A stretch of DNA of 64,000 nucleotides from Patescibacteria group bacterium (lineage in GTDB: Bacteria > Patescibacteriota > WWE3 > UBA101185 > UBA10185): contig JAFGOI010000008.1 in assembly GCA_016926555.1 (NCBI GenBank), forward strand, positions 12,821-76,820, read 5' to 3'. The notes under the pieces are model-generated. The model did not search any database, was not told the DNA's origin, and saw nothing but the letters and a program-made list of their open reading frames with translations. The translations under genes were made by a program, and so were the position numbers. Position 1 is the first letter of the stretch. The number at the start of each line of letters is the position of its first letter. Of the stretch, positions 1 to 64,000 are shown one piece after another.

Positions 1-418
1 AAACAAACCCATGCGGAGAAACGGGAGATGTTTGACCTGTTGTCAAAGCATACAAACCATTATCATGAATTACAATTGTTATATCGTGATTTCTTCGACA
101 AGCGTGAATAAAATGATTGCCTCCTTCACCTAAACAATCCCCATCACCCGTAAACGCGAAAACATTTAGCTTGTGGTCTGATAACTTTATGCCTGTGGCA
201 ACTGGTATGGGCCTGCCATGCAGCCCTTCAAGAGAGGTAATTTTTGTAAAATTAACTATGTGCCCGTGACATCCTATTCCCGCGGCCAAAGCTGTGTTTG
301 TATTATCCCAGCCCTCTTGAACTGCTGCATTTTTAAACGCCGCCCATAAGGACATATTTCCGCAGCCTGGGCACCAATTTGGAGTGTATGGAGTTGCTAA
401 TTCGCTCAAAGTGGTCAT
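1..418 (-). CDS. 2-oxoacid:ferredoxin oxidoreductase beta subunit (TPP-binding). Partial: the gene starts at 418 and runs off the window edge.
   Basis: Minus-strand translation MTTLSELATPYTPNWCPGCGNMS...GIGCHG...FTGDGD matches the OFOR beta TPP-binding N-terminus. Its ATG overlaps the korA stop (ATGA). Confidence 0.8.
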   Translation of the reverse strand, partial: MTTLSELATPYTPNWCPGCGNMSLWAAFKNAAVQEGWDNTNTALAAGIGCHGHIVNFTKITSLEGLHGRPIPVATGIKLSDHKLNVFAFTGDGDCLGEGGNHFIHACRRNHDITIVIHDNGLYALTTGQTSPVSPHGFV

Positions 419-2151
419 TTTTTACCTCCTAATATACTATCAATTTTTTGCTGTATTTCATGAGTGTAAAACGGTCTTCCGTCATATTTAAGCAGTTTGT
501 CTTTTACCTCAATACCTGTTTTTTCTTTTACTAAACCTAAAAATTGCGCGCTAAAACTCGCTTCAACCCCTAAAACGTGCTTCGACTCCTCAAGCACTTT
601 CTTTATCTGCCCAGTTGGAAACGGATTCATCCAGGTTATATGCAAATAATTAACATTCTCATGCTCTTTTATGGCCTGCAGAATGCTGCCTTTATTGCTT
701 CCCCAAGAAATTATTGTCACATCAGCATCTTTTGATCCATACAGAGTTTGTGGAGGCATATCAGTACTAGCGCATGTCTCCAACTTTTTCATTCTCTTAT
801 TCATTTGGCTATTTCTGTTATCAATTTCCTCGGAAGAATAGCCGTATTCGTTATGTTCGTCAGAATTCGCGATAAAGAAATTACCAACACCCGGAATACT
901 TCGTATGGAAATACCGTCTGCAGATAGTTCGTACCTTTTATAATCTTCTATTTTATCCACTGAAAACTTACCGCGGTCTACAACATACTCTTTTGAATCA
1001 AAAATCGGATAACTCTGATCGTTTTCGCATATGTTTTTATCTATCAGTAAAACAACGGTTGTTTGGTACCTTTCGGCCAAATTAAACGCTGCTAAAGTTA
1101 AATAATAAGCTTCCTGAGGATCTCCCGCGGCAAGAACAATACGCGGGAAATCACCTTGATGCATATGTAAAACCATTCTAAGGTCGCCCTGCTCGCTCCA
1201 AGTGGGAAGACCCGTTCCCGGGCCGCCGCGCATACCCTCAACAATAACGAGCGGAACTTCAGCTATACCTGCAAGACCGTAACCTTCCCCCATTAAACAG
1301 AAACCTCCTCCAGACGTCGCCGTCATAGCTCTCGCACCTGCAAATGATGCGCCGATAGACATGTTTATCGCTGAAATTTCATCTTCCGGTTGTTTGTATA
1401 CATAACCGTATTCTTCTTGATACTTTGCTAACACGTGCAAAATGTTAGAAATCGGAGACATGGGATAAATAGCGGCAAATTGGAGACCCGCTCGGATAGC
1501 TCCCAAAGCAACGGCCTCATTTCCGTTTATAAGTATTCTATCTTTTGTTTCATTTAAACTTTGAACATGTTTTAGTTTATCTGTAAGATCATCTTTATAT
1601 TTATCCAACACAAAACTGTATCCTTTTTCCGCCGCATCCTGGTTTAATTTAATTACGTTTTCGCCTTTATCTTCAAACTCTTCTTTTAATAGGACCTTCA
1701 ACACTTCTATGTCACCACTCTTTAACCCAATAAGCGCCCCTAAAGCAACCGTGTTTATATGCAGTTCAGATCCCCCGCATTCTCTAGCGAGATCTAAAAG
1801 GGGCAGGGGATACTTAGAAACATTTTCCGGCAATTTGGATAGGTCCAGATTTGTTTCGCTGTCGTACAAAACAGATGAGTTTTCTTTATACTCATCCAAA
1901 TGAAAATCAATCGAATCCTGATTAAGCGCAATCAGAAAATCTATTTTATAGCTGGGACCGGTCACTTCATCTAACGAGATATTTATCTGCATAACATTGT
2001 GGCCCCCGCGTATAATTGACGGATATTCTATATAATTAAAAACATTGTACCCGGATCTTTTAGCAAATTTAGCCAGCAAAATCCCCGAGGATTTTATTCC
2101 TTGCCCCGCTTGACCGGCAATTTTTATTGTTAGTACCTCTTGCTTGCTCAT
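415..2151 (-). CDS. 2-oxoacid:ferredoxin oxidoreductase alpha subunit (fused gamma-alpha type, KorA/PorA-like).
   Basis: 578 aa. N-terminus IKIAGQAGQGIKSSGILLAKF is gamma-domain-like, followed by the alpha domain. Operon arrangement with the downstream beta subunit. Ends in TGA. Confidence 0.85.
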   Translation of the reverse strand: MSKQEVLTIKIAGQAGQGIKSSGILLAKFAKRSGYNVFNYIEYPSIIRGGHNVMQINISLDEVTGPSYKIDFLIALNQDSIDFHLDEYKENSSVLYDSETNLDLSKLPENVSKYPLPLLDLARECGGSELHINTVALGALIGLKSGDIEVLKVLLKEEFEDKGENVIKLNQDAAEKGYSFVLDKYKDDLTDKLKHVQSLNETKDRILINGNEAVALGAIRAGLQFAAIYPMSPISNILHVLAKYQEEYGYVYKQPEDEISAINMSIGASFAGARAMTATSGGGFCLMGEGYGLAGIAEVPLVIVEGMRGGPGTGLPTWSEQGDLRMVLHMHQGDFPRIVLAAGDPQEAYYLTLAAFNLAERYQTTVVLLIDKNICENDQSYPIFDSKEYVVDRGKFSVDKIEDYKRYELSADGISIRSIPGVGNFFIANSDEHNEYGYSSEEIDNRNSQMNKRMKKLETCASTDMPPQTLYGSKDADVTIISWGSNKGSILQAIKEHENVNYLHITWMNPFPTGQIKKVLEESKHVLGVEASFSAQFLGLVKEKTGIEVKDKLLKYDGRPFYTHEIQQKIDSILGGKK

Positions 2152-5027
2152 ACAAATTTCTCCGTATAGATTCTTTCTTCAGGACAACCATTCGCTATTA
2201 ATACATCCGTGGCATCCTTAACCATATACTTGTTTCCGCATAAATACGCGGAAACCTTTGAAGCATCTTTATAATCTTTCTTTACTAGATCAGTAATGAA
2301 ACCCTGATGGCCTTTCCATCCCTCATTCGGTTTAAAAACGGCTATATCATATTTAAAGTTCGGATACTCATTCTTTAAGGAATCCAGATAATCCGTCCAA
2401 AAAATGTCCTCGACAAAATTCAGACCTATATATAAATGTATCGTACCTTTAAATTTATGTTCTTTTAGCGCGGATTCAATCATACACCTAAGTGGGCTGA
2501 CACCCGATCCTGTACCCAAAAACAAAAGTGTTTCTGCGTCGTCCTCCGGTTTATACGTAAACACACCAAAGGGTCCTAAAAATGTTATTTTGTCGTTTAC
2601 TTTGAGATTTTCAAAAAACTTTGAACCGGGCCCTCCAGGTTTTGTATCTACCAATAAAGAAAACTGTTTTGTATCCACATGAGAAGCCACCGAATAACAC
2701 CTTATTGTGTTTTCGGCCACTTTAACACTTATATACTGGCCCGGATTAAATTCAAATGGTTCATCCGGAATAAAATCATATGAGTGATATGTTGTTGCTA
2801 AGACAGCGTGCCGTGAAGTCTTTGCCGTTAAAAACTGCGGTTTTTTAGCTTTCTGCGCATGTTCACCCTCTTTTAGTATAACTTTTGTGTCTACAGCCCA
2901 AACAGTATCTAAAGTAACTATAACAGGGTTAATCTCAATAGATTCCGCCTCCGGTATCATTTCGGACAGTTTAGATACTTTCACTATCAATTCGCATAGT
3001 TCGTTTAATTCATAAGGAGGACTTCCTCTGTAACCTTTGAGCAAAGTGTAAACTTTAGAATTTTCGACGAGTTTTTTTGCCGTTGGAATATCTATAGGCA
3101 GTAAATGAAGATTTCTATCTACTATCAATTCGGCCAAACTTCCCCCGGCGCCAAATAACAGCACACTCCCGAATACCGGATCCCTTTTGAACCCGACTAT
3201 AACCTCTATTCCGTTTAATATCTCCTTCTGAATCTGGATTTTTATACCCGATTTAATATTTTCGTCAAATTCTTCTATCCTCTTTTGAAGCTTATCCCAA
3301 GAGGACTCCAATTGCGCTTCGTTCATAATATCAACAATAACCCCGCCTAATTCTTTCTTGTGCACAATCTGATTTGACGAAAGCTTTAAAACCATCGGCC
3401 AGCCATTTATTTTTGAAAACTCTAAAGCCTCCTCAAACGTGTTTACTATTGATGTTGGCGGTGTTAGAAGCCCAAGAGAAACTGATATATTGTTAGAAGC
3501 TATTGCATCTAACGCTTTTACTTTTTTCGAGAGCGCTTCATTTACTATTTTTTTCATTCTTGTATCATCTGCTTCTATTTCAAAAGCCTCACTTATACTT
3601 ATCTTTTGCTTTTCAATCTGCATCTGTCTAAATCTCCACATTGAAGAAATAGCTTTTACAGCGCGTTCCGGATACCTGAAATTAGGTATTTTGTGTTTAT
3701 TTAAAATCTCTTCCCCTTTGTTAACATGGCTTCCCCCTATAAAAGAGCAGAAAATGGGTTTCTTATATTCCGCCGATAAATTACCTATGTACTCAGCGGT
3801 TTGTTCTATTTGGGTCATTAATTGAGGGGTTAATATAAAAATCAGCGCGTCAACTTTATCCGTTTCCAAAATTACTTCCGCCGCTTTCAGATATCTATCC
3901 GCTAAAGCATCACCCAAAACATCGACCGGATTTACTATATTGGCAGTTCTTGGAAGTATCTCTGCTAGTTTATTCCTTGTTTCATCCGATAACTCAGGCA
4001 GCTGCAGACCTTCAAGAACTGCGGCATCTGTGCTGATTACGGCAGGACCTCCTGCGTTTGAAATTATGTGCACATTTGGTCCCTCCGGTAGATTTTCCCA
4101 CGCAAACGCCTTTGAAAGGTCGAATAAATCCTCGAGTGTGTCGCATCTAAAAACACCGGCTTGTTTAACTACTACATCCATTACTGCGTCTTCCCCCGCG
4201 ATTGAACCTGTGTGAGATTGCATAGCTGTTGAAGATTCCCGAGTTTTTCCAGGTTTTAGAAGCAAAATAGGATCTCTATTAGATATTTCGCTGCAGATCT
4301 GTAAGAATTTCTCGCCGTCAGTTATCGATTCCAGATACATTCCAATGGGCGAGACACTGGATAGGCCATCAAATTCTGTATCACTACTTGAAACAGCATT
4401 ATTTTTATCTGGCGCGCGCATAAAATACTCTAGAGCATCATTCTCGCTTAGCACAGCTTTGTTTCCCAAGGTAATAAACTCACTATAGCCAATTCCATTT
4501 GTTTCACACCAATCAAATATACTCGAAGCTAATGCCCCTGACTGAGAAATAAACCTTAGGTTTCCCGTTTTTTCATAAATGTCCGAGAAAGTAGTATTTA
4601 AAGAGCATTTGTTATTTACAAATCCAAGACAATTTGGTCCTAAAACGTTTAAATCGTACTTCTTTGAGATCTCAACTAATTCATTTTCCAGTTCCAGCCC
4701 CGCTTCACCAATCTCTTTAAATCCTGCGGCAAGCACAACAACATTTTTTATTCCCTTTTCTCCAATCTCTTTAAGAACTCCGTTCACGGCACTCGCGGGA
4801 ACTGCTAAAACAGCTAAATCGGGTATTTCAGCAATCTCAGACACATTTTTATAGCACTTTAAGTTCAATATGCTTTCAGAAGAAGGATTTACCGGGTATA
4901 CATTTCCCTTAAAATTGGATTCTGCTATATTTTTAAGTACTATGTGCCCAATCTTTTGAGTATTACTTGACGCGCCTACAACAGCAACAGATTTTGGACA
5001 GAAAAAATCTTCTAGATTACTGGGCAT
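2148..5027 (-). CDS. Acetyl-CoA synthetase (ADP-forming, fused alpha/beta) with a C-terminal ferredoxin-NADP reductase-like FAD/NAD(P)-binding domain (about 2151-2830).
   Basis: N-terminal CoA-binding region VAVVGAS..GPNCLGF plus ATP-grasp regions. The C-terminal ~225 aa carry RxYS (RCYSVAS), GGxxS (GGPGSKF), GTGxxP (GTGSGVSP) and a CG (YLCGNKYM) motif typical of FNR-like reductases. Overlaps the korA start by 4 bp. Confidence 0.75.
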   Translation of the reverse strand: MPSNLEDFFCPKSVAVVGASSNTQKIGHIVLKNIAESNFKGNVYPVNPSSESILNLKCYKNVSEIAEIPDLAVLAVPASAVNGVLKEIGEKGIKNVVVLAAGFKEIGEAGLELENELVEISKKYDLNVLGPNCLGFVNNKCSLNTTFSDIYEKTGNLRFISQSGALASSIFDWCETNGIGYSEFITLGNKAVLSENDALEYFMRAPDKNNAVSSSDTEFDGLSSVSPIGMYLESITDGEKFLQICSEISNRDPILLLKPGKTRESSTAMQSHTGSIAGEDAVMDVVVKQAGVFRCDTLEDLFDLSKAFAWENLPEGPNVHIISNAGGPAVISTDAAVLEGLQLPELSDETRNKLAEILPRTANIVNPVDVLGDALADRYLKAAEVILETDKVDALIFILTPQLMTQIEQTAEYIGNLSAEYKKPIFCSFIGGSHVNKGEEILNKHKIPNFRYPERAVKAISSMWRFRQMQIEKQKISISEAFEIEADDTRMKKIVNEALSKKVKALDAIASNNISVSLGLLTPPTSIVNTFEEALEFSKINGWPMVLKLSSNQIVHKKELGGVIVDIMNEAQLESSWDKLQKRIEEFDENIKSGIKIQIQKEILNGIEVIVGFKRDPVFGSVLLFGAGGSLAELIVDRNLHLLPIDIPTAKKLVENSKVYTLLKGYRGSPPYELNELCELIVKVSKLSEMIPEAESIEINPVIVTLDTVWAVDTKVILKEGEHAQKAKKPQFLTAKTSRHAVLATTYHSYDFIPDEPFEFNPGQYISVKVAENTIRCYSVASHVDTKQFSLLVDTKPGGPGSKFFENLKVNDKITFLGPFGVFTYKPEDDAETLLFLGTGSGVSPLRCMIESALKEHKFKGTIHLYIGLNFVEDIFWTDYLDSLKNEYPNFKYDIAVFKPNEGWKGHQGFITDLVKKDYKDASKVSAYLCGNKYMVKDATDVLIANGCPEERIYTEKFV

Positions 5028-5133
5028 AAGTTCAGTCTAATTAAGTTTTTATACTGTGTCAAAGACAAGTACAAAAATGTTTTTTACACCTTTCGCACAC
5101 TTTTATAAATAAGAGAAAATTCTAAGATATAAT

Positions 5134-5478
5134 TTGTATATGAATATAGTATCCGGCATCGATATGGTTTATATTGAAGAATTCGGGGAACAGCTTAAAT
5201 TATCCGAAGATAATTTTGTAAAAAGATGTTTCACGACAAAGGAGCAGAATATAAAGGAAACCAAGACGTTAGCGGGAATATTTGCAGTAAAAGAATCCGT
5301 AATAAAAGCTTATTCTCTGGCACCGGGTAGTTGGTTGAATATAGAGGTTGATAACAGGAACAGCGGAAAACCTTATGTAACAATTAAAAATATAGACGAA
5401 AAGGTCTTATCTCAAGACGTGAGTATATCTCACTCTAAAGATTACGTAATAGCTTCATATACTGCTTTGATAGAATAA
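5134..5478 (+). CDS. acpS: Holo-[acyl-carrier-protein] synthase (4'-phosphopantetheinyl transferase, AcpS type).
   Basis: 114 aa. GIDMVYIEEF...FAVKESVIKA...ISISHSKDYVIA matches the AcpS pattern. Confidence 0.7.
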   Translation: MYMNIVSGIDMVYIEEFGEQLKLSEDNFVKRCFTTKEQNIKETKTLAGIFAVKESVIKAYSLAPGSWLNIEVDNRNSGKPYVTIKNIDEKVLSQDVSISHSKDYVIASYTALIE

Positions 5479-5482
5479 AATA

Positions 5483-7975
5483 ATGTACAAAGATTTTACA
5501 CACTTTCTTAAAGATTTGACGGATCGTTTCGATGACAAAACAGCCCTTTATATAAGACGTATTTTTAAGATAGAAAGAATTACATACAGACAATTACACG
5601 AAAATGTAAAGAAACTCGGAATATTTTTTAAAAATAGCGACGTAAAAGCGGGGGATAGAGTGCTCATATGGGGCCCTAATATACCTGAATGGGTAGTTGC
5701 TCTTTTAGGCTGTTTTTACCATGGAGTAATTGTAGTACCAGTAAATGTACACACATCGCAGGCGACATTCGAAAAATACTTCGCCGAAACGGAGGCCAAG
5801 TTAATTTTCATATCAAAGTCTATCCCCAAACTACCCGAACAATACAAAGAAAAAATCTTTTATCTGGAAGATCTTTTGAACATTATTAGAGATTTAGATG
5901 AACAAGAGAGTTTTGACCAAAATGAAGATGAAGTAATAGAAATAGTATACACATCTGGCACAACGGGAGAACCGAAAGGTCTAATGATTACACATAGAAA
6001 CATTTTTTCAGAACTTGATAGCCTGTGGGATATTGCTCCCAGAGATCCGGATTATAGACTGTTATCACTACTGCCTTTAAGTCATGTTATGGAGCAGGTA
6101 ATAGGTTTAATTCTCCCACTATCTCTCGGCGGAACTATATATTATTTACCAAAAATAAACACTGTGACTATAAGCAAAGCACTTAATAAATATAAAATAT
6201 CTTATCTTGGCGTAGTTCCTCAAATGCTTAGGATTCTTTTAGATTCCATAGAAAACGAGGTTGAAAAACAGGGAATCGAAAAAGAATTTAAGAAAATGTT
6301 GGAAATATCAGAAAGACTACCTTTCTTTTTGAGGAAATACATTTTTAGAAAAGTTCACAGAAAATTTGGCGGCCACTTAAAAATGATGATGTGCGGAAGC
6401 GCCCCTTTGCCGCCAAAACTCGGTCAGACATGGGAAAATATGGGTTTTAAAGTTATTGAGGGATATGGCGCGTCTGAAACTTCCGCTGCCGCAACGTGCA
6501 ATACAGTAAATAAGCGAGTTTTTGGAACAGTAGGAAAACCCATGAGGTGTAACGATGTAAAAATAATAGAAGACGGGGAAGTGGTAATAAAAGGATCTAA
6601 TGTCACTCCAGGTTACTTTAAAAATCCTGAAAAAACTAAAGAATCTTTTACAGAAGATGGCTATTTTAAAACAGGCGATATTGGTTATTTTGATGAAAAC
6701 GGATACTTACGGCTTTCGGGAAGGACAAAATTTAGAATTGTTACACCCGCAGGCGAAAAAGTGTATCCGGAAGATCTAGAAGTCAAACTAAACTCACATG
6801 GCGATATTTGGGATAACTGTGTAATAGGTATACCTGTAGAGGGCGGGGAAGAGGTCTATGCGGTTGTAATAACAAAAGAAGGTGCTAATTTAGATAAAGT
6901 TATTGAAGAAGTAAATAATAATTTAGAAGCGCATCAGAAAATAAGACAATATAGTAAATGGGAGGAAAAGGATTTTCCAAGACTACACACATTAAAAGTT
7001 GATAGAAAAGCCGTAAAAGAGAGAATTTTAGAGAACAAACCCCAAACGCCAGAAAATATCCCGAATAAAAAAGCTGATAACGATAATGAATTGAAAGATA
7101 TCATTTCATTAGTATGTAAAGTAAACCCCGCAGAGATAGGTAAAAATAAGGTACTTACCAAGGATTTTCACCTGGATTCCTTAAGGAGAGTCGCGCTCGT
7201 TTCCTTAATAGAAGAAGAATACGGGGTCATTGTAGAAGAAAGTGATATCACGCAAGATACCACTGTAAGTGATCTAGAAAAACTCATTAAAATTGGCAAA
7301 AAACGTGTAGATTTTACGCTACCGGCAGAGTGGCCTCTTAATCCTTTTTTGTTTAAAATTAGGGATTTTCTAAGAAATTTGATAGTAACACCAATACAAA
7401 ACTATTACATTACCGATTTAAAAGTAGAGGGTATTGAAAACCTTAAAGGCTTAAAACCACCTTTAATAATAGTATTTAACCATATAGGTCACTACGACCA
7501 TGCCCTAATATATAGAATATTGCCAAAAGAACTAAGATTAAAACTCACTGGTTTGGCTGACAAAGAGCTGTATAGAACTAAATTTAAAGCATTTTTACAG
7601 TATTTCTTCGGTGGTGCTTATCCCGTGGATAAATATGGAGGCCCGGTTAGAAAGTCCCTTGAATTGGCTACAGATCTATTAGATAGGGGATTCGTTTTAT
7701 TACTATCACCAGAAGGGGAAATAAGTTATAGCGAAAAAATGCTTGAATTCAAAAAAGGCGTTGGCATGCTGGCGGTTGAAACCGGCGTTCCTGTTTTACC
7801 TATAAGAATAAAGGGTTACCACAAGATTTATAAAAAGAGACACGAATGGCCGTTTTTGCCGCCGGATGGAAGGGGTGAGGTTACTGTTGTTATTGGAAAA
7901 TCACGTACTTTTGAAAAAGGTACTACTTACGATAAATCTACTAAAATCATAAGAGATATACTCGAAGAATTGTAG
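5483..7975 (+). CDS. Tri-domain fusion: acyl-AMP/acyl-CoA ligase (AMP-binding), acyl carrier domain, and 1-acylglycerol-3-phosphate acyltransferase (PlsC-like). Aas-like lysophospholipid acylation enzyme.
   Basis: AMP-binding motif YTSGTTGEPKG in the N-terminal half. Carrier-domain motif DFHLDSL with the serine at 7178-7180. PlsC HX4D motif NHIGHYDH at 7481-7498 and a PEGE motif in the C-terminal part. Confidence 0.8.
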   Translation: MYKDFTHFLKDLTDRFDDKTALYIRRIFKIERITYRQLHENVKKLGIFFKNSDVKAGDRVLIWGPNIPEWVVALLGCFYHGVIVVPVNVHTSQATFEKYFAETEAKLIFISKSIPKLPEQYKEKIFYLEDLLNIIRDLDEQESFDQNEDEVIEIVYTSGTTGEPKGLMITHRNIFSELDSLWDIAPRDPDYRLLSLLPLSHVMEQVIGLILPLSLGGTIYYLPKINTVTISKALNKYKISYLGVVPQMLRILLDSIENEVEKQGIEKEFKKMLEISERLPFFLRKYIFRKVHRKFGGHLKMMMCGSAPLPPKLGQTWENMGFKVIEGYGASETSAAATCNTVNKRVFGTVGKPMRCNDVKIIEDGEVVIKGSNVTPGYFKNPEKTKESFTEDGYFKTGDIGYFDENGYLRLSGRTKFRIVTPAGEKVYPEDLEVKLNSHGDIWDNCVIGIPVEGGEEVYAVVITKEGANLDKVIEEVNNNLEAHQKIRQYSKWEEKDFPRLHTLKVDRKAVKERILENKPQTPENIPNKKADNDNELKDIISLVCKVNPAEIGKNKVLTKDFHLDSLRRVALVSLIEEEYGVIVEESDITQDTTVSDLEKLIKIGKKRVDFTLPAEWPLNPFLFKIRDFLRNLIVTPIQNYYITDLKVEGIENLKGLKPPLIIVFNHIGHYDHALIYRILPKELRLKLTGLADKELYRTKFKAFLQYFFGGAYPVDKYGGPVRKSLELATDLLDRGFVLLLSPEGEISYSEKMLEFKKGVGMLAVETGVPVLPIRIKGYHKIYKKRHEWPFLPPDGRGEVTVVIGKSRTFEKGTTYDKSTKIIRDILEEL

Positions 7976-8015
7976 CATATTGCTTTTATTACAATAAAAT
8001 ATCAGATTATCTGAT

Positions 8016-8044
8016 TTGACTATCGCAGTAACCTATAGTATAAT
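8016..8044 (+). promoter_or_regulatory. Near-consensus sigma70-type promoter (TTGACT-17 bp-TATAAT), preceded by a small palindrome ATCAGAT-T-ATCTGAT at 8001-8015.
   Basis: Read directly: TTGACT at 8016-8021, a 17-nt spacer, then TATAAT at 8039-8044. AGGAGG lies 7 nt before the ATG at 8091. Confidence 0.5.
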
Positions 8045-8090
8045 ATGCCCGTTGACATTTAATATCCACATAACAAAACAGGAGGTAAAA

Positions 8091-8588
8091 ATGACTGCAG
8101 TAATAAGAAGAGGGCTAGTAGGTTTGGGTTTCATTTTTATAGGGGCCTTAATGGGCATGTACTTAGTGCTACAGACGCTGGGGACGTCGTCGTATATCCC
8201 GGTGTCCCAGGGACACCACGGGACACATGACGTCGGTACCGATCCAGCGGCTACGGCCAGGTTTAACCACCTGGTCAATAGCTGGAACGTAGCAAATTTC
8301 AGTAATCCTGAGGATCCAAACAAGATCAACAGGATAGTTTGCTACGTTGTGAAAGAAGGTTCCAAGATAGCCAGGTACGTGGCCTGGCACGGAACCAGAG
8401 TTTCCTCACTGGGCACCCAGTATGGAAACTTAAACTGGTGGCAGCTCGGTGAGGAGGGGTGGGAAGCCTATTCATATGACGACATGAATTTTAGTCGTCT
8501 GGGACTCCCAAAAGATCTTGATCCCCAGCGATTTTCCTGGGAGAACGTTAATTGTGACAGTATGTATCCTCCGGGGGTTTCTCCCTAG
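8091..8588 (+). CDS. Hypothetical signal-anchored or secreted protein (165 aa) with strongly atypical GC content (about 55-60%).
   Basis: Strong Shine-Dalgarno AGGAGG before the ATG at 8091. An N-terminal hydrophobic segment is followed by a soluble domain. GC sampled at 8161-8220 is 60% and at 8341-8400 is 55%, against about 33% in flanking genes. The track ORF starting at 8016 uses TTG inside the promoter and is rejected. Confidence 0.55.
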   Translation: MTAVIRRGLVGLGFIFIGALMGMYLVLQTLGTSSYIPVSQGHHGTHDVGTDPAATARFNHLVNSWNVANFSNPEDPNKINRIVCYVVKEGSKIARYVAWHGTRVSSLGTQYGNLNWWQLGEEGWEAYSYDDMNFSRLGLPKDLDPQRFSWENVNCDSMYPPGVSP

Positions 8589-8617
8589 AAACCCCGATAT
8601 ATACATACTGCCAAATC

Positions 8618-8692
8618 CTCCCCATTCCCTGCTTAGAGCACAAACATTTTGATGAAAATCAGGTGTTAGTGTAAAGAGCAGGGAATGGGGAG
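8618..8692. other. GC-rich perfect 16-bp stem-loop (CTCCCCATTCCCTGCT ... AGCAGGGAATGGGGAG) with a 43-nt loop, between convergent genes.
   Basis: The exact reverse-complement arms are at 8618-8633 and 8677-8692. No U-tract follows on either strand, so it is not a canonical intrinsic terminator. Confidence 0.5.
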
Positions 8693-8793
8693 ATGACAAA
8701 CTCAAAATCTTATTTCTCCAAGAATCAAAATACAATTTCAGCTATAAAAATAGGAAAAACAAATAGTATATAAAAAACTTTACAAAACGAAAT

Positions 8794-9486
8794 TTATTTT
8801 TCTATTCCTGAAGTGCCAGCTACTGATCTAAATCTGTTAATCTGTTCAACAATAGAAGTACCCGTTTTAATTCCACTTTCATCAAGTTTTGTAGTTACAA
8901 CACTATCTACATAATCCAAAATACTTTTTAAATCCTTCTTCCTAATATACGTACTACCAACAGATCCTTCTTCGGGTAATTTGGTAAACTGAGTACTTTC
9001 AACTGCTCTCGTAGCAATGTCGGCTACTAGTTTAAACCTCTCTAAAAGAAGGTCGTCATCGCTAGACTGAAGTGCATCCTCAATACCTTCTTGAAGACTT
9101 GTTACTAAAAAATCAAGTGTTTCATCACTTACAGGACTTAAATTTATCCCATCAATTCTTTCTAATTCGGATTCCTCTTCAAAGCACGCCGTCAAGAAAT
9201 AAACTGATACATCAAATCTATCACTTGGTGTACTTAGTGATTCTTTTAATCTTTCTATAAAATCTTGAGCTTCTTGTTCTTCAGTGCTATGTTCCCCGAC
9301 TTCTCCTGCATATATGCCACTATCAGCTAATCTTAGAGCTATTGCCGCCCCCTCCGGGTCAAAAAATGCTCTTCCACCTACAGCTTCTATCACATTTTTT
9401 TGTACATCTTTCATTCTCTCTAGAAACTCGCCTTTTTGAGCTTCATCGCTATATGTAGGACCTGTAAATGTTAATCTTCTTGTCAT
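8794..9486 (-). CDS. Hypothetical acidic protein (230 aa).
   Basis: Long ORF in the expected orientation. No motif recognised. Confidence 0.45.
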   Translation of the reverse strand: MTRRLTFTGPTYSDEAQKGEFLERMKDVQKNVIEAVGGRAFFDPEGAAIALRLADSGIYAGEVGEHSTEEQEAQDFIERLKESLSTPSDRFDVSVYFLTACFEEESELERIDGINLSPVSDETLDFLVTSLQEGIEDALQSSDDDLLLERFKLVADIATRAVESTQFTKLPEEGSVGSTYIRKKDLKSILDYVDSVVTTKLDESGIKTGTSIVEQINRFRSVAGTSGIEK

Positions 9487-9544
9487 ATTTAAAATTATAC
9501 CATTCCTTGACCGATATAAAAATGTACAATAGTATGATTAAGAT

Positions 9545-9841
9545 ATGCCGGGAAATCATTCGAAAAATAAGGGGCGTCGTTTTGAGCAGGAATTAGTGAA
9601 TCTCTTTAAAGAAAAAGGCCATGATGCCCAAAGAATAAGTATGCTTGAAACAGGCAGAATATTAAAAGGGGATGTTGAAGTAGAAAAACTAGGGCAGGTA
9701 GAAGTGAAAGGCGGGTCACAGGTACCGGTTTTTCTTTACAAGGCAAGGAAAAAGGAAGAACATTGTCTCATTGTACGAAGGGATCGTGAGAAGTGGGTCA
9801 TATGTATGGATCTTGAAGAGTTTATCGAAAAATTCATGTAA
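9545..9841 (+). CDS. Small Hjc-like (archaeal Holliday-junction resolvase-like) PD-(D/E)XK nuclease-fold protein. Tentative.
   Basis: 98 aa. The N-terminus KGRRFEQELVNLFKEKGHDAQRI resembles the Hjc N-terminus (KGSxxEReLvxxLxxxGfxxxR). A downstream GDVEVEK may be the D..ExK motif. Confidence 0.35.
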   Translation: MPGNHSKNKGRRFEQELVNLFKEKGHDAQRISMLETGRILKGDVEVEKLGQVEVKGGSQVPVFLYKARKKEEHCLIVRRDREKWVICMDLEEFIEKFM

Positions 9842-9876
9842 TTATCTTTAACTAGCTTAAAATAAATTTTATCTTA

Positions 9877-11094
9877 ATGTATACTTTTATTATGCAATTT
9901 CCTGCTGATTTTTTATGGGGAACAGCAACTTCTGCATATCAAACAGAAGGTTACAACACCAATTCTGACTGGTGGTACTGGGAAAAGGGAAAATATCCAA
10001 AGTCAAAAAGAAAAGCGTTCATTGGCGAAACATCAGGTATGGCTTGTGATTCTTACAACAGATATGAAGAGGACTTTAATTTCGCAAAAAATATGAACAA
10101 CAACGCGATTAGGTTTTCTATTGAGTGGGCAAGAATTGAACCAAGAAAAGGTGAGTGGGACCAAACGGAAGTAGAGCACTATAAAAAGGTAATTAAAGCA
10201 GCAAAAGAACGCGGTTTAAAAACATTTGTTACATTACACCACTTTACAAAACCTATCTGGTTTTCAAAATTGGGAGGTTGGCTAAATCCATTCGCGCCTA
10301 AATGGTTCGCAAATTACGCGAAAAAATGCGCGGAGGAATACAGCGACTACATAGATTTTTTTATAACTCTTAACGAACCCCAAGTATATTCGTTGCAAGC
10401 ATATTGGAGAGCTACATGGACACCAAAAATCAAATGTAAATTATTCGCGCTAATATCTCAATTAACTCAAATTAAAGCTCATAAGAAAGCTTACACGGCA
10501 ATAAAATTTGTAGATAACTCAGCAAAGGTTGGTTTGTCTAAACATATAGTCAGATACGAGAGGGTCACAAATGACAGAGGAAAAGCGAGTATATGCACTA
10601 AACTAGTATGTAAAGTACTACATTATTTGACGACAAACTTCTTTTTAGATCCGATAAAAAAACACTTGGATTTCATAGGACTCAATTACTATTTCACTGC
10701 GTGGATGAAAAACTTCAAGGAAAAAAATCCCGAAATGGAATCAAGTGACCTGGGGTGGATACTTTACCCTGAGGGCCTAAAACATATTTTACTAAATCTA
10801 AAAAAATATAACTTGCCAATATACATAACTGAACATGGCCTGGCGGATGCTTGGGATCAAAAAAGACAATGGTATATCAATGAATCACTTAAATTTGTTT
10901 ATGAAGCAATGGAAAGCGGTGTTGATGTAAGAGGTTATTTACATTGGTCACTTATCGACAATTTCGAATGGCACATAGGATTTTGGCCTAAATTCGGATT
11001 AATTGAAATAGACAGAGAGCATAATCTCACAAGAAAACCAAGACCGTCATTCTATATGTACAGTCAAATATGCCGGACTGGAAAAGTAGAATAG
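9877..11094 (+). CDS. Glycoside hydrolase family 1 (beta-glucosidase/beta-galactosidase-like).
   Basis: FLWGTATSAYQTEG at the N-terminus, the TLNEP acid/base region, and the I/YITEHG nucleophile motif (YITEHGLAD). Confidence 0.85.
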   Translation: MYTFIMQFPADFLWGTATSAYQTEGYNTNSDWWYWEKGKYPKSKRKAFIGETSGMACDSYNRYEEDFNFAKNMNNNAIRFSIEWARIEPRKGEWDQTEVEHYKKVIKAAKERGLKTFVTLHHFTKPIWFSKLGGWLNPFAPKWFANYAKKCAEEYSDYIDFFITLNEPQVYSLQAYWRATWTPKIKCKLFALISQLTQIKAHKKAYTAIKFVDNSAKVGLSKHIVRYERVTNDRGKASICTKLVCKVLHYLTTNFFLDPIKKHLDFIGLNYYFTAWMKNFKEKNPEMESSDLGWILYPEGLKHILLNLKKYNLPIYITEHGLADAWDQKRQWYINESLKFVYEAMESGVDVRGYLHWSLIDNFEWHIGFWPKFGLIEIDREHNLTRKPRPSFYMYSQICRTGKVE

Positions 11095-11107
11095 AGGAAC
11101 TCAAAAA

Positions 11108-12175
11108 GTGAAAAACTTTATTTCAAGAGAACTAAGAAATGCAAAATACTTCCTGGCAAAACTTTTAGGTATAAGAATAATCCGCGTAATCCTAGTTTTA
11201 ATCTTTATAGCCATGATAACTCCACTAATTGTGTTTTTCTTCCTCAGACCCAAGCCGCATCCTAATATTGAGTACGGCATCACTTTTAGTAATAAATATG
11301 CTTCGGAACTGGGTTTAGACTGGAAGGACACTTATTTGGGGATTTTGGATAATCTTAAAGTAAAAAATCTGCGATTGGTTGCGTATTGGGATGAGATTGA
11401 AGAAATTCAAGGTAATTTTGATTATTCGATAATCAAATGGCAGCTTGATGAAGCTGAAAAAAGGAATTTAAATGTGATTCTCACTGTAGGTAGAAAAGTG
11501 CCCAGATTCCCCGAATGCTTCGAACCAAACTGGTGGAAAGAAATACAAGATGAAGATACAAGAGATCAGAAATTATACAAATACATCGAACAAAGTATAA
11601 ATGAGCTAAAAAACTACAAGTCAATAAAGATGTGGCAAATAGAAAACGAACCATTTTTTCCCTTTGGTGAGTGCTTAAAAATAAGAAAAGAAACTGTTAT
11701 GAAAGAAGTCGAAATCACCAAGTCATTAGATAGCAGACCTATACTTATTCAAGACAGCGGAGAAGGCGGGTTTTGGTTCCCCAGTTACCAAATGGCCGAC
11801 TATCTTGCTATATCTATGTATAGAAAGATCTGGTATGACTTCTGGGGAGCATTTCTAGGAAACTTTATATATTTCAAATACCCTTTGGCGCACTGGTCGT
11901 ACAAAATAAAAGCCGATTTTGTCGGCGTACCCTTTCAAAAAATAATCGTAACAGAATTACAAGCGGAACCGTGGGGGCCCGGAATCAATTCAAAGCTTAC
12001 TGAAGATGAAAAAAATCATACTATGTCCAGAAACGATTTCTTAGCCACAATTTCATACGCTCAAAAGGCCGGTTTTAAGTATCTATATATGTGGGGAGTA
12101 GAGTGGTGGTACTGGGAAAAGGAACAAAATAATAATCCTTTCTACTGGGATACGGTAAAGTCTCTGATAAACTAA
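11108..12175 (+). CDS. Membrane-anchored glycoside hydrolase, clan GH-A (GH5/cellulase-like).
   Basis: GTG start. An N-terminal transmembrane segment, then a TIM-barrel-like region with the QIENEP catalytic acid/base motif. Confidence 0.6.
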   Translation: MKNFISRELRNAKYFLAKLLGIRIIRVILVLIFIAMITPLIVFFFLRPKPHPNIEYGITFSNKYASELGLDWKDTYLGILDNLKVKNLRLVAYWDEIEEIQGNFDYSIIKWQLDEAEKRNLNVILTVGRKVPRFPECFEPNWWKEIQDEDTRDQKLYKYIEQSINELKNYKSIKMWQIENEPFFPFGECLKIRKETVMKEVEITKSLDSRPILIQDSGEGGFWFPSYQMADYLAISMYRKIWYDFWGAFLGNFIYFKYPLAHWSYKIKADFVGVPFQKIIVTELQAEPWGPGINSKLTEDEKNHTMSRNDFLATISYAQKAGFKYLYMWGVEWWYWEKEQNNNPFYWDTVKSLIN

Positions 12176-13011
12176 CCGGACTTTGATCTTTTTATCAAAG
12201 ACAAGGCGCCATATAAACCCGCGTCATCTCCAAATTTGGATTTCACAATAGGGGGAATCTTTACGAATTCAGTTTTTTTAAGATTTTCCATCAGGTGAGG
12301 ATAAAAATTATCGAATTGGTTGTAACCAAGCCCCCCGCCTAATATAACAATATCAGGACTCCACATATTAATTACATTGTGTATACCGATCGCTAAATAC
12401 GACGCGTATTCTTCCCAGAGGTTTATATCCTCACATTTTTCCGAATCAACACCGTAATTATCTTCAAAAAAATATCCGGAAGCGTAAACTTCAAAATCAC
12501 CTTTTATACCTGAATTCGTATTTAGCTTTCCATCTTTTACTATAATATGATGTCCGGGTTCAAAGCATCCCGAATTATCTATCTTTTTATCAATGATTCT
12601 CGCACCGCCTATTCCCGTGCTAATTGTTAAATAAGTAACCACACTATAATTTTTTCCCGCTCCATTTTGCGCTTCAGCCAAACCCGCCACAGTGGCATCA
12701 TTTTCGACAAAAATTCTGGAAAGATCATATTTATTGTCAAAAAGTTCAGTGAATTTTTTACCGTCAAGAGAAGAATAATTCGGCATTTTTACAAATTTTT
12801 TGGAACTTTTATTTATCATTCCGTGTATTCCCATTCCTATAAAACTCACCTCAAGATTATTAGACACATCCTTTATAGCCTCATTTAGAAAACTTTTCTG
12901 TTCTTCTAAATTCATGGATGTTCTAAATTTTCTTATGTTATTAAATGAATTTAAATCTAATGAAGACGCAACTCTTGTATTTGTATTGCCAAAATCTATA
13001 GAAATGTACAT
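12172..13011 (-). CDS. ROK-family sugar kinase (glucokinase-like).
   Basis: MYISIDFGNTNTRVA N-terminal ATPase motif, LTISTGIGGARI, and ILGGGLG. The start was chosen at the second Met (13011) rather than the track start at 13050. Confidence 0.65.
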   Translation of the reverse strand: MYISIDFGNTNTRVASSLDLNSFNNIRKFRTSMNLEEQKSFLNEAIKDVSNNLEVSFIGMGIHGMINKSSKKFVKMPNYSSLDGKKFTELFDNKYDLSRIFVENDATVAGLAEAQNGAGKNYSVVTYLTISTGIGGARIIDKKIDNSGCFEPGHHIIVKDGKLNTNSGIKGDFEVYASGYFFEDNYGVDSEKCEDINLWEEYASYLAIGIHNVINMWSPDIVILGGGLGYNQFDNFYPHLMENLKKTEFVKIPPIVKSKFGDDAGLYGALSLIKRSKSG

Positions 13012-13061
13012 CGGCACAAAAATAATACAATTAAAAGTGCGAAAATACAAAATTTTTCATT

Positions 13062-13709
13062 ATGGAAGTAAACTCAATTAAAATGTATCATGTTTTTATG
13101 AAACTTAAATCCAAAAGGGCATTCGCGGAATTGGCGGAAGTCTTGAAAAATCCCGAAGAGGGCGGACCGGAAATTGCGTACTGGGTTTTTGAAGATATAT
13201 CAAGCAGCAAATGGAAGAATCTCACATTAATAACCCCGGGAAGATATGGAGACGAGTACCCAAAAACTTACGGGCACTACCACACATCAGAACAAATGTT
13301 TGAATCCAGCAAGTTAATAAGCGGAGAGGGAATATTTCTGTTACAAAAAAAGTTTTACGATAGAAACGGAAACTGGATACAGAATCGCGTAGAATCGGTA
13401 TATTTCATTCAAGCCATGCCCGGTGATGAAATGGTGTATATCCCAAGAGAATTTGCTCATTCCTGGTCAAATGTAGGCAATTTGCCATTAATAACCTACG
13501 ATGACTGGATAGAAACAGGTCAACCGACTCATACATACGCTGAAATTAGAAATCTAAAAGGAATGGCGTATTATTTAGTGGAAAATCCAAATGGACAAAT
13601 AGATTACGTATCAAATTTAAATTATATAGATAATCCGGAACCAAAGTGGGTTACTCCGGAGGAATTCAACTACCTGACCCAGAATAAATACCATGAAAAA
13701 AAACAATAA
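13062..13709 (+). CDS. Cupin-type glucose-6-phosphate isomerase (archaeal-type cPGI).
   Basis: Metal-binding TYGHYHTSEQMFE (the GHxH...E motif of Pyrococcus-type PGI), VYIPREFAHSWSNVGN, and a C-terminal YIDNPEPKW all align to the cPGI pattern. Confidence 0.75.
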   Translation: MEVNSIKMYHVFMKLKSKRAFAELAEVLKNPEEGGPEIAYWVFEDISSSKWKNLTLITPGRYGDEYPKTYGHYHTSEQMFESSKLISGEGIFLLQKKFYDRNGNWIQNRVESVYFIQAMPGDEMVYIPREFAHSWSNVGNLPLITYDDWIETGQPTHTYAEIRNLKGMAYYLVENPNGQIDYVSNLNYIDNPEPKWVTPEEFNYLTQNKYHEKKQ

Positions 13710-14421
13710 ACTTTTTTTTCTATTGTTACTTCCCGTAATAATTGTTCTTGTCGTGCTTTTAATTAACAACAATGAAGTAAATACTGTACCTATTGAAAGC
13801 AGTATCCAAAGACAGGCACAAATCTTAGAAGATAATGTACAAAGTGAATCTTCAGAGTCGGTTGCACCTGAAGACAATAAAGGAGAAACTAACATGCCAG
13901 AAGAAGATAATAAAACACCTGATGAAAAGGACACAAAGACTCGGGAAAAGGTTTATGTCGTGTTAAATACATCCGCGGGCCCAATAAAATTGGAACTTAA
14001 CGCAGATGAAACGCCAAAGACCGTAGAAAATTTCATTACTCTTTCAAGAAAAGGCTTTTACAACGGAACAATTTTCCACAGAGTTATTGAAGACTTTATG
14101 ATACAGGGGGGAGATCCAAAAGGAGATGGCACCGGCGGGCCGGGTTATACAATCGAGGACGAGACATTTACTGGTGACTATACAAGGGGAACACTCGCGA
14201 TGGCTAGAACATCCGCGCCAAACAGCGCGGGCAGCCAGTTTTTTATAATGCACAAAGATTATACACTGCCTAAGCAGTACGTGATATTCGGCAAGGTTAT
14301 TGAGGGTATTGAAGTTGTGGATCAAATAGCTACAGCTCCTGTTGAACGAAGTTTAAACGGCGAGATGAGCAAACCCATTAATCCCGTGACAATCGATAGT
14401 ATCGAAGTAATACAGAGCTAA
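13693..14421 (+). CDS. Peptidyl-prolyl cis-trans isomerase, cyclophilin type, with an N-terminal membrane anchor.
   Basis: FHRVIEDFMIQGGDP...GTGGPGY...FFIM cyclophilin signature. Confidence 0.85.
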   Translation: MKKNNKLFFLLLLPVIIVLVVLLINNNEVNTVPIESSIQRQAQILEDNVQSESSESVAPEDNKGETNMPEEDNKTPDEKDTKTREKVYVVLNTSAGPIKLELNADETPKTVENFITLSRKGFYNGTIFHRVIEDFMIQGGDPKGDGTGGPGYTIEDETFTGDYTRGTLAMARTSAPNSAGSQFFIMHKDYTLPKQYVIFGKVIEGIEVVDQIATAPVERSLNGEMSKPINPVTIDSIEVIQS

Positions 14422-16256
14422 TTTAGAAATCTACCAAAAGGCGTGTCAGACTCTTTTTCTTCAGGTACTGTCGGTATCGGTGTCGTACTGACATCTTCAG
14501 GCACTTCTACACTTAGAGGACTATACATTGACCAATCTATTTCCTCAATCCCATAACCTTTAAGAAGTTCATTGGCTTCGGCTTCGCTATAATATTCCTC
14601 ACTTTCCTCGGATTTATCGTCGATAACAGTCATCAATATCGGTTTTAAGGGGTCATCGCTAAGAGGATCATACCCGTATATTACCACTACTTCCTCATTT
14701 GGTACTTTCGTAAAACCTATATACTCATCCGGAGGAACTGATGAATACTCCTCAAGGTCTGCATAAGTCTCTGGCGGTGTATTGTTCTCAATCCATTTCA
14801 AAAGAATAGAGATTTTCACATTATAGTGATCCATCATAAATTGCTGATGCTTAGCCTGTGACCCCATATCTAGCAGATACCCCATACCAAAAGCCGACAA
14901 CAAGTCTTCTACCCAAGATTCAATGTCAACGTATTCTTCCGGCGCAACTATTCCGAAATTACTTCCAAAATCAGAAAACTTAATTACAAATGTCAGGTCT
15001 ACTGGCTCTGTAGTTGTACTATCTCCTAGGACCATCGGTAACACTTCGGACCCGCCCATACTTGAAGTAGATTTACTTAAAGCTTCACCATCAAGTCTTA
15101 CTATTATGCTTGTCTTTCTCATGTAATAATCTTTTTTATCCACCCACAAATTAATCGATAAACTTTCTACGACATCGACATCATCTAAATCAAAATCGTA
15201 AGTACTAAAATCAGTGCCATTTAGAGAGTCTCTTTTTTCAGATTCACTCATTTCATCGTACACTTGTTGTAGTTCTTCACCCAGTTTTCTGTAAAGATCT
15301 TTAATTTCCTCTCCCTCCATACGCACGCTCAACTTATATGTTTTAAAACCGTCTACTTCTTCAGTAGTTTGTGTAAACTTAGGTACGATTTCGTCACGCA
15401 CAAACTCTCTAAAAACCGTTATTTCCGGCTTTTCGGGCGTTTCTTCAGTTTCTTTAAACTCATCCAAGGTATCTCTTGCTTCCGATTCAAAGGGAGATAT
15501 ATCCTGCTGTACCCATACACCGAGCAGATCATCAAATGCCTCTCCGCTAGTCACACCAAAAAAAGACTTTATTAGTGTAGGTAGAGTATTAACCTTGAAA
15601 TAAAGAAAGTTATCCAATACCCGCAATTCCATATCTAACTGGTTAGTAACATTAATGTTTAATGACATTTTCATATTCTCTTCATCTCGTAAATCTATCG
15701 GTCCTTTTACGCTCATATCGAAATCTGTCATTCCTATGACATCTTGTAATCCAGCAGCTGATGTAGCAAAAGAGGCATCTAGATACACAGATTTCAGATT
15801 CTTATGTGCTTCGGCCATAGACTTAAAGATATATGACTTAGTTTTAGGCAAAAATGGCACTTTCATTACAATATCTGTTATTGCGTTTTTGACTTCTTCG
15901 TTTTTCATTGGGATTATTTCATACGCAATTAACGCCAATACCGTTCCCACAGTTAGAATAAAAAATATTACCACAAATAACATCACACCAAGAACAGATA
16001 TAGTTTTCCTGCCTTTATCATCTTTTTGGGTAGGTAATGGATCTAATGGAGATGGTATCTGGACCTTCGGCTCTTGGGAAACCTCCTGCGGGCTCTCTTT
16101 TTTTTCTACTTCGCCTTTTCCCGGAGTAGTTTGTTCGACTCGCTCTTCTTGCGGAGATGCACTGGGTACAGCACTTTTTATGTTATCATCTAACGGTTTC
16201 TGCACTGGAACTTGTTTACTATTTTGTATATTATTTTGGGCAGAAGTTTCATCCAT
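14418..16256 (-). CDS. Hypothetical single-pass membrane protein with a large acidic extracytoplasmic domain (612 aa).
   Basis: A transmembrane segment ISVLGVMLFVVIFFILTVGTVLALIAY follows a Pro/Glu-rich N-terminus. No catalytic motif recognised. Confidence 0.5.
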   Translation of the reverse strand: MDETSAQNNIQNSKQVPVQKPLDDNIKSAVPSASPQEERVEQTTPGKGEVEKKESPQEVSQEPKVQIPSPLDPLPTQKDDKGRKTISVLGVMLFVVIFFILTVGTVLALIAYEIIPMKNEEVKNAITDIVMKVPFLPKTKSYIFKSMAEAHKNLKSVYLDASFATSAAGLQDVIGMTDFDMSVKGPIDLRDEENMKMSLNINVTNQLDMELRVLDNFLYFKVNTLPTLIKSFFGVTSGEAFDDLLGVWVQQDISPFESEARDTLDEFKETEETPEKPEITVFREFVRDEIVPKFTQTTEEVDGFKTYKLSVRMEGEEIKDLYRKLGEELQQVYDEMSESEKRDSLNGTDFSTYDFDLDDVDVVESLSINLWVDKKDYYMRKTSIIVRLDGEALSKSTSSMGGSEVLPMVLGDSTTTEPVDLTFVIKFSDFGSNFGIVAPEEYVDIESWVEDLLSAFGMGYLLDMGSQAKHQQFMMDHYNVKISILLKWIENNTPPETYADLEEYSSVPPDEYIGFTKVPNEEVVVIYGYDPLSDDPLKPILMTVIDDKSEESEEYYSEAEANELLKGYGIEEIDWSMYSPLSVEVPEDVSTTPIPTVPEEKESDTPFGRFLN

Positions 16257-16300
16257 ACATTAATGATACCAAAAAAAAATTTTGTTGTATTATATATATT

Positions 16301-17005
16301 ATGAAAAAGAAACACTTAATTCTAATAATACTATTAATCTTGCCCCTGTTTGTCACAGCCTGTAAGAAAAATCAAACCACACAAGAAGTAGAAGATACTA
16401 CTCCCAAAGCAAGTGATACAACGGAAACTACTTCAGGAAAAATTAAAGGATCTATCTTGGATCTTTTGAGTGTGGGCAAAAACTACAAATGCACATATTC
16501 AAAGACAGATGAAAACTTTTCTTTCGAGGGAGTAAGTTATATAGCGGGAGATAAAGTAAGAAGCGACACAAAAATGACATTAATAGCAGAAAATGAGGAT
16601 GAGGATAATGAAGAAATGGAATTTGAATCCCATTCCCTAGTAAAAAACAAGGTCGCGTACACTTGGGGATCCATGATGGAAAAGGGTGTGAAAATTGACC
16701 TAAACGAAATCGAAGACAAAACAGATCAGGAATTACCAGATACCCCAAATGGTGAAGCCGTTAAAAACATGCGGGAGGAATTTGAGTATGATTGTAATCC
16801 TTGGGTTGTCGACAATTCAAAGTTTGATGTCCCAACAGACGTTGAATTTGTAGATATGAATGAAATGCTAGACACAATGACGGAAGTCAATGAGGACATG
16901 CAGGAAGGTATGGAAACCATGAAAGAGGCAGCCTGTAAGGCGTGCAACTCTCTTCCTGATGCCGCTGCAAAAGCGGATTGCCTAGCAGATCTTGAGTGTA
17001 ACTAA
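16301..17005 (+). CDS. Hypothetical acidic lipoprotein.
   Basis: Start taken at MKKKHLILIILLILPLFVTAC (lipobox-like FVTAC) instead of the track start at 16157. Confidence 0.45.
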   Translation: MKKKHLILIILLILPLFVTACKKNQTTQEVEDTTPKASDTTETTSGKIKGSILDLLSVGKNYKCTYSKTDENFSFEGVSYIAGDKVRSDTKMTLIAENEDEDNEEMEFESHSLVKNKVAYTWGSMMEKGVKIDLNEIEDKTDQELPDTPNGEAVKNMREEFEYDCNPWVVDNSKFDVPTDVEFVDMNEMLDTMTEVNEDMQEGMETMKEAACKACNSLPDAAAKADCLADLECN

Positions 17006-17046
17006 CTGATTGAGGTAATTTTAGAAAAAAGTACAAAATTTATATG

Positions 17047-18813
17047 CTATAGGACCTTTTGCATATAAAGACCGTTTTCTTTGTAACCTATATTTCTGTA
17101 GTATTCTTTTGTGCCAACTGCGGATATAATTGATATTCTACTAAAGCCGTGTTTTCTGGATATTTTTTCAGCCTTTTCAATAAGATTCCTTCCCAACCCC
17201 ATATGCTGAGCTACAGCATTTTCCTCAGAGCCTATTCTTATACTTCTGCCGTAAATATGTACTTCTCTAATTATCGCCGAATTATCTAGTTCCGACATGA
17301 ATGGCTTCTTATGCGGTAGAGACAAACGAAGGAAGCCTAATATAATATCACTCTCGCAGATATACTCTATAAAATACTCCGTAGACACATCAGTTTTGTA
17401 TTCTGTGATCTTAAAACTCGATTTTCTTACATTTACGTCCTTGTTTCTTATTTCTCTAAACCTTATCTCTTTTGGCTTCTTATTTTCCCTAAGGAGTTCT
17501 TTTTCCACAATCTGTCTAAAATTTGTTTTCTTGTTTCCAGCAACTATATCGTCTGACGAGATGTCACGCACAACCCGAGTTATCCTGCAATACCGCGGTG
17601 TCGCCATTATTACACTTTTCAAAACCTTAAGAAGTTCTTGTTCAGAATAAGGCTTCCACTTACCTTTTTTGTAATAATCCATGAGTTTTGTCCCATTTAT
17701 AAGCGAGCAGGGATATATTTTTAATTCATCAGGTTTTAGACACTTGTCACTAAATAGTTTTTTAAAGTCTTTAATATCTTTTTCCACATTGGAGCCTAAT
17801 AAGTTAGGCATCCAGTGGGCGTGTATTTTGAAACCTGCCTGTCTGATTAATGAGAACGCTGCCTTTGTTTGTTCTGAAGTATGTCCTCTTTTATTAAGCT
17901 TTAAAATTTCGTCATCCAAACTTTGTACTCCAACTTGAATTTTTGTACCTCCCAGTCTTCTTATTCTTTTCAACTCTTCTTCTGTGACAAAATCTGGTCT
18001 TGTCTCTACAACTAGACCTACACACCGCGTTTTTGATTTTTCGTTTATTTTCTGCGATTTTGACAATTCTTCCCATATGGACCTCTCCTTTTCATTTCTT
18101 TTCAATATTTTTGAAATCTTGCTACTATAATCACTTGTTGCTCCCTCTTCTACCTCTTCTTCGTTATAGGGCATTTCAACATCGACCTCTTTTTTATCTG
18201 AAATAATATCTGGGTTAAAATCATTCATAGCATCGAAACATCTTTTTACGAACCATATTTGATATTCTTCCGGATACACCGTCCATGTCCCGCCTAAGAT
18301 TATCAACTCAACTTTATCCGTAGGATGGCCGATATCATTGTAAGTAACGAGACGGTTGTATGTTTGGAGATACGGATCGAATTTGTTCGCTTCAGCCCTT
18401 TGAGCGCCAGGTTCATCCCTCAGATAGCTTTTGGGCATACTCAAATCACCCGGGCAATAAATACATTCACCCGGGCACGGGTAGGGTTTTGTCAAAACAG
18501 TAACAGGAGTAACGCCAGATATAGTTCGAGTTTTCTTTAAACGTAGTACTTTTAATAATTTTTTCTCTTCGGATTCCGTTAAATTCAACTTGTTCACAGA
18601 TTTCAATTTTCTATATTCTGATAGCACTTTACTCTTCTTAAACACTCTCTTTGTTTCAGAAGTGTATTTCAAAAATATTTTGTGGACAGATTTCTCTGTT
18701 ACTTCGACTAAATCAAGAATCTCTAATATTATTTTCTGTATACTCTCGCGATTTTTCACAGGGGAATTATAAATTAAATATGTAATATAATCACATTGTG
18801 AAACCGGAAACAT
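17047..18813 (-). CDS. Elp3-like radical SAM plus GNAT acetyltransferase (tRNA wobble-uridine modification family).
   Basis: Radical SAM cluster motif CPGECIYCPG, a central VGVQSLDDEIL region and a C-terminal GNAT-like segment, in the Elp3 domain order. Confidence 0.7.
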   Translation of the reverse strand: MFPVSQCDYITYLIYNSPVKNRESIQKIILEILDLVEVTEKSVHKIFLKYTSETKRVFKKSKVLSEYRKLKSVNKLNLTESEEKKLLKVLRLKKTRTISGVTPVTVLTKPYPCPGECIYCPGDLSMPKSYLRDEPGAQRAEANKFDPYLQTYNRLVTYNDIGHPTDKVELIILGGTWTVYPEEYQIWFVKRCFDAMNDFNPDIISDKKEVDVEMPYNEEEVEEGATSDYSSKISKILKRNEKERSIWEELSKSQKINEKSKTRCVGLVVETRPDFVTEEELKRIRRLGGTKIQVGVQSLDDEILKLNKRGHTSEQTKAAFSLIRQAGFKIHAHWMPNLLGSNVEKDIKDFKKLFSDKCLKPDELKIYPCSLINGTKLMDYYKKGKWKPYSEQELLKVLKSVIMATPRYCRITRVVRDISSDDIVAGNKKTNFRQIVEKELLRENKKPKEIRFREIRNKDVNVRKSSFKITEYKTDVSTEYFIEYICESDIILGFLRLSLPHKKPFMSELDNSAIIREVHIYGRSIRIGSEENAVAQHMGLGRNLIEKAEKISRKHGFSRISIISAVGTKEYYRNIGYKENGLYMQKVL

Positions 18814-19544
18814 TTAGGAAAATAATCGAACTTAACAAGGATTTCTATAATGAAATCGGACAGTCATTTTCTTCAAAAAGACAATATCCCTGGGAAGGCT
18901 GGGGTAGGGTAGTAGTACACATAAAAACACTACTTGATGAAAAAGATACTATAAAGGTATTAGACTTAGGATGCGGCAACGGAAGATTTTATGACTACTT
19001 AGCCAGTAACTTGACGACCAACAAATTTGAGTACACAGGCTGCGATATTTCTGAACCTTTATTGAGTATATCAAAAAGCAAATATCCAAATACTGAGTTT
19101 CTGCAACTTGATATAATTTCTGATCTAGAAAAAATACACGAAAAATACGATGTTGTTGCCTGTTTTGGAATCACTCACCACATTCCATCCTTCGAATTTC
19201 GAAAAAAATGGTTTGAGAAATTATCTAAACTAGTCGAATCAAAGGGATTACTAATCCTTACATTTTGGGAGTTTAACAATGACAAAAGATTTTCCAAATC
19301 TAGCCGGAACATAACATCAGGTTCAGTAAAAATTGGCGAAAACGATATTGAAGAAGGAGACTACTTTTTAGGGTGGGATAAAAAGAATAACGCCTTTAGA
19401 TATGTTCATATTTACAGCGAAGAGGAATATAAACTATTAGACAGCCTTCTTATACGAGAAAAATTACATTTTGAGGATACCTATAGATCGGACGGCAAAT
19501 CTGACTTATTAAATCTTTACAAGATATATAAAAAAATCACATAA
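18798..19544 (+). CDS. Class I SAM-dependent methyltransferase.
   Basis: Motif I VLDLGCGNGRF and downstream acidic-residue motifs. GTG start. Divergent from the Elp3-like gene. Confidence 0.7.
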   Translation: MKPETFRKIIELNKDFYNEIGQSFSSKRQYPWEGWGRVVVHIKTLLDEKDTIKVLDLGCGNGRFYDYLASNLTTNKFEYTGCDISEPLLSISKSKYPNTEFLQLDIISDLEKIHEKYDVVACFGITHHIPSFEFRKKWFEKLSKLVESKGLLILTFWEFNNDKRFSKSSRNITSGSVKIGENDIEEGDYFLGWDKKNNAFRYVHIYSEEEYKLLDSLLIREKLHFEDTYRSDGKSDLLNLYKIYKKIT

Positions 19545-19551
19545 TTTCTTC

Positions 19552-19986
19552 ATGGAAGATTGCATTTTCTGCAAAATAATAAACGGGAATATTCCATCCT
19601 ATAAAATACACGAAACAGCTGATTTTGTTTCAATACTGGACATTAACCCAAATGTAAAAGGAACAACTCTTGTAATATCTAAGAAACATCACGCATCGAA
19701 TCCCATGGAAATACCCAATGAAATATTGAAAAAAGGCATCATCGCGGCAAAAGAAATATCAAAGATATTAAGCAGTAAACTAAACGTCGAAAGAGTTGGT
19801 ATGGCCATTGACGGGACAGGCGTAAATCACTTTCATATTAAACTTTATCCGTTCCACAAGGGAGAATCTGGCTTAGGTGAAGCACACGAACGGGTATATT
19901 TTGAACATTACCCCGGATATCTAACGACTCAACTCGGTCCGCAGGAAGATTTCTCCGAATTAGAAAAACTTGCGAAAAGCTTTTAG
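19552..19986 (+). CDS. HIT-family (histidine triad) hydrolase.
   Basis: MEDCIFCKII N-terminus and histidine triad region VNHFHIKLYP. Confidence 0.75.
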   Translation: MEDCIFCKIINGNIPSYKIHETADFVSILDINPNVKGTTLVISKKHHASNPMEIPNEILKKGIIAAKEISKILSSKLNVERVGMAIDGTGVNHFHIKLYPFHKGESGLGEAHERVYFEHYPGYLTTQLGPQEDFSELEKLAKSF

Positions 19987-20519
19987 TCTTTGATTAGCCT
20001 CTTTTCAATAGCAGCCTGCACCTTGGGATTTCCCCAAACATACAAATAGAACCCAAGAAGAAGCACGCCAGCACTCATAGTTACACCAATAAACTGATTA
20101 AACCCTGTTTCAGGCACTGTACCCGTGCTTTCAGAAGTTTCCGATGTACCTGAACCGCCCAAGTCTGCCGGAAGATTTTGCCCGAGATGGAGAGTAAAAG
20201 AGTAAGAATCATCTCCTTGAGACAATTCAATAGAATAATCTCCCGCGGCCAATGTCAAACTAAGGGACCAATTGCCGCTTCCATCTGCAGTCGTTTCATG
20301 GGAATCACCATCAACTTTGACCTTCACTTCAGTATCGGCTTCTCCCGTACCCGTCAGTGTTGGATTTACTCCCGTATACCACCAATCGGAATACGTTGCG
20401 CCCCCTGTATTAAGCGCGCCTATCTCTGTTAAAGAAAAATCCGCCGCGTAGGTTTTGGCTAAAAGTAATAATATCAATGAAAAGAAAGAAAAAAGAGTTA
20501 GCAGATTTTTCTTTTGCAT
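19983..20519 (-). CDS. Secreted surface protein with a C-terminal LPXTG-like sorting signal (VPETG, hydrophobic segment, KRLIKD).
   Basis: N-terminal signal peptide. The C-terminus reads TVPETGFNQFIGVTMSAGVLLLGFYLYVWG...KRLIKD. Confidence 0.5.
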   Translation of the reverse strand: MQKKNLLTLFSFFSLILLLLAKTYAADFSLTEIGALNTGGATYSDWWYTGVNPTLTGTGEADTEVKVKVDGDSHETTADGSGNWSLSLTLAAGDYSIELSQGDDSYSFTLHLGQNLPADLGGSGTSETSESTGTVPETGFNQFIGVTMSAGVLLLGFYLYVWGNPKVQAAIEKRLIKD

Positions 20520-20576
20520 ATATCTAGTCTAGCTGATAATAAAAACAGATGTCAAATAAAATGTTTCTCATTTAGT

Positions 20577-20610
20577 GATTTAATCTGTTAATATATAATC
20601 AGATTAAATA
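20577..20610. promoter_or_regulatory. Operator-like inverted repeat GATTTAATCTG-N12-CAGATTAAAT enclosing a TATAAT hexamer.
   Basis: Arms at 20577-20587 and 20600-20610 match 10 of 11 positions. TATAAT lies at 20594-20599, in the divergent intergenic region. Confidence 0.35.
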
Positions 20611-20692
20611 GGCTAAACGCAGGTGGTATATGATATAAAAGAGAATAGTATATGAAGATTCTCAGATAAAGGAGAAAATTTGCTAACTCACT

Positions 20693-21352
20693 ATGTTCTT
20701 CGCAAATGCTAAAGAAGAAAATCAACGAAAGCAGGTCGTAAGTAATCTTGTTACTGAAAGCAAAACCACGGGAGGATATTATTTTCTACTCGGTATTTCA
20801 GCTATTATCGCTTCTCTAGGTTTATTAACCAATAACAGCACAGCTATACTTGGCGCCATGCTTATTACTCCCTTATTAACACCTATATTAGCCCTTGGAT
20901 TAGGTGTAACTACATTAAGTGGAGAAGCAATTTTCAGGTCTTCAATCGGAATAATAAACTCAATCGCTACTATAGTATTTATCTCATTCATAATTGGTCT
21001 GAGTACGAGTTCGGATCACTACAGAACACCTGAGGTTCTATTAAAAGGATCCTACTCAGTTGCTTACTTAGTAATTGCTTTTTTCTCCGGATTGGGCGCC
21101 ACATATGCGTGGATAGAACACAAAATAAGTTCGGCCTTAACAGGAGTTGCGGTTGCGGTATCCTTGCTTCCTCCTCTTTCCGTAACAGGGATATCCATCG
21201 CACAAGCGGATTATATTCTTTTCATAGGCTCGTTAAGGGTTTTCTCCGCAAATTTCGTTGGAATAGTTATGGCATCCACTTTAATGTTCACTATCTTCAA
21301 TTTTACAAAACTCAAAGGTTTTGAGGAACGTAAAATTAAATATGAAGAATAA
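20693..21352 (+). CDS. Polytopic membrane protein (DUF389-like). Tentative.
   Basis: Multiple predicted transmembrane helices and Gly-rich loops. The family assignment is from memory only. Confidence 0.4.
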   Translation: MFFANAKEENQRKQVVSNLVTESKTTGGYYFLLGISAIIASLGLLTNNSTAILGAMLITPLLTPILALGLGVTTLSGEAIFRSSIGIINSIATIVFISFIIGLSTSSDHYRTPEVLLKGSYSVAYLVIAFFSGLGATYAWIEHKISSALTGVAVAVSLLPPLSVTGISIAQADYILFIGSLRVFSANFVGIVMASTLMFTIFNFTKLKGFEERKIKYEE

Positions 21353-22615
21353 GTGAAAACACCCTATATACTAAATATTAAAAATGGATTAACTCTATGT
21401 ATTATTGAAAATGAGTATTCGGAGTCTGTTACTCTACACCTAAAAGGCCACGCGGGAAGTAATTATGAGGGCAGAGATGAAATAGGAGCAGCTCACTTTA
21501 TAGAACACTATCTATTAAACCTGCCGCAAAATGAAAAGATAACTAGACAAAAGGACGCTATTTTAAAAGGTGGGGGAAAGATAATTGGAGTTACAAGCCG
21601 AGACGATGTTCTCTTTATGGTCAAGGTTCTTAAAGAGTACTTTGATACAGCCCTTCTTTACATACTAACTATCCTGAATAACGATATAACTTATAACGAA
21701 GCCGCCTTTGAGAGCACACGCAATGCAGTTTTGCAGGAGATCGAGGCTAATAATTTAAAATTATCAAGAATACTAAGTAATTCCACATATAGCATAATGT
21801 TTCCAAAACAAAGAATAGGACTGCCTAATACCGGCAAAACGGAACATGCTAAAAAATTGACATTCTCCAGTCTGAAATCTTTTCATGCAGGAAATTACTC
21901 TTACGACAATTTTACACTTGTGATATCCGGAAATATTAAAAAGAAACAAGTTTTAGAATTTCTGAATGGATTTGACTTTCCAACGGGCTCTCAAGAACTA
22001 CAGAATAAAAACACAATTGACTTAAAAAACAGCCATAACTATAAACTAAACACCTTAATCAAACCCGGATTTCTACCCTGCCACATAAAAATAGACTTCC
22101 CAAGCCTCAAATATTCGGATGACAAATCTTACATACTTAACCTCTTAGCACTAATACTTAAACTTAGCTTGAATAGAGCCCTTAAAGAAAACCTACCATA
22201 CATCAACGTAGAATGTTTTAACTACAGCTCGGGTACATTTGGCATATTTTCTGTTTATGCAACATTAGAAGGGAACAATTTGATCTCTTACTTAAACATA
22301 CTAAGAAACGTAATAGATGGTATTAATAGTATTAGCCCAGAATGCCTTTATGACTGTAAGAAAGTATATAAATCCAATTTGCTATTTTCTTTAGAAAAAA
22401 CCTCATCTATAGCGGAATACTATTCAAACTGCATTACTCACGGGAACAAAAATCAGAACCACTCATATGAACTGCGCTATATAGACAAGCTAATTAGAGA
22501 AGAGCTGATCCGCACAACAAACAACCTGTTTAAATACAAACCGAAAGTAACGTTACTGCTAAACAGCCCGATATCTGGAAAAACCGAGAACAAAATAAAA
22601 CAAATTCTAGGATGA
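21353..22615 (+). CDS. M16 (pitrilysin/insulinase) family metallopeptidase-like protein.
   Basis: Inverted zinc motif HFIEH (HxxEH) near residue 47. GTG start. Confidence 0.55.
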   Translation: MKTPYILNIKNGLTLCIIENEYSESVTLHLKGHAGSNYEGRDEIGAAHFIEHYLLNLPQNEKITRQKDAILKGGGKIIGVTSRDDVLFMVKVLKEYFDTALLYILTILNNDITYNEAAFESTRNAVLQEIEANNLKLSRILSNSTYSIMFPKQRIGLPNTGKTEHAKKLTFSSLKSFHAGNYSYDNFTLVISGNIKKKQVLEFLNGFDFPTGSQELQNKNTIDLKNSHNYKLNTLIKPGFLPCHIKIDFPSLKYSDDKSYILNLLALILKLSLNRALKENLPYINVECFNYSSGTFGIFSVYATLEGNNLISYLNILRNVIDGINSISPECLYDCKKVYKSNLLFSLEKTSSIAEYYSNCITHGNKNQNHSYELRYIDKLIREELIRTTNNLFKYKPKVTLLLNSPISGKTENKIKQILG

Positions 22616-23524
22616 AAGATATACTTTTGTAATCCTGATAAATTCCAAGACTCTAATTACATTGAATATTACGCTTGTAATCCACATCGGATATTTATCC
22701 ATATAATGTTTTCTATAGAACAATCTCATTGCTTCGGTAGATGCCCTCGCCATTTTTACTTTCGTCTCAATAGGAATCCTTCTAATATTCTTATTTTCCC
22801 CTAATATCTTCTTTGATTGTTTTCTTCCTATTGAAGCACCTTTGTAATGAAGTACCTCAATTTGAGGCAAATAATATATTTTATATCCTTTTTCTTTTAC
22901 TCTATAACAAAAATCTATATCTTCACCAAACACAAAGTAATCCTCATCCCATTTAATACCATCCTCATATATCTTCCCTTTAGTAAACATAAAATGTGAG
23001 ATGCATGCATCAATCTCATGGGGTTTACTTAGGTTTTTCCATCCCTGAAAATACTGATTGAACAATTCTGACTTAAAAAATAATTTATCCAAACTCAGAA
23101 AATGTGTCATCGCCGCCAAAGGTGTTGGGAAACCTCTATGCGCATCCCAATCGATAGAACCATCTCTCAAAACCAATTTGGGAGATAATATTCCTGCACC
23201 ATCTGAAATCTCCATGAAACCAAATAGTTTCTTAATAGCATCTTTTGTAGGAAACGCATCCGTACCCAAATAACAGATGTAATCCGCCTTGGAAATATTT
23301 AAAGCCTTGTTATGTGCAGAAGCCAATCCCTCGTTTTTACTCCTTATAAATCGGATTTTTCCTTTCTGACTATATTCTTCACAAATTTCTCTGGAACCAT
23401 CGCTGGAATCATTGTCAATAACGATAATTTCCATATTCGGCCATATATCAGCCAGATTATCCACACACTTCTTCAGCAATTCTGCCGTATTATAATTAAC
23501 TATCACAAAATCAATCTTTTTCAT
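22607..23524 (-). CDS. Family 2 glycosyltransferase (GT-A fold).
   Basis: IDFVIVNYNTAELL...IIVIDNDSSDGS matches GT2 N-terminal motifs. Confidence 0.8.
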   Translation of the reverse strand: MKKIDFVIVNYNTAELLKKCVDNLADIWPNMEIIVIDNDSSDGSREICEEYSQKGKIRFIRSKNEGLASAHNKALNISKADYICYLGTDAFPTKDAIKKLFGFMEISDGAGILSPKLVLRDGSIDWDAHRGFPTPLAAMTHFLSLDKLFFKSELFNQYFQGWKNLSKPHEIDACISHFMFTKGKIYEDGIKWDEDYFVFGEDIDFCYRVKEKGYKIYYLPQIEVLHYKGASIGRKQSKKILGENKNIRRIPIETKVKMARASTEAMRLFYRKHYMDKYPMWITSVIFNVIRVLEFIRITKVYLSS

Positions 23525-23536
23525 ATTTTCACTAGT

Positions 23537-25033
23537 CTATTCCCCTGGGCACTTTAATACAAATACGGTTGAGAAATCTTTTGGACCGAATTCTTCCTCT
23601 ACAACCTCGCACCCCGGAAAGTAATTCAACCTTTTTCTATCTGTATCCATTGAGTAAACAACATAGTCCACATCACCATCAAAATCCCTTTTTATATTAC
23701 CCTTAAAATAATAGGAAAATGACTCAATATTATTCGGAACATATACAGTGATATCTCTACCTTTACCATTTAAATATATTGCCGCATTCGCAAAATATTC
23801 GCCGCTATTATCGTAAAATCCGTTTTCAAGAGCTGTTTTCGTGCCTCCTAAAACACCTGAGTAGTACGCGGAATAAACCGGGTGATATTTTTCCACGGCT
23901 ATAAGAAACACCATCATAGACAGAAAAACCGGCAATCCAGGTTTCATAAGGTAATTCGTAAAACATATAGAGATTGTTAGAATTATCGAAGGTAAAAACA
24001 CTATGGAATACCTATCAATTTTCTGGGATGTTATAGTTAGGAACAAGAAGCTCAATAATATATTTGCGAGTACAATCAGAATATTAAAATCTTTTGTCTT
24101 CCTTATTTCCCATAACGAAACTAAAAAAAGCGTTACAGTAACAAAAGAGTATTTATACAAAAAAACGGCGGGGTAATACAAAAAAGATGTTATACCGCTA
24201 TAATCACTTTTTCTTATTTCGCCATTTATCGATCCTGTAATACCGCGGAAAATATTACTAAACACATAGAACGAATCTGTCCACATTGCAGGGAAAAATA
24301 AATAAAAAGTAAGAATTACCAACAATGGAAAAGAAATCAATATTAGCACATTTCTATGCTCCTTAAACTTCAGCAGCAACACTAAAAAAATAGCCGGAAT
24401 TACTATTACGGCACTTATTTTTGTAAGCAGAGCTAACGCCAACAGCACTGCCGACAGATTTAAAGCTCTTTGGTCATAACATTTCGACCAATACATAACA
24501 AACAGCAGAGATGTAAACATCAAATTTATCTCCAGAGAAGTCAGATGAAACCATCTATTAATGCCTATATAGTAAGGCTCTATGGATATGAGCATCACGT
24601 AAATAAGCGCGGTTTTTACTGAAAACAACCTTCCTATCAGCTCATATTGAATTGTCACAAGAGCAAGGAGAGATAATATAACAAACAGACGCGTAATTAG
24701 GTGTATAACTGGATAGAAATCAGCATTTTCAAGTGTTTTGGGTTCCATATTGCGTATTAGCTGGTACCTGAATAAAATTTCTTCCGAGATCGCGCCAATC
24801 CACATTATAGTCACACCTGGGTGATAACTTTGGTATGTCTCTTTGAAATCGCCAGATTTTAACGACTCCAAGAATCCTATAGACCTTCTGTGCCATCTCG
24901 CTGCATCTGAATTCGACATGTCGTATTTCAAGGATGTGGTTCTGGGAAGTAGAAACAACAGCGATATGATGATATATATTTCCTTTCCCCTCAAGAGAAT
25001 AAGTAAGCTTTTAATTTTACTCATTAACACCAT
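23537..25033 (-). CDS. GT-C fold membrane glycosyltransferase (GT39/PMT-ArnT-like). Paralog of 40718-42226.
   Basis: More than 10 predicted transmembrane helices. N-terminal region similar to the 40718 protein (HPGVTIMW versus KPGITVHW). Confidence 0.55.
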   Translation of the reverse strand: MVLMSKIKSLLILLRGKEIYIIISLLFLLPRTTSLKYDMSNSDAARWHRRSIGFLESLKSGDFKETYQSYHPGVTIMWIGAISEEILFRYQLIRNMEPKTLENADFYPVIHLITRLFVILSLLALVTIQYELIGRLFSVKTALIYVMLISIEPYYIGINRWFHLTSLEINLMFTSLLFVMYWSKCYDQRALNLSAVLLALALLTKISAVIVIPAIFLVLLLKFKEHRNVLILISFPLLVILTFYLFFPAMWTDSFYVFSNIFRGITGSINGEIRKSDYSGITSFLYYPAVFLYKYSFVTVTLFLVSLWEIRKTKDFNILIVLANILLSFLFLTITSQKIDRYSIVFLPSIILTISICFTNYLMKPGLPVFLSMMVFLIAVEKYHPVYSAYYSGVLGGTKTALENGFYDNSGEYFANAAIYLNGKGRDITVYVPNNIESFSYYFKGNIKRDFDGDVDYVVYSMDTDRKRLNYFPGCEVVEEEFGPKDFSTVFVLKCPGE

Positions 25034-25188
25034 ATTATAAAATTAGTTTCCGACCCAATATAATTCACACACCTGAAATTACAAAATCTAAGATATATTG
25101 CTGTCGAAATAATAACTGCAAGAAACGACTGCGTCTTCAAATTTTTAAGATTATATTTTATATTTCTCATTTTTACCCAAATATATAA

Positions 25189-26286
25189 TTATGGATGCCA
25201 AACATGAAAACCGTCTTTCCATTGAACCAAGTAAAAGTAAAAGAACAACCAATACCCGCAAAGCAATGCATAACATGCGACTTTGTTATTAAATTTAAAA
25301 CCGCACATAACCAAAAATGGAATTGCCCAAAGGATGTAAGTTCTATTAAATACCGGCGTAATTACATAGAAAGTAAGGAAAGAAACCGTAGCTAGAATAT
25401 ATTTGTCTATTCCCTTGAGCACAGTACCCAGCACAGACACGAGTATCCAAGGAGCTACTATGGATAAGAAACTATAAACTTTAAATGGAATTATTTGGAA
25501 AAACTCTATATTGTAGTAATAACTAATATAAAACAACAGCGGTCGCCCCTGAATAAATCTGTTTCCATGTATAAAAAAAGTTCCGTTTAACATAGTAACA
25601 AAGTCATTTAAATCAAATAAGAAAGGCAGAAAGAATAATAGCGAAACTAATAAACCTGATAGAAGAAACTTCATTTTATTTTCTGACCTTATTATAAAAA
25701 TAGGAAATAAAATAATCGGGAACGTCTTCACCAATACAGATAACGCATAAAATGTCCCCGAAAGCACACTATCTCTTTCGAGATATATTATTGCCAGTAG
25801 CGCCAATAGAGTAGGTAAAGGATCTATATACGTATATCCAGATCTCAGAAAAGAGTATGGATTAAAAAGCCATAAACAAACCCCCAAAAGTCTCTCAGTA
25901 TATTTTTTATCTTTAAGTAGGCGAAATATCAAAAATGCGACCCCAAAGTCAGCCAAGAGAATCGGTATCTTCCATAAAACTACATATGGAAGCTGAAATA
26001 ATAGACAGAATATATAAATGGAGCCGTATAAATACAATATACCAGGTAAATAAACAAAACCATGATTGCCGGGGTCATCCGGGTTCGAATAGGATTCTAT
26101 TGACCATAAGTAGGGATTTGTTCCTGAAAAAAGATCTGAGATCGCCCTTTCATATGCATATATATCCTTGCTTGTTTGACTAATATACAGAATTCTTTTC
26201 TTAAAAGCTAAAAATAGGAGAACAACATAAATTATAACTTTTATTATGCTGACAGCTTTGTATCTGTTGTTCATTACTTTATTCAA
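25189..26286 (-). CDS. GT-C fold membrane glycosyltransferase (DUF2029/GT87-like). Paralog of 39429-40622.
   Basis: Polytopic. Shared motifs with 39429-40622 (NPY..., ALSVLVKTFPIILFPIF versus ALSVTLKTFPIILISIF). Confidence 0.5.
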   Translation of the reverse strand: MNKVMNNRYKAVSIIKVIIYVVLLFLAFKKRILYISQTSKDIYAYERAISDLFSGTNPYLWSIESYSNPDDPGNHGFVYLPGILYLYGSIYIFCLLFQLPYVVLWKIPILLADFGVAFLIFRLLKDKKYTERLLGVCLWLFNPYSFLRSGYTYIDPLPTLLALLAIIYLERDSVLSGTFYALSVLVKTFPIILFPIFIIRSENKMKFLLSGLLVSLLFFLPFLFDLNDFVTMLNGTFFIHGNRFIQGRPLLFYISYYYNIEFFQIIPFKVYSFLSIVAPWILVSVLGTVLKGIDKYILATVSFLTFYVITPVFNRTYILWAIPFLVMCGFKFNNKVACYALLCGYWLFFYFYLVQWKDGFHVWHP

Positions 26287-27766
26287 CTAAGTATATTCTA
26301 CCAAGAGTTTTCCCTCTATCCCTTACTGTTGTTAAATGTTCCTTTCCTCTTATCTGCGAAAACTTGTAATCCTGAACAAATGAAAGCGGATTTTTTATCC
26401 CTATAATAAAATAGCCAGCTTTGCTCTCCTTTTTCTCAATATCCATGTACATGTCCGCTATGCTTCTATGTTCATTTGTTATGTAGGTTAAATCTCTTCC
26501 CAACTTCTTATTTTGATCATTTATATACGAATTTATTTCCATCCAGTTTCTCCTTAATGGAAACCCTATAATATTGTTCGTGAGAGATTTATGATTATAT
26601 TGCTTTGTCTCCAAAAACAAAATTTTCTCACTAACAAAAGGATATTCAAGCCTATTATCAACAATGATCATATATGTTTGATAATACAAAAAGCAGCAGA
26701 TTACTGCCCCTGAGACATATCCAATATATTTACATGTGCCCCTCAACCTATTTTGGATTTCAACAAAAGACGATCCAACTAAAATGGATATCGGATATAA
26801 AAAATTGTAAACATGTGTCCCCGAACTTTTTATAAAAATTACAAAGAACAACAGAACCGCTACCAGCCATAGCAAATAATATTTATGCTTTTTAAACGAG
26901 ACCATACTTAATACTATTGCCGAAACCATTACTAATCTAAATAAAAATGGGTTGTAAAGAGTATATCTAAAATCATACTCATATATCTTCTCAACAACGT
27001 TCAAGCTTAGCCCCACCCTGGATCTGAAATAATCCATTGTATCCGCGTTTTTGCTATACTGAGCAAAATATACTGAAACAATCAAAATCGACATAACTAC
27101 CGGAAGTAGAAAGGCTAGTATTTTATAACTTCTCTTATTGTAAGTACCTCTTAACTGGGTCACACAACAGATAAACAAAAATGGCATAATAAATACCGCA
27201 TCCCAATGAGATAGAAGAGAAAGGAGATAAAACACATTACCCAGCGCCACATTACGCACAAAATTACCAGAGTCGCCCTTAAGTATATCCGAATAGAAAT
27301 ACATGCAAACAGTTGAGAAAAACAGGTTTAAACTTTGATACTGTACTATTCTCCCAAATGCGACCGTGAAACCGTTCACACCAAATATAAATGAACTCAA
27401 GAAAGCGACTTTATCCGACTTAGTAATATTTTTAACTGCTAAATAGAAGAACAAGATTGAGAAAGAATTAAATAGGGCATAGGGAACACGAAAAGTCAAT
27501 TCGGGAAAAACACTCCCATTAACTAAGTACACTAAATATGTGACTAAAAACTGAATAGGCCCTTTCCTCTCACTAAGAAACCTATCCCATCCATAAAAAT
27601 TCCCACTTATCTTCAGCGGCATAAGCAAATATGTTTCGTCGGGAATATATTCGGAGTAACCAAGATTTACAAATCTGAGTGCTCCCATAAATAGAAGCAA
27701 CAGCGCCAGATATTTAGTCTCCTTATTTAGTTTTAGCCTTGTTCCGAGTTTTTTTGTATTAAACAT
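26279..27766 (-). CDS. GT-C fold membrane glycosyltransferase (ArnT/GT83-39-like). Paralog of 28683-30134.
   Basis: Polytopic. Shared RKGP(I/M)QFLV motif with the 28683 protein. Confidence 0.55.
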   Translation of the reverse strand: MFNTKKLGTRLKLNKETKYLALLLLFMGALRFVNLGYSEYIPDETYLLMPLKISGNFYGWDRFLSERKGPIQFLVTYLVYLVNGSVFPELTFRVPYALFNSFSILFFYLAVKNITKSDKVAFLSSFIFGVNGFTVAFGRIVQYQSLNLFFSTVCMYFYSDILKGDSGNFVRNVALGNVFYLLSLLSHWDAVFIMPFLFICCVTQLRGTYNKRSYKILAFLLPVVMSILIVSVYFAQYSKNADTMDYFRSRVGLSLNVVEKIYEYDFRYTLYNPFLFRLVMVSAIVLSMVSFKKHKYYLLWLVAVLLFFVIFIKSSGTHVYNFLYPISILVGSSFVEIQNRLRGTCKYIGYVSGAVICCFLYYQTYMIIVDNRLEYPFVSEKILFLETKQYNHKSLTNNIIGFPLRRNWMEINSYINDQNKKLGRDLTYITNEHRSIADMYMDIEKKESKAGYFIIGIKNPLSFVQDYKFSQIRGKEHLTTVRDRGKTLGRIYLVE

Positions 27767-27808
27767 TATTATTGAACCAAATTAATTATATGGGTATCAT
27801 CATATTTA

Positions 27809-28681
27809 GTGAATAAAAACAAATTAGCATCCCTTTTTAATAGAAATAGTTTGTTATACATCTTAACTTTCGCTGTGGTCTTGCTGTCTCTACAAGTATT
27901 TTTCCCTGATGTGTCAAGGACAATCTTTGGCTCCAGTTTAACTTCATATAATTCAGGCGCAAGTTTGAAGTCAGCAAACTTATCGAGCAAATCGGAAACA
28001 AGTAACGCAAATTACGATCACACCAAATCTATATTTTCCATCCTGGTAAATAACACTGATTACACACTGGGGTCACTCAGAAATAAAGTTGAAGAATTAG
28101 AGGGGGAGGTTTTATCCTGGGACAATAATAGAGGAACTATAGATCAAATCGCGGAGTTGCTAATAAGGCTCCCAAAGGATAATTTCGAAACATTTGCCGG
28201 ATTCCTACGAAGTGAATCAATAAGAGTAGTATCAGAGAATATAAAAAATACCTCATACACTGAGAACGCCTACGAAAATCTAGACGAAAAAATAGAAAAG
28301 CTACAATCTACAATTAATACACTGGAAGATATCAAAACAAAGACTGAGGATTCCGTTAAGGTAATGAACGTTCAAAGACAGATTGATACGGTACAAGAGG
28401 ACATTGAAGCATTTAAGGCAAGAAAAGACTTTCTGGATCTGGAATTAAACACGATTTTGGTCCAAGTCAACTTAACTACCGATGAACAGGCTCTGCCATA
28501 TTTACCTTCTGATCCTTGGAGTCCAGAAACCGTATTCAAGAAAGCAGTCCGCAGTTTACTAATATCCGCGCAAAAAATCGGTACGGCGGCAATTTGGCTC
28601 TTTGTATACTCACCGATAATACTAGGTGTTTTGACTATACTAGTAACTTTAAGAAACTTATATCTGAGGTTTAAGAGATAG
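27809..28681 (+). CDS. Hypothetical membrane protein with an N-terminal transmembrane segment, a coiled coil and a C-terminal transmembrane segment (DUF4349-like architecture).
   Basis: Hydrophobic N- and C-terminal segments and heptad-like central region. Confidence 0.4.
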   Translation: MNKNKLASLFNRNSLLYILTFAVVLLSLQVFFPDVSRTIFGSSLTSYNSGASLKSANLSSKSETSNANYDHTKSIFSILVNNTDYTLGSLRNKVEELEGEVLSWDNNRGTIDQIAELLIRLPKDNFETFAGFLRSESIRVVSENIKNTSYTENAYENLDEKIEKLQSTINTLEDIKTKTEDSVKVMNVQRQIDTVQEDIEAFKARKDFLDLELNTILVQVNLTTDEQALPYLPSDPWSPETVFKKAVRSLLISAQKIGTAAIWLFVYSPIILGVLTILVTLRNLYLRFKR

Positions 28682-28682
28682 C

Positions 28683-30134
28683 CTACCAGTGAGTATTCGA
28701 GGAGCCCTTTAATCTATAAACTTCAGCCAAAACTAGGCCACCTTGCGTAAACTCTTTCTCTTTCTCGTAGTAATCCTTGTAAACCTTATTAAAGTTGACA
28801 TCCTTAATAAAGAACTCCTGCGGATTATTCACATGAATATAAAATTGAGGCAAAAAGTTGGATCCAGGAGGAGTGTAGTCTATCCCATTTAAATAATACT
28901 GGGCTATTGTGTCATTATCATTTGTGTAAATACCTCTGACACCTTCTTTTGATTCAAAATATTTTCTTAGCTCTCTCCAAGATCGATTATAGGGAAATCC
29001 ATATAAATATAAATGGTATTTGGTCGATATTTTACTATTCCATGGATACCCTGTATTTATTCTCGGCACATAAATAAATAGAGAGTTTACTAAAGTTACG
29101 GAGATTACGAAAACCGCTAAAACATTTGCCAGTTTGAGACCGACACGATCAGAAATTCCTTCGTATATTTCAACAAATGAGTAGCCACACATAATAGTCA
29201 GGGGAATGACGTATATATAAATATGTGTTCCAGGATTAAGAATAACCAATTCATATATAAGAAGGGCGCTGATAAACCAGAATAACTGAAGTTTCATACA
29301 TTTTTCTTTTATCTTTATAAAAAACAATACAAATGGAACAAGAAATATATAAAACGCTAGTATTGTGCGGTTGTAAACCAAATACGTATACAAGGAGTTA
29401 TTGAGCGAAAAATCTCCACCCGTCATCCTCCGCAATACATAATTAACCGTGTTATCCTCAAAATAGCCGCCGGTATAATAAGGTATATAGAAAACCGATG
29501 CTACAAGTAAAAAGGGTGCAACAAAATATACAAGAATAGGTATAAACTTCAACTTGTTTCTAATTACTAAATAAAATATCGGTATTAGAAAAAATACAGC
29601 ATCATAATGGCAGAGTAGGGAAGCGCTGAAAGATATAGCCGATAATAACAGTAGAACACAATTTTCCTTCTTTTTACACTGATTAACATACTTAACAAAA
29701 AGCAGAATACCCGATAGACCAAATAATATGAGTATGCTCTGGTACTGAATAGTTCGTGAAAACGCTATAAAAAAGCCACTCACCGAAAATAAATATGCAG
29801 CCGCTATTCCCGTTTTCCATCCGTAGAGACTTTTCACAAGAAGATACAAAACAAAAACAGATATCACCCCCGCAATTCCAAAAGGTATCCTAGTCCATAA
29901 TTCATGATAACCTCCAATAATTTTCTCGGTAAACCAAACCACAAGAAACTGCATCGGCCCCTTTCGCTGATCTAACAGAAATTCTTTCGCGGGAATTGTT
30001 TTATCCTGATAAAAAGTTTTTGTCTCATCCCCATAGAAATCCGAATATCCAAGAAACAATAAGCGGAGTAACACAGTAACAACAGCCAGAAAAATCAGCA
30101 ATTCTTTTTCATGTTTCTTGAACGAGAGCTTCAT
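28683..30134 (-). CDS. GT-C fold membrane glycosyltransferase (ArnT-like).
   Basis: Polytopic, with the RKGPMQFLV motif. Paralog of 26279-27766. Confidence 0.55.
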   Translation of the reverse strand: MKLSFKKHEKELLIFLAVVTVLLRLLFLGYSDFYGDETKTFYQDKTIPAKEFLLDQRKGPMQFLVVWFTEKIIGGYHELWTRIPFGIAGVISVFVLYLLVKSLYGWKTGIAAAYLFSVSGFFIAFSRTIQYQSILILFGLSGILLFVKYVNQCKKKENCVLLLLSAISFSASLLCHYDAVFFLIPIFYLVIRNKLKFIPILVYFVAPFLLVASVFYIPYYTGGYFEDNTVNYVLRRMTGGDFSLNNSLYTYLVYNRTILAFYIFLVPFVLFFIKIKEKCMKLQLFWFISALLIYELVILNPGTHIYIYVIPLTIMCGYSFVEIYEGISDRVGLKLANVLAVFVISVTLVNSLFIYVPRINTGYPWNSKISTKYHLYLYGFPYNRSWRELRKYFESKEGVRGIYTNDNDTIAQYYLNGIDYTPPGSNFLPQFYIHVNNPQEFFIKDVNFNKVYKDYYEKEKEFTQGGLVLAEVYRLKGSSNTHW

Positions 30135-31078
30135 TGCGTCTGTAGATCAGAAATATACTTTTCTGCGTCAAGCGCGGCCATACAGCCAAAACCTGCGGCC
30201 GAGACAGCTTGTCTGTACTTATAATCTGCGACATCCCCAGCAACAAAAACACCCCCCACAGAGGTTTTCGTACCTTCATGCACAATCACATAGCCTTTTC
30301 TATCCAAATCCAAAAAACCTTGTAAAAAGTCCGTATTTGGTTTATGCCCAATTGCTATAAATAAACCTTTTACGCCATCCAGCTTTGTATCCTCTCTTTT
30401 AATATTGTCATGTAGGATCAATCCTTCTACAACCTTTTCTCCAAGAATCTCTTTTACTTCGGTATTGAACAGGAATTCTATCTTCCTAGTTCGAAAAGCC
30501 TTATCCTGCATTATTTTACTTGCTCTTAGATTCTCCTTATCTCTTCTGACGAGAACATATACTTTTGGACTAAACTTCGATAGAAACAACGCCTCTTCCA
30601 TTGCGGCATCTCCGCCGCCCACTACCGCAGTAACTTTATCCTTAAAAAAGGGGCCGTCACACGTTGCACAAACTGAAACTCCTCTGCCTTTTAACCTCTC
30701 TTCACTTTCCAAACCCAACCATTTCGCCGAAGCCCCCGTTGCAATAATTAAAGCCTTTGCTTCCAACACACTTCCGTTTTCCAGAACTGCTTTAAAAGAA
30801 TCTTCTCCCGTTTTTTCAACATAATCTACATCGTAATCCATAAATTCAGCTCCAAATTTTTCTGCTTGAGAACGCATTCGTTCAATCAATTCAGGCCCTT
30901 TTACACCCTTGGGAAACCCAGGAAAATTTTCAACATCTGTAGTAATCATTAATTGCCCACCAGAAGTACTCCCGGAAACGACACACGTAGAGAGAAACCC
31001 TCTAGATGTATAAATTGCTGCCGTCAAACCCGCGCAACCCCCTCCCACTATCACAATTTCAAAACTTGTATTAGACAT
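30131..31078 (-). CDS. trxB: Thioredoxin-disulfide reductase.
   Basis: FAD motif IVIVGGGCAGLTAA, redox-active CATC (CATCDG), and NADPH motif VVGGGDAAMEEA. Confidence 0.9.
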   Translation of the reverse strand: MSNTSFEIVIVGGGCAGLTAAIYTSRGFLSTCVVSGSTSGGQLMITTDVENFPGFPKGVKGPELIERMRSQAEKFGAEFMDYDVDYVEKTGEDSFKAVLENGSVLEAKALIIATGASAKWLGLESEERLKGRGVSVCATCDGPFFKDKVTAVVGGGDAAMEEALFLSKFSPKVYVLVRRDKENLRASKIMQDKAFRTRKIEFLFNTEVKEILGEKVVEGLILHDNIKREDTKLDGVKGLFIAIGHKPNTDFLQGFLDLDRKGYVIVHEGTKTSVGGVFVAGDVADYKYRQAVSAAGFGCMAALDAEKYISDLQTQ

Positions 31079-31129
31079 AAGACCAGTATACTATATTTAC
31101 ACCGCAACAAGATTATGCATAATTAATTT

Positions 31130-31372
31130 ATGTCCAACAAAAGAAAAAAAACTCATACAAATAATAAAAAAAATGATGGCACAGATACTATAGTCACAGG
31201 AGGTGATGAAGTAACAGAAGAAGAAAATATAAGAGAAGAACTTGATCCTGATATTGCTAAAGCACTTAATGTGAAACCCAAGAAAAACAATACCGTAATA
31301 GAAATAGACTATATACCAGAAACAGACCTCACTGGAGTTGGACTAGACGAATATCCTGAGGATGAAATATAA
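31130..31372 (+). CDS. Hypothetical small acidic protein (80 aa).
   Basis: ORF only. Confidence 0.3.
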   Translation: MSNKRKKTHTNNKKNDGTDTIVTGGDEVTEEENIREELDPDIAKALNVKPKKNNTVIEIDYIPETDLTGVGLDEYPEDEI

Positions 31373-31834
31373 ATGGCAACACTGCTACTTAAGATAAATG
31401 GTTATTACGCTTTAAATAAAACCCTATTCCCGCCAAATTTATATATATATGATGATCTAGTAGTATATAAAAAGAGGAAATTTTTTTTCTGGGGTGACGA
31501 AATAACATATTCCTATAACCAAATAGCACAGGTTTCACTAAAAACAGGTCTTCTGTTTTCTCATTTGGAACTCTCTACAACGGGAAAGGACGAAATAACA
31601 GTTAAGTATGTTTTTAAGTGGAAAGCAAAATTAGCAAAGAAAATCATAGACCAGAAAATATACCATGCTCACGCCAAAATGCATCCTCATAAAGACACCA
31701 GTACGGAAAACTATAAGAATATGACATCTTTTGAAAAGGCGCTAAGCCGGCTCGAGGAACTTGCTCTGCGCGGGAAAATCTCAAAATCTTTCTACAAAAA
31801 GAAGAAAAATGAGCTTTTGAAAAAAATAGGGTAA
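31373..31834 (+). CDS. Bacterial PH-domain-like protein with a C-terminal SHOCT-like motif.
   Basis: The C-terminus LEELALRGKISKSFYKKKKNELL resembles SHOCT. The N-terminal region resembles bPH_2. Confidence 0.4.
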   Translation: MATLLLKINGYYALNKTLFPPNLYIYDDLVVYKKRKFFFWGDEITYSYNQIAQVSLKTGLLFSHLELSTTGKDEITVKYVFKWKAKLAKKIIDQKIYHAHAKMHPHKDTSTENYKNMTSFEKALSRLEELALRGKISKSFYKKKKNELLKKIG

Positions 31835-31848
31835 AATATACTATATAT

Positions 31849-31924
31849 GCGGCGGTAGTTCAGTTGGTAGAACGTCTCCCTTCCAAGGAGAAGGTCGCCG
31901 GTTCGAGCCCGGTTCGCCGCTCCA
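31849..31924 (+). tRNA. tRNA-Gly (anticodon TCC).
   Basis: Cloverleaf read by eye: acceptor GCGGCGG/CCGCCGC, anticodon loop CTTCCAA, T-loop GGTTCGAGCC, CCA encoded. Confidence 0.85.
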
Positions 31925-31952
31925 AATTCATTCAACACATGGTCACTTATTT

Positions 31953-32750
31953 ATGTCTTCTTCTTTAACCGAAAAAAACGAAAAATTTAAGGGATATAAA
32001 TATCAATATCTTGATTCCATAACCGGCGAACATATTATTTTGGCTATACACGGCTTGGCCGGAAGCAAGGAAAGCATGTCTGAATTAATTGAAACGAAGG
32101 ACAATTTCAGATACATATTTATAGACTTACCGGGCCATGGAAATTTGGAAACTCAAGGTATAACTTGTTTACTCGATTTCGCAAAGTATATCGAGTCATT
32201 TCTTACCTTTAAAAATATAAGCAGGATCGGGATAATAGGATTTTCTCTTGGCGGATTGGTCGCTTTAAAGACTATTCAGCTAATCGAAAGCTCTACCCAA
32301 ACGTATGGGATAATATGGGCTGCTCCTTTAAACCTTAAACACAACTTCCTTAGATTTAACTCTAAGCTTAGTATTTGGCTAACTAAAATATTGCCGATGT
32401 TCGTATACCGTAAACTTTATAAATCTTTTCTACCGGATCTGCTATTAAAAACGGGTGCAATATCTCTGTCAAAGCGGGAAAATGAAGCTCTCGGGCAGTA
32501 TGATAGCAAATTAATCAATAAAGCGCCTACCATATTTAAGGAAAAAACCTATACAAACGTTAAATCCCCACTCTTATATATTTTTGGTACAAATGATAGT
32601 TTAGTAAAAGAAAAATATCTTGATGAGTTACAGCTTACTAATGAACACCAGAAGATAGAAATAATAGAGAGTGGGGGACATTTTCCATCAAGAGAAGGTC
32701 TACATAGTGCTAACTTAGCTATGCAAAAGTTTTTTGGCTCGTATTTATAG
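31953..32750 (+). CDS. Alpha/beta-fold hydrolase.
   Basis: HGLAGS oxyanion region and nucleophile elbow GFSLGG. Confidence 0.7.
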   Translation: MSSSLTEKNEKFKGYKYQYLDSITGEHIILAIHGLAGSKESMSELIETKDNFRYIFIDLPGHGNLETQGITCLLDFAKYIESFLTFKNISRIGIIGFSLGGLVALKTIQLIESSTQTYGIIWAAPLNLKHNFLRFNSKLSIWLTKILPMFVYRKLYKSFLPDLLLKTGAISLSKRENEALGQYDSKLINKAPTIFKEKTYTNVKSPLLYIFGTNDSLVKEKYLDELQLTNEHQKIEIIESGGHFPSREGLHSANLAMQKFFGSYL

Positions 32751-32811
32751 CTTATCTACAGTTATAATTACTTCCTAAATAACCTAAAAAAGGTTAAAAT
32801 AGCTGTGTCCT

Positions 32812-32887
32812 GCGCCCGTAGCTCAGCGGATAGAGCAGTTCCCTTCTAAGGAAAAGGTCGGGGGTTCAATTCCCTCCGGGCGCGCCA
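32812..32887 (+). tRNA. tRNA-Arg (anticodon TCT).
   Basis: Acceptor GCGCCCG/CGGGCGC, anticodon loop CTTCTAA, T-loop GGTTCAATTCC, CCA encoded. Confidence 0.8.
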
Positions 32888-32934
32888 AAAAAACTTGTCA
32901 CCATTTATTAGCTAAACGTATAATCTTTTTACAC

Positions 32935-33020
32935 GCCCGGGTGGTGGAATGGCAGACACGAGAGACTTAAAATCTCTTGTCCTTTTGGACGTGTGGGTTC
33001 GACTCCCACCCCGGGCACCA
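32935..33020 (+). tRNA. tRNA-Leu (anticodon TAA), with a long variable arm.
   Basis: Acceptor GCCCGGG/CCCGGGC, anticodon loop CTTAAAA, long variable arm, T-loop GGTTCGACTCC, CCA encoded. Confidence 0.8.
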
Positions 33021-33038
33021 CAAATATATCTCCTAACT

Positions 33039-33311
33039 ATGGAGAATAAATGGCATCACTTAAAAGATATACTCACTCAGCACACATCAAAATCCCGCAG
33101 ACCGGACTACATCACACACGCAGAGACCACTCTAGATTGGCCACTAAAACTTGAACCAAATGCGACTTGGGAAATGGAGTTAGCGGCATTTGCGCATGAT
33201 ATCGAAAGGTGCTGGTTTGACAAGATGGCACACATAGAGAACGAACAATATATTGATTATAAAATCAGACATTCGCAAAGAAGCGCTAGATTCAGAGTTA
33301 TAAACAGGTGA
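33039..33311 (+). CDS. Short HD-motif protein (90 aa). Possibly a truncated HD-domain phosphohydrolase fragment.
   Basis: AFAHDIER motif. Start trimmed to the ATG at 33039 because the track ORF beginning at 32949 overlaps tRNA-Leu. Confidence 0.3.
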   Translation: MENKWHHLKDILTQHTSKSRRPDYITHAETTLDWPLKLEPNATWEMELAAFAHDIERCWFDKMAHIENEQYIDYKIRHSQRSARFRVINR

Positions 33312-33386
33312 GAATTATTGGTACAACCTCTCACGCACAATCGAGTAATCGATTCCAGTCCACTTTTTAATTACCCAATTTTTAAA

Positions 33387-34550
33387 TCAATACCTAATAA
33401 ATTTATGAGTATATGAGGTCGACGTAAGCTCTCCTTCAATTAATTCTTTATATTTTTCCTGTAGATCTTTCAGTGGTATACCGCTTGCCTCTGAGTAAGC
33501 TTTAAAGAAAGTATTTAGTGAATTTACAGCTATTCCACGGGCCATTTCGTGCGCAGTAGTTTCTTCTAAAATATTATTATCAACACAAAAAGTTTGAAAC
33601 GCATGAGTATACAGTTCGGGTATTGACATTACTGTTTGTGATAAATCACAATGGACATCTTCAAGTGTGAAATCTTTAGATTGTAATGGTTTTGCACCTT
33701 CCAAATCAACCAATTCTCCAGTTAGAGTCCAGTTATGAGTTGTAGGATATTTATGAAAGTAACCCGTACCATGAAATCTTGCTAAGTAATTACCCATAAG
33801 TGCGGGAAGATCCTGAGTATAATATTTATAAAATCCCTCCGGAGTAGGTTCAAAGTCAACTCCACGATAATTGTCCATAAAGTACGTTGATAAATTATGC
33901 ATTAACCTTTGTGCTTCAGAAGAATCTATGTCTTTTATAATTTGCGGTGTATCTCTGAGTCTTTCCTGAAATGGAACTATTCTTATGATCTCGTAGTATT
34001 GAACTCTTTCTAAATATACATCTACTTCTTCTTCAGTAAAATCCAGTGTTTGTTTCTCACTGTCTGATCCGAAATATTCTTCCTTTAGGCGTTTTTTTAA
34101 TTCTTCTATAGTTAGTTTTTCACCATCTATATTCATTTTGGACAGTTTTTTTGCAACTACCATTGTCTCGGTCGGCAAACCAGCTGCCCTAACTGACTCT
34201 GATATTTTTTGAAGACGTTCAAGTTTAGAATCATCTGATACATGATATAAGTAATGAGTGCGAAGATGCCCGTAATCCGGATCTCTTTCTAAATAAGGAG
34301 ACTTGCCTTCCGGAACACTTCCTTTCAAAGAGACTGCCGTAAACCTATTACCATGCTCATCCGCCCAAAGAACATTACCATCAATTATCTCACTGCCAAG
34401 AGACCTCATATGATGTTCAGAAACACGGTAGGTATCCATTATCTTTTCGGGTAATTTAAATGGCACACCGGGTGTTCTGAAAAATATACAGTCACTCTCT
34501 GTTGGCACAGGATCGACCTTTTCGTAATTTTCGACTACTCCTAACGCCAT
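33387..34550 (-). CDS. Hypothetical protein (387 aa).
   Basis: Long ORF. No motif recognised. Confidence 0.5.
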   Translation of the reverse strand: MALGVVENYEKVDPVPTESDCIFFRTPGVPFKLPEKIMDTYRVSEHHMRSLGSEIIDGNVLWADEHGNRFTAVSLKGSVPEGKSPYLERDPDYGHLRTHYLYHVSDDSKLERLQKISESVRAAGLPTETMVVAKKLSKMNIDGEKLTIEELKKRLKEEYFGSDSEKQTLDFTEEEVDVYLERVQYYEIIRIVPFQERLRDTPQIIKDIDSSEAQRLMHNLSTYFMDNYRGVDFEPTPEGFYKYYTQDLPALMGNYLARFHGTGYFHKYPTTHNWTLTGELVDLEGAKPLQSKDFTLEDVHCDLSQTVMSIPELYTHAFQTFCVDNNILEETTAHEMARGIAVNSLNTFFKAYSEASGIPLKDLQEKYKELIEGELTSTSYTHKFIRY

Positions 34551-34609
34551 AAAGTTATTTTAAATTAATTTACAGTTATAAGCTATAAATCTGTTTTGAA
34601 AATTATCTC

Positions 34610-34706
34610 TTGACAACCCATACAATTTTTAGTAAATTGATCTTCGTCTCAATAGGAATTTATTCCTATTGAGACACTGAAGAAACCACCTAACGGTGGT
34701 TTTTTC
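34610..34706 (+). ncRNA. Putative small leader RNA or attenuator: a promoter-like TTGACA-17 bp-TAAATT, then a perfect 12-bp hairpin (34646-34675), then an intrinsic-terminator hairpin AAACCACC-TAAC-GGTGGTTT with a T-run (34684-34706).
   Basis: All elements read directly from the sequence. Located in a divergent intergenic region immediately upstream of the CDS at 34745. Confidence 0.4.
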
Positions 34707-34744
34707 ATTTACTGATTAAAATAGTGTAAAATAACATAGCTAAA

Positions 34745-35152
34745 ATGAAAGTATATATCGGTTATAAATATACAAACGTTGAAGACAAAAATTCCCTTAA
34801 AAAAGGCCTTGAAGAGGTCTCTGATATTATTTCTGATTTGGGACACACTACATTTTTATTAGGCAGAGACAAGAAAAACTGGAGCAGCAGCAGATTTCCG
34901 CTATGGAAAACTATTCCTTACATCTTCATAAACCTGATTAACTCGGAGCTACTTTTTGCATATATTGTAAATGATGAAAAAAGCTATGGATTATCATTTG
35001 AACTCGCACTTGCTAAGTTGATGAAGAAGAAAATTATTGTAGCCTTGACTAACAAAAATCTATCATGCGAATTCGAAAAAAGAATGGCGGATCAAATAGT
35101 GGAACTTAGTAGTTTTAGCGAATTGAAAGAATATCTCGCCCGCGAACTATAG
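34745..35152 (+). CDS. Nucleoside 2-deoxyribosyltransferase-like (PF05014-like) small protein.
   Basis: MKVYIGYKY N-terminus (NDT-like KIYxAGP pattern) and C-terminal YGLSFELALAKLMKKKIIVAL resembling the conserved catalytic Glu region (DxGTxFEiGyA). Confidence 0.4.
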   Translation: MKVYIGYKYTNVEDKNSLKKGLEEVSDIISDLGHTTFLLGRDKKNWSSSRFPLWKTIPYIFINLINSELLFAYIVNDEKSYGLSFELALAKLMKKKIIVALTNKNLSCEFEKRMADQIVELSSFSELKEYLAREL

Positions 35153-35213
35153 AGTCTCAAACACTTAACTCTCATCGTAACGTAAGCCAATTGACTGTGC
35201 TATCATCATACTG

Positions 35214-35900
35214 ATGAAAGATAAATTGATATATTACTTGACAGGTTGCATTTTTCTTCTCGTAGCCCTCGGTGTTGGGATCAATATCAAACAGCAGTTT
35301 GAAGTAGATTACTCAAAAATCCCAAATAAGGTTGAGGAAAACAGTGGCTTTCAAAGATGGATAACGAACTTGAAAAATAAAGATATAGAAATTGAAGCAG
35401 ACGAATTTAGACTAATTGAAGAAAACGAAATATATAATACAAAATGGATGCAGGTATTTTCTATCGACCAAGATGGAAAAAAAGAAGAGTTTGAGAACAA
35501 CCTGTTAAAACATAGAGATATTAAAAAAGTAATATTTTCGCCCAGTGATAGGGAATACATTGACTATAGATACGAATATAGGGATGGCTACGCGCCAAAC
35601 GAAGTCCATTTCTACGGCCTCAAAGAAGATAAAATTATAGACGCTAGAATTCTTGACTGCTCCACAAGGGCCAATTGCTACTTTGATAGAGCCTATTTTT
35701 TGGACAATAATGTTTTTGTGATATCTGAGATATCCCGAAACATACACAAACACGATGAAACCTCGCCATTTTGCTCCCAAAGCGAAACGTGCACATACAC
35801 TTTCAAGATTCACGTTATAGATCTCATTAATAACTCGAGGTATGTTTACGAATCAAAACCACTTGAACTAATCATGGAAGAAGTAAGACCGGAACTATAA
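35214..35900 (+). CDS. Hypothetical membrane-anchored protein (228 aa).
   Basis: N-terminal transmembrane segment, Cys-containing C-terminal domain. No recognisable motif. Confidence 0.4.
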   Translation: MKDKLIYYLTGCIFLLVALGVGINIKQQFEVDYSKIPNKVEENSGFQRWITNLKNKDIEIEADEFRLIEENEIYNTKWMQVFSIDQDGKKEEFENNLLKHRDIKKVIFSPSDREYIDYRYEYRDGYAPNEVHFYGLKEDKIIDARILDCSTRANCYFDRAYFLDNNVFVISEISRNIHKHDETSPFCSQSETCTYTFKIHVIDLINNSRYVYESKPLELIMEEVRPEL

Positions 35901-35945
35901 TCCATCTTTTATGCCACATTCTATTATGTTACTATTCTATTAGAA

Positions 35946-36371
35946 ATGACTATACCAAAAAGATTAGTAAAAAGTAAAAAAGACAGAGTTTTCGCAGGAG
36001 TATGTTCAGGACTTGCTCATTATCTGGATATTGATCCGTTAGTAGTCAGAATCGTGTTTGTATTACTCGCTATTTTCGGAGGAAGTGGATTAGTAATATA
36101 CATCATTTTATGGCTGTTTGTGCCCGGCGAGAATCAAGAATCAAACGCCACTCAAGAAGAGATACTGAAAGACAATCTTGATGATATACAGGACAGAGTC
36201 AACGATTTCACAAAGAAATTTGAGAGGGTTGATAAAAAGTACCTTCCTGGTGCCATATTTATCTTTTTTGGCTTGCTAATTCTACTCAAGAACATTGGCA
36301 TATTAAACGCGGGATATGTAGTACCTCTAATTCTTTTTGCATTTGGGTTTTATCTAATACTTAGACAATAG
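35946..36371 (+). CDS. PspC-domain membrane protein.
   Basis: RVFAGVCSGLAHYLDIDPLVVRIVFVLLAIFGGSGLVIYIILWLFVP is the canonical PspC domain. Confidence 0.8.
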   Translation: MTIPKRLVKSKKDRVFAGVCSGLAHYLDIDPLVVRIVFVLLAIFGGSGLVIYIILWLFVPGENQESNATQEEILKDNLDDIQDRVNDFTKKFERVDKKYLPGAIFIFFGLLILLKNIGILNAGYVVPLILFAFGFYLILRQ

Positions 36372-36388
36372 TTATCAGTAGTTATCAG

Positions 36389-36844
36389 TTATCTGCTAAT
36401 TTCAATTGTTTCACCTAGTTCAGCTAATAAAGAGTGCACTGTTATTTTTCCATACTGAGTCCTTGATATTTCATATCCGGTTCCGTTGAATGTTTTATCT
36501 TGAGGATCCACAGGGATTAGGGTCAGATACTGCTCATTTTTTAGTAAAACGGACAAATCGACGTACCCGGTACAATCAACTGCATGTTCTTTGCATATTT
36601 CCTTGGGTTCTTGAGTAATAGAAAGCGGCAGATCTCCATTTTGCGCCTGATAACTCTTTACTCCGAGTGCGATCATGTGAATATCAATTCTTCTTCTTGT
36701 ATTCCTGGCCCGAGCTATTTGTCTATAGGGCTTAATCACTGAAACAACAACAACAGCTAAAATACCTAATATAATCACTACAAGTATTATTTCGACAAGT
36801 GTAAATCCCACCTTGGTACCAAATTCCTTTTTACCAAGAAGCAT
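36389..36844 (-). CDS. Type IV pilin / pseudopilin (prepilin-type N-terminal cleavage/methylation domain).
   Basis: KVGFTLVEIILVVIILGILA class III signal (G/FTLVE). Confidence 0.75.
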   Translation of the reverse strand: MLLGKKEFGTKVGFTLVEIILVVIILGILAVVVVSVIKPYRQIARARNTRRRIDIHMIALGVKSYQAQNGDLPLSITQEPKEICKEHAVDCTGYVDLSVLLKNEQYLTLIPVDPQDKTFNGTGYEISRTQYGKITVHSLLAELGETIEISR

Positions 36845-36882
36845 ATGTTCATTTTATCACGGTATAATCCTGTACTTTGCAA

Positions 36883-38649
36883 CTAGTGTATTTCGGCACT
36901 CTTTTCTTTTATAAACTTTCGCCAATCAGCAATAAAGGACAAAAAAGTAGAGAAGGGCACATCTATCAGCGCACTTAAAAACACACTCACAAAGTTATAT
37001 TCTTTCCATTTATTTGATAACCACATGCCAATTTTGGCCATAGGAACCGAAAAAAAGTTTAGAAACATTTCCACCAGACCGCCATCTTCTTCAATGGTTA
37101 GTTCCCGCGACTTTTGTCTTATCAACATAGCGGCAAAAACTACTATAGCAACATTCGCCGCATCAATATACAAAGATGTCCATGGCACACCGGCGAATAA
37201 AAACACTATATACACCAAATATAACGATCCTATACCTCCTATCACATAAATCAGTGTAAATATTAAAGAAAATATCGGATTTTTCCTCTTATTTAGAATT
37301 ATTTCGTACTCATCTTCCTTTTCACTGCCATAAATAATATTGTATATCTCATCGAGAAGTCTCTTAAAATTATCAGGCGATGGTAATTTAATAATAGCTA
37401 CAAGAATAAACATCATCGCCGTAGGGATCATAATATCTACAACAATCGCCCATGGTTTAAACTCGCCATATATCCATTTCGCTATCGGAAACTCGAACAC
37501 TATCAAACTTGCTCCACCAGCCACAAAAATGGAAATAGTAGAATATATCGCGGACCTGGTTAACCGTCTTTTTAACGTAGACATACGCTGTTTATACTGT
37601 TCTTTTATGTACCAACCAAACTTTGCCCTGTCACTTACTATACTTTTTAACGATGCCCTATCTTTTGATATACGCTCAAAAGCATCCCCAATTATCAAAT
37701 AAGCCGCATCGTATTTCTCACATATCTCAAAAAATTTACCTTTCCATGGGTGTTCTAAATACTCCGTAATTTCGTTCCATATTTTTTCTATATTGTCGCT
37801 AAAATATTTGAAATCTTTTTCCGTATACTTGCAGAAATTATTGTATTTATACTTAAGAAGCCTGAATGAAATTATAGGAGAATCCAGATTAAATATACTC
37901 CTATGAACCGCTACATATGTTTGGATATACTTTTCTTCATTAGTAATAGCTTTAGCCGGTTTTACCTTTATTCTAGTGTAAATAACATTTGTCATTAAGT
38001 TCATCAGCGCGTGCTCTTTATATGCTGGCTCTAATGCCTCTTCTATTTCACTCGCAGCTACTTCAGTTATCCAGTTATAGAATTCTATTTTTCTTTTTAT
38101 CGAAAGGTTCCCGGTTTTATTAGAAAGGGGATTGTTTTTTAATATGTAATCGTATTTTTTTAGAATACTAAGAATCTCAGGTACCTTTTTCTTAGATATC
38201 AATTTATGAGAGAAGTATCCGGTGCGTAACAATTCGTCCATAAAAGATTCCGCAAAATCATAATTTAGATCCCCGTTTAGAATAAGGTTCTTTCCGGTAG
38301 CTCTTGTTATGAGCCTCCTTTTTAGAATCCTTTCAATTGCGGACCGCCTGACAAGGTGCTCCTCCTTCCAATCTACAACTTGCCTGATTCTCTCGTAAAA
38401 CCGGCCAATTCTAGTAGCCAATCTATCAACTTCAATAGGCGATTCAACCTCTTTAGCATCGTATTCCAAAGCTTTCATATAATCACCAATATATTTGATG
38501 ATGAATGTATTAAGTTCTGCAGGTCCCGCATCTTTTTCTAAATCACTCTCCGTATCTCCAAATGTGATATCCGGGATATATCTATCTAAACTAGATAATC
38601 TTATTTTCTCATTGTATTGTTTTGAACCTAGAAATGTGAATAAATTCAT
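36883..38649 (-). CDS. Hypothetical protein (588 aa) with C-terminal transmembrane helices.
   Basis: Soluble N-terminal ~360 aa followed by 4-6 hydrophobic helices. Confidence 0.5.
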   Translation of the reverse strand: MNLFTFLGSKQYNEKIRLSSLDRYIPDITFGDTESDLEKDAGPAELNTFIIKYIGDYMKALEYDAKEVESPIEVDRLATRIGRFYERIRQVVDWKEEHLVRRSAIERILKRRLITRATGKNLILNGDLNYDFAESFMDELLRTGYFSHKLISKKKVPEILSILKKYDYILKNNPLSNKTGNLSIKRKIEFYNWITEVAASEIEEALEPAYKEHALMNLMTNVIYTRIKVKPAKAITNEEKYIQTYVAVHRSIFNLDSPIISFRLLKYKYNNFCKYTEKDFKYFSDNIEKIWNEITEYLEHPWKGKFFEICEKYDAAYLIIGDAFERISKDRASLKSIVSDRAKFGWYIKEQYKQRMSTLKRRLTRSAIYSTISIFVAGGASLIVFEFPIAKWIYGEFKPWAIVVDIMIPTAMMFILVAIIKLPSPDNFKRLLDEIYNIIYGSEKEDEYEIILNKRKNPIFSLIFTLIYVIGGIGSLYLVYIVFLFAGVPWTSLYIDAANVAIVVFAAMLIRQKSRELTIEEDGGLVEMFLNFFSVPMAKIGMWLSNKWKEYNFVSVFLSALIDVPFSTFLSFIADWRKFIKEKSAEIH

Positions 38650-38664
38650 AAGTTAACCAGAAAA

Positions 38665-39249
38665 TTAATTACTTTCTATAGATTTTGACAACATACTACT
38701 AAACTTCTCCGTAATCTCATCAGAATCCTGCAAGTCTTGAATAAAAGGGTTTAAAGCAAAACTCAGTATATTCATGCTTACAACTGATAAGACCTTAAAA
38801 GTCCATTTCTTAAACAAACTCACACTTCCAAGCAACTCCCTTATAAAAATTAGAAGTTCTGTTCTGAGTTCAACGATGAACTTTGTTACTGGAAACTCAT
38901 CCTGACCTGTTATACCTAACGAGGTTAACAATTTTATCTCGGGATTAGCTATACCGTAATCAACGATCATACGCACAATACTGAAAATAAAATCTATTGG
39001 ATCTTTGCTGTCATATACCACCTCACTCAGTTTTTCTTTAAGTCTGGTGCAAGAAGTATTTAGTACTGTTTTTAGAAGCTGTTCTTTACTTTCAAAGTAG
39101 TAATAGAGTGTCGATTTACTAACACCAACCTCAAAAGCTATTTTGTCCATAGATACACCATAATAACTCCTCTGAGAAAATAGTCTTGCGGCAGTCTTTA
39201 TAATCTTATCCTTAGTATTAACGTTACTAGTATTTTTATTTATAGACAT
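38665..39249 (-). CDS. TetR/AcrR family transcriptional regulator.
   Basis: N-terminal HTH KIIKTAARLFSQRSYYGVSMDKIAFEVGVSKSTLYYYF. Confidence 0.8.
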   Translation of the reverse strand: MSINKNTSNVNTKDKIIKTAARLFSQRSYYGVSMDKIAFEVGVSKSTLYYYFESKEQLLKTVLNTSCTRLKEKLSEVVYDSKDPIDFIFSIVRMIVDYGIANPEIKLLTSLGITGQDEFPVTKFIVELRTELLIFIRELLGSVSLFKKWTFKVLSVVSMNILSFALNPFIQDLQDSDEITEKFSSMLSKSIESN

Positions 39250-39428
39250 ATTATCTACTGACCGTTCGGTCAGTCTTACTTTATACTACATACAACAAAT
39301 GATGTCAATTCAATCCTTCATCAAGCCCATCTACAGTATCACTTCTTGCATCGAAACTCGATAAATAATGGGACTTATCATCGTCGAGTGCGGGGTAGGT
39401 GGGTTTAGAGTTTCTGGACCAAACTACC

Positions 39429-40622
39429 TTAAATCCCCTTAATGAATCTACTTCTCAATTCGTAAATCAAGGAAAAGGTCGGCTTATAAACTAATACGGG
39501 ATCCAGCCACACCCTTCCGCCAAAAGTAGCGGGCTCTTTCAGACCTTTATTCCATATCGCTAAATAAAAGCACAAAAATACATATAGAACAGTCATAGAA
39601 ACAAAGTGTTTTTTAAGTTTATTCTTAAAAATAGTTGCACTTCCTAAATATATAAAAGGAGTACCCCATATAAAATGGGTTCTATTTAGCACAGGCGTAA
39701 ACAAATAATAAACAGAAAAAGAAGTTATTATTAGTATCCAGATATTATTAACTTTCTTCTTAAAAAACAAATACAACGGCAAAATTTGCGCTCCCAGCAA
39801 AGCACACATCGTATAGATTTCGTTAAACTCCGCCTGGTAGAAATTAACTCCATAATCCTGGAGATAATAGGTAAAAGTACCAAAAAAGGGCCGGCCCTGA
39901 ATACTCCTACTTCCATGAACAAGCAAAGCACCATTTATATACAGCATAGCGTCTTGTACAGACGTGATAAAGGGTAGAGAAAGAAGTATCGTTATCAAAA
40001 AACCTCCTAAAATAAACTTTTTCAGATCTTTTGTCTTTATTAAAAATATTGAGATTAGTATTATAGGAAATGTTTTTAAAGTGACCGATAACGCGTACAT
40101 CACACCCGATATAAAATCTTTTTTCCCTACAGTAAAAACACTTATCAGCAGAAACAACACGGGCAGCACATCATAATTTGTATACTCGTATTTCATAAAA
40201 AAATACGGATGTATAAACCAGAATAACAAACCAAAAATAATCACAGAGTAGGGAAACTTTTCCTTCTTTAAAATTTTACAAAGCAAAATACCCACAATTA
40301 TATCCGCTATAAGAACGGGAACTTTCCACATATACTTTGTCGGTAAATCAAGATCAAAAATCATATTCACTTTTGTAAAAAAAGTCTGAATGTATAAAAG
40401 AGTAGGCATATAAGAGTATCCATGTTTAAGTTTTTCATCTTCAAACGACTGGACAGTGTATATATAAGGATTCACGCCGCCAAGAAAATTCATAACCGTG
40501 GTTTTAAATGTACTGTGATCACCACCTTCTTGATCAAAAACTAATAGTCTCAAAATTACAGATATCACAAAAATGAACAAGATCACCGCTTTGTAGAATC
40601 TTTCCAAACTTTGCACTTTCAT
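39429..40622 (-). CDS. GT-C fold membrane glycosyltransferase (DUF2029/GT87-like). Paralog of 25189-26286.
   Basis: Polytopic. Shared motifs with 25189-26286. Confidence 0.5.
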   Translation of the reverse strand: MKVQSLERFYKAVILFIFVISVILRLLVFDQEGGDHSTFKTTVMNFLGGVNPYIYTVQSFEDEKLKHGYSYMPTLLYIQTFFTKVNMIFDLDLPTKYMWKVPVLIADIIVGILLCKILKKEKFPYSVIIFGLLFWFIHPYFFMKYEYTNYDVLPVLFLLISVFTVGKKDFISGVMYALSVTLKTFPIILISIFLIKTKDLKKFILGGFLITILLSLPFITSVQDAMLYINGALLVHGSRSIQGRPFFGTFTYYLQDYGVNFYQAEFNEIYTMCALLGAQILPLYLFFKKKVNNIWILIITSFSVYYLFTPVLNRTHFIWGTPFIYLGSATIFKNKLKKHFVSMTVLYVFLCFYLAIWNKGLKEPATFGGRVWLDPVLVYKPTFSLIYELRSRFIKGI

Positions 40623-40717
40623 ATACTAATTCCAATAAAATCAATATAATTATACACAACTATTTTGTAACGCCCTTTTATACAATATGTATATTATTGA
40701 GATAAAATTAAACTGGG

Positions 40718-42226
40718 ATGCTATCTAAGCTCAAGATTAAAAAACTGCAATTTACAGATATATTGTTTGTGATTACCCTAATCATCTACGCGTTCTTTGG
40801 GTACAGCAGAATAGGGAAGGCTTCAATAAATAATGACGCCCAATTCTGGTATACAAGAACGCAAAACTTTATTGACGCAGTACAAGAAAAAAGATGGGGA
40901 GAGACTCTTCAAAATCCAAAACCGGGAATCACGGTTCACTGGCTCTCCGGATTAAGTTTGGAAACTTTCTTGAGTTTGTACGAAAAGATATATCACTTTA
41001 GACCGGACATCTATACTTACGATACTTTTCATCTTGTTCACTTTTCAGTTATCGCACCTTTAATAACCGTAAATGTTGTTTTCATCGCGGTTTTTTACTT
41101 CTTGTGCAGTAAGATATTTTCTAAGGAGATTAGTCTTTTAGGTGTAATTCTTTTTAGTATGCAACCATTTTATGTTGGTATATCGAGAAATTTCCACTCC
41201 GATAGTATATTAGCTGCATTTATGACTTTATCCTCCATTATCCTTATTTACTACTTAAACAAAAAACCAATTGTTAAATACGCTATTTTTTCCGGAGTCT
41301 TCGCCGGTCTGGCTCTTTTAAGTAAATCATCCGCTGTTTTTCTGCTGCCATATATTTCTCTACTGCTATTACTGGATTTCGCTTTTAATAGAAGACCGCT
41401 CAAGTTTTATATCTCATCCTTCCTTTTATGGCTGATCACATGCTCAATCACTTTTTTTATCTTACTGCCCGATATGTGGATCGAACCTGCACAAAACTTA
41501 AAGGAAATATTCATTTACGAAGGGTACTTCCTGGCAACAACAGGAAGAGATGGTATTAACAACTTTTTCTACTACATTGAACCTATTTTAAGAGTGACAA
41601 CACCTATATTGTTAATGTGTTTTTTGACAAGCATTCTATATTTCATAGTCAACAGAAAAGAATTTAGACTAAAAAAAGAAACCTCGATTTTCTACATATT
41701 TTGCTATACCTTTTTTTATCTTCTACAAATATCTATCACAAAGCAAAAAATGGATAGGTATTTACTCCCCGTATTTCCCTTTATTGCACTACTAAGCGGT
41801 TACGGGATTATTAATTTTATCGATAAACATTTAAAAACCCACAAATACAATATTTTTCTACTACTTTTCATCGCCAACTTTATATTTATTCTAAGCTACT
41901 ACCCAAATTACTTAATATACCCAAGTCAAAAAGGCAAAGACCAATTTGGATGCTCGTTGTGCAGTGATATAGGTGAATATCTAAACAACAAACCAAACGC
42001 TTCCGATCTCAAAGTTATAAGCCTATCCGACAAAGTGCACAGAATTAAACCATTTGTTAAGGGAAAAGTATATACAATACACGAAATACTACCAGCAGGA
42101 TGGACTGCAGAGTACTTGATAGCTGCAAAAGATGAAACACTCCCAAATGAGTATCAACATTGTATTATAGAAAAAACCATTTCTTTTAAAGGAGTAGAGT
42201 ATTGGGATATTTATAGGTGCAAATAG
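40718..42226 (+). CDS. GT-C fold membrane glycosyltransferase (GT39-like). Paralog of 23537-25033.
   Basis: Polytopic. N-terminal loop similarity to the 23537 protein. Confidence 0.55.
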   Translation: MLSKLKIKKLQFTDILFVITLIIYAFFGYSRIGKASINNDAQFWYTRTQNFIDAVQEKRWGETLQNPKPGITVHWLSGLSLETFLSLYEKIYHFRPDIYTYDTFHLVHFSVIAPLITVNVVFIAVFYFLCSKIFSKEISLLGVILFSMQPFYVGISRNFHSDSILAAFMTLSSIILIYYLNKKPIVKYAIFSGVFAGLALLSKSSAVFLLPYISLLLLLDFAFNRRPLKFYISSFLLWLITCSITFFILLPDMWIEPAQNLKEIFIYEGYFLATTGRDGINNFFYYIEPILRVTTPILLMCFLTSILYFIVNRKEFRLKKETSIFYIFCYTFFYLLQISITKQKMDRYLLPVFPFIALLSGYGIINFIDKHLKTHKYNIFLLLFIANFIFILSYYPNYLIYPSQKGKDQFGCSLCSDIGEYLNNKPNASDLKVISLSDKVHRIKPFVKGKVYTIHEILPAGWTAEYLIAAKDETLPNEYQHCIIEKTISFKGVEYWDIYRCK

Positions 42227-42499
42227 ACAAACCACATCGTAGGAGTAAAAATAGGTAAGTATATCCTATTGCCCCAATTTAAAACGAACACAATTTTATT
42301 TTCAAAGATAAATCAAGGATCGTAAAGACAAAATTAGTCACTTATGATACCAAAACCCTTTATATAGTTGATTGTGAAAAAAACCTCGAGAAAATTTCGC
42401 ACGACGTACCACTAACAAACCAGTTACAGAGAGGATGGCAGGCAGGTCTTCGAAAGGAGTTCATTGAATATGCGCCTAAGGAACTGACCGCCAATAGAT

Positions 42500-42910
42500 T
42501 TGAACAACAAACGAGGTATGTTAAAAAGTGTAGATAAGGACGCTAAAGAGTTATCTTTATCAATAGCAAAGGGGATTTCAAATGAAGATGCAACCCCTTA
42601 CGTAAACCAAGAACTAGAGAATTTAATGATACAGAAAAGTGACTTGGAAGATGAGATTGAAAAAATTGAGGAGAAACTTCAAAAAGTTGAAGTTGATGTC
42701 ATAAGTCTCGACCAATTCTTGAACTTGTCGAAAAATGCTCCTAATACAATCAGAAATGGAGATGCCGTACTAAAAGATGCAATTTGCAGATTTATATTCT
42801 TGAACATTGATATTGGAGTTGACGAAGTGTTGTCATATAAGCTCAAAGAGCCATTTGATACCCTTATAAAACAGCGTAAAAAATCCAATGGTCGGGGTGG
42901 TCGGACTTGA
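42500..42910 (+). pseudogene. Possible C-terminal remnant of a large serine recombinase (coiled-coil plus terminal beta-strand region). The 3' end overlaps tRNA-Pro.
   Basis: Coiled-coil LEDEIEKIEEKLQKVEVDV followed by AICRFIFLNIDIGVDEVLSYKL, which resembles large serine recombinase C-termini. An upstream frame at 42320-42530 gives a Cys-containing fragment. No catalytic domain is present. Confidence 0.3.
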
Positions 42911-42966
42911 ACCGACGACCTCACGGTCCCAAACCGTGCACTCTAATCCAACTGAGCTACACCCCG
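42889..42966 (-). tRNA. tRNA-Pro (anticodon TGG).
   Basis: Reverse complement gives acceptor CGGGGTG/CACCCCG, anticodon loop TTTGGGA, T-loop GGTTCAAGTCC, CCA encoded. Confidence 0.8.
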
Positions 42967-43126
42967 CTAACTAAAATAGATATTAAATCCAAAGAAAGTA
43001 TAACAGAAGCGATTTTATAACAAAATTGACATTAAACCAACAAAATGGTTCCTTTAAAATAGGCATTTCCGCCGGCTTAAGCAAACCCGAAGATATTTGT
43101 TAACTTCTCACACAATGTGCTAGGCT

Positions 43127-43942
43127 ATGTGTGTGACTTCTAAAAACTCGAAGAAATTTTTCCAAAGAGACGGCAAACCTTTAAACAACACCATAGAAAC
43201 AATTAGTATTGTCCCAACATCCGAAATTCACATAAATCAGGCTATCTTTGATGAACTAAACAGTCCGCCAAAACCAAATAATCTGAGAAATCTTCTGAGT
43301 GAGAAGTTTGAGAAATTCGTGGATTCAAAGCCTAAACTGCCACTTCCTAACATCAAATCGTTCTCTCTACTTAAACTGAGCTCCTTTTCAGCAGCATCAC
43401 TTGCTATAGCGATAATTGTACTACTAGTAATACCGCTAAAGATAAAACCGAGGATAGACGCATACTCAATATATTCATCAAAACCGTTAACAATGGATGA
43501 GATGACTTATGACATCTATACGAAGGATTCCCGTTCTCAAAGAATAAATGAGGTGTTCAAAGAATACGGATGCCCGCTGGAGGGGATGGGGGAGACCTTT
43601 GTGCATGAGGCCGACGAAAACGACATTCCGTGGTGGATCGTAGCTGCTATAGCCTTTCAGGAGTCAAGTTGCGGCAAAAACTCGCCAAAAATTGATGGAC
43701 AGGAATCATATAATGCATGGGGATGGGCTGTTTACGGCGAGAGCGTACACTCTTTTGATAACTGGGCAAGAGGCATAGAAACTGTTTCTAAGTACTTATC
43801 TAATAGATTTTACTCTCAGGGCATAACTAATACCTGCGAAATAATGAAAATTTACACGCCTCCATCCAACGGCTCCTGGTGTGAAGGAGTTGAGCACTTC
43901 AAAGAGCTGATAGTTAACTATAAATCTCCCGCTGCAGAATAA
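43127..43942 (+). CDS. Membrane-anchored protein with a glucosaminidase-like (mannosyl-glycoprotein endo-beta-N-acetylglucosaminidase/FlgJ-type) peptidoglycan hydrolase domain. Tentative.
   Basis: C-terminal AIAFQESSCGKN...SYNAWGWAVYG...NWARGIETVSKYL...IYTPPSNGSW resembles the glucosaminidase consensus (ESgwG...NnlFGik...YAtdpnY). One transmembrane helix. Confidence 0.45.
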   Translation: MCVTSKNSKKFFQRDGKPLNNTIETISIVPTSEIHINQAIFDELNSPPKPNNLRNLLSEKFEKFVDSKPKLPLPNIKSFSLLKLSSFSAASLAIAIIVLLVIPLKIKPRIDAYSIYSSKPLTMDEMTYDIYTKDSRSQRINEVFKEYGCPLEGMGETFVHEADENDIPWWIVAAIAFQESSCGKNSPKIDGQESYNAWGWAVYGESVHSFDNWARGIETVSKYLSNRFYSQGITNTCEIMKIYTPPSNGSWCEGVEHFKELIVNYKSPAAE

Positions 43943-43952
43943 CCTGTAGTAT

Positions 43953-44570
43953 TTGCGGCTACACCCAAAAAATGATATAATTTCAATTCATATGCGGATA
44001 AAACTTAGAATTTACAGCTCAATAATTACCCCTGCGGCCATTTTAATGGCTCTGTTTACGTTGCTTAGTTTTAGTTCTTCTAACAGCAAAAACGCTATAA
44101 ATGGCCCGTTATTTTCGGATAAAATCGCGGTTTCAGAGGTAAATAGGGTAGAAGTACTAGAAAACTTCTTTGATAACTACAATTCACCTCTAAGAGATCA
44201 CGCGGACACTTTTGTTGAAGTAGCCGATAAATATGGTATGGACTACACAATACTCCCCGCTATTTCGTGTATGGAATCTACATGCGGAAAATACATGATA
44301 CCGGGCTCTTATAATCCTTTTGGATGGGGTATTCATGGAAATAGCTCCATTGCTTTCAACAGCTTCGATGAGGCAATAGAGACTGTAGGAAAAGGCATGA
44401 GTGACATTTATCTTTCAAAAGGCCTGGATACACCTGACAAAATAGCCCCTGTTTATACACCTCCTAACTCCAATGGATGGCTAAAAGGTGTTAATTTCTT
44501 TATCGAACAAATAGATAAAGAAGAGGTATCTAATCAAGTTAGATTAGCGAGCAATTTAGAATTACACTAA
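43953..44570 (+). CDS. Paralogous membrane-anchored glucosaminidase-like protein.
   Basis: ISCMESTCGKY...SYNPFGWGIHG...AIETVGKGM...VYTPPNSNGW. Same motif set as the upstream gene. Confidence 0.45.
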   Translation: MRLHPKNDIISIHMRIKLRIYSSIITPAAILMALFTLLSFSSSNSKNAINGPLFSDKIAVSEVNRVEVLENFFDNYNSPLRDHADTFVEVADKYGMDYTILPAISCMESTCGKYMIPGSYNPFGWGIHGNSSIAFNSFDEAIETVGKGMSDIYLSKGLDTPDKIAPVYTPPNSNGWLKGVNFFIEQIDKEEVSNQVRLASNLELH

Positions 44571-44691
44571 ATTCGCAGAGAAAATGTTGATACCTTACCA
44601 GGACAAACTTATAAGTATCAAACACAGAAAGGAATTCACTACAATCCTTTCTGCACTGAAAAATACATAGTATAATCGTAACGCTACTCCA

Positions 44692-44776
44692 GGGCGAGTG
44701 GCGGAATTGGTATACGCGCACGGCTTAGAACCGTGTTCCTTGCGGATTGTGGGTTCGAGTCCCACCTCGCCCACCA
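44692..44776 (+). tRNA. tRNA-Leu (anticodon TAG), with a long variable arm.
   Basis: Acceptor GGGCGAG/CTCGCCC, anticodon loop CTTAGAA, T-loop GGTTCGAGTCC, CCA encoded. TATAAT lies about 20 nt upstream. Confidence 0.8.
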
Positions 44777-44923
44777 AAAGTCGAATTTGATTTCACAAAA
44801 GAATTCTACAATTTACAGAAGATTTGCCTTTTACACGAAGTTGGACAAAAAAACATTAAAGCACAAATAGCTTTTATTATTCGCAAGTTCATCACCAAGA
44901 TATTTGTAGATTTTTTCGTGAGA

Positions 44924-45523
44924 TTACCGGTTATAAGTATAGGAACAATACCATTCCCCTCCAATGCAGTATGCCTCTTTGCCATGATACCCCTGACAAT
45001 GTATCATCTTCTCTCCACCCCTATCTAAACACTCTTGAAAATTATGATCATCCTCATAAATCCTTATACTACACTCCTCTTTGTCATATCTGTCCTTCAA
45101 TTCCAACACAAATACATAAGGACTTACCATACACTCATCAAAATCCTTGGGAAATCCTTTTAAAATATTCTTGTCATTTTGAAAATTAATATTACATATA
45201 ATCCTGTCGTGATCATCAGGACTATAAGAAACAGAAGAGATTTTTACTGTGCCACCATTACGTCTGCATGCGTCCTCATCCATTGTTTCTATGGGTACTT
45301 CTATCCCGCATGATACTGTTGACGTTAAATTAGGCAGTTTATACTTAATATCTAATAAACATTCTTCATAGTTAGTTGGTATCGACACTGATTTATCGAC
45401 AATTTCATTTTCAGTGCCACTTATTTTTATTTGCTCTTTCTGCAACAAAATCGTTATAAGTAAAGCAAATGAAATACCAAACACTGCTATTAATGATTTA
45501 ATCGTTTTTCTAATATCACTCAT
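44924..45523 (-). CDS. Hypothetical Cys-rich membrane-anchored or secreted protein (199 aa).
   Basis: N-terminal transmembrane segment and about 14 Cys in the extracytoplasmic part. Confidence 0.45.
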   Translation of the reverse strand: MSDIRKTIKSLIAVFGISFALLITILLQKEQIKISGTENEIVDKSVSIPTNYEECLLDIKYKLPNLTSTVSCGIEVPIETMDEDACRRNGGTVKISSVSYSPDDHDRIICNINFQNDKNILKGFPKDFDECMVSPYVFVLELKDRYDKEECSIRIYEDDHNFQECLDRGGEKMIHCQGYHGKEAYCIGGEWYCSYTYNR

Positions 45524-45587
45524 AAACTCATAAAAAGATGCTCAATCAAATTATAATAGCTTTAAGTATAGTTGTATAATTATCGTA

Positions 45588-47267
45588 ATGAAGAAAATAT
45601 TATTATTTACCTTCTTATCAGTTACTATACTTGCTATTTTCAATAAACACAGCTTTGGCTACGAAACTGAGAAAATTGAATTCTACGACAATTTAATTGA
45701 GATAAATAAAAACGGTACTATTAATGTGACCGAAAGAATCACTTACAACTTCGGAAGTAACGAAAAACATGGAATAACAAGAGAAATCCCCCTAATAAAA
45801 ACAAACGATGAGGGCAAGAATTTTATACTAACTATAAATAATGTCGAAGTTGAGAATTATCCAGCTGAAATTACTAAATCTAGAAAACATCTCAGTTTAA
45901 GAATAGGGGATCCGGACAAACTTATTTCAGGAACACACACATACACAATAAACTATCAGGTTGTAGGTGCTCTAACTTATTTTGAGGACCATGACGAACT
46001 ATTCTGGAATACGGTGGGAACCGAATCCGAGGTTCCTGTAACCAGAACAACAACTAAACTGATACTTCCGCATGATATTAAGGATGGAGTAGATTATATC
46101 TGCTACACCGGTGTAAAAGACTCAAAAGAAAGCAACTGTGATATTCAAAGAGTAAATGAAGCAATTTTCTTCAATAGTACAAAACCGCTCGAAGTAAATG
46201 AGACTTTAACGATAGCAGTGAAATTTCCAAAGGGATACGCTGATGTACTGCTGCCAAAAGAGGACAGATTTGATATTTTTATAGCAATAGTAGTTATTGT
46301 CCTATTAACTTTATACGTTCTATGGAACGTAGTAGTTCCTATATTGACTTTCTTAAAATGGCGCAAGGATAGGGTAAACACCAGGAACCACCAGCAAATT
46401 GTTGCAGCATGGTTTGAGCCGCCTGAGCGCGAAGACAGAAAGAAGTTTTCGCCTGCGGAAACGCTTGCTATAATAAGCAAATCAACAAATCACTCCGCTA
46501 TATCAGCAACAATAATTTATCTTGCTCAACAGGGGTTCTTTACAATATCTGTGGACGAAAAGGGCAAGGTAGCTTTCAAGAAAAAAACAGACACCTCCAG
46601 CAGTAAAAAGAACTTAACTCAGTTTGAAAAAGACATACTGAACTCGGTTACCGATAAAGACAAAGATTCTATTGATCTGGAAACACTAAAAAAATCGACT
46701 AAATTCTATAAAGTAATTGCCTCATTCCAAAATAAGGTATTAAACCACCTTTACGAAAACGGATATTTTCAAGACGATCCCAAGAAAATTCAAAATAAGT
46801 ATATGATTCTGTTTGTTTTGGCTATGATTACTATATCTTTGCTCCCAATGTTCACGTTCATACTACTCGGATACAAATCCTTCGCAAAGACCCTTAAAGG
46901 AATACAAAAATACTCGGAGGCGCTTTCTTTGAAGAATTTCCTATCGTCACAAGACGAACAGCTTAATTTTCAGTCCAAAAATCAGATGTTTTTCGAAAAG
47001 CTGCTACCATACGCAACAGCATTCGGTGTCGAAAAAGTCTGGGCTGATAGATTTTCTGATTTGAAATTCACACAATCTGATTGGTGTGAAGGTGATATCC
47101 TAAACGCTACAACATATTCCACGCTAAGCAGAACTATAGACAGCGGCGTGACATCGGCTAAAACATACGGAAGCAGCGGAAAAAGCCGCTCAGGGTTCTC
47201 AAGCGGCTTCTCATCCGGAGGTTCTTCCGGCGGGGGAGGCGGCGGAGGAAGTGTCGGAAGCTGGTAA
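45588..47267 (+). CDS. DUF2207-family membrane protein.
   Basis: Signal peptide, a central transmembrane pair, and the characteristic Gly/Ser-rich C-terminus SGFSSGFSSGGSSGGGGGGGS. Confidence 0.6.
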   Translation: MKKILLFTFLSVTILAIFNKHSFGYETEKIEFYDNLIEINKNGTINVTERITYNFGSNEKHGITREIPLIKTNDEGKNFILTINNVEVENYPAEITKSRKHLSLRIGDPDKLISGTHTYTINYQVVGALTYFEDHDELFWNTVGTESEVPVTRTTTKLILPHDIKDGVDYICYTGVKDSKESNCDIQRVNEAIFFNSTKPLEVNETLTIAVKFPKGYADVLLPKEDRFDIFIAIVVIVLLTLYVLWNVVVPILTFLKWRKDRVNTRNHQQIVAAWFEPPEREDRKKFSPAETLAIISKSTNHSAISATIIYLAQQGFFTISVDEKGKVAFKKKTDTSSSKKNLTQFEKDILNSVTDKDKDSIDLETLKKSTKFYKVIASFQNKVLNHLYENGYFQDDPKKIQNKYMILFVLAMITISLLPMFTFILLGYKSFAKTLKGIQKYSEALSLKNFLSSQDEQLNFQSKNQMFFEKLLPYATAFGVEKVWADRFSDLKFTQSDWCEGDILNATTYSTLSRTIDSGVTSAKTYGSSGKSRSGFSSGFSSGGSSGGGGGGGSVGSW

Positions 47268-47320
47268 GACTCCATTTAATGCCGACTTACATATAAAAAC
47301 TGTGCTAAAATAACTCCGTT

Positions 47321-48232
47321 ATGCAAGTAAAAGTTGAAAAACAACCTAAATCGACAGTTAAACTTACTGTTACTATACCCTTGAAGGATGTGAAATCCGC
47401 ACGCGAAGAGGTTATTGAGGAACAAGCTAAAACTGCGAATATCCAAGGCTTCAGAAGGGGAATGGCGCCAAAGGAGATTGTAGAGGAAAAATTAGGCATA
47501 GAAAAAATAAAAGGACTGGTAATAAATAAGATTTTAAAAAAAGGTTATACACAAGCACTAAAGGAAAATCATATCGCTGCCATATCAAACCCGAAGGTTG
47601 AGATTAAGGAATTTGATATAAACAAGGATTTCGAATTTACAGCTTTGGTCGCAACAAGGCCGGATGTGAAACTGAAAGACTACAAAAAAAAGCTCAGAAA
47701 AAGATACGAAAACAAAGTTGAACAGACAAAAAAAGATCTTGAAAAGATAAACAAGGAAAAACTAGCAAAGGGCGAAAAACTTGCAGAAGCAAAGGCACAA
47801 CTGAGCACAAGTGATGTTCTAGAAATATTAAACGAAGAATCCGAAGTTGAAATTCCTGATCTACTAATCGAAGAAGAAACGGATAGAATGATGTCTAAAC
47901 TAATAGATCAGACACAAAATCTTGGCATGTCAATAGAACAGTACCTAAGAGCCCAAAACAAAACAGCCGACGAACTGCGGGAAGACTATAGACAGGTAGC
48001 TGAAAAAAGCATAAAAGCCGAATTTGTGCTGGGACATCTAACTCAAGAAGAAAAAGTAGACGCAACGGATGAGGAAATCTTAGAGACTTTTAAAACCGCT
48101 GGATTACCCGACGCAAAAGAAAGACTTAATAATCCTCTAGAAAAAGCTTATGTAAAAAGTATCCTCCAAAAAAATAAATTACTTACAAAATTAATGGAGG
48201 AAGCAGAAGGAGAACAAAAAGATGAGCATTAA
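47321..48232 (+). CDS. tig: Trigger factor, short form lacking the PPIase domain.
   Basis: N-terminal ribosome-binding domain (GFRRGMAPKEIVEEKLG corresponds to the GFRxGxxP motif). The C-terminal arm domain joins directly, and the total is only 303 aa. Followed by clpP as in the conserved tig-clpP arrangement. Confidence 0.75.
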   Translation: MQVKVEKQPKSTVKLTVTIPLKDVKSAREEVIEEQAKTANIQGFRRGMAPKEIVEEKLGIEKIKGLVINKILKKGYTQALKENHIAAISNPKVEIKEFDINKDFEFTALVATRPDVKLKDYKKKLRKRYENKVEQTKKDLEKINKEKLAKGEKLAEAKAQLSTSDVLEILNEESEVEIPDLLIEEETDRMMSKLIDQTQNLGMSIEQYLRAQNKTADELREDYRQVAEKSIKAEFVLGHLTQEEKVDATDEEILETFKTAGLPDAKERLNNPLEKAYVKSILQKNKLLTKLMEEAEGEQKDEH

Positions 48233-48845
48233 CCAAACTTTAGTACCAATTGTCGTAGAAAAAGAACCGGGTGGTTTTGAAAGATCTTACGATATTTACT
48301 CAAGACTACTCAAAGACTTTATTGTATTTGTTACAGGACAGGTCGATATGGAAATGGCCAACACTTTTATTGCCCAAATGCTTTTTCTGGAAAGCCAGAA
48401 CCCTGAAAGAGACATAAGTGTTTATATAAACTCACCCGGAGGAGTAGCCTATGCTGGAAGAGCAATGTATGACACCGTAAAACATGTGAAAAACCCTGTT
48501 AGAACAATAAATGTGGGCTTAGCAGCATCAGCAGCCGCATTGATCTTGGGCTCCGGCACAAAAGGAAAAAGGTTTTCTTTGCCGGGATCATATACAATGA
48601 TTCATCAGGTTCTGGGAGGCGTAGAAGGACAAGCAACCGATATTGAAATTACTGCTAATCACATGATAAGACTTAAGCACCAATATGCTGAATGTATAGC
48701 AAAAGATACAGGGCAGCCAGTCAAAAAAGTCCTTGATGATATTGAGAGGGACAATTGGATGGATGCAGAAGCTACACTAAAATATGGAATTGTAGATAAG
48801 ATTATGGATCCCAGGAAGAATGACGAGGGGAGAAAAGACAAATAG
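48222..48845 (+). CDS. clpP: ATP-dependent Clp protease proteolytic subunit.
   Basis: RLLKDFIVFVTGQVDMEMANTFIAQMLFLESQNPERDISVYINSPGG and the rest of the catalytic triad regions. Confidence 0.9.
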   Translation: MSINQTLVPIVVEKEPGGFERSYDIYSRLLKDFIVFVTGQVDMEMANTFIAQMLFLESQNPERDISVYINSPGGVAYAGRAMYDTVKHVKNPVRTINVGLAASAAALILGSGTKGKRFSLPGSYTMIHQVLGGVEGQATDIEITANHMIRLKHQYAECIAKDTGQPVKKVLDDIERDNWMDAEATLKYGIVDKIMDPRKNDEGRKDK

Positions 48846-48894
48846 AGAAATATTGTTGAGCCCGAAAAAGTTTTGATTTATATTTCTACTGCTA

Positions 48895-48971
48895 GACCGG
48901 GTAGCTCAGTTGGTTAGAGCGCCACGTTGACATCGTGGAGGTCACAGGTTCGAGTCCTGTCTCGGTCACCA
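48895..48971 (+). tRNA. tRNA-Val (anticodon GAC).
   Basis: Acceptor GACCGGG/CTCGGTC (one G-U pair), anticodon loop TTGACAT, T-loop GGTTCGAGTCC, CCA encoded. Confidence 0.85.
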
Positions 48972-49139
48972 GAGAAAGGTGTATATCACCTTTAGGTGAT
49001 AGACAGCTCTCTAGTGAGAGAGACTGGACGAGAATAATTCGGACTGAGTGACCCCGAGTATTCGAGGGAACGAGGGAGAGGGGGTTGCGTGCTTTTGTAT
49101 GTTACGAACGAAGAGAGTTACAGACAAAAGACATGTAAC

Positions 49140-49160
49140 CGAGTCCTGTCTCGGTCACCA
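49140..49160 (+). repeat. 21-bp direct repeat CGAGTCCTGTCTCGGTCACCA, identical to the tRNA-Val 3' end (48951-48971). Att-like duplication.
   Basis: Exact copy read in the sequence 169 bp downstream of the tRNA. The intervening 168 bp is GC-rich and contains small hairpins. Confidence 0.7.
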
Positions 49161-49186
49161 TGAACAGGTAACCATAGAAAAGAAAG

Positions 49187-50686
49187 CTAACTAACCCATG
49201 CCAGTATTAAATCCTCAGTAACAGCTTCATGTTCTTGTGAATTTTCAAGATAACTTTCCCAAGCCAGCAAATGCTTTTTTAGTCTTTTACTTAAATACAA
49301 CTTAGAAGTTGCCTCATTATGCCGATATTCCTTGCCTTGGGAGTATGACTGAACAAACCTAGTTATACAATGAGTGCTCACAGCACTTAAGGTGGTACCC
49401 GATTCAGCCGGACTTACAGCTTCACTGGCATCTTCAGGATTGTCCATAGCATCCAGCTCTGCTACTTCCATTTGAATTACTTCAAAATCCTCAGTCTTCT
49501 TGATAATTTTGGGGCTTTCATAATCCTTTTTAATCAATTTGGCATTTACCCAAGCTACATATTCCCTAACATAATCGACCCGTTCCTCTTGCGGCATATC
49601 CTCTAAAACAGGTACTAATTCCGATAATATAGTAGCTTCAGCTTCACCTAATTTTTCATGGGCCACTCTTTCCTGAATTCTTGCGCGCTTGATATCTTCG
49701 TAGACTTCTTCAGCCATATCCCAAATCTCACCTGAAGAAAACGGAGATTGTTGTATATTTACTGTTCTAAACAAATCAATATAGTTATAAAGCACACGCT
49801 GTTCTTCTTCCTCGCTTAATGCCGCGCCATAAGAAGTCTCAAAGTTATCCTGTCCAAGAAGATTTCTGAGTTTTGCTACCTCAGCTCCTAAAACAGAATC
49901 AGATCGGATCAACTCCTTATACCGATCAAACGAGTCTAATCGTCTGAGAACACTTAAATCCGGTATTTCCCGATTTGCGGGTAACACAAGTACTTGTTCT
50001 AGATCGTCCGCAACACTGAGATAAATCTGTTCTTGTTCTACTGCCATTTCCGCGCTTAATACCCGATCTAATCCCACCCGCGCTAATCCTTCCGGAGACA
50101 TTTCATTTAATGCGTTTACAATTTGCCTCACGCCATAGCGCGCGCCTCGGTCTTCACTTAACTGCTTGAACGCTCTTCTGCTGAGCAAACCCAACTTTGC
50201 CTCTTTAATACCAGTTACTTCTCTCACACCCGCCTCATTAAGTCCAACTTCAGCCACATCCGGATCTCTTAATCTCTCAAGATTCCCGGATAATCCGTAT
50301 TTACGCGGTTCGTGAAAAATCCTAACTATAGTCTCTGACAGTTCGCGCTGATCAGTCTCCGCGATTTCCGAACCAGACATAATTAGAGCTTCAAATAAAT
50401 ATCCCGCGACATAAGCTTTTTCAAATGGTTCGGTCGAGGGTCTTTTTTCATCCGGATTAAACTTCTCGAAATTTACCCATGCCTGCTGAATATCCTGCTG
50501 CATTCTGTCAATAAAATCTACATGTAATCTCTCTAATGCCGTTCTTTTCTCTGTAGCACTTTCAAGTCCTCCACCACCAGCCAAAGACTCTAAAATGTCC
50601 ATATATTTATCGACATCAAGACCAGCAGTATCCTCATTCTGACGAGGTTCATCTCTGGGGAACATATCATTATAAAATCCACTCAT
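49187..50686 (-). CDS. Hypothetical acidic protein (499 aa) of atypical composition (about 44% GC).
   Basis: Long ORF, no transmembrane segment, no recognised motif. GC sampled 42-47% against a genome background of about 33%. Confidence 0.5.
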   Translation of the reverse strand: MSGFYNDMFPRDEPRQNEDTAGLDVDKYMDILESLAGGGGLESATEKRTALERLHVDFIDRMQQDIQQAWVNFEKFNPDEKRPSTEPFEKAYVAGYLFEALIMSGSEIAETDQRELSETIVRIFHEPRKYGLSGNLERLRDPDVAEVGLNEAGVREVTGIKEAKLGLLSRRAFKQLSEDRGARYGVRQIVNALNEMSPEGLARVGLDRVLSAEMAVEQEQIYLSVADDLEQVLVLPANREIPDLSVLRRLDSFDRYKELIRSDSVLGAEVAKLRNLLGQDNFETSYGAALSEEEEQRVLYNYIDLFRTVNIQQSPFSSGEIWDMAEEVYEDIKRARIQERVAHEKLGEAEATILSELVPVLEDMPQEERVDYVREYVAWVNAKLIKKDYESPKIIKKTEDFEVIQMEVAELDAMDNPEDASEAVSPAESGTTLSAVSTHCITRFVQSYSQGKEYRHNEATSKLYLSKRLKKHLLAWESYLENSQEHEAVTEDLILAWVS

Positions 50687-50744
50687 AAAAAAATTATATT
50701 ATGTCAAGTTGAAAATAACAAAAATATAATATATCATCCTCACG

Positions 50745-51269
50745 ATGACCTATAATATACCAGACTACAAAAGGGCAGTAATTGAGGCTGAAAAAATCCT
50801 AGATGAACTTGGATATGATGAGCCACCTGTATCACCACTGGAGATCGCTGAATATATTGGGCTTTCAGTTGTTCAAAATGTAAGTCTACAGTTACCAACT
50901 CCAACTTATATAGAAAACAAAAGGGAAATCGCTGCCAGGCTGGACGGACTTAATAAAACAATCTTTGTGAATACACAACAGCCCCCTAAAAACATGATAT
51001 TTGCAATAGCTCACCAAGTAGGTTACTTCGTGCTTAACAAGCAAAAAGTTGTAACAGATATCAATTCTGTTCGACCATTATTAAGAGGCAAAGAATTATT
51101 AAACCCAAACATAGATGAAATGAAAGAGGCTTACCATTTTGCGGCTAATCTGATGGTGCCATTTGATATGCTAAAAAAATATCGGAAAGAGTCAAATTCT
51201 GTGCTATCTACTATTTTTACGGTTCCCGTTACGGTAATTAATTATCAATTACAGGAGTTCCGAAAATGA
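50745..51269 (+). CDS. ImmA/IrrE-family (DUF955) metallopeptidase-like protein with a degenerate zinc motif (HQVGY instead of HExxH).
   Basis: PLEIAEYIGLSVV..., IFVNTQQPPKNMIFAIAHQVGYFVLN aligns to the ImmA HELGH region, and AANLMVPFDML aligns to the C-terminal helix. Confidence 0.45.
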   Translation: MTYNIPDYKRAVIEAEKILDELGYDEPPVSPLEIAEYIGLSVVQNVSLQLPTPTYIENKREIAARLDGLNKTIFVNTQQPPKNMIFAIAHQVGYFVLNKQKVVTDINSVRPLLRGKELLNPNIDEMKEAYHFAANLMVPFDMLKKYRKESNSVLSTIFTVPVTVINYQLQEFRK

Positions 51270-51586
51270 TCCAACACGACAACAAGGATATTAAAGAAGT
51301 AATAAGTGACATTACTATTGAATCTCAAAAAAAGCAGCTTGAGATAAGAGAAAAGGAAGAAGTTTTGGAAATGAGACGTAAATGGGCAAATTTCTTTAAG
51401 GGAATCGTGTTAGTTATACTTTTTTTTGAAATCATTATCACATTTTTAGTCGGCTCAAATCTTATGGTTTTTGAAGATGAGTGGTTCTTAAGGATTATTA
51501 TCACAGGGGGATTTGCACAAATAATGGTAATGCCTTTCACACTAACTAAATTTTTATTTAACGTTGAAAACAAAGATACAAAGTAA
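51266..51586 (+). CDS. Small membrane protein (106 aa), translationally coupled (ATGA) to the ImmA-like gene.
   Basis: Charged N-terminus and two hydrophobic helices. Confidence 0.4.
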   Translation: MIQHDNKDIKEVISDITIESQKKQLEIREKEEVLEMRRKWANFFKGIVLVILFFEIIITFLVGSNLMVFEDEWFLRIIITGGFAQIMVMPFTLTKFLFNVENKDTK

Positions 51587-51676
51587 AATAAACTAACGAC
51601 CTTCTATTGTCCTTTATCCAGCTACAATGCGGATACTCTCTTGCTATATGAAACCTAATATCATAATATTACTTAT

Positions 51677-54073
51677 ATGCCCGTTCAAGAAAGCATAAGT
51701 TCATTGGCTTCCAATTATCCTGGACCGGGTACCCCAGGATACGAACTTGTACCTCCACCTCTTCCAGTAGGAGATCCTCAAAAAGAACAACCTGGCGTGC
51801 GCAGAGAACTCCCAGCAGACGTGCAAGGAATCATTGATGCAACCGGACTTGAAGTACGTGATGCGGAGATAATGCCTACGGGCATATCCCAAACCCCCGC
51901 AGAATCGCGGGAACAACCCGTAAGTCTTCTTCATAGGATTAAACAGCAAGAACGTAAGGCCATGGAACAGGCTAAGGCCCCCACAGAGCAAGAGAGACAA
52001 GCTTTACAAAATGCACGTCTTGCAGGTGAAGCTTTTCAATTAGTAGTCGATAAATGGAGACGTGAGGGTGTTAGTACCACGTGGCTAGAAACTCTAAGAT
52101 TTGCTGATGTTCAATTCATAGTAGACCAGCTAAAAGAAATTGAGAGTCATGGAATTCATGTGAACGGAAATATTAGACAGGCTATTTCAGAAGGGGTACT
52201 CAATCTTCAAAATTCCGGTCCTTATTACTATCTGGCTGAAACACCTAATAAAGCTGCTGACCAGGCAGAACAACAAGCTCAAGACGAGAAACCAATTACG
52301 TTGGAGCAGTTCAATCAGACAGTAGCGGAACTAAAACTAAGAAGACAAGACGAATTAGCCGCTATAAACGGGGAATTGGCGGAAGATGGAGTATCAGGAT
52401 ATGACGCCATAAAAAGTCTATGCAGAAACACTTCACTGAAAGCCGGTCTAGAACTAGATCCTCTGGTTATACAATTAAGTAACAAACCCGAACTATACGG
52501 AGCGCTTAAACATTCTGTTGAAGAAACAATATGGAATGGTATGGAAAAATCTGGATTCCTTAAAATACCTGACGACAAGGATGGAATCTGGCGACGGAAA
52601 CTAGAACTGGGCGCAAAAATATCTCGGGCAAAATATACGACACTGCGTGAACAGCTTGAAGATGCTGATGTGATGGAACTCCCTCCTGGAACTCAATATT
52701 ATTTAGCTGCTGAAGCATTAGGTGAAGATATTAGGAGGATAAGAGAAACAAGTGATTTCGGGCCACTTCGACAAATTGCGAGACACGCCCTTAACTGGGT
52801 ACACGAAAGAGATGAATTCGCAGGAATTGATGCAGAACGAGGAGTATACAACGGAGAAGCAATAACTAGAATAGCCACGGCATCGAATATGCCTCATTTA
52901 TTCCCAGGTGTTGCTCAACATAGGATTGATGCACAGAAACCGCCAGGAGTATATAAAAGAGCATTCGTGGATATATACAATGATGGTAGCGCGTGGCAGA
53001 CTCAGGCAGAAAAACAAACCCGATCAACGGATCCCAGCATAGAAACAACACAGACTTGGGCAGCCCAGCTTCAGGAAATGAGACAACTAGTCGAGCTAAC
53101 AGCGGGCACTCCTGAGGAGGCTATAGAAACCTTAGCCCAAATTGAGGTCCTGGAAGCATTAGCATTTGCATTGGAACAAGTCCAAGTTGCTGACATGGAA
53201 AAAAAGATAGAGGAGAGAAGAGCAATATTTAAACAAGCATTAGGTGACGGATATGGGTGGTTTGACGCAGATTCCGCAGAGAACACAATGAACGAGGCAC
53301 TAAACAGATGCAGACCTCCTAATACACACAACCTCGAACTACTTTTTATGAACCCTGCAGACACAAATGAGCGCGGTCAATCAGAAATACTAGTTGACTC
53401 TGAAACTATTCGAAACAGAGTTGAGAGCCACTTTGGCACTTTATATGGTGGTCGAGAAAGCGCAACTTTCCGAGAACTGGGTATACATCTTGGGGATCAG
53501 TTTTTTGAAAACGTACCCCTCTTACTAAATATTCTAATTGAGGGAGGTATGTCCCCCACACAATCAGAGGAACTAGTAACTTATATGTTAATACAACACT
53601 TTGAGGCTGAAGCTCAAAGCCATAGAATGGGCCAGGAGCAAATGCAAAGTGCAACAATAGCAGCAGATTTAGGAAAAGTCAGAGGTTTATTCGATGAAAT
53701 TCAAAAAGAAGCTGAAGAGGGAACTCCGCCTGAACAAATACGTGCCGGTAGAGGAATGCACACTGTTCTAGACCTATCCGAGGAACGATGGACACAAGCT
53801 AAAGAAACCATTGCTCTACTTATTACTAAAGCGGAAGCTGCTAATACGAGACGTTGTGAACAGGCATTGGAACAGATGGAAGAGGCACGTGGGCAAATAG
53901 CTAGGGAATCAGAAACCCCGCAAACTACTGAAGCGGACACAGTTAACACTAGATTATCCGCCGTCCTAGAAAGAATTTCACCTGAGCGACTAAATTATGC
54001 TTTAGGACCAGCAGGATGGCTAGCTGCGCGAGAAGAGGAAAAGATAGCAAAAGAACAAAATGAGCTAACCTAA
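51677..54073 (+). CDS. Large hypothetical soluble acidic protein (798 aa) of atypical composition (about 47% GC).
   Basis: Long ORF without transmembrane segments or recognisable catalytic motifs. Glu/Gln/Ala-rich. Confidence 0.55.
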   Translation: MPVQESISSLASNYPGPGTPGYELVPPPLPVGDPQKEQPGVRRELPADVQGIIDATGLEVRDAEIMPTGISQTPAESREQPVSLLHRIKQQERKAMEQAKAPTEQERQALQNARLAGEAFQLVVDKWRREGVSTTWLETLRFADVQFIVDQLKEIESHGIHVNGNIRQAISEGVLNLQNSGPYYYLAETPNKAADQAEQQAQDEKPITLEQFNQTVAELKLRRQDELAAINGELAEDGVSGYDAIKSLCRNTSLKAGLELDPLVIQLSNKPELYGALKHSVEETIWNGMEKSGFLKIPDDKDGIWRRKLELGAKISRAKYTTLREQLEDADVMELPPGTQYYLAAEALGEDIRRIRETSDFGPLRQIARHALNWVHERDEFAGIDAERGVYNGEAITRIATASNMPHLFPGVAQHRIDAQKPPGVYKRAFVDIYNDGSAWQTQAEKQTRSTDPSIETTQTWAAQLQEMRQLVELTAGTPEEAIETLAQIEVLEALAFALEQVQVADMEKKIEERRAIFKQALGDGYGWFDADSAENTMNEALNRCRPPNTHNLELLFMNPADTNERGQSEILVDSETIRNRVESHFGTLYGGRESATFRELGIHLGDQFFENVPLLLNILIEGGMSPTQSEELVTYMLIQHFEAEAQSHRMGQEQMQSATIAADLGKVRGLFDEIQKEAEEGTPPEQIRAGRGMHTVLDLSEERWTQAKETIALLITKAEAANTRRCEQALEQMEEARGQIARESETPQTTEADTVNTRLSAVLERISPERLNYALGPAGWLAAREEEKIAKEQNELT

Positions 54074-54121
54074 CCCAAAATCTACTGCACCATAATCTCA
54101 TTCAAATGTTATTATGTTTAT

Positions 54122-55042
54122 GTGAAATCTGCCTCTTTTTATATTAAAACTGTATGTGTATCTTTATCGCTTTTTATAGAATCCTATATTCTTCTTCAGC
54201 TCATTTATGACTTGGTTTCATTTCACAACAATATAGAATTTGCTCTTGATATAGCAATAAAAGTTATACTCGTTATGCTACTTCTTATCTATACCTTTTC
54301 ACTAAGTATTGGCGCGTGGTATAAGTGGGAGCAATATATAATGGTGATAATTCCTATAATATTAGCCATATTTATTAAACTATTTATTTCAAACTCCAAA
54401 TATATACTTTCAACGTGCTGTATTGCTACTTTGCTGCTTGCATATGAAATTAGAAAATCCACTAGACTCAAAAACCTTTTAATAAAAGTCGATCCTAAAA
54501 TTATTATGAGATTTTCAGCAAAGAGTCTTTTGCTTCTTTTCTGTATTCTTGGCGGAATCATCAGTCTTATTGATCCAGATATGAAAAAAAGCTTTGATTT
54601 AGGAGAAAGAGTAGCAGAACTGTCGGGAAAACATGTCGAAAAATATTTAGACAAACAAATCTCGGAGCAAATACTGGAACAGGACTACGATGTAATAGAA
54701 GATGGCGGAACTGTTGTTTCTGAAGGCTATGAAATACCGGCGAAAGCCGAAATTTATGATGGATTTTATATTGACCTCCGTGAACTTTACGAAGATAAAG
54801 AACCTACTCAAGAACAACTAAAGTCTTTCATAAGCAGAAAAGTAAACGAAGCGACAGAACAGTATAAAGAGTTCTTTCAACCAATACTATCCTTGGTAAC
54901 ATTTAGTGTATTGCAAATATACGCCCTGATAGCTTTTTTCCTGTATGGACTAACGATAGATTTAATATTCTGGACTGCAAAAAGACTAAAATTAGTACAT
55001 ATACATACGGAAAATGTTGAGAAAGAAAATCTTATATTTTAA
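54122..55042 (+). CDS. Hypothetical polytopic membrane protein (native low-GC composition).
   Basis: ORF with several transmembrane helices. The start is uncertain. Confidence 0.4.
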   Translation: MKSASFYIKTVCVSLSLFIESYILLQLIYDLVSFHNNIEFALDIAIKVILVMLLLIYTFSLSIGAWYKWEQYIMVIIPIILAIFIKLFISNSKYILSTCCIATLLLAYEIRKSTRLKNLLIKVDPKIIMRFSAKSLLLLFCILGGIISLIDPDMKKSFDLGERVAELSGKHVEKYLDKQISEQILEQDYDVIEDGGTVVSEGYEIPAKAEIYDGFYIDLRELYEDKEPTQEQLKSFISRKVNEATEQYKEFFQPILSLVTFSVLQIYALIAFFLYGLTIDLIFWTAKRLKLVHIHTENVEKENLIF

Positions 55043-55712
55043 GTTCTGATACTTTCACTGCTTTTTCTAAAGTATATTCTCCAATTCGCGTTCGCACTAA
55101 ATCTACCAAAACTCCTCTTGTACCTAATTCATTGCCTAAATCAGCTGCTAACTGCCTGATGTAGCTTCCTGACGAGCACACAACTCTGCACTTTAAAACT
55201 GGCAAAGTTTTATTTCCTTTATTAGTCTCAAATTCCTTACTATAAACATCTAGAACATCAGACTCATATATATTTACTGTCTTTTTTTCCGGTTTGTATT
55301 CTCCCAATAGGTTTTTTCTCGCTTTTTTGTACAACGGCTTTCCTTTTACCTTTTTCGCTGAAAATTTGGGGATTTCCTGCTCAATTTCACCTTCATATTT
55401 ACTGAGCACTGCCGGAATTTCATTTCGTAACACTTCTTCCGTTACAAGGTTTTCACTCAGCACGGGTGTTTCTTCTAAATCAAGTGTTTCTGTAGAGGCG
55501 CCAAAAGCTATTTCTGCAACGTACTCCTTCTTCTGGTTCATTATTTCGCTTTGCTTCTTTGTATCTTTCTCCGTGAGAACTATAAGAACACCCTCCGCAA
55601 GCGGGTCAAGTGTTCCGGCGTGACCAGCTTTTTTTACTTTTAATAAGCTTTTAATTTTGGCGACAACGTCAAAACTCGTCCAGTTTTTTTGTTTGTAGAT
55701 ATTTAGAATCAT
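55032..55712 (-). CDS. truB: tRNA pseudouridine(55) synthase.
   Basis: KKAGHAGTLDPLAEGVLIV catalytic Asp motif. Confidence 0.85.
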   Translation of the reverse strand: MILNIYKQKNWTSFDVVAKIKSLLKVKKAGHAGTLDPLAEGVLIVLTEKDTKKQSEIMNQKKEYVAEIAFGASTETLDLEETPVLSENLVTEEVLRNEIPAVLSKYEGEIEQEIPKFSAKKVKGKPLYKKARKNLLGEYKPEKKTVNIYESDVLDVYSKEFETNKGNKTLPVLKCRVVCSSGSYIRQLAADLGNELGTRGVLVDLVRTRIGEYTLEKAVKVSELKI

Positions 55713-55996
55713 ATTCCGTATTATACTATTGCTATAATATTACCGAACACATACATACCCGTTAATATATAATCCACTTACAAAATCAGATCGGAGAGGT
55801 ATGTGATGATGGAAATAAACGAAAAATCTTGACCTCCCTTTAGGTTTATGAGATAAATTCATAGGTGATGTATTACATTTACGCATACAACACAACAACC
55901 ATGACAACAACCCCGTAAGGGGGAATTATTCTAATTAAACTTAATATTTTCTTTTCATTTAGACAAAAACAGGTAAAATTTAAAAAGGAGACTTAT

Positions 55997-57793
55997 ATGA
56001 ATAAACAAAAAGTAATAGACAAATTAAAAGACGATCCGTTGATGCCGCTTAGGCATTCCGCGGAACATGTACTTCACAAGAGTATGGAGATTTTATACCC
56101 GGGATTGCAGAAAGTTATGGGACCGCCAATAGAAGACGGATTTTACTTTGATTACAATTATGAAGGCAAGGTTTCCGAAGAAGATCTTTCCAAAATGGAA
56201 GCTAAAATGCAGGAGATCATTGACGCTGATCTACCTATCGTAGTAAGAAAATCTACATTCGATGAACTAAGAAAGATATTTAAAGACAATGAGTTTAAAC
56301 TTGAGCTCATTGATGACCTGGAACAAAAAGGTGAGAAGGTCACCGTTACCGAAATGGGAAAAGAGGGAGATGAGTTTTATGATATTGATCTTTGCGCGGG
56401 ACCGCATATTAAGTCTACAGGCAAAATCAAGGCTTTTAAACTTCTAAACTTAGCGGGAGCTTATTGGCGCGGGGACGAAAAAAATAAGATGCTGGGAAGG
56501 ATTTATGGAACCGCATTTGATTCCAAAGATAAATTGGGTAAATATCTTGAAAACCTAGAGGAAGCAAAGAAACGTGACCATAGAAGGATAGGCAAAGATT
56601 TAGAATTATTTATGCAGGATGATGAAGTGGGACAGGGTTTAATCCTATGGCTTCCAAAAGGAGCATACATAATGAATAAAGTTAAAGATTTTGCTTTCAA
56701 CACCTATTTGGATCGAGGATATGAACCAGTTTTTACACCCCATATAGCCAGCGAAAAACTTTGGTCTCATTCAGGACATTTAGATTTTTACTCAGAAAGT
56801 ATGTACAACCCATTTGGTATAGAAAATGAGCAGTATAGACTCAAGCCTATGAATTGCCCCTTACAAGTAAAGATGTACAACTACAGACCTAGAAGCTATA
56901 GGGAATTACCTTTAAGGTGGACCGAAATGGGCACTGTTTATCGTTACGAGAAAAGCGGCACTCTGCATGGACTAACCCGCGTGAGAGGATTTACCCAGGA
57001 CGATGCACATATAGTATGTACACCGGATCAGATCGAGGATGAACTTGTGAAAGCACTAGAATTAACTTTTTACATACTTGAGACAATGGGTTTTAAAGAG
57101 TTTGAATTACTACTGTCAGTAAGAAATCTCGCTGAAAAGGAAAAATACGTCGGAGACGACGGGGGCTGGAATATGGCCGAAAAAACTCTTGTTAAAGCAA
57201 TGAAGCGTGTGGGATGCACAGAATATACTGAGGATGCGGGCGGAGCTGTATTTTACGGCCCGAAAATCGACTTTAACCTAAAAGACTCTTTGGGTAGAAA
57301 ATGGCAGTTGTCCACTATTCAATTCGACTTTAACCTGCCGAGACGCTTTAATATGACTTATATAGGCGAAGATGGAAAGGAACACGTGCCCTATTTAATT
57401 CATAGAGCACTTCTTGGTTCACTAGAAAGATTTATGGGTGTATATATTGAACACACCGGCGGAGCGTTTCCCGTCTGGGTATGCCCGCAACATATAGAAA
57501 TAATCCCAATCAACGATAGTCATATCAAGTACGCGCAAAAACTGACCGAAAAACTTAGAGAAAACGGTCTTTTGGCAAAAATAAATGACAAAGACAATAC
57601 AATGCAAGCTAAGATACGTGACGCTCAGCTACAAAAGATCCCTTATATGTTCATAGTAGGGGATAGGGAAGTTGAAAGCAACACCGTAAGCGTAAGACTT
57701 AGATCAGGCGAAAACCTTGGATCAAAATCAATAGAAGAAGTAATGGGGAAAATTAAGAATATATATTTGACCAAGAGCCTTGAGTTGTGGTAA
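55997..57793 (+). CDS. thrS: Threonyl-tRNA synthetase (lacking the N-terminal TGS/editing extension).
   Basis: Class II aaRS motifs (RGFTQDDAHIV, HRALLGSLERFMGVYIEH) and a C-terminal anticodon-binding domain. Confidence 0.9.
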   Translation: MNKQKVIDKLKDDPLMPLRHSAEHVLHKSMEILYPGLQKVMGPPIEDGFYFDYNYEGKVSEEDLSKMEAKMQEIIDADLPIVVRKSTFDELRKIFKDNEFKLELIDDLEQKGEKVTVTEMGKEGDEFYDIDLCAGPHIKSTGKIKAFKLLNLAGAYWRGDEKNKMLGRIYGTAFDSKDKLGKYLENLEEAKKRDHRRIGKDLELFMQDDEVGQGLILWLPKGAYIMNKVKDFAFNTYLDRGYEPVFTPHIASEKLWSHSGHLDFYSESMYNPFGIENEQYRLKPMNCPLQVKMYNYRPRSYRELPLRWTEMGTVYRYEKSGTLHGLTRVRGFTQDDAHIVCTPDQIEDELVKALELTFYILETMGFKEFELLLSVRNLAEKEKYVGDDGGWNMAEKTLVKAMKRVGCTEYTEDAGGAVFYGPKIDFNLKDSLGRKWQLSTIQFDFNLPRRFNMTYIGEDGKEHVPYLIHRALLGSLERFMGVYIEHTGGAFPVWVCPQHIEIIPINDSHIKYAQKLTEKLRENGLLAKINDKDNTMQAKIRDAQLQKIPYMFIVGDREVESNTVSVRLRSGENLGSKSIEEVMGKIKNIYLTKSLELW

Positions 57794-57797
57794 CTTA

Positions 57798-58334
57798 ATG
57801 CCGTTGAAATACGTTAGAAATAATAAAAGAGGTCCAAAACATATCATAAACGAAAGGATACGCGAAAAAGAATTACGGGTCATTCATGGAAAAGAAAACC
57901 TAGGTGTAATTACCAAGGAAGAGGCCTTGAAAATCGCTAAAGACAATGAGCTAGATCTTGTTTTAATAGCTCCTCAGGCGAATCCTCCGGTAGCAAAAAT
58001 CTTGGATTATAATAAGTTTCTATACGCGGAGAATAAGAAACAGAGTGCAGCAAGGAGTAAAGCAAAAAAAAGCGAGTTGAAAGAGTTCAAGATGCGACCT
58101 ACGACCGGATCCGGCGATATTAAAAGATATGTTGACCGGGCAAAAGAGTTTATAAAAAGTGGAAATAGAGTTAAAATGAGCGTTGTCATGCGCGGAAGGG
58201 AGAACTCCTTTCCTCAGGTCGCTTTTGACAAGCTCGGGGAAACAGCGGAGGAGTTAAGAGACGTCGCTCGCATGGAAGATGAAAAACCGAAAAGGACTGG
58301 TAGTACAATATGGGTTGTCTTTGTAAGTAAATAG
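57798..58334 (+). CDS. infC: Translation initiation factor IF-3.
   Basis: INERIREKELRVI...LDLVLIAPQANPPVAKILDYNKF. The ATG at 57798 was chosen. The track uses an upstream TTG at 57780 overlapping thrS, and a non-canonical start is possible. Confidence 0.85.
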   Translation: MPLKYVRNNKRGPKHIINERIREKELRVIHGKENLGVITKEEALKIAKDNELDLVLIAPQANPPVAKILDYNKFLYAENKKQSAARSKAKKSELKEFKMRPTTGSGDIKRYVDRAKEFIKSGNRVKMSVVMRGRENSFPQVAFDKLGETAEELRDVARMEDEKPKRTGSTIWVVFVSK

Positions 58335-58335
58335 C

Positions 58336-58551
58336 ATGCCAAAACTAAAAACAAAAAAAACACTTAAAAAGAGAGTGAAAATAACAAAAACAGGCAAGCT
58401 TGTGACAAAACAAATAAGAACGGGTCATTTGAAGAGAAAATGGTCTGCTTCTAAAAAGTCAAGAAAGCTAAAACCACAGACTATAGATAATTCTGGACAT
58501 AAAAAAATTATTAAGAATTTATTAGCCAAAGAAGGTAAGGGGGTTAAATAA
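58336..58551 (+). CDS. rpmI: 50S ribosomal protein L35.
   Basis: MPKLKTKKTLKKRVKITKTGK. Confidence 0.9.
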   Translation: MPKLKTKKTLKKRVKITKTGKLVTKQIRTGHLKRKWSASKKSRKLKPQTIDNSGHKKIIKNLLAKEGKGVK

Positions 58552-58907
58552 TGCCAAGAGTAAAAGGGGGGCCAAGAGCTCGTCAAAGACATAAAAAAGT
58601 CCTCAAATTAGCAAAAGGGTATAGAGGAACAAGAAGCACACTCTATAGACGAGCTAATGAAGCTGTTATCCGGGCAGGGGAACATAGTTTCAAAGGAAGA
58701 AAAGAAAGGAAAAGACAGTTCAGAAGACTGTGGATAGCCAGACTAAACGGCGCACTGGACAAGTATGAAATTAAATATAGCAAGTTTATCAACGCATTGA
58801 AAAATTCACATATTGACTTGGACAGGAAAACGCTTTCTCAATTAGCGATAGAAGACCCCAACGCATTCGAAAAAATTGTCGAAAAAGTAAAACCCAGCAT
58901 CAAATAG
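58551..58907 (+). CDS. rplT: 50S ribosomal protein L20.
   Basis: MPRVKGGPRARQRHKKVLKLAKGYRG. Confidence 0.9.
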   Translation: MPRVKGGPRARQRHKKVLKLAKGYRGTRSTLYRRANEAVIRAGEHSFKGRKERKRQFRRLWIARLNGALDKYEIKYSKFINALKNSHIDLDRKTLSQLAIEDPNAFEKIVEKVKPSIK

Positions 58908-58934
58908 TTACTTCCTTGTGCTAAAATCTAACAC

Positions 58935-59939
58935 ATGGACAAAGAAATTCAGCAGATTAGAGACGATTTAGCAAATAAACTGGAAAATGCCTTTTCAGTG
59001 GATAAAATAGACCAGCTGTACCTCCAGTACTTCTCAAAAAAACATGGAATTATAACCCAATTGATAAAAGATCTTCCAAAATTAGCTACTGATCAAAAGA
59101 AAATCTACGGACCCGCATTAAATACACTACAAGATGAATTCAAACAGAAACTTGATGAAAAAAAGAAAAAGCTAATACAAAATTCTATTGAAGACCCATC
59201 AATAGACTTAACATACGCGGAAAAACCCTTAAATTCGGGTATGCTACATCCCACCACACAAGTAATCAGGGAAATGAACACATTCTTTAGGTATTACGGA
59301 TTTTCAATCGCGGAAGGACCCGAAATTGAAACTGCCGAATATAACTTTAGAAAGCTAAACCTTCCCGAGGATCATCCAGCAACCGACCTGCAAGATACTC
59401 TATTTATAAAAGAACCTGATATTCTATTGACCACACACGCTTCCTCCGTTGAAGCTAGAGTATTGACTGATTATGATCCTCCAATTAGAGTCGCATTTCC
59501 CGGTAAAGTTTTCAGAAATGAGACTGTAAATACAACGAATGGGTCTTTTTTTCACCACTATCAGGGTGTTGTGGTCGATAAAGGAACTACTATCCAGAAT
59601 CTAAAAGCGACTCTTACAGATTTCCACAAATTCTTATTCGGAGACGATGTGGTAATAAGATTTAGATATAAATACTACCCTGAGGTATCTCCCGGCATGG
59701 GAACAGATATGATCTGCCAATTTTGCGGCGGGAATGGCTGTAATGTTTGCAAACAAAGGGGCTGGATCGAAGTGCTTGGTTCAGGAATGATTCATTACAA
59801 TACTCTAAAAATGTGCGGAATAGATCCCGAAGAGTACACCGGGTTTGCTTTCGGAATGGGCTTGGATAGGTTAGTGATGCAGAAATTTAATATTCCCGAC
59901 ATAAGAAAATTGTATGGGGGAGGTATCGTTTACGCCTAA
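58935..59939 (+). CDS. pheS: Phenylalanyl-tRNA synthetase alpha subunit.
   Basis: FPGKVFRNETV...GFAFGMGLDRLVM class II motifs. Confidence 0.9.
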   Translation: MDKEIQQIRDDLANKLENAFSVDKIDQLYLQYFSKKHGIITQLIKDLPKLATDQKKIYGPALNTLQDEFKQKLDEKKKKLIQNSIEDPSIDLTYAEKPLNSGMLHPTTQVIREMNTFFRYYGFSIAEGPEIETAEYNFRKLNLPEDHPATDLQDTLFIKEPDILLTTHASSVEARVLTDYDPPIRVAFPGKVFRNETVNTTNGSFFHHYQGVVVDKGTTIQNLKATLTDFHKFLFGDDVVIRFRYKYYPEVSPGMGTDMICQFCGGNGCNVCKQRGWIEVLGSGMIHYNTLKMCGIDPEEYTGFAFGMGLDRLVMQKFNIPDIRKLYGGGIVYA

Positions 59940-59944
59940 ATAAT

Positions 59945-61885
59945 ATGAAAGTACCTTATGAATGGCTAAAAGAATATGTTAAAACAGATAGATCCCCTGA
60001 TGAGGTTGCCGAATCTTTTACCTATCTTGGACTACTGTTAGACAAACCCATAGAAAAATATATCTCGGGAAGTTACGAAACGGATATACTAGATCTTGAA
60101 CACAGAATGGACAGATCAGACTGGTTATCCATTTTGGGCTGTGCCAGAGATTTGGCTGCCTTTGATAGTAATAAGCTCTTATACCCGGAGTTACAAACGG
60201 AAAAACCTATAAAACCTGCCAAAAACCAGATTGTTGATATTCAGGTTTTGTGCCCTGATATTGTAAACAGGTTTACCACTGTTGTGTTCAGGAATGTAAA
60301 GGTTAAAGATTCACCCGACTGGCTAAAGAACCGGCTAGAAGCGTATGGTATTCCATCAATTAATAACATTGTAGATATAACTAATTATGTGATGGTCGAG
60401 CTGGGACAGCCTATGCATGCACAAGATTTAACTAAAATGGAAGCTCAAGAAATAGTTATACGAAAGGCTAAAGCAGGGGAATCCGTCACAACACTGCTGG
60501 GTGAAACTGTAGAAGTTGTACCAGACGCATTTGTATTAACTCAAAACGATAAACCGACCGTAATCGGAGGCATTGTAGGGGGTATAAAGACAGGCGTGGA
60601 TAAATCTACAACAAACATTATTCTCGACGCGGGAAACTACAACCAAAATACTGTCAGAAAAGTGTCTCGATTACTAAAAATCCAAAATGAGACTGTAATA
60701 CGATATGATAAATTCTTACACCCCAATCTTACTGAAATTGCTATAAAGAGAGCAGCAAGGCTAATTTTAGATCTTGCCGGAGGAGATTATTATGAAAACA
60801 TCGATTGGTATCCTGAAAAACATGCAGAAAAAGAGATGAAAATTAGATACGAAAGAGTAAAAAAAGTAAGCGGCATGGACATTGATACTAAAAGAGTAGA
60901 AGATATTCTCAATAAACTCGGATACGAAATAATATTGGCTGACGAAGAGGGATTTTATGTAAAAGTACCCTACTTTAGAACAGACGTCGAAGTTGAAGAT
61001 GACATTGTGTCTGATGTTCTCCGGATTGGAAATTACCAAAACATACCGATAACATCTATTTCCGAAACCCCGCCAAAAGAAATCACGCCGCCTATATACA
61101 AATTCGAGGATGAGTTAAAAGATATATGCGTTAAATTAGGGCTACATGAACATATAACGGAACCCCTTGTTAAGAGAGGAGAATCAAATCCCAATCAGAT
61201 CATGTTAGAAAACGCTTTGAGCTCTGAACAAAACGCGTTGAGAACTACTCTTTACGAAACGTTGGCCCCTGTTCTCAATATATACACCAAACACAAAATA
61301 TCGGATATTGGAGTTTTCGAGATCGGGAAATTTTATACAAAAGAAACTCACAATAAGTCCGAAAAATATAATGAGATAAGAGTACTTGAAGTGGTATATA
61401 AAAACTCCACAAACGACCCAAAAATTATCTCTCAGAGAGTTAAGACATATTTGTCTACTATTTTATACGAACTTGGTATTTCCGGCTTTGTTCAATCAAA
61501 AAGCAATGAAAACACAGAGATTCTATTCAACAAAGATCTCATTGGATACCTAAAATACGATTCACTCACACTTTTTACGGAAAAATTACTAAAATATAAA
61601 AGACAAAATGATCGAGTCCTATCAGACTTCAGAAACTACAAAACGGAGGATCTATCATTATCTATTAAGAAACATCGCCCTATTGGTCCGATAATAGATA
61701 AAATAACAAACATGGACACCGACATACTGGGTATAGAACTAGCTGAAACCTATATAGGAGATAACGTTGAAAAAGGCGAGAAAGGAATACTCCTAAGAGT
61801 AACACACAATTCGCAGAAATTTGACAAACTGCGAGACAAAATAAAAACAGTACTGCAAGAAGAATTTGATATTGAATTCAGATAA
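59945..61885 (+). CDS. pheT: Phenylalanyl-tRNA synthetase beta subunit (short form, 646 aa).
   Basis: Follows pheS. B3/B4 and B5-like regions, and a C-terminal FDSE-like domain. Confidence 0.85.
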   Translation: MKVPYEWLKEYVKTDRSPDEVAESFTYLGLLLDKPIEKYISGSYETDILDLEHRMDRSDWLSILGCARDLAAFDSNKLLYPELQTEKPIKPAKNQIVDIQVLCPDIVNRFTTVVFRNVKVKDSPDWLKNRLEAYGIPSINNIVDITNYVMVELGQPMHAQDLTKMEAQEIVIRKAKAGESVTTLLGETVEVVPDAFVLTQNDKPTVIGGIVGGIKTGVDKSTTNIILDAGNYNQNTVRKVSRLLKIQNETVIRYDKFLHPNLTEIAIKRAARLILDLAGGDYYENIDWYPEKHAEKEMKIRYERVKKVSGMDIDTKRVEDILNKLGYEIILADEEGFYVKVPYFRTDVEVEDDIVSDVLRIGNYQNIPITSISETPPKEITPPIYKFEDELKDICVKLGLHEHITEPLVKRGESNPNQIMLENALSSEQNALRTTLYETLAPVLNIYTKHKISDIGVFEIGKFYTKETHNKSEKYNEIRVLEVVYKNSTNDPKIISQRVKTYLSTILYELGISGFVQSKSNENTEILFNKDLIGYLKYDSLTLFTEKLLKYKRQNDRVLSDFRNYKTEDLSLSIKKHRPIGPIIDKITNMDTDILGIELAETYIGDNVEKGEKGILLRVTHNSQKFDKLRDKIKTVLQEEFDIEFR

Positions 61886-61908
61886 ACACGAACTACGAGT
61901 TTAAAAAC

Positions 61909-64000
61909 TTATAGGTATCCTGCAACTACAAGCTCTACTTCATCATCATCTTTATGCCCTTTTTCGTCCTCAACAACTACTTTGAACTTATGTTTACCCA
62001 TTTGAGAACTATCCAATTCAAAATTATATCCATACGGTTCGGAACTATCCTCAGCCACTTTGTTGTCGTCCATATATATTCTTATTTCGGCAATATCATA
62101 GTAACCGGATACTTCCGCACTCAACCTAAACTCCAGGGATACCTCATCTCCATCTTCGAAACCGGTTATCTCTATAAATACTTTATCTTTATTTTCAACT
62201 TCATCTCCATCAAACTCCAAACGTGACTCCATTTGCGGCGGAAAATACTTATCATCGTCATAGTTTTCCTTAACCCATGCATCTACATAAGTCTGCCACT
62301 GCGGAAGTTCGGCTTGGATTTTTATATATGTCTTCTCATCTGTCTCATCTGCCTTTCTGCACTCACTATTTGCTAATCTGCCATCTTTTTTACAGATTTC
62401 CAAATGCTGATACCACCCACTGATTGCAGTAGGTTCCGTATCTTTTATAAACCACTCATATCTTTTTTCACTATCTCCATAGGGAAGCCCTCCTGTTAGC
62501 TTATCTACCTCAAGTTTATTTACATTTTCAGGAGGTTCAAAAGTATCTTCCGCTGCATTTTCGACCATCTCTTTCAAATACGTCGCCATAAATGTATTCC
62601 AAATGGGAGTCGCCCCAGTGATACCGGAAGCAACATAGGGATTCATTTTCTCATTATTGTTATTTCCTACCCACACACCAGCCACAATAGAAGGTGTAAA
62701 TCCTATTGCGTAGTTATCTCTTTTATCGTCAGTAGTACCAGTTTTTACAGCCACTTCATACCCGGGTATATGCAACAATGTACCAAGACCGAAAGCATCG
62801 CTTCTCGCACCGTCATCAGATAAAATATCAGAGATCAGAAACGCCACATCTTCTCCTAAAACACGTATATCAGGACTTTGATGTTTATATATAATTTCAC
62901 CCTTGGAATTTTTGACTTCTATAATAGAGGTAGGTGGGTGAAATACACCTTTAGATGTAAAAACGCTATATGCACCTGTTAATTCAAGTAATTTCACTTC
63001 ACCACCGCCCAAAGTTAATGCTAATCCATATCTTTCTCTATCTTTAAAAGTCGATATGCCCATTTTTTCAGCCATATCTATCATATTATCTATCCCCACA
63101 ATAGCTAAAGCTTTTACTGCGGGAATATTCAATGAATTACCAAGAGATTTTCTCAAAGGCATAACACCTCGAAAAATGCCATCATAATTTTCTGGTATAT
63201 AAGGTTTATCGACAGCCGCACCGGGAAATCTTGTCGGAACATCTAAAAGGGGATAGGCAGCTGAGTAACCCTGGTTTAACATAGTGGCATAAGTAATCGG
63301 TTTAATTGCCGATCCCGGCTGACGTAATGCAGTCGTTACATTTACGTAAGGATCAAACTTGCAACCTTTTTCTCCAGTACCCCCGGATATGCAATTTTCG
63401 GGCTCGGGAGAGAGATTATACCCTTTGGAACCTACCATAGATAGGATATAGCCCGTTTTCGGATCTAAAACGATCATTGAACCATTCCACACATTTAGCA
63501 GCTCCTCTGATTTTTCAATCTCATCAGTAACCGTTCTCTGTGCCAACTCATGAATCTTCAAATCTAGTGTCGTAGTAACTTGAAGACCTCCATTTTCTAC
63601 AGCTTCCTCTCCAAACATTTCGGATAATAGCTGCTTTGTATAAAAGATAAAATGAGGGGCGATCAGCGGTGTTTTCGCCGCTTCAAAATTAAGCGGGGCC
63701 TCTTTTACTCTTTCATACTCATCGTCATTTAGATAATGACGCTTTACTGACTCATCCAACCAACCTCTCTCATTCATAAGGTATAGCACATAGTTTTTTC
63801 TTTCAATACCTGCCTCAGGATTGGAACCAAACTGCGAGTAATAACTGGGACTCTGAGGTAATCCTGCAAGATAAGCCGCTTCTTCAATAGTTAAATCTTT
63901 GGGCTCCTTGTTAAAGTACGCTTTAGACGCCGAGTAAATTCCGTAATTCATACCACCATAAGGTGTTTCGTTAAGATACATCTGGAGAATCTCATTCTTC
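61909..64000 (-). CDS. Class A penicillin-binding protein (transglycosylase-transpeptidase). Partial: the N-terminus lies beyond the window end. A C-terminal Ig-like extension is present.
   Basis: GT51 region ...MYLNETPYGG.GIYSASKAYF, transpeptidase KTG motif (KTGTTDDKRDNYAIGF), and SxN. The ORF is open to the window edge. Confidence 0.8.
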   Translation of the reverse strand, partial: KNEILQMYLNETPYGGMNYGIYSASKAYFNKEPKDLTIEEAAYLAGLPQSPSYYSQFGSNPEAGIERKNYVLYLMNERGWLDESVKRHYLNDDEYERVKEAPLNFEAAKTPLIAPHFIFYTKQLLSEMFGEEAVENGGLQVTTTLDLKIHELAQRTVTDEIEKSEELLNVWNGSMIVLDPKTGYILSMVGSKGYNLSPEPENCISGGTGEKGCKFDPYVNVTTALRQPGSAIKPITYATMLNQGYSAAYPLLDVPTRFPGAAVDKPYIPENYDGIFRGVMPLRKSLGNSLNIPAVKALAIVGIDNMIDMAEKMGISTFKDRERYGLALTLGGGEVKLLELTGAYSVFTSKGVFHPPTSIIEVKNSKGEIIYKHQSPDIRVLGEDVAFLISDILSDDGARSDAFGLGTLLHIPGYEVAVKTGTTDDKRDNYAIGFTPSIVAGVWVGNNNNEKMNPYVASGITGATPIWNTFMATYLKEMVENAAEDTFEPPENVNKLEVDKLTGGLPYGDSEKRYEWFIKDTEPTAISGWYQHLEICKKDGRLANSECRKADETDEKTYIKIQAELPQWQTYVDAWVKENYDDDKYFPPQMESRLEFDGDEVENKDKVFIEITGFEDGDEVSLEFRLSAEVSGYYDIAEIRIYMDDNKVAEDSSEPYGYNFELDSSQMGKHKFKVVVEDEKGHKDDDEVELVVAGYL

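Follow-up and report, generated by a model that had tools for sequence, protein, structure and literature searches.

The joining of a PFOR-type enzyme to an FNR-type NADP reductase is known from the PNO of Euglena, Cryptosporidium and Blastocystis, in which pyruvate oxidation leads to NADPH (PMC3129679), the reductase being a P450-reductase (FMN plus FAD) appended C-terminally to a multi-cluster PFOR of a single chain. A 2-oxoglutarate:NADP+ oxidoreductase of Azoarcus evansii has also been reported, at least as cited in PMC8163825. Among ADP-forming acyl-CoA synthetases (ACDs), the fused alpha-beta enzymes, such as 8wzu and Ca. Korarchaeum ACD1 (4xym), have a five-subdomain layout and two catalytic histidines, and E. 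coli PatZ/Pat (9it0, 9isq) provides a precedent for a full ACD-like scaffold with a C-terminal catalytic add-on. Metabolic reconstructions of CPR bacteria have listed PFOR/OFOR, ACD and a '3b-like' hydrogenase individually, without settling how reduced ferredoxin is recycled or what supplies NAD(P)H to the few anabolic reactions (e.g. PMC3812714, PMC7143001).

Here, a gene of an ultra-small bacterium of the Patescibacteria (CPR) was examined in which an ACD is fused to an FNR-like FAD/NAD(P) module, a new combination of known kinds of enzyme, beside the genes of a 2-oxoacid:ferredoxin oxidoreductase (OFOR). The gene occupies positions 2148..5027 of the window (the whole 64,000-nt stretch of DNA that was analysed) on the minus strand, as do all features for which coordinates are given below, and encodes 959 aa plus a stop codon in a single ORF from which internal stops are absent. 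The architecture proposed in the initial annotation, a fused alpha/beta ACD with an FNR-like C-terminus and no Fe-S domain, was confirmed by a Pfam scan in which every match exceeded the gathering score: residues 1-720 make up a complete fused alpha/beta ACD and residues 735-959 a complete FNR-like FAD/NAD(P) module, and the scan found no Fe-S domain in the protein.

The alpha part of the ACD comprises a CoA-binding Rossmann domain (4614..4994; CoA_binding_2, PF13380, residues 12-138, E 1.2e-24) and a flavodoxin-like Succ_CoA_lig domain (4104..4565; PF13607, residues 155-308, E 1.5e-39), the latter containing the phosphohistidine loop S271-H272-T-G-S-I-A-G (His272, nt 4212-4214). A Ligase_CoA_2 domain (3645..4073; PF19045, residues 319-461, E 2.4e-11) then precedes the beta part, an ATP-grasp_5 domain (2874..3536; PF13549, residues 498-718, E 1.5e-54) that holds the second catalytic histidine, His556, in an H-K motif (nt 3360-3362). 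These four domains and both histidines, each of which is invariant in 120/120 homologues, place the protein in the NDP-forming acyl-CoA synthetase superfamily. The nearest solved structure to the ACD part is that of the Nitrosopumilus 4-hydroxybutyrate-CoA ligase (ADP-forming) (8wzu; E 9e-128, TM 0.92-0.94), the SHTGALMG of which aligns with the His272 loop. Indeed, the subdomain layout and both histidines are shared with the fused alpha-beta ACDs (30-35% identity), whereas the additional 225-residue flavoprotein module is present in no characterised ACD, and the corresponding add-on of PatZ is a GNAT acetyltransferase as opposed to a flavoprotein. The N-terminal ~720 residues are predicted to be a catalytically competent ADP-forming acyl-CoA synthetase, most likely performing the reaction acetyl-CoA + ADP + Pi -> acetate + ATP + CoA. 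A score at or above the curated cut-off of either ADP-forming acetate--CoA ligase equivalog would imply acetyl-CoA specificity; since TIGR02717 (501.4 vs 567.15) and NF045494 (433.5 vs 1200) both fall below, acetyl-CoA specificity does not follow from these models, although an acetate-specific AMP-forming ligase replaces the ACD in three lineages.

The C-terminal module is formed by a FAD-binding beta-barrel (2538..2825, residues ~735-830; FAD_binding_6, PF00970, 755-825, E 3e-10) and an NAD(P)-binding Rossmann domain (2151..2537, residues ~831-959; NAD_binding_1, PF00175, 836-939, E 1.6e-16), modelled by AF2 with pLDDT above 90. The RxYS, GGxxS, GTGxxP and CG motifs attributed to the protein beforehand were all located, as RCYS (776-779), GGPGS (798-802), GTGSGVSP (838-845) and C930-G931, the last within Y928-L-C-G931, and the C-terminus reads E956-K-F958-V. 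Both domains, together with R-x-Y-S/T, GGxxS, GTGxxP, C-G and a C-terminal aromatic residue, are those of the FNR-like superfamily. Within the family, x-Y-S, GGPGS, GTGSG, YLCG and the C-terminal E-[KR]-[FY] are conserved, with Y778, S779, G799, G801 and S802 invariant in 120 homologues. Judged from its sequence, the ~225-residue module is a complete two-domain FNR-like flavoprotein, which would be expected to bind flavin. The FAD-contacting Arg of R-x-Y-S, present at position 776 of the window protein and in 42/120 homologues, is replaced by Asn in 78/120, such that flavin type and affinity are uncertain. As to the choice between NAD and NADP, the motifs carry no clear signature: position 870, after beta-2, is Arg, Thr or Asn, and position 899, after beta-3, is Lys in 83/120 homologues and Glu or Asp in 15/120.

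In NCBIfam the C-terminal module comes closest to the reductase parts of MmoC, BenC, Fre and NqrF, and in the PDB to MmoC, BenC and the FAD domain of NqrF; that NqrF domain also came up in Foldseek, along with cytochrome b5 reductase and the gamma subunit of P. furiosus SHI (9nf0_C). The module has in common with NqrF, BenC, MmoC and E. coli Fre the FAD_binding_6 plus NAD_binding_1 fold, Y-S, GGxxS, GTGxG, C-G and the C-terminal aromatic residue, but its equivalog scores for this class are all far under cut-off; the Fre model NF005963, for example, aligns with residues 741-958 at 93.5 bits against a cut-off of 230. NqrF, BenC and MmoC, moreover, have an N-terminal plant-type [2Fe-2S] domain of their own, whereas no Fer2 domain was found by Pfam N-terminal to the module and the ACD occupies that position, so that the Fe-S partner of the module must act in trans. 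The SHI gamma subunit (HydG), from a group 3b NiFe (sulf)hydrogenase, is also an FNR-like FAD/NAD(P) protein, but the match is structural and weak in sequence (HydG/ShyC models NF040830, 41.8 vs 600, and NF040835, 37.3 vs 650), and its C-terminal [2Fe-2S] domain has no counterpart in the module. The PetH equivalog for plant/cyanobacterial ferredoxin-NADP+ reductase (NF045929) gave 49.7 bits against a cut-off of 600. Assignment of the module as a true plant-type FNR, Fre, BenC/MmoC or hydrogenase gamma subunit was rejected, each failing a defining feature or a curated cut-off.

The junction between the two parts, near nt 2830, proved to be a variable, flexible linker of about 15 residues (2826..2873, residues ~719-734) with neither a stop nor a frameshift. 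Mean column identity across the linker in the homologue alignment is 0.47, compared with 0.64-0.77 for the domains, its span between conserved anchors is 15-17 residues in most homologues, and pLDDT drops below 50 at residues 722-728 only. One species (L050) truly has two separate genes here, which could be taken to indicate that the fusion is an artefact of a frameshift, a chimeric assembly or an overlooked stop. That explanation is refuted and deserves essentially no credence: the identical 959-aa protein is encoded on a contig of an independent Logan assembly, P730 and A735 near the linker are conserved in frame among homologues, and the fusion is a continuous ORF in 42/47 GTDB species-representative loci and in at least 120 protein clusters from NCBI, JGI, ENA and Logan assemblies. 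The latter are the best database matches, at 52-60% identity, and all share one seven-domain architecture. The initial annotation did not know the domain combination as a described one, and full-text searches of the searchable literature indeed found no description of the fusion; it is, however, neither rare nor unique, but a conserved family of Microgenomates/WWE3 lineages of Patescibacteria that is already present in public databases, where it bears the generic label 'acetate--CoA ligase family protein'. One member is encoded in the complete WWE3 RAAC2 genome (CP006914.1, locus L022).

Directly downstream of the fusion lies the gene for OFOR alpha, a 578-aa protein of the gamma+alpha fused type (415..2151; TIGR03710, 616.7 bits vs cut-off 482.75; Pfam POR, POR_N and PFOR_II), followed by OFOR beta, the N-terminal 139 residues of which are encoded before the gene leaves the window (1..418; TPP_enzyme_C, E 7e-19). 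The supposed translational coupling of these genes is borne out by ATGA overlaps at both junctions, between the ACD-FNR stop and the OFOR alpha start (2148-2151) and between the OFOR alpha stop and the OFOR beta start (415-418). OFOR alpha is the next gene downstream in 39/42 species loci with enough sequence. L007, the sole other contig with the identical fusion protein, also ends inside OFOR beta. Ahead of the ACD-FNR ATG no Shine-Dalgarno sequence is visible, and a promoter-like TTGACA-17-TAGACT (5034..5062), which ends 6 nt before the ATG, is a candidate only, at chance level (1 found vs 2.1 expected in the AT-rich spacer). Window genes within 9 kb encode a GH1 glycosidase, a ROK kinase and glucose-6-phosphate isomerase; elsewhere, pyruvate kinase is encoded directly upstream on one contig (P0002), GAPDH and PGK are present at L010, and PPDK or PEP-synthase-like genes occur near the cluster at L001 and L003.

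The fused gamma+alpha chain, a TPP-site beta subunit with four cysteines and the absence of a delta or ferredoxin domain identify a two-subunit OFOR. Four cysteines are invariant among OFOR beta homologues (n=46), three of which (Cys16, Cys19 and Cys50) are visible in the window fragment, and these are expected to hold a single [4Fe-4S] cluster. With one cluster only and no ferredoxin-like domain, the enzyme needs an external acceptor. The likeness to PNO is one of functional analogy only, as the fusion lacks a flavodoxin/FMN domain and its reductase part is separate from the OFOR chains: a minimal FAD module is carried by the next enzyme of the pathway, the ACD, beside a two-subunit, single-cluster OFOR, and the ferredoxin is separate.

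Free-standing homologues of the module (~230 aa, 42-53% identity) adjoin OFOR alpha/beta genes at L008, L009, L010, L029, L047 and L050, and at L093 the order differs, being OFOR-alpha, OFOR-beta, FNR. The ACD is a separate gene beside FNR/OFOR at L050, lies 3 kb distant at L010, is absent from the upstream stretch covered at L029, and has an AMP-forming acetate-CoA ligase in its position at L008, L009 and L047 (NF003313, 830 bits vs cut-off 729). Since a free FNR accompanies the OFOR where the ACD is separate, distant, absent or replaced, the fusion seems to have arisen secondarily, by the merging of genes that were neighbours. At L050 the ACD ends with VKVILV and a stop codon, and 10 nt on, in another frame, the FNR starts with MPDFKTAT, the N-terminus of the free forms; this stop and new ATG coincide with the linker position of the fusion. 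The merger probably occurred through loss of the stop codon that separated an ACD gene from the FNR gene next to it, in an operon of the order ACD, FNR, OFOR-alpha, OFOR-beta, Fd, and its effect was probably to fix stoichiometry and proximity with no new chemistry. The fusion gives no grounds for concluding that phosphorylation is mechanistically coupled to flavin chemistry. Of the earlier suggestion that it couples ferredoxin/NAD(P)H redox balance to substrate-level phosphorylation, a general link between redox and acetate/ATP survives, but the module itself is tied to the OFOR and ferredoxin, as free forms without a linked ACD indicate. Among the best 150 matches of an FNR-module search of representatives, no ACD-type fusion was found outside Patescibacteria; those present were three full-length representatives plus fragments, all of the ACD-FNR family, and the remainder were either reductases fused to [2Fe-2S] domains or free proteins of ~230 aa.

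At L091, L092 and L104, the gene immediately upstream of a more distant free homologue encodes a NifU_N Fe-S scaffold, and the module resembles E. coli Fre in size and fold class. Both observations would suit a general-purpose enzyme that uses NAD(P)H to reduce flavin or ferredoxin for maintenance, such as Fe-S assembly and repair or protection of the oxygen-sensitive OFOR, outside the catabolic route. This role is highly improbable, given that the Fre model scores far under its cut-off, that the OFOR-linked FNR clade stands apart from the NifU-linked clade in a neighbour-joining tree, and that tight, conserved co-translation with a high-flux catabolic pair exceeds such a need.

The linkage to ferredoxin and hydrogenase was drawn from related loci, the window opening inside OFOR beta. 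A Fer4_13 ferredoxin gene lies downstream of the operon in 34/37 of these, and has only three conserved cysteines (pattern C-I-G-A-A-x-C...C-P), from which a [3Fe-4S]-type protein is predicted. The constant genomic partners of the reductase module are the OFOR and this small ferredoxin, not the ACD. A NiFe hydrogenase of uptake-capable type is found nearby in 20/28 loci; it is reduced and group-3b-like, consisting of a HydA/ShyA-like large subunit and a truncated small subunit of ~170 aa only, and no HydB/HydG-type beta or gamma gene was found beside it in the related loci.

On balance, we lean towards the view that the co-transcribed OFOR is served, via the three-cysteine ferredoxin, by the module acting as a ferredoxin:NAD(P)+ oxidoreductase, and that the module was later fused to the adjacent ACD in a bifunctional protein. 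Pyruvate, or another 2-oxoacid, would be oxidised by the OFOR to acyl-CoA and CO2, and the single [4Fe-4S] cluster would deliver electrons one by one to the [3Fe-4S]-type ferredoxin, whose gene immediately follows the operon in related genomes. The FNR flavin would then take two electrons from ferredoxin and reduce NAD(P)+, while ferredoxin could also supply the neighbouring reduced NiFe hydrogenase.

Alternatively, the module may be a bound third OFOR subunit that takes electrons straight from the beta [4Fe-4S] cluster with no soluble ferredoxin, yielding a 2-oxoacid:NAD(P)+ oxidoreductase with a tethered ACD. The A. evansii enzyme is reportedly (work of Ebenau-Jehle et al. in 2003) a three-subunit protein in which a two-subunit-type OFOR is accompanied by an additional flavoprotein, KorC, that reduces NADP+; KorC is a possible counterpart of the FNR module, and the ACD fusion is absent from that enzyme. 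A bound subunit would accord with the position of the FNR beside the OFOR genes in both gene orders, with the ATGA overlap, which suggests equimolar synthesis, with the lack of a ferredoxin domain in the OFOR itself, and with the A. evansii precedent, relayed in PMC8163825, of an OFOR that depends on NADP+. Nevertheless, we consider it unlikely: a dedicated ferredoxin gene is retained in 34/37 operons and, at L092, L094 and L100, a distant free FNR-like gene is followed directly by the same ferredoxin type away from any OFOR, which argues for ferredoxin as the direct partner of the module.

The direction of electron flow has also to be weighed. Pyruvate oxidation, at about -500 mV, lies well below NAD(P)+, at -320 mV, so that transfer to NAD(P)+ would be downhill, and the glycolytic and sugar-hydrolase neighbours fit a catabolic direction. 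Against the ferredoxin:NAD(P)+ oxidoreductase reading, the potential of a [3Fe-4S] ferredoxin may lie above that of NAD(P)H, favouring flow from NAD(P)H to ferredoxin. The AMP-forming acetate-CoA ligase normally activates acetate, and its presence in place of the ACD in three lineages indicates the opposite physiological direction, at least there. In a wholly assimilatory scheme, the ACD or AMP-forming ligase would activate acetate, the OFOR would act as a pyruvate synthase, and the FNR and/or hydrogenase would reduce ferredoxin from NAD(P)H or H2. Besides the ligase at L008, L009 and L047, such a scheme draws on the uptake-capable hydrogenase (20/28 loci), on the PPDK or PEP-synthase-like genes of L001 and L003, and on the fact that modules of the NqrF, BenC and MmoC class normally oxidise NAD(P)H. 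It appears distinctly unlikely, however, because pyruvate synthesis from NAD(P)H would be strongly endergonic, a [3Fe-4S] ferredoxin is unlikely to be low enough in potential, the sugar-related neighbours and the upstream pyruvate kinase of one contig fit catabolism, and ACD is the usual ATP-yielding, acetate-forming enzyme of fermenters, including WWE3 (PMC3812714).

A more speculative extension, which we regard as rather doubtful, is that ACD-FNR, OFOR alpha/beta and the three-cysteine ferredoxin associate physically in one particle, a minimal, oxygen-sensitive counterpart of pyruvate dehydrogenase that would perform the reaction pyruvate + NAD(P)+ + ADP + Pi -> acetate + CO2 + NAD(P)H + ATP. 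Acetyl-CoA and CoA would be passed between sites, and the FNR/ferredoxin pair would replace the missing beta/gamma diaphorase of the hydrogenase. Such a complex, if the parts do form one, would interest anaerobic enzymology and pathway engineering as a compact pyruvate-to-ATP/NAD(P)H module.

The fusion also serves as a natural 'Rosetta stone', pointing to ~230-aa FNR-like proteins as partners of two-subunit OFORs and single-cluster ferredoxins. For the uncultivated organisms themselves, the conserved Microgenomates/WWE3 cluster of ACD-FNR, OFOR alpha/beta, [3Fe-4S]-type ferredoxin and, in most cases, a NiFe hydrogenase of two subunits amounts to a testable wiring diagram of energy and redox metabolism and, should the one-particle arrangement prove true, a single compact cluster would set the balance of H2, ferredoxin and NAD(P)H in these tiny-genome bacteria.

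The gene designated ACD-FNR, in which an ADP-forming acyl-CoA synthetase (ACD) is joined to a C-terminal FAD/NAD(P) module (FNR), occupies a single open reading frame of 959 codons (window 2148..5027, minus strand). Scanning of the whole protein against Pfam revealed six domains, each exceeding its gathering score, comprising CoA_binding_2 (residues 12-138), Succ_CoA_lig (155-308), Ligase_CoA_2 (319-461) and ATP-grasp_5 (498-718), followed by FAD_binding_6 (755-825) and NAD_binding_1 (836-939), with no Fe-S domain, as the initial annotation had maintained. The reductase motifs listed in that annotation are all present, namely RCYS (776-779), GGPGS (798-802), GTGSGVSP (838-845) and C930-G931. 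Its proposal of translational coupling to the adjacent 2-oxoacid:ferredoxin oxidoreductase (OFOR) genes is likewise borne out, by ATGA overlaps at both the ACD-FNR stop/OFOR alpha start and the OFOR alpha stop/OFOR beta start. The OFOR alpha protein (578 aa) is of the fused gamma+alpha type and scores 616.7 bits on TIGR03710 (cut-off 482.75), while the OFOR beta gene is incomplete, continuing past the window start.

A candidate promoter (TTGACA-17-TAGACT; window 5034-5062, minus strand) ends 6 nt short of the ACD-FNR start codon, which is preceded by no visible Shine-Dalgarno sequence. Together these would point to an mRNA with no leader or almost none, the promoter match itself being at chance level. 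Divergent from the operon are genes for a 4'-phosphopantetheinyl transferase (ACPS; window 5134-5478, plus strand) and an 830-aa protein (5483-7975, plus strand) with AMP-binding adenylation, PP-binding carrier and PlsC-type acyltransferase domains. The latter looks, from its domain content, like a self-contained enzyme for fatty-acid activation and lysophospholipid acylation with a built-in carrier, plausibly serving lipid salvage in this CPR genome. Six tRNA genes are located at 31849-33017 (a cluster of three, plus strand), 42892-42966 (minus), 44692-44773 (plus) and 48895-48968 (plus); no other Rfam family reached its gathering score within the window.

The fusion is genuine. The protein recurs unchanged on an independently assembled Logan contig, and the same architecture was found in all of the 120 best database clusters, drawn from NCBI, JGI, ENA and Logan assemblies (52-60% identity; 936-1018 aa), whose source names, where given, are WWE3, Roizman-, Woese- and Levyibacteria, Microgenomates or Patescibacteria. 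When the FNR module was searched against a single genome for each GTDB species, with forms assigned by ORF and BLASTP annotation, 47 loci were recovered (43-61% identity): 42 are fused, three free-standing and two truncated at the edge of a contig. One of the fused loci belongs to the complete WWE3 RAAC2 genome (CP006914.1). Physical fusion within one gene, as first annotated, is thus confirmed, and an artefact is ruled out by the identical protein in the independent assembly and the many single-ORF homologues. Several of the surveyed loci (L012, L013, L015, L023, L027 and others) come from GTDB-representative MAGs titled 'uncultured Candidatus Saccharibacteria' or 'uncultured Gammaproteobacteria' yet carry a Microgenomates/WWE3-type cluster; these titles probably reflect automatic placeholder taxonomy as opposed to true distribution, and were given no weight. 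When the FNR module alone was compared with 1.8 billion representative proteins, the best 150 matches included three full-length representatives of the fusion family, the next relatives being free proteins of ~230 aa (33-47% identity).

Both halves belong to well-known superfamilies. The ACD part aligns over its full length with the fused alpha-beta 4-hydroxybutyrate-CoA ligase [ADP-forming] of Nitrosopumilus (PDB 8wzu; E 9e-128), and falls below every equivalog cut-off. The catalytic His272, in the loop S-H-T-G-[AS]-[ILM]-A-G, and the second catalytic histidine, His556 of the H-K motif, are each invariant in 120/120 homologues. An AlphaFold2 model, with 74 homologues as input, gave a mean pLDDT of 89.6, with values above 90 for the FNR module and below 50 solely for residues 722-728; Foldseek matched its ACD part to 8wzu with a TM of 0.92-0.94, and its C-terminal tail to NqrF, carbazole-dioxygenase reductase, cytochrome b5 reductase and P. 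furiosus SHI gamma. The linker between the two parts (15-17 residues) is the least conserved stretch of the protein. The FNR module most resembles the reductase halves of MmoC, BenC, Fre and NqrF among NCBIfam models, with all scores far under the equivalog cut-offs, and the NqrF FAD domain, MmoC and BenC among PDB entries. However, BenC, MmoC, NqrF and the hydrogenase gamma subunits are defined by Fe-S domains, which the module lacks. Y778-S779, G-G-P-G-S, G-T-G-S-G and Y-L-C-G are conserved among the homologues, and the chain ends in E-[KR]-[FY] plus 0-1 residue; in the FNR-like fold class an aromatic residue at the C-terminal end shields the flavin. The flavin-contacting arginine of R-x-Y-S (residue 776; nt 2700-2702) is present in the window protein but is asparagine in 78/120 homologues and in several free-standing relatives, an unusual substitution that may alter flavin binding. 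Neither the motif positions nor the homologue alignment shows a clear signature of NAD or NADP preference.

Across species the gene order is ACD-FNR, OFOR alpha, OFOR beta, a small ferredoxin, an EamA transporter, DUF6390, and the large then small subunits of a NiFe hydrogenase. Where enough sequence was available, OFOR alpha lay immediately downstream of the fusion at 39/42 loci, the ferredoxin downstream at 34/37 and the hydrogenase within about 8 kb at 20/28. There are two exceptions to this order: at L039 (3105-4881, minus) the OFOR genes after the fusion form a divergent beta/alpha pair on the opposite strand (38-40% identity), and at L043 (8711-10795) an insertion of about 2 kb separates the fusion gene from OFOR alpha. 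Just three cysteines of the ferredoxin (Fer4_13/15; L005 13484-13729, L001 15283-15549 and 40 other loci) are conserved, arranged as C-I-[GS]-A-A-x-C...C-P-T, as is a C-terminal Q-V-W-P; the cysteine pattern is a signature predictive of a [3Fe-4S]-type single-cluster protein. The hydrogenase, encoded at L003 16941-18732, L005 16211-18029, L022 14064-15882 and 17 other related loci, appears to be a reduced group-3b-like enzyme, with a HydA/ShyA-like large subunit (433 aa) and a small subunit of only ~170 aa covering the first ~153 of 261 HydD positions. HypC, a HycI-like protease and DUF6390 (a weak HypC-like match) are encoded beside it, and no beta/gamma diaphorase genes accompany it at the related loci.

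The variant loci indicate which of these associations is constant. At L008, L009 and L047 the order is AMP-forming acetate-CoA ligase (807-2564, 1-1026 and 6263-7970, respectively; 830 bits on NF003313 for L008, cut-off 729), free FNR, OFOR alpha and OFOR beta, then ferredoxin, the acetate/acetyl-CoA enzyme thus being swapped inside an unchanged operon frame. L010 has free FNR, OFOR alpha, OFOR beta and ferredoxin, with an unfused 718-aa ACD 3 kb off, whereas at L029 the free FNR has its own AT-rich upstream region, with no ACD within 8 kb upstream. At L050 ACD and FNR are two genes, the stop falling exactly where the ACD domain ends and a new ATG, 10 nt past it in another frame, yielding the N-terminus 'MPDFKTAT' typical of free forms. 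A rough neighbour-joining tree places the free forms adjacent to OFOR among the fused ones, which implies that fusion or fission happened more than once; the fusion arose most simply by loss of a stop codon between neighbouring genes. E. coli PatZ, which likewise carries a catalytic appendage at the C-terminus of an ACD scaffold, provides a precedent. More distant homologues occur after OFOR alpha and beta at L093 (P0133-like; gene order differs) and, more distant still, directly before the same three-cysteine ferredoxin at L092 (1470-1760), L094 (5654-5896) and L100 (3209-3451). NifU_N scaffold genes directly upstream of such homologues (L091 1154-1540, L092 417-782, L104 4309-4692) suggest a second role of the family in Fe-S cluster assembly; that the FNR module here serves maintenance or Fe-S assembly is nonetheless very improbable.

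The invariant association is that of FNR module, OFOR and ferredoxin, with ACD a frequent but replaceable neighbour, and the module is accordingly read as a ferredoxin:NAD(P)+ oxidoreductase. The initial annotation had suggested that the fusion ties the ATP-yielding step to ferredoxin/NAD(P)H balance: a link of that general kind holds, whereas ACD, being replaceable, is not the module's constant partner. The four invariant cysteines of OFOR beta suffice for one [4Fe-4S] cluster only, so an external acceptor is needed. One-electron output from OFOR would pass to the operon ferredoxin and, via the FNR module, to the two-electron NAD(P) pool, with the hydrogenase as a possible second outlet. Direct docking of the FNR module on OFOR is unlikely. 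The fusion may also tether ACD near OFOR. A thioredoxin-reductase-like flavoprotein (Pyr_redox_2, 315 aa; window 30131-31078, minus strand) may represent either TrxR or a ferredoxin-NADP reductase of the thioredoxin-reductase type; the latter would give this genome a second candidate connection between ferredoxin and NAD(P).

The catabolic direction, from pyruvate to acetate and ATP, is favoured by thermodynamics, on established redox potentials, and by the glycolytic and glycosidase genes that lie nearby, both in the window and in related contigs. Published WWE3 and Microgenomates reconstructions support it also, neither mentioning the fusion (PMC3812714; PMC7143001). Chief among the findings that fit poorly with catabolic flow are the AMP-forming ligase variants and the possibly high potential of a [3Fe-4S] ferredoxin; operation in the assimilatory direction is improbable, and the catabolic reading is preferred.

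The nearest functional analogues are the eukaryotic pyruvate:NADP+ oxidoreductase, in which PFOR is joined to a P450-reductase (PMC3129679), and the NADP+-dependent 2-oxoglutarate oxidoreductase of Azoarcus evansii, whose existence is cited in a passage of PMC8163825. The present system is set apart by fusion of a minimal FAD module to the next pathway enzyme, by its separate, [3Fe-4S]-type ferredoxin and by its stripped-down hydrogenase. That the architecture is undescribed holds for the searchable literature, which yielded no description; databases already list the arrangement, generically named, and it occurs widely within a single bacterial radiation. Rather than a new principle, the ACD-FNR cluster offers a hypothesis on CPR redox metabolism that is clear and can be tested.

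What the first reader, a model, noticed from the sequence alone, without database searches (positions are those of the whole stretch)
5134..7975. acpS followed by a self-contained acyl-AMP ligase, carrier domain and PlsC acyltransferase fusion (Aas-like, domain order inverted with an embedded carrier)
This single polypeptide combines fatty-acid activation (YTSGTTGEPKG), a phosphopantetheine carrier (DSL serine at 7178-7180) and a lysophospholipid acyltransferase (HX4D at 7481-7498). The gene for its activating PPTase (AcpS) lies immediately upstream. E. coli Aas has the opposite domain order and uses free ACP. This looks like a lipid-salvage machine for an organism lacking fatty-acid synthesis, which is typical of reduced symbionts.
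Basis: partly seen in the sequence, partly recalled or inferred. Interest (0 to 1): 0.6.

Follow-up and report, generated by a model that had tools for sequence, protein, structure and literature searches.

The report
Self-contained fatty-acid-to-lipid acylating enzyme
A Patescibacteria (CPR) bacterium encodes a two-gene operon whose large protein most likely activates a free fatty acid, holds it on its own built-in carrier and attaches it to a membrane-lipid precursor, which suggests how a cell without fatty-acid synthesis could rebuild scavenged lipids.

Summary
ORF 5483..7975 (830 aa) contains three domains that pass Pfam's cut-offs: an ANL adenylation domain, a phosphopantetheine carrier (Ser566) and a PlsC-type acyltransferase (H667x4D672). 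A 112-aa AcpS gene ends 4 nt upstream.

The window comes from a Patescibacteria genome. The architecture is not unique: hundreds of 50%-identity clusters share it, including Chloroflexota with large genomes. It matches the reductase-less "ElbD-like" proteins noted in the myxobacterial ether-lipid literature. None of these has a demonstrated acyltransferase activity.

Three things are specific to the CPR-like clade:
- acpS is linked to the fusion in 9 of 9 sampled loci and in 0 of about 40 other loci.
- In this genome the canonical acpP position holds a conserved ACP homologue whose attachment serine is replaced by Glu.
- The plsX/fab genes are absent from that locus.

AcpS therefore probably serves only the fusion's carrier.

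The best reading is an Aas-like, ATP-driven re-acylation of a lysolipid (or LPA), independent of free ACP and acyl-CoA. The acceptor is unresolved, and the genome-wide absence of FAS II was not tested.

Verdict: a new member of a known kind, of moderate interest for CPR membrane biology.

The parts
5140..5478 (+). acpS: Group-I (AcpS-type) 4'-phosphopantetheinyl transferase, 112 aa. The mechanical ORF starts at TTG 5134.
   Evidence: Pfam ACPS scores 48 bits, above the cut-off of 25. TIGR00556 scores 55.8, above 45.35. The GxD, FAxKExxxKA and SISH motifs are conserved in 9 loci. NCBI names it holo-ACP synthase, 112 aa.
5483..7975 (+). Fusion gene: adenylation domain, carrier and LPLAT acyltransferase. 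830 aa plus the stop codon, starting 4 nt after the acpS stop.
   Evidence: The AF2 model has pLDDT 83.9 and pTM 0.73, with three folded domains.
5522..6619 (+). ANL-superfamily adenylation core (Pfam AMP-binding, aa 14-379), including the P-loop YTSGTTGEPKG at nt 5948-5980.
   Evidence: Pfam E 1.5e-74. T157, S158, G159, T161, P164 and G166 are invariant in alignment A1. Foldseek best matches are ATP-bound acyl-CoA synthetases, TMt up to 0.82-0.85.
6776..6997 (+). C-terminal subdomain of the adenylation domain (AMP-binding_C, aa 432-485) up to the invariant A10 lysine Lys505 (nt 6995-6997).
   Evidence: Pfam AMP-binding_C is weak at 20.5 bits. K505 is invariant in A1.
7037..7084 (+). Linker 1 (aa 519-534) between the adenylation and carrier domains, predicted to be flexible.
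   Evidence: pLDDT is below 50 in the AF2 model, and the region varies in length in A1.
7088..7288 (+). Embedded acyl carrier domain (PP-binding, aa 536-602). The phosphopantetheine attachment residue Ser566 is at nt 7178-7180.
   Evidence: Pfam scores 35.9 bits, above the cut-off of 20.8. Ser566 is invariant in 25 of 25 sequences. The carrier is present in 45 of 45 adenylation+LPLAT ORFs. AF2 predicts a four-helix bundle. AcpP-type NCBIfam models score about 32 bits, below their cut-offs.
7328..7408 (+). Amphipathic helix (aa 616-642) preceding the acyltransferase core. Proposed membrane-surface anchor, by analogy with the N-terminal helices of PlsC.
   Evidence: AF2 predicts helix 621-642. 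The hydrophobic moment is 0.47-0.49, about the 95th percentile for this protein, and there is no TM segment. R627 and F636 are at least 90% conserved in A1. The anchoring role is an inference.
7418..7972 (+). PlsC/LPLAT-type acyltransferase domain (Pfam aa 646-777; the fold runs to aa 830). Block I NHIGHYD at nt 7478-7498, block II YPVDK at 7619-7633, block III SPEGEIS from 7706, block IV VPVLP at 7787-7801.
   Evidence: Pfam E 8.3e-16. N666, P743 and G745 are invariant, and H667, D672 and E744 are at least 90% conserved. The profile matches T. maritima PlsC 5KYM at E 5.4e-17. The best NCBIfam model is NF006386, acyl-[ACP]--phospholipid O-acyltransferase.

Best explanation
acpS and the 830-aa gene form one operon that encodes a self-contained acyl-activation and acyl-transfer enzyme.

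Proposed mechanism:
1. AcpS uses CoA to put a 4'-phosphopantetheine arm on Ser566 of the embedded carrier domain.
2. The N-terminal ANL domain adenylates a free, scavenged fatty acid with ATP. It then thioesterifies the fatty acid onto that arm in cis.
3. The flexibly linked carrier delivers the acyl-thioester to the C-terminal PlsC/LPLAT domain (His667/Asp672 dyad). This domain sits at the cytoplasmic membrane surface and transfers the acyl group to a free hydroxyl of a glycerolipid acceptor. The acceptor is most likely a lysolipid, as with Aas.

Net reaction: fatty acid + ATP + monoacyl lipid gives diacyl lipid + AMP + PPi, with no need for free ACP, acyl-CoA or FAS II.

What is shown: the domain identities, conservation of the catalytic residues, the operon linkage and the phylogenetic pattern.

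What is inferred: each chemical step, the fatty-acid substrate, the acceptor and the membrane association.
For: - All domains pass the curated thresholds, and the catalytic residues are invariant or nearly so across 25 homologues at 35-47% identity.
- The carrier is present in 45 of 45 ORFs that have both catalytic domains.
- acpS is linked to the fusion gene in 9 of 9 low-GC, CPR-like loci: immediately upstream (-13 to +43 nt) in 8, and about 2 kb upstream behind an MFS and a hydrolase gene in L090. It is absent from about 40 other loci.
- In this genome the only free ACP homologue seen has Glu in place of the attachment Ser. This holds in all 12 family members. The homologue sits in the acpP position next to rnc, with no plsX/fab genes.
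- The LPLAT domain scores best against Aas-type phospholipid acyltransferase models.
- The model shows three domains with flexible linkers.
- Lipid-related neighbours recur in relatives: DedA/VTT, orthologous alpha/beta-hydrolases, patatins and MFS transporters.
- In ElbD, which has the same A-ACP-AT order, the ACS and ACP activities were shown in vitro (PMC9131029).
- CPR cells contain acyl-glycerolipids enriched in lysolipids but lack known lipid synthesis (PMC7242380).
Against: - No biochemical data exist for any reductase-less member. The AGPAT activity of ElbD was not detected in vitro.
- The chain-length specificity of the adenylation domain is unknown. The best solved sequence relatives include oxalate and malonyl-CoA ligases.
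- The family also occurs in large-genome bacteria that surely have FAS II and free ACP, so salvage by FAS-less cells cannot be its general role.
- The window itself has no DedA, patatin or MFS gene and no orthologous hydrolase.
- The MFS neighbours in relatives are not LplT and are not orthologous to each other.
- Only about 72 kb of the genome was inspected.
Confidence: 0.6

Rival explanations
1. The same chemistry, but the acceptor is lysophosphatidic acid (or glycerol-3-phosphate). The enzyme would then be the cell's PlsC/PlsB substitute, feeding de novo phosphatidic acid synthesis from scavenged fatty acids rather than repairing or remodelling lysolipids.
For: - The only solved relative of the transferase domain is a bona fide LPA acyltransferase, T. 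maritima PlsC (E 5.4e-17).
- TIGR00530 AGP_acyltrn scores almost as well as the Aas-type model (50.2 against 52.5 bits).
- Block III keeps E and S, and block II usually keeps a basic residue. These positions are implicated in glycerol-phosphate binding in PlsB, which I recall from memory and did not test here.
Against: - The block III Arg of FPEGTR is not conserved: the window has PEGEIS.
- No cdsA, pgsA, pssA or plsY was seen in the 72 kb inspected.
- The best family model is the phospholipid (Aas-type) transferase.
- The neighbours in relatives are lipases and phospholipases, which generate lysolipids and fatty acids.
Confidence: 0.2
2. The protein makes a specialised, non-bulk lipid or acylates a non-glycerolipid acceptor such as an aminolipid, a glycolipid, a lipoprotein or a cell-surface glycan. 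It would act as a stand-alone loading and off-loading module.
For: - The LPLAT superfamily includes OlsA/OlsF-type aminolipid acyltransferases; a weak OlsF hit was seen (E 0.038).
- Some relatives have a glycosyltransferase directly downstream (L087, and L091 nearby).
- The window is rich in PMT_2, GT87 and GT2 glycosyltransferases.
- The adenylation-domain specificity is undetermined.
Against: - No NRPS, PKS or aminolipid genes lie next to the gene in any of the sampled loci.
- The glycosyltransferase neighbours are inconsistent between loci.
- The transferase scores far better against phospholipid and AGPAT models than against OlsF.
Confidence: 0.1
3. The protein is an ElbD-type ether-lipid enzyme. 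It would take part in alkyl-ether lipid formation, as the myxobacterial protein does.
For: It has the same A-ACP-AT domain order as the C-terminal three domains of ElbD. 'ElbD homologues' are routinely read as ether-lipid potential in metagenome surveys.
Against: - The N-terminal FAR-like reductase domain, needed to reduce the tethered acyl group, is absent. The protein starts directly with the adenylation domain.
- No elbB (HAD) or elbE (NAD epimerase) neighbours are present in the window.
- CPR-enriched lipids reported so far were all acylglycerols.
- Pontiella has ElbD homologues but no ether lipids.
Confidence: 0.05
4. The embedded carrier is vestigial. The enzyme would work like classical Aas or FadD, making acyl-CoA or loading a free ACP that the transferase domain then uses.
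For: The adenylation domain resembles acyl-CoA synthetases more than FAALs in sequence and predicted structure. One relative (L091) has a free PP-binding protein 4 kb away.
Against: - Ser566 is invariant, and the carrier is present in every family member examined.
- The tight acpS linkage in CPR points to a dedicated carrier substrate.
- The free ACP homologue of this genome lacks the attachment serine.
- The ACP domain of ElbD is functional in vitro.
Confidence: 0.05

Closest known systems
ElbD of Myxococcus xanthus (MXAN_1528, UniProt Q1DC43) and its reductase-less 'ElbD-like homologues' (Lorenzen et al. 2014, as summarised in PMC9131029)
   Same: It has the same order of acyl-activating (ACS/A) domain, embedded ACP and AGPAT-like acyltransferase in one polypeptide. 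In ElbD the ACS and ACP activities were shown in vitro. FAR-less homologues in other phyla have already been noted.
   Different: - The window protein has no N-terminal FAR1-like reductase domain, so it has no route to an aldehyde, alcohol or ether.
- It has no elbB, elbC or elbE neighbours.
- In CPR it is paired with acpS, which has not been reported for elb clusters.
- Direct sequence comparison with Q1DC43 could not be run here.
E. coli Aas (2-acylglycerophosphoethanolamine acyltransferase / acyl-ACP synthetase) with its partner LplT
   Same: Both are a single polypeptide that combines ANL fatty-acid activation with a PlsC-type lysophospholipid acyltransferase. Both use an acyl-thioester on a phosphopantetheine arm as the donor. 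Both are peripheral membrane enzymes without TM helices. The transferase domain here scores best against Aas-type NCBIfam models.
   Different: - The domain order is reversed: Aas has the transferase at 1-203 and the synthetase at 204-719.
- Aas has no embedded carrier and uses free holo-ACP.
- The Aas equivalog cut-offs are missed by a wide margin (21 of 886 and 190 of 1221 bits).
- There is no LplT next to the gene. The MFS neighbours in relatives are GPH/MelB-like, not LplT.
PlsC (1-acyl-sn-glycerol-3-phosphate acyltransferase; T. maritima structure 5KYM)
   Same: The C-terminal domain shares the LPLAT fold family, with the NHx4D, PEG and VPxxP blocks and a helix before the core.
   Different: - PlsC is a stand-alone protein of about 250 aa that uses free acyl-ACP or acyl-CoA.
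- The block III Arg (EGTR) is not conserved here.
- The TIGR00530 cut-off is not reached (50 against 103 bits).
FAAL-ACP or A-PCP loading didomains of PKS/NRPS and lipopeptide pathways
   Same: In both, an adenylation domain loads a carrier domain in cis, and the carrier is primed by a PPTase.
   Different: - The downstream partner here is a lipid acyltransferase, not a KS or C domain.
- The adenylation domain resembles acyl-CoA synthetases rather than FAALs.
- It is primed by a small AcpS-type PPTase rather than an Sfp-type one.

Membership tests
ANL adenylate-forming superfamily (PF00501) | Pfam gathering score reached; P-loop (A3) T/S-S-G-T-T-G-x-P-K-G; catalytic A10 lysine; two-subdomain fold | tested here: met
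   The protein scores 251.6 bits against a cut-off of 29.9. YTSGTTGEPKG lies at aa 156-166, and K505 is invariant. Foldseek TMt is about 0.8 to acyl-CoA synthetases.
Fatty acyl-AMP ligase (FAAL) subclass | FAAL-specific insertion that blocks CoA thioesterification; closest relatives are FAALs | tested here: inconclusive
   The top sequence and structure matches are acyl-CoA synthetases (MatB, MenE, FadD13, luciferase), and none is a FAAL. The insertion was not examined residue by residue.
Carrier protein, PP-binding (PF00550) | Pfam gathering score reached; conserved Ser at the start of helix 2; four-helix bundle | tested here: met
   The domain scores 35.9 bits against a cut-off of 20.8. Ser566 is invariant in 25 of 25 sequences, and an xS[LIVMF] motif is found in 42 of 45. 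AF2 predicts helices 536-545, 558-561, 566-580 and 595-604. Actual phosphopantetheinylation cannot be tested here.
LPLAT / PlsC acyltransferase (PF01553) | Pfam gathering score reached; block I NHx4D; block III PEG; block IV proline | tested here: met
   The domain scores 58.4 bits against a cut-off of 23. NHIGHYD, SPEGE and VPVLP are all present. N666, P743 and G745 are invariant. The profile matches 5KYM at E 5.4e-17.
PlsC sensu stricto (TIGR00530 AGP_acyltrn) | NCBIfam cut-off reached; block III FPEGTR arginine present | tested here: not met
   The score is 50.2 bits against a cut-off of 102.95. The window has PEGEIS, and the Arg is not conserved in the family.
Aas (bifunctional acyl-ACP synthetase / lysophospholipid acyltransferase) | LPLAT and ANL domains in one polypeptide | tested here: met
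Aas (bifunctional acyl-ACP synthetase / lysophospholipid acyltransferase) | Transferase N-terminal and synthetase C-terminal; no embedded carrier; uses free holo-ACP | tested here: not met
   The order here is A, then carrier, then AT. The Aas layout is taken from PMC11416262.
Aas (bifunctional acyl-ACP synthetase / lysophospholipid acyltransferase) | NCBIfam equivalog cut-offs reached (NF005959, NF006386, NF005291) | tested here: not met
   The full-length protein scores 190 of 1221 bits on NF006386 and 149 of 1349 on NF005291. The transferase domain alone scores 21 of 886 on NF005959.
Aas (bifunctional acyl-ACP synthetase / lysophospholipid acyltransferase) | Genetic or physical coupling to the LplT flippase | tested here: not met
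   There is no MFS gene in the window. The MFS neighbours in L090, L091 and L087 are GPH-like or generic, not LplT, and are not mutual orthologues.
Aas (bifunctional acyl-ACP synthetase / lysophospholipid acyltransferase) | Acylates 2-acyl or 1-acyl lysophospholipids | not testable with these tools
   This needs an enzyme assay.
ElbD-like multidomain lipid enzymes | A/ACS domain, embedded ACP and AGPAT-like AT in that order | tested here: met
   One search gives the architecture here. The ElbD architecture is taken from PMC9131029 and the 2026 bioRxiv paper.
ElbD-like multidomain lipid enzymes | N-terminal FAR1-like reductase domain | tested here: not met
   The AMP-binding domain starts at residue 14, and there is no NAD_binding_4 or reductase hit.
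ElbD-like multidomain lipid enzymes | elbB (HAD) and elbE (NAD-dependent epimerase) neighbours | tested here: not met
   The neighbours are ACD-FNR, PFOR, two unknown ORFs and a GH1 glycosidase.
ElbD-like multidomain lipid enzymes | Specific sequence relatedness to M. xanthus ElbD (Q1DC43) | not tested
AcpS-type (Group I) phosphopantetheinyl transferase | About 120 aa, single domain; Pfam and TIGR cut-offs reached; Mg-binding Asp, and Glu/Lys in the FAAKEAxxKA motif | tested here: met
   The protein is 112 aa. PF01648 scores 48 against 25, and TIGR00556 scores 55.8 against 45.35. GID, FAVKESVIKA and SISHS are conserved across 9 loci. The equivalog cut-offs for AcpS proper are not reached (49 against 124 bits), so it is a divergent member.

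The most novel reading that the evidence does not exclude
In many Patescibacteria the acpS-fusion operon is the sole surviving use of phosphopantetheine-carrier chemistry. The ancestral free ACP has been converted into a conserved, Ser-less (Glu-substituted) protein with some other role, and FAS II has been lost. This one enzyme would then be the missing step by which CPR cells turn scavenged lysolipids plus free fatty acids into bilayer-forming diacyl lipids. That would explain both their lysolipid-rich membranes and their dependence on hosts.
Probability: 0.3. Interest if true: 0.75.

Novelty: new member of a known kind. Interest (0 to 1): 0.5.

Why it matters
How CPR/Patescibacteria obtain and maintain fatty-acid-based membranes without lipid synthesis is an open question. 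Probst et al. [quoted passage not shown]

A conserved acpS-plus-fusion operon gives a concrete, testable candidate for the acylation step. It needs only ATP, a fatty acid and a monoacyl lipid.

It also matters for metagenome surveys. BLAST hits to ElbD are commonly read as ether-lipid potential, but reductase-less members such as this one probably make ester lipids.

The Ser-less ACP homologue in the acpP locus is a separate small puzzle. It may mark lineages that have abandoned FAS II.

Tried and rejected
- **Genome scan with a single query.** A genome-contig scan with the single protein returned only a distant Fusobacteriaceae adenylation-domain hit.
- **Metagenome scan with alignment A1.** It returned mostly high-GC soil relatives at about 30% identity. 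These served as a negative control for acpS linkage but showed no recurrent neighbours.
- **LplT-like neighbours.** I tested whether the MFS neighbours in relatives are LplT-like and rejected the idea. They are GPH/MelB-like or generic, and are not orthologous to each other.
- **The window's alpha/beta-hydrolase (31953..32750).** I tested whether it is the orthologue of the fusion-adjacent hydrolases and rejected it: 24-30% identity over a third of the length.
- **Other cluster genes.** No DedA, patatin, MFS or FabH homologue lies in the window.
- **AlphaFold database.** The PDB fold search of the full model returned only adenylation-domain matches.
- **AcpS homologue search.** It returned only the protein itself because of the word-index limit.
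- **Literature searches.** None found a description of this enzyme or of a Ser-less ACP in CPR.
- **Left-hand extension of the genome.** It added only the PFOR beta subunit.


Full report
**Observation.** The quoted motifs map to the quoted bases. YTSGTTGEPKG is at aa 156-166 (nt 5948-5980). The carrier DSL has Ser566 at nt 7178-7180. HIGHYD is at aa 667-672 (nt 7481-7498). Pfam supports every domain above its curated cut-off: AMP-binding at aa 14-379 (E 1.5e-74), PP-binding at aa 536-602 (35.9 bits against 20.8) and Acyltransferase PF01553 at aa 646-777 (58.4 bits against 23). There is also a weak AMP-binding_C match at aa 432-485. The upstream ORF is an AcpS-type PPTase. PF01648 scores 48 against 25, and TIGR00556 scores 55.8 against 45.35. 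Its real start is probably ATG 5140 (112 aa), judging from the homologue N-termini and from two independent gene calls.

**Source and surroundings.** The fusion protein is identical to an NCBI 'AMP-binding protein [Patescibacteria group bacterium]' on a 170-kb contig. Upstream and divergent from acpS are a PFOR gene and an ADP-forming acetyl-CoA synthetase fused to an FNR-like FAD/NAD module. Downstream are two ORFs without family matches. The first follows a near-consensus promoter-like site at 8016-8044, which suggests a separate transcription unit. Pfam annotation of about 55 window ORFs found no fab, plsX/Y/C or cdsA gene. Searches with E. coli AcpP and with the carrier domain found no free ACP in the window.

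**The family.** More than 4,700 proteins match at E<1e-10. The top 120 are almost all 820-870 aa with the same three Pfam domains, at 35-47% identity. They include Gottesmanbacteria, other Patescibacteria, Ktedonobacteria (8.9-Mb genome), Anaerolineales and Babeliales. A search with only the carrier plus transferase part against 1.84 billion cluster representatives gave 963 hits at E<=1e-10. The full-length hits match at positions of about 520-830, which is the same architecture. In a 25-sequence alignment, Ser566, the P-loop, Lys505 (A10), N666, P743 and G745 are invariant. H667, D672 and E744 are at least 90% conserved. Among 45 ORFs from fetched loci that carry both catalytic domains, all 45 have the carrier between them. 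Block I is NHx4D in 35 and NHx5D in 7, and block III is PEG in 41. The carrier is therefore an obligate, selected part of the enzyme.

**Structure.** AlphaFold2 with that alignment gives a confident model (pLDDT 83.9, pTM 0.73). It shows an ANL two-subdomain adenylation unit, a four-helix carrier and an alpha/beta LPLAT core preceded by a long helix (621-642). The domains are joined by two low-confidence linkers at 519-534 and 607-611. Foldseek against the PDB finds only acyl-CoA synthetases in the adenylate-forming state (MatB, MenE, luciferase, FadD13). Nothing in the PDB covers the whole chain. The pre-core helix is moderately amphipathic, and there is no TM segment. This fits a peripheral membrane enzyme like Aas or PlsC, but the fit is an inference.

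**What the transferase resembles.** On its own, the C-terminal domain scores best against NF006386, 'acyl-[ACP]--phospholipid O-acyltransferase' (Aas-type, 52.5 bits). TIGR00530 AGPAT follows narrowly at 50.2 bits, and all scores are below the cut-offs. Its only solved sequence relative is T. maritima PlsC 5KYM (E 5.4e-17). The Arg of the PlsC block III 'FPEGTRS' is not conserved; the window has 'SPEGEIS'. The acceptor is therefore a glycerolipid-type hydroxyl, but whether it is a lysophospholipid or LPA is not settled.

**Synteny.** acpS lies directly upstream of the fusion (-13 to +43 nt) in eight loci: the window, L002/L003, L004, L087, L088, L089 (Gottesmanbacteria), L091 and L092. In L090 the order is acpS, MFS, hydrolase, fusion. 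That makes 9 of 9 low-GC (35-51%) CPR-like loci. acpS is not nearby in Ktedonobacteria (L005) or in L006, nor in any of about 38 high-GC metagenome loci with the tri-domain gene. The AcpS catalytic motifs are intact in all nine loci. Other neighbours recur in the CPR-like loci. These are DedA/VTT-domain membrane proteins directly upstream of acpS (L087, L088 twice, L089), mutually orthologous alpha/beta-hydrolases (L002, L087, L088; 39-47% identity), two patatin-like phospholipases (L089), MFS transporters (L087, L090, L091) and a FabH-like gene (L088). These suggest lipid turnover. They are not present in the window, and the MFS proteins are neither LplT-like nor orthologous to one another. 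I treat them as soft support only.

**A Ser-less free ACP.** A contig identical to the window over 7,018 nt (L094) extends the view by about 7.9 kb. Its gene order is rpmF, nusB, a 78-aa ORF, rnc, rpsP, a KH-domain gene, trmD. This is the conserved neighbourhood in which Bacillus-type genomes carry plsX-fabD-fabG-acpA upstream of rnc (my own knowledge, not tested here). No plsX or fab gene is present here. The 78-aa ORF is an ACP homologue (phmmer against E. coli AcpP, E about 1e-6; Pfam PP-binding is sub-threshold at 14.6 bits). Its attachment site reads 'NIGEME' instead of 'ADSLDT', so Ser36 is replaced by Glu. The protein is on the same 170-kb contig as the fusion. Its 11 detectable relatives include a WWE3 protein annotated as 'acyl carrier protein', and all 12 family members share 'EDDLNIGEMEL'. 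The free ACP of this genome therefore very probably cannot be phosphopantetheinylated. That leaves the fusion's carrier as the likely, and perhaps only, AcpS substrate, and it gives local evidence that FAS II genes have been lost.

**Literature.**
[quoted passage not shown] It uses free holo-ACP and docks on the flippase LplT (PMC11416262).
- M. xanthus ElbD is a reductase-ACS-ACP-AGPAT protein. Its ACS and ACP activities were shown in vitro, but its acyltransferase activity was not detected. 'ElbD-like homologues' in other phyla 'almost all lack a FAR1 domain', and there are no lipid data for them (PMC9131029).
- For CPR, Probst et al. reported fatty-acid-based lipids enriched in lysolipids. 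[quoted passage not shown]
- I found no paper that describes this operon or a Ser-less ACP in CPR.

**Interpretation.** The most likely mechanism has three steps. AcpS primes Ser566. The ANL domain adenylates a scavenged fatty acid and loads it onto the tethered arm. The LPLAT domain then transfers it to a lysolipid at the membrane surface. In function this is Aas chemistry made independent of free ACP. In architecture it is ElbD without its reductase. The domain identities, residue conservation, operon linkage and phylogenetic pattern are shown. The substrate, the acceptor, membrane association and every catalytic step are inferred.

The main rival is the same enzyme acting on LPA or G3P as a substitute for PlsC. 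The other rivals are less likely for the reasons listed with each one: acylation of a specialised lipid, an ether-lipid role, or a vestigial carrier.

**Novelty and score.** The architecture is abundant in databases and was noted in 2014, so this is a new member of a known but biochemically unresolved kind. The new points are contextual: the strict acpS coupling in CPR-like lineages and its coincidence with a Ser-less ACP in a fab-less acpP locus. Together these give a testable candidate for how CPR bacteria acylate scavenged lipids. Interest is moderate (0.5). It would be higher if the CPR-wide pattern and the lysolipid activity were demonstrated.

Noticed in passing
L094:12862-13098 (same genome; equivalent to about 69.8-70.1 kb, roughly 6 kb beyond the right end of the window): A 78-aa ACP homologue sits in the canonical acpP position (rpmF-nusB-ORF-rnc-rpsP-KH-trmD), and its phosphopantetheine Ser is replaced by Glu ('NIGEME' for 'ADSLDT'). 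All 12 detectable family members, including a WWE3 'acyl carrier protein', share EDDLNIGEMEL. No plsX or fab genes are at the locus. Its function is unknown.
   Followed up: partly
window 2148-5027 (-), with 415-2151 (-): A 959-aa ADP-forming acetyl-CoA synthetase (CoA_binding, Succ_CoA_lig and ATP-grasp_5 domains) is fused at its C-terminus to an FNR-like FAD_binding_6/NAD_binding_1 module. It overlaps the stop of a PFOR gene by 4 nt and is divergent from acpS. The fusion of an ACD with a ferredoxin-reductase-like domain is unusual.
   Followed up: no
window 8016-8588 (+): A near-consensus sigma-70-like site (TTGACT-17-TATAAT, 11 of 12 matches) lies at 8016-8044, exactly at the mechanical TTG start of the downstream ORF. 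The real start is probably ATG 8091, which gives a small protein with one strongly hydrophobic segment. The ORF has no family match, and no relative was found among the neighbours compared in the related loci.
   Followed up: partly
window 31849-33020: An alpha/beta-hydrolase gene (31953..32750; Abhydrolase_1/Hydrolase_4) lies between tRNA-Gly (31849-31924) and the tRNA-Arg and tRNA-Leu genes (32812-33020). It is not orthologous to the hydrolases that flank the fusion gene in relatives.
   Followed up: partly
window 22607-31078 and 39429-42226: There is a dense set of membrane glycosyltransferases (GT2, three PMT_2/ArnT-like genes and a GT87) interspersed with large ORFs that have no family match. 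This suggests an extensive surface-glycan or lipid-linked glycosylation system.
   Followed up: no
L089, L002 (proteins P0013, P0018) and 7 of 45 family ORFs: A subclade of the tri-domain family has a one-residue insertion in block I of the transferase (NHPNPPSD, that is NHx5D rather than NHx4D), and its Pfam Acyltransferase scores are only 'weak'. This may be a diverged acceptor or mechanism.
   Followed up: no
L088:7998-9029 (-): A FabH-like beta-ketoacyl-ACP synthase III (232 bits against a cut-off of 249) lies two genes downstream of the acpS-fusion pair in a low-GC, CPR-like contig. Some of these lineages may therefore keep parts of FAS II.
   Followed up: no
L091:1410-1709 (+): A free 99-aa PP-binding protein with 'AES' at the attachment site lies next to a Polyketide_cyc2 gene and 4 kb upstream of an MFS-acpS-fusion cluster. 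In that genome AcpS may have a second substrate.
   Followed up: no
L087, L088, L089 (directly upstream of acpS): DedA/VTT-domain membrane proteins directly precede acpS in three CPR loci, with two copies in L088. The gene order is VTT, acpS, fusion. This hints at a link to lipid flipping or transport, but no such gene is present in the window.
   Followed up: partly

Follow-up and report, generated by a model that had tools for sequence, protein, structure and literature searches.

Teichoic-acid glycosylation of the YfhO/CsbB type is a system of Firmicutes, and PMTs carry a DE motif after TM1. In mycobacteria and corynebacteria, the pathway for lipomannan, lipoarabinomannan and arabinogalactan uses many GT-C enzymes together with cytoplasmic GT2s such as WbbL (PMC12041525, PMC3485146). 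The catalytic residue of PimE is D58, located at the tip of JM1, and the phosphate is held by K195 and W319 (PMC12041525).

The stretch of DNA analysed here (the window, 64,000 nucleotides) encodes six intact polytopic GT-C glycosyltransferase ORFs, A, B, C, C', B' and A', each with about 7-10 hydrophobic segments. An ORF and Pfam check confirmed the coordinates that a first-pass annotation had assigned to these six genes and to a GT2 gene. The features are:

22607-23524, minus strand: GT2, PF00535 at 92.5 bits, 305 aa
23537-25033, minus strand: A, PMT_2 at 26.4 bits against a cut-off of 26.1, 498 aa
25189-26286, minus strand: B, without a Pfam match, 365 aa
26279-27766, minus strand: C, PMT at 17.7 bits, below the cut-off of 22.7, 495 aa
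27809-28681, plus strand: DUF4349 gene, PF14257 at 68.6 bits
28683-30134, minus strand: C', PMT_2 at 48.4 bits and PMT at 27.2 bits, 483 aa
30131-31078, minus strand: trxB, TIGR01292 at 366.4 bits against a cut-off of 343.45
31373-31834, plus strand: bacterial PH-domain gene, bPH_3 at 27.5 bits
39429-40622, minus strand: B', GT87 at 32.7 bits against a cut-off of 25, 397 aa
40718-42226, plus strand: A', PMT_2 at 49.4 bits and PMT at 30.4 bits, 502 aa

The deposited annotation uses slightly later start codons for B and A, which shortens them to 361 and 495 aa, respectively; a probable ATG start of B is at 26274, giving a protein of 361 aa.

The genes are arranged in two modules. Module 1 (22.6-31.1 kb) consists of trxB-C' and C-B-A-GT2, in which GT2 is the last gene, and module 2 (39.4-42.2 kb) is the divergent B'/A' pair. 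The four GT-C genes of module 1, which had been described as consecutive, are all present, but the DUF4349 gene on the opposite strand splits C from C'. It converges with C' and diverges from C, so that the genes must belong to two or more transcription units. The DUF4349 product is a membrane-anchored coiled-coil protein that has a TM segment at either end. The trxB-C' unit opens with trxB, which encodes a thioredoxin-disulfide reductase that contains the CATC redox motif and passes the equivalog cut-off of TIGR01292; its presence in the cluster is real, but the gene extends beyond 30134, where the interval had been ended. The start of C' overlaps the stop of trxB by 4 nt, and C' is translationally coupled to trxB. 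The bPH gene is divergent from trxB and marks the boundary of the conserved block.

Pfam matches, paralogy and fold searches agree that the six proteins are GT-C-type enzymes. The Pfam PMT_2 threshold was passed by A', C' and A, and the GT87 threshold (PF09594) by B'. B and C had no significant match, C being below the PMT cut-off, yet homologous to C'. A is an ArnT/PMT_2-like GT-C with a C-terminal soluble domain, and the A-family profile matches ArnT (5ezm, E 1.3e-3); A' is a PMT_2/ArnT-like GT-C and C' a PMT_2 GT-C. The ArnT equivalog model (PRK13279) was also tried: A' scored 19.5 bits against a cut-off of 567, and the others of the six had no match. Structure models were made for B and C, which lack a significant Pfam match. 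The AlphaFold model of C (pLDDT 90.2) is that of a PMT/ArnT/STT3-like GT-C with a C-terminal alpha/beta domain, and the top 31 matches in Foldseek were all GT-C structures, including STT3, Pmt4, ArnT, AglB and Pmt1/2. The model of B (pLDDT 90.6) matched GT-C structures alone (ALG6, ALG3, PIG-M and PimE) before the scores collapsed, which places B in a compact GT-C subgroup. Because B itself has no GT87 match, its GT87 placement comes solely from the B-B' homology and the fold, while B' is a GT87/DUF2029-like GT-C in its own right. The B subfamily is small, with 61 clusters at E <= 1e-30 among 1.84 billion representatives.

BLASTP recovered exactly the three paralogue pairs that had been claimed: A-A' (27.7% identity over 404 aa, E 1e-28), B-B' (33.3% over 360 aa, E 4e-62) and C-C' (26.6% over 482 aa, E 7e-32). 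In the all-against-all comparison of the 58 window proteins, the sole other paralogue pair was 43127/43953, and there was one weak cross-family match between C' and A' in the PMT_2 core. At the family level, the homology of A and C extends from end to end (hhalign 98.5%, E 3e-15), and that of B with A is weaker (78%, E 1.7e-5).

In alignments of 51-58 divergent sequences per family, one Asp no more than about 10 residues past TM1 is invariant: D41 in the B family, the D43-E44 pair in the C family (52 sequences) and D43 in the A family (51 sequences). Basic residues are also invariant, K187 in the B family, together with W320, and K205 in the A family, together with R160 and H163. Asp and basic residues are kept in all six window proteins. 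D41, K187 and W320 of the B family have sequence positions similar to those of D58, K195 and W319 in PimE, and no equivalent of PimE H322 was identified in the B family. Since the C-family profile matched no solved structure by sequence, and the B-family profile matched none among the PDB sequences even at E <= 1, these equivalences are of sequence position rather than of structural superposition. The invariant Asp of each family would be the acidic catalytic residue in the first outer loop (JM1), and we infer its place in the active site.

The order bPH-trxB-C'-[variable gene]-C-B-A-(GT2) was found in about 16 related loci, and collinearity of the window with the WWE3 loci L004/L005 extends from 13.7 to 31.8 kb. 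The term island is misleading for this block, as its GC content matches the rest of the window and the collinearity with WWE3 genomes runs through housekeeping flanks. At least three recognisable GT-C genes were found within 8 kb in 7 of the 14 dereplicated loci having both flanks, and roughly half of the related loci that have a B-family gene did not show the full cluster. In relatives, trxB orthologues (56-62% identity) are directly upstream of C', and an overlap of 1-4 nt is also found in L020, L025, L054 and L058. Orthologues of the bPH gene are at the equivalent position in L004, L020, L025-L030, L034, L037 and L067. The slot between C' and C is variable: it is occupied by the DUF4349 gene in the window as in L017 and L054, by SOD in L004 and by other small genes in L020/L025. 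Clusters of relatives carry additional YfhO-like and PMT_2 genes, the YfhO-like GT-C proteins being encoded directly upstream of the A orthologue. The divergent arrangement of B' (minus) and A' (plus) is kept in L044/L045, two near-identical metagenome contigs.

GT2 is a soluble GT-A glycosyltransferase of the WbbL/rhamnosyltransferase-like subtype with a hydrophobic/amphipathic C-terminal tail. Its orthologues (45-50% identity) adjoin the cluster in L020, L024, L025, L054, L067 and L072, so that GT2 recurs beside the cluster in at least six dereplicated related loci. P0399, a GT2-GT87 fusion protein of a distant relative, contains a GT2 domain of the same subtype, to which residues 2-249 of the window GT2 are 25% identical. 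Gene neighbourhood and domain fusion thus support a functional link between GT2 and the GT-C cluster.

We propose, with moderate confidence, that the two conserved modules serve to assemble a glycoconjugate of the cell envelope, most likely at the outward-facing side of the membrane. In this WWE3-like Patescibacteria genome, the two groups, vertically inherited, would encode six active enzymes of the GT-C_A fold from three anciently diverged families. Each enzyme would reside in the cytoplasmic membrane, where the invariant Asp, located where the first outer loop helix begins, may serve as the catalytic base and the conserved Lys/Arg/His set may grip the phosphate of a polyprenyl-phosphate sugar donor, with sugar transfer predicted at the outer face. 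The GT-C families most likely work sequentially on a single envelope glycoconjugate, as suggested by the distinct families, by their fixed order and by the YfhO-like and further PMT_2 genes that join them in relatives. The product may be a membrane-anchored glycolipid or lipoglycan, or a wall or teichoic-acid-like polymer, and cytoplasmic GT2 would prime or extend a lipid-linked acceptor, or make a lipid-linked donor, on the inner face. The enzymes probably build or decorate a cell-surface sugar polymer.

The first-pass annotation named pilins and the S-layer among the targets, and the enzymes could be protein O-glycosyltransferases (analogues of PMT or TfpW) that modify secreted proteins such as type IV pilins or an S-layer, which would help the cells to live attached. 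Part of the evidence fits: PMT/PMT_2 models match A, A', C and C', Pmt4 and Pmt1/2 are among the structural matches of C, and the C family has a D-E pair after TM1 as in PMTs. On the strand that carries B', 2.6 kb downstream of it, a gene at 36389-36844 encodes a type IV pilin-like protein with a GFTLVE motif, and the B' orthologue P0005 adjoins T2SSE, T2SSF and two N_methyl genes. However, a pilin-motif scan of 820 kb of related loci found none, and other B' orthologues have unrelated neighbours. PMT_2 matches are equally typical of ArnT-like lipid-modifying enzymes, a Pfam search of the window proteins detected no MIR domain or other PMT-specific feature, and the closest structures of B (ALG6, ALG3, PIG-M and PimE) all use lipid-linked acceptors. 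We therefore consider protein targets possible but rather unlikely. A far less probable view is that part or all of the set lacks enzymatic activity and consists of transporters or of scaffold proteins that have the GT-C fold without catalysis. B has PIGU/GAB1 among its top structural matches, PIGU being a non-catalytic protein of the same fold, and the absence of a significant Pfam match for B and C would agree with this view; but no transporter rose above noise in either fold search, the six ORFs are all intact, and the Asp and basic residues are invariant across divergent sequences of every family.

For GT2, the label DPM-like was not supported. A DPM1/GtrB/Ppm1-like polyprenyl-phosphate sugar synthase that supplies the donor to the GT-C enzymes would fit its position at the end of the C-B-A-GT2 run, its recurrence beside the cluster, the fusion in P0399 and a weak DPMS match (5mlz, 32 bits). 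Yet the highest NCBIfam and PDB scores come from GT2s that are of polysaccharide type or WbbL-like (HpsE, PgaC, rhamnosyltransferase, chondroitin synthase and TarP), with 69 bits for chondroitin synthase against the 32 bits for 5mlz, and DPM1/ArnC-type models rank lowest (ArnC at 15.4 bits against a cut-off of 529, AglJ at 16.7 bits). No TM helix is predicted, and the gene is missing from the cluster in L004-type WWE3 genomes. Such a role in donor synthesis thus seems doubtful. It weighs against the main proposal that a search of the window found nothing that could be recognised as a flippase, a nucleotide-sugar gene or a polyprenyl-phosphate sugar synthase of the GtrB/DPM1/Ppm1 type. The two modules had also been explained by segmental duplication and rearrangement, which, if recent and in this genome, would make the two sites redundant copies. 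The mirrored gene order (A-B ... B'-A') and a B-family gene directly upstream of an A-type gene in both module 1 and L042 speak for it. However, the copies share only 27-33% protein identity, blastn of the two regions against each other gave no significant match (best 19 nt at E >= 0.07), and orthologues in other WWE3/Patescibacteria genomes are closer, at 34-61%: 48% for the best of A, 61% for B', 50% for C', and for A' 56% in L044/L045, 38% in L042 and 34% for P0185. The B' clade, which has ten members from other contigs, excludes B with 97% bootstrap, and relatives have orthologues of C as well as of C' (about 40-45% identity); the A- and C-family trees are crude NJ trees with weak bootstrap support. 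Judged from these sequence comparisons, a recent duplication is refuted, with hardly any chance left to it, and the paralogy of the three pairs is ancient. A B->A unit may have been duplicated long ago; in some relatives (L042), a B-family gene is directly upstream of an A'-type gene.

Compared with the known compact GT-C_A enzymes, PimE (GT87) of mycobacteria and eukaryotic ALG6, ALG3 and PIG-M, B differs in that its structure-based identity to this group is 13-18%. The host, a CPR bacterium, is not known to make phosphatidylinositol mannosides. A, A', C and C' resemble ArnT (GT83) and PMT (GT39) in joining a transmembrane GT-C core to a soluble domain at the C-terminus, but this domain is small (about 120 aa) and the MIR domain is absent; a lipid A target would not be expected in a single-membrane CPR cell. 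The YfhO/CsbB system is similar in its single-membrane host envelope and in the YfhO-like GT-C genes of the relatives' clusters, whereas the window itself has neither a YfhO-like gene nor a GtrB/CsbB-like GT2. Unlike the mycobacterial pathway, the window contains no Ppm1-like synthase or large Emb/Aft-type enzymes and comes from an unrelated lineage; the analogy is one of mechanism only. As in that pathway, several GT-C families, including a GT87-like one, are found beside a WbbL-like GT2, which by analogy suggests that a lipid-anchored glycan is assembled step by step outside the membrane. Making or decorating a surface sugar polymer would be ordinary in kind, here in an unstudied lineage of tiny uncultivated bacteria (WWE3/Patescibacteria).

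The six candidate GT-C membrane glycosyltransferase genes (A, B and C and their partners A', B' and C') occupy two modules: trxB-C' and C-B-A-GT2 (module 1), and the divergent B'/A' pair (module 2) about 9 kb from the module 1 genes. The genes are as follows:

22607-23524, minus strand: GT2, a clear match to Pfam PF00535
23537-25033, minus strand: A, a marginal pass for Pfam PMT_2 (26.4 bits against a cut-off of 26.1)
25189-26286, minus strand: B, no Pfam match even at E <= 1
26279-27766, minus strand: C, under the Pfam threshold
27809-28681, plus strand: DUF4349 membrane-anchored coiled-coil protein, between C and C'
28683-30134, minus strand: C', above the Pfam PMT_2/PMT threshold
30131-31078, minus strand: trxB, passing the thioredoxin-reductase equivalog model
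39429-40622, minus strand: B', above the Pfam GT87 threshold
40718-42226, plus strand: A', above the Pfam PMT_2/PMT threshold, divergent from B'

Each of the six GT-C candidates has about 7-10 hydrophobic segments, and the public annotation already labels these proteins GT39/ArnT/DUF2029-like. The B ORF as given here begins at a TTG codon, in contrast to the start in the deposited record. The first-pass annotation had described four consecutive GT-C genes; A, B, C and C' do form a same-strand run, into which the plus-strand DUF4349 gene is inserted between C and C'.

Models of B and C, the only two of the six that lack a significant Pfam match, were built from family alignments and are of high confidence (pLDDT 90.6 for B and 90.2 for C; pTM 0.91). 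Because searches of solved structures with the B- and C-family profiles returned no match at E <= 1, we turned to fold searches for both proteins. The first 31 Foldseek matches of the C model were STT3, Pmt4, ArnT, AglB, PglB, ALG12, AftB, Emb and similar proteins, and about 120 aa at the C-terminal end of the model form an alpha/beta domain. In every family alignment (51-58 divergent sequences), an Asp that never varies lies just past the first transmembrane helix (B family, D41; C family, D43-E44; A family, D43). Each family also has invariant basic residues (K187; K205, R160, H163), and all six GT-C proteins of the window keep these as well as the Asp. The catalytic base of PimE, D58, lies at the tip of its first juxtamembrane helix, and the donor phosphate is held by K195 and W319 (PMC12041525). 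The B family has D41, K187 and W320 at similar positions, a putative equivalence drawn from position. Assignment of the six proteins to the GT-C class is confirmed, and the alternative that they are unrelated transporters was considered and excluded. With 61 clusters at E <= 1e-30 among 1.84 billion representative proteins, the B subfamily is small, and it is uncharacterised. The C-terminal soluble domain of the A family (23537-25033 and 40718-42226) carries two conserved cysteines, the nearly invariant C475 and the invariant C495, a pattern that fits a disulfide bond within an extracytoplasmic domain.

Pairwise BLASTP grouped the six proteins exactly into the three paralogue pairs that had been proposed: A/A' (27.7% over 404 aa, E 1e-28), B/B' (33.3% over 360 aa, E 4e-62) and C/C' (26.6% over 482 aa, E 7e-32). 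When all 58 window proteins were compared with one another, the only further matches were the tandem pair 43127/43953 and a weak cross-family match between C' and A' through the PMT_2 core; with so few other paralogues, the pairing is not explained by shared hydrophobic composition. Profile-profile comparison showed that the A and C families are homologous along their entire length (98.5%, E 3e-15), and that the relationship of the B family is more distant (78%, E 1.7e-5).

The duplications behind these pairs are old. No DNA similarity was detected between the two gene regions (best blastn match 19 nt, E >= 0.07), and each of the six copies is nearer to orthologues in other genomes (best identities of 48% for A, 55% for B, 38-40% for C, 50% for C', 61% for B' and 56% for A') than to its window partner (27-33%). 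In a neighbour-joining tree of 52 B-family sequences, ten B' members from different contigs formed a clade with 97% bootstrap that excluded B, and a third clade comprised genes in tandem with B within the trxB cluster of other genomes. Since the NJ/Kimura trees of the A and C families were saturated and had weak bootstrap values, age in these families was judged by large bit-score differences and identity comparisons; relatives carry both C and C', at about 40-45% identity. Taken together, the lack of shared DNA similarity, the closer orthologues elsewhere, the support for the B' clade and the presence of both C and C' in relatives indicate that A/A', B/B' and C/C' are old, diverged and specialised paralogues, not redundant recent copies. 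Segmental duplication and rearrangement, as had been suggested at first pass, therefore does not hold as a recent event and would at most be an ancient one.

The deposited proteins of the window bear JXA34_ locus tags, and its closest named relatives are candidate division WWE3 genomes. Positions 13.7-31.8 kb are collinear with the WWE3 loci L004 and L005, with which the window shares the order cyclophilin, radical SAM, methyltransferase, HIT, Ig-like protein, A, B, C, C', trxB and bPH (a bacterial PH-domain gene). A scan of species genomes with the two-sequence B/B' alignment found one locus, and a metagenome scan with a 58-sequence alignment found 69 further loci. The arrangement bPH-trxB-C'-[variable opposite-strand gene]-C-B-[extra GT-C]-A occurs in about 16 of all related loci collected. 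Among dereplicated loci, trxB is present in 8 of the 18 with at least 5 kb upstream, A in 8 and GT2 in 6 of the 22 with at least 5 kb downstream, and at least three recognisable GT-C genes in 7 of the 14 with both flanks. Locus L054 repeats the window arrangement without C (trxB-C'-DUF4349-B-family-A-GT2-M16), and the clusters of other relatives (L017, L020, L027) additionally hold YfhO-like proteins, more PMT_2 proteins and a SAM methyltransferase. The YfhO-like proteins (685-716 aa) lie directly upstream of the A orthologue in these three loci. With such additions, some WWE3 genomes have an uninterrupted run of eight to ten GT-C-type genes. Between B and A, L004 carries a fifth gene, which is PMT_2-like; the window has just a 155-bp gap there (25034-25188).

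The divergent B'(-)/A'(+) pair of module 2 recurs in two near-identical contigs (L044/L045). In L042 a B-family gene lies directly upstream of an A'-type gene beside DUF2207, which is also near A' in the window, and in L046 a B-family gene adjoins orthologues of window genes 43127 and 43953, trigger factor and ClpP; further B' and A' orthologues sit among different genes. The tandem paralogues 43127-43942 and 43953-44570 (both plus strand; 32% identity, E 4e-24) have an N-terminal TM segment and a weak Glucosaminidase-like match. Downstream of B' (39429) and on the same strand lie a TetR regulator (38665-39249), a 588-aa protein that has no Pfam match and carries five TM segments at its C-terminal end (36883-38649), and a 151-aa type IV pilin-like ORF (36389-36844, minus strand) with a G|FTLVE class III signal motif and an N_methyl score of 15.2 bits, under threshold.

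Given the recurrence of both gene groups in related loci, the two modules are inherited, with frequent local gain and loss. The block has a GC content like that of its flanks and is collinear with WWE3 genomes, and the earlier description of it as an island, in the sense of horizontally acquired DNA, was rejected on these grounds. Elsewhere, the segment 49187-54073 may be mobile or foreign. It holds a Peptidase_M78 (ImmA/IrrE-like) gene and a 106-aa ORF between two large acidic ORFs of 499 and 798 aa, neither of which has a Pfam match, and GC is 0.43 at 52-54 kb against about 0.37 elsewhere in the window. A 120-aa ORF (32949-33311, plus strand) that overlaps the tRNA gene 32935-33017, one of three grouped tRNAs (31849, 32812, 32935), is unlikely to be a genuine gene.

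Both in the window (30131-30134) and in four divergent relatives (L020, L025, L054, L058), the stop codon of trxB and the start of C' share 1-4 nt, which implies conserved translational coupling of a thioredoxin reductase with a membrane glycosyltransferase. A scan for promoters and terminators was uninformative, and shuffled sequence gave more promoter-like sites; a 10/12 match in the 42-bp C/DUF4349 intergenic region is a hint only. In L004 a superoxide dismutase fills the neighbouring opposite-strand slot.

GT2 is a soluble protein of the GT-A type whose C-terminal tail is hydrophobic. It matches polysaccharide-type and WbbL/rhamnosyltransferase-like GT2s best, and models of polyprenyl-phosphate sugar synthases rank last, so similarity does not bear out the DPM-like identity first given to it. 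Its linkage to the cluster does stand. The L004-type cluster has no GT2, and GT2 adjoins the cluster in another set of lineages. A B-family profile search of the 1.84 billion representative proteins also found a distant relative of 772 aa (P0399) in which an N-terminal GT2 domain is fused to a C-terminal GT87 domain; residues 2-249 of the window GT2 align with that GT2 domain (25% identity, E 2e-8). Given the neighbourhood in other lineages and this fusion, GT2 is functionally linked to the GT-C enzymes. It is somewhat more likely that GT2 extends a lipid-linked acceptor at the cytoplasmic face than that it makes a lipid-linked donor. Upstream of a B' orthologue (P0005) lies a gene for a 798-aa GT2 protein, with a GMPPB-like nucleotidyltransferase nearby.

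The closest structural relatives of B all act on lipid-linked acceptors, and the A and C types resemble lipid- or protein-modifying enzymes; no donor synthase, flippase or nucleotide-sugar gene was recognisable in the window. Our best estimate is that the GT-C enzymes would assemble or decorate a single envelope glycoconjugate step by step, on the outside of the membrane. The main rival is that they glycosylate proteins such as pilin, and what speaks for it comes down to the pilin-like gene of the window and one orthologue context rich in pilus genes. However, a scan with the strict class III signal-peptide motif hit a single window gene and nothing across 820 kb of related loci, and we therefore keep pilin glycosylation as a rival only. 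Outside the two modules, an 830-aa protein (5483-7975, plus strand) joins AMP-binding, phosphopantetheine-attachment (carrier) and acyltransferase domains, a content that suggests acyl activation and transfer, perhaps in lipid scavenging or remodelling. Its neighbours are a fusion of an ADP-forming acyl-CoA synthetase with an FAD/NAD oxidoreductase domain (2148-5027, minus strand) and a pyruvate:ferredoxin oxidoreductase subunit (415-2151, minus strand).

CPR/Patescibacteria genomes are small, so a block of four to ten GT-C genes whose order is kept across WWE3 probably matters to the envelope and may also matter to attachment to other cells. To our knowledge, the cell envelope chemistry of these bacteria is almost uncharacterised, and a literature search on GT-C, ArnT or glycosylation in these bacteria turned up no description of this cluster; the system is otherwise of a familiar kind. 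Glycolipid or glycoprotein analysis of enrichment cultures can now be aimed at concrete targets, namely the three protein families, the residues proposed as catalytic in them and the GT2 linked to them. Returning to envelope glycoconjugate assembly, we propose, as a reading of low probability, that a membrane-anchored lipoglycan or wall glycopolymer, conserved in WWE3/Patescibacteria, is built by an extracytoplasmic assembly line of many GT-C enzymes. In it, GT87-like and ArnT/PMT-like enzymes, joined by YfhO-like ones in relatives, would work with a WbbL-like GT2, and the line would be coupled to trxB both transcriptionally and translationally. If true, this polymer would be an envelope component that defines these ultra-small bacteria, is essential to them and possibly forms their interface with hosts, and the assembly line would work in the manner of the actinobacterial lipomannan and arabinogalactan pathways.

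Follow-up and report, generated by a model that had tools for sequence, protein, structure and literature searches.

A candidate small-RNA gene of two perfect hairpins, with a match to a glycosyltransferase gene, in a Patescibacteria genome

Between two divergently transcribed genes of an uncultured member of the Patescibacteria lies a compact module of promoter, hairpins and terminator, and its position raises the question of whether it forms the terminated leader of the gene that follows or a gene in its own right. The module is housed in a divergent intergenic region of 194 nt (34551–34744) within the window, by which we mean the whole 64-kb stretch of DNA that was analysed, from a MAG with locus tags JXA34_. 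On one side, the minus strand carries a gene for a 387-aa protein of an uncharacterised family (33387–34550), the divergent neighbour of the module. On the other, the plus strand carries a gene for a 135-aa protein (34745–35152), a divergent member of a nucleoside 2-deoxyribosyltransferase (NDT)-like family. An independent Logan assembly is identical to the window across 5.1 kb around the module. A sequence-only reading had placed the promoter, the hairpins and the terminator here, and every one of these elements was found at its position. The same reading had offered two interpretations, of which the independent small RNA fits the evidence presented below and the terminated leader, which would attenuate the NDT-like gene, fits it poorly. 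Patescibacteria have minimal genomes with few recognisable regulators; regulatory RNAs of this group (the candidate phyla radiation) are, to our knowledge, hardly described, and our literature search for regulatory RNAs of Patescibacteria found nothing.

The promoter (34610–34638, plus strand) is of the sigma-70 type. It combines a perfect −35 box, TTGACA (34610–34615), an optimal spacer of 17 nt and a −10 box, TAAATT (34633–34638), that retains A2 and T6, and an A/T-rich stretch lies upstream. The pairing of these two hexamers, already proposed from the sequence, was borne out with a score of 10/12 against the sigma-70 consensus. Since the number of sigma-70-like sites in this A/T-rich window does not exceed that of shuffled sequences, a lone hexamer match means little, and it is the placement of a site that is informative. 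Sites scoring at least 10/12 occur at 25 per 128 kb of strand; for 11 of these 25, a gene or tRNA in the same orientation begins on the predicted start or follows it within 0–40 nt, where by our own estimate about 0.5 would be expected by chance. Judged from this placement at gene starts, the genome seems to make use of this sigma-70 consensus. The 34610 site is the exception among the well-placed ones: its predicted start (34645–34646, plus strand) coincides with the base at which hairpin 1 begins and leaves 100 nt to the next ATG. On the minus strand, no promoter scoring at least 9/12 was found upstream of the element.

We placed the start at 34645/34646 because the leaderless genes of this window show a spacing of 6–7 nt between the −10 box and the ATG. 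A −10 box ending 5–8 nt before the ATG, together with a recognisable −35 box, was present at 21 of the 57 genes, compared with 9.5% of random positions, and a Shine-Dalgarno-like motif was present at only 7 of the 57 genes of the window. The genome looks rich in leaderless mRNAs, with the leaderless layout as its main promoter type; examples among the gene starts of the window are found at 5027, 19552, 20519, 31130, 34550, 50686 and 50745. This reliance on leaderless promoters helps in reading any intergenic region of the genome. At the present locus, only 6 nt separate the −10 box of the 387-aa gene, TAAAAT (34557–34562, minus strand), from the ATG. The 135-aa gene, which lacks a Shine-Dalgarno sequence, is preceded by a candidate proximal promoter of the leaderless type (34708–34744, plus strand), composed of TTTACT (34708–34713), 18 nt, TAACAT (34732–34737) and 7 nt to the ATG, with a score of 8/12. 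Since both flanking genes have a leaderless-type promoter of their own, the small RNA would not be their leader. The presence of a separate promoter and terminator between the two leaderless promoters favours a small-RNA gene over an attenuator.

Hairpin 1 (34646–34675, plus strand) has arms GTCTCAATAGGAAT (34646–34659) and ATTCCTATTGAGAC (34662–34675), which are 14 nt long and 100% complementary, and it folds as 13 bp with a 4-nt loop, UUUA, at −17.7 kcal/mol. It had been described as a perfect hairpin of 12 bp; the perfect pairing was confirmed and the length had to be corrected to the 14 nt of the arms. No other perfect 14-nt inverted repeat exists in the 64 kb. Hairpin 2 (34678–34707, plus strand), UGAAGAAACCACC-UAAC-GGUGGUUUUUUCA, also has 13 bp (−17.5 kcal/mol), and in it an A-rich upstream tract pairs with the U tract. 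Its core (34683–34702, plus strand), AAACCACC-UAAC-GGUGGUUU, resembles the stem of an intrinsic terminator: CCACC/GGUGG extended by AAA/UUU, closed by the loop UAAC, with −10.2 kcal/mol for the 8-bp core. This agrees with the earlier description of AAACCACC and GGTGGTTT around a TAAC loop. Six T (34700–34705) stand directly after GGTGG, followed by CATTT; as three of the six lie inside GGTGGTTT and only three follow it, the claim of five or more T after the stem did not hold. The terminator ends 38 nt before the ATG at 34745, on the same strand as the gene, just as had been read from the sequence.

In our own census of the 64 kb, no hairpin followed by a T run was stronger than hairpin 2, and about two other such structures sit at gene ends, where canonical terminators are rare. 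A separate terminator scan omitted hairpin 2, presumably because maximal stem extension consumes the T run. We assume, from general bacterial biology and from the locus of a relative of the 387-aa gene (L153, see below), that intrinsic terminators are used here. The divergent intergenic region around the hairpin contains no gene end that would call for a terminator. The 71-nt fold that comprises both hairpins reached −37.5 kcal/mol, compared with −10.7 ± 2.7 kcal/mol for shuffled sequences (z = −9.95; 0 of 200 shuffles as good), and it ranked second of 25,572 windows of 70 nt on both strands (mean −9.0, sd 4.3). The structure is thus beyond chance. The most stable 70-nt fold of the window is a long hairpin at 8611–8695, located between convergent genes and following a G+C-richer one (8091–8588); its arms share an exact 16-mer, CTCCCCATTCCCTGCT and AGCAGGGAATGGGGAG, around a loop of about 43 nt, and it has neither a T run nor an Rfam match.

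These features are best accounted for by a self-contained plus-strand gene for a small non-coding RNA, a reading to which we give an even chance and in which transcription and termination are inferred from the sequence. The sigma-70-type promoter would start transcription near 34645/34646, hairpin 2 and its U tract would end it at about 34702–34706, and the predicted transcript of about 57–62 nt would consist almost wholly of the two perfect 13-bp hairpins. The transcript has no ATG and no credible ORF. A type I toxin-antitoxin locus was considered and rejected, the only ORF being one of 20 aa that starts with TTG within the −35 box and has no Shine-Dalgarno sequence. A 45-aa antisense ORF (34709–34846) was likewise set aside; it has no ribosome-binding site and shares sequence with the N-terminal end of the 135-aa gene, which is highly conserved.

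The sequence-only reading had suggested a small RNA with no mention of a match elsewhere in the window; we found one, of 33 in 36 positions, at a distance of 12 kb in a gene for a 305-aa GT2-family glycosyltransferase (22607–23524, minus strand; PF00535, 3.7e-26), a candidate target or source of hairpin 1. The GT2 gene lies in an operon, 12 nt downstream of a PMT_2-type glycosyltransferase gene (23537–25033), and we assume that this operon acts on the cell surface. An exact 17-nt copy, TTCGTCTCAATAGGAAT, of positions 34643–34659 occurs at 22761–22777 (plus strand), in GT2 codons 250–255, which gives the element RNA full complementarity to the mRNA at this site; the BLAST E value is 0.001, and a length of 17 was reached by 1 of 1000 shuffles. 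Sixty nucleotides further along that strand, with the order of the element preserved, a second collinear match, TTTCTTCCTATTGAAGCAC (22821–22839, plus strand; GT2 codons 229–235), corresponds to the loop and 3′ arm of hairpin 1. Here 16 of 19 positions are identical to the element (34659–34677, TTTATTCCTATTGAGACAC) and 17 of 19, one G-U included, could pair with the GT2 mRNA. The combined match of 33/36 compares with a maximum of 28 among 1,500 random elements that preserved the palindrome and the arm composition. In the opposite orientation the match to the GT2 gene is only 25/36, so that a plus-strand RNA, whose direction is set independently by promoter and terminator, would run antisense to the transcript of the GT2 gene. 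At its 3′ end this gene overlaps by 9 nt (22607–22615) with the 3′ end of a convergent M16 peptidase gene (21353–22615), and our terminator census found no hairpin-plus-T-run there; read-through from the M16 peptidase gene would also be antisense to the GT2 mRNA.

Cofolding of the element RNA with every 120-nt window of both strands gave a ddG of −13.9 kcal/mol for the GT2 sense strand, −2.9 kcal/mol for its complement and −3.4 kcal/mol for the best unrelated site, on a background of −0.3 ± 0.5 kcal/mol; four control RNAs with random palindromic arms reached −2.4 to −3.4 kcal/mol. Complementarity to the GT2 mRNA is therefore above background. The element has no accessible single-stranded seed, the complementary bases sitting in the perfect 13-bp stem, and opening such a stem is kinetically demanding. 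With a start at 34646, the 5′ UUC falls outside the RNA, no 5′ overhang is left and the net pairing gain falls to between −4 and −9 kcal/mol. DNA identity with the GT2 gene runs 2–3 nt upstream of the predicted start, which common ancestry would explain as readily as, and perhaps better than, selection for pairing. Five loci of repeated 17-mers exist in the window, which shows that exact 17-mers are not unique events here. No further copies of hairpin 1 were found in about 8 kb recovered beyond the window. The sequence relationship between hairpin 1 and the GT2 gene is established; a regulatory relationship between the element RNA and the GT2 mRNA is put forward as a hypothesis.

Under this hypothesis, which gives the most likely mode of action, antisense pairing would bring the 5′ arm of hairpin 1 to GT2 codons 250–255 and its 3′ arm to codons 229–235. 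Once opened, the hairpin would hold both sites, separated by 43 nt, in a duplex of about 34 bp that could plausibly serve as a substrate for RNase III or hinder translation. An imperfect inverted repeat inside the GT2 gene is probably the origin of hairpin 1 or its partner in co-evolution. That the small RNA targets the GT2 mRNA is a tentative proposal built on complementarity. The complete scheme, in which a hairpin small RNA born from the imperfect inverted repeat of its target gene clamps two GT2 sites and directs RNase III cleavage, must be regarded as more doubtful still. The same organism encodes an RNase III (Ribonuclease_3 and dsrm domains), whose gene (L149, 13104–13802) lies some 6 kb past the right-hand end of the window.

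An attenuator would work differently from such a separate gene: the 135-aa gene would be transcribed from 34610, and hairpin 2 would stop most transcripts unless a protein or metabolite permitted read-through. Promoter, terminator and gene do share one strand, with 38 nt between terminator and ATG, and the proposed proximal promoter of the 135-aa gene scores so modestly that 34610 could be the sole real one. The predicted RNA, however, offers no antiterminator. When the 3′ arm of hairpin 2 was blocked in constrained folding, its 5′ arm stayed unpaired (−23.2 compared with −41.5 kcal/mol), and when the 5′ arm of hairpin 1 was blocked, the terminator was not invaded, leaving no alternative pairing between the two. 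Nor does it contain an Rfam aptamer or a leader peptide, the only small ORFs being of 20–21 aa with TTG starts. At gathering thresholds the window matched only tRNAs in Rfam; at E ≤ 10 no riboswitch aptamer appeared and every match stayed below its gathering score, among them a weak match to Phe_leader on the other strand (19 bits compared with 55 for gathering) and the best one, RNAI (RF00106), with 35.4 bits against 47. A 100-nt leader to a gene that lacks a Shine-Dalgarno sequence would be atypical in a genome whose genes are mostly either leaderless or provided with one and whose strong promoters start 0–40 nt from the gene. Upstream regions of 13 distant homologues of the 135-aa gene show no such leader. 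On this evidence attenuation is quite improbable.

The match to the GT2 gene could also mean that the element is a non-functional by-product: a GT2 fragment, or a template-switch copy of the inverted repeat of that gene, would have become a perfect palindrome, and the likeness to a promoter and a terminator would be coincidental or recent and unselected. Correction of quasi-palindromes can produce perfect ones, and the identity is exact at the DNA level and reaches past the predicted transcript start. We consider this account unlikely, as it needs three independent rare features to be adjacent, in the right order and on one strand, in a window where sites of at least 10/12 are as sparse as described above, where the terminator is the best of all and where neither stem has a mismatch. 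Alternatively, the 30-bp perfect palindrome might act as DNA, binding a dimeric regulator of the divergent promoters, with hairpin 2 being incidental. Operators are often present in divergent intergenic regions, and the dyad, at +1 to +30 with respect to the 34610 promoter, shares bases with a TTGAGA-16-AAAAAT site on the minus strand. Yet neither flanking protein matched a DNA-binding domain, the only other copy of the half-sites lies inside the GT2 coding sequence with the half-sites 48 nt apart, perfect arms of 14 bp far exceed the usual operator half-sites, and the adjacent terminator would be left unexplained; an operator is thus very improbable. To the last possibility, an insulating terminator, we attach next to no weight. 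Hairpin 2 would stop transcripts that run on from the plus-strand tRNA-Arg and tRNA-Leu genes upstream (32812–33020) and pass antisense across the 387-aa gene, and no strong plus-strand terminator was found between these tRNA genes and the element. Such read-through would need to span 1.6 kb, and the strong promoter directly in front, hairpin 1 and the GT2 match would all have no explanation.

The small-RNA gene that we favour was then followed outside the window through its neighbours. The only close relative of the 135-aa protein (P0002, 78% identity) lies on a contig of 963 bp from JGI metagenome 3300042731, which includes 223 nt upstream of its gene. In a metagenome scan, the 13 homologues of the 135-aa gene (28–41% identity) had no comparable hairpin or terminator in their upstream regions, and most of them stand in operons. 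The closest relatives of a 588-aa protein encoded nearby reach 52% identity (WWE3, Woesebacteria and Pacebacteria according to their sources), and three loci showed no synteny. Both contexts examined for relatives of the 387-aa protein were free of a divergent arrangement, and upstream of the relative in L153 only an ordinary terminator and a leaderless-type promoter were present.

The earlier suggestion that the 135-aa gene is NDT-like is supported at the level of the family, of which 10 of 13 members match PF05014 (best 1.1e-10); the protein of the window alone matched no Pfam model. Matches of the family profile include the CMP N-glycosidase 4jen (3.8e-8) and several NDTs (near 1e-5). Two residues, G82 and E86, do not vary across the family alignment, and E86 is assumed to be the catalytic Glu. 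For the 387-aa protein, a word-index search returned only the protein itself and an exhaustive HMMER search returned 260 distant relatives with identities of at most 40%. This family has no Pfam or PDB match; its invariant residues K76, E128, H260, N273 and D282 give the impression of a protein-kinase-like catalytic core. AlphaFold models of the two proteins were too poor for a fold search (pLDDT 49 for the 135-aa and 40 for the 387-aa protein).

Searches for the element itself returned no equal. A scan of a genome collection with the pattern TCAATAGGAAN{0,30}TTCCTATTGA produced more than 119 matches, none equal to the element, mostly a dispersed repeat of Butyrivibrio/Lachnospiraceae and hairpins of Bacteroidota; the pattern is too short given how common hairpin stems are, and its matches are therefore not evidence of homology. 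Among viral contigs, the palindrome pattern had 10 matches, all unrelated hairpins, and the 17-mer had 3 matches with no adjacent hairpin; we read both sets as chance and discarded them. Phage and plasmid blastn gave nothing significant, and the PADLOC defence models gave no credible match.

The element is, by its sequence, an orphan candidate small RNA that matched no described RNA family and is yet of a familiar kind. With trans-encoded small RNAs it would share a promoter of its own, a length of 50–100 nt, the absence of coding capacity and a Rho-independent terminator, and it has in common with them a stretch of complementarity to a distant coding sequence. In Salmonella, the trans-encoded MicC reportedly pairs inside the coding sequence of ompD and triggers RNase cleavage. 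Unlike RNAs of the MicC–ompD type, the element has no single-stranded seed, its complementary bases being locked in a perfect hairpin; its complementarity is long (17 bp perfect and 17/19) and split over two sites, its host belongs to the Patescibacteria, and no Hfq or ProQ partner is known. It resembles the plasmid antisense RNAs of the RNAI family (RF00106) in its order of hairpins followed by a terminator and in that its partner RNA would carry complementary hairpins. The terminator stem, AAACCACC...GGTGGTTTTTT, is like that of ColE1-type RNAI, which explains the near-match in Rfam and weak blastn matches to small Klebsiella plasmids. In contrast to RNAI, the element is encoded in trans and has no replication origin or plasmid context, and the likeness is limited to the generic terminator stem. 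Attenuators and riboswitch leaders likewise place a promoter, a structured RNA and a terminator upstream of a co-oriented gene, whereas the element has no antiterminator, aptamer, leader peptide or Shine-Dalgarno sequence and is followed, after its terminator, by a separate leaderless-type promoter. As an analogy only, some plant microRNA genes were born by inverted duplication of their target gene, giving a hairpin with both arms derived from and complementary to a segment of that gene. Plant microRNAs belong to another domain of life with other processing machinery, and the source here would be an existing imperfect inverted repeat in the gene, whose 43-nt spacer is missing from the hairpin.

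If the small-RNA reading is correct, the locus would provide a concrete example, in Patescibacteria, of a small RNA with a defined promoter, a terminator and a statistically supported candidate target. If it also acts on the GT2 mRNA in the way proposed, a cell with a reduced genome would control a surface glycosylation operon post-transcriptionally without a classical seed. A lifestyle of attachment has been ascribed to some Patescibacteria, and surface glycans may be of importance for it. Should the RNA not be expressed, the locus would be an unremarkable curiosity in the form of a palindrome that was copied out of a gene.

Two repeats met in the course of the searches deserve description. 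The Butyrivibrio/Lachnospiraceae repeat (L017, L019, L020, L024, L053 and others), unrelated to the window, has the form TTTTTAT-TCAATAGGAAAT-loop-ATTTCCTATTGA-ATAAAAA and lies beside GCATCCTTAGCGGAGCGC. It carries a T run before the stem and an A run after it, and is thus not terminator-like on either strand; it had no Rfam match in five loci. In the single neighbourhood examined, that of L019, about 100 nt separate the repeat copy from the end of a gene for an ordinary MFS transporter. In the window itself, the 21-nt 3′ end of a tRNA-Val gene, CGAGTCCTGTCTCGGTCACCA (48951–48971), is directly repeated about 190 nt downstream (49140–49160), with a G+C-richer structured spacer between the copies, and to judge by this arrangement it looks like an att-type integration scar or a partial tRNA duplication.
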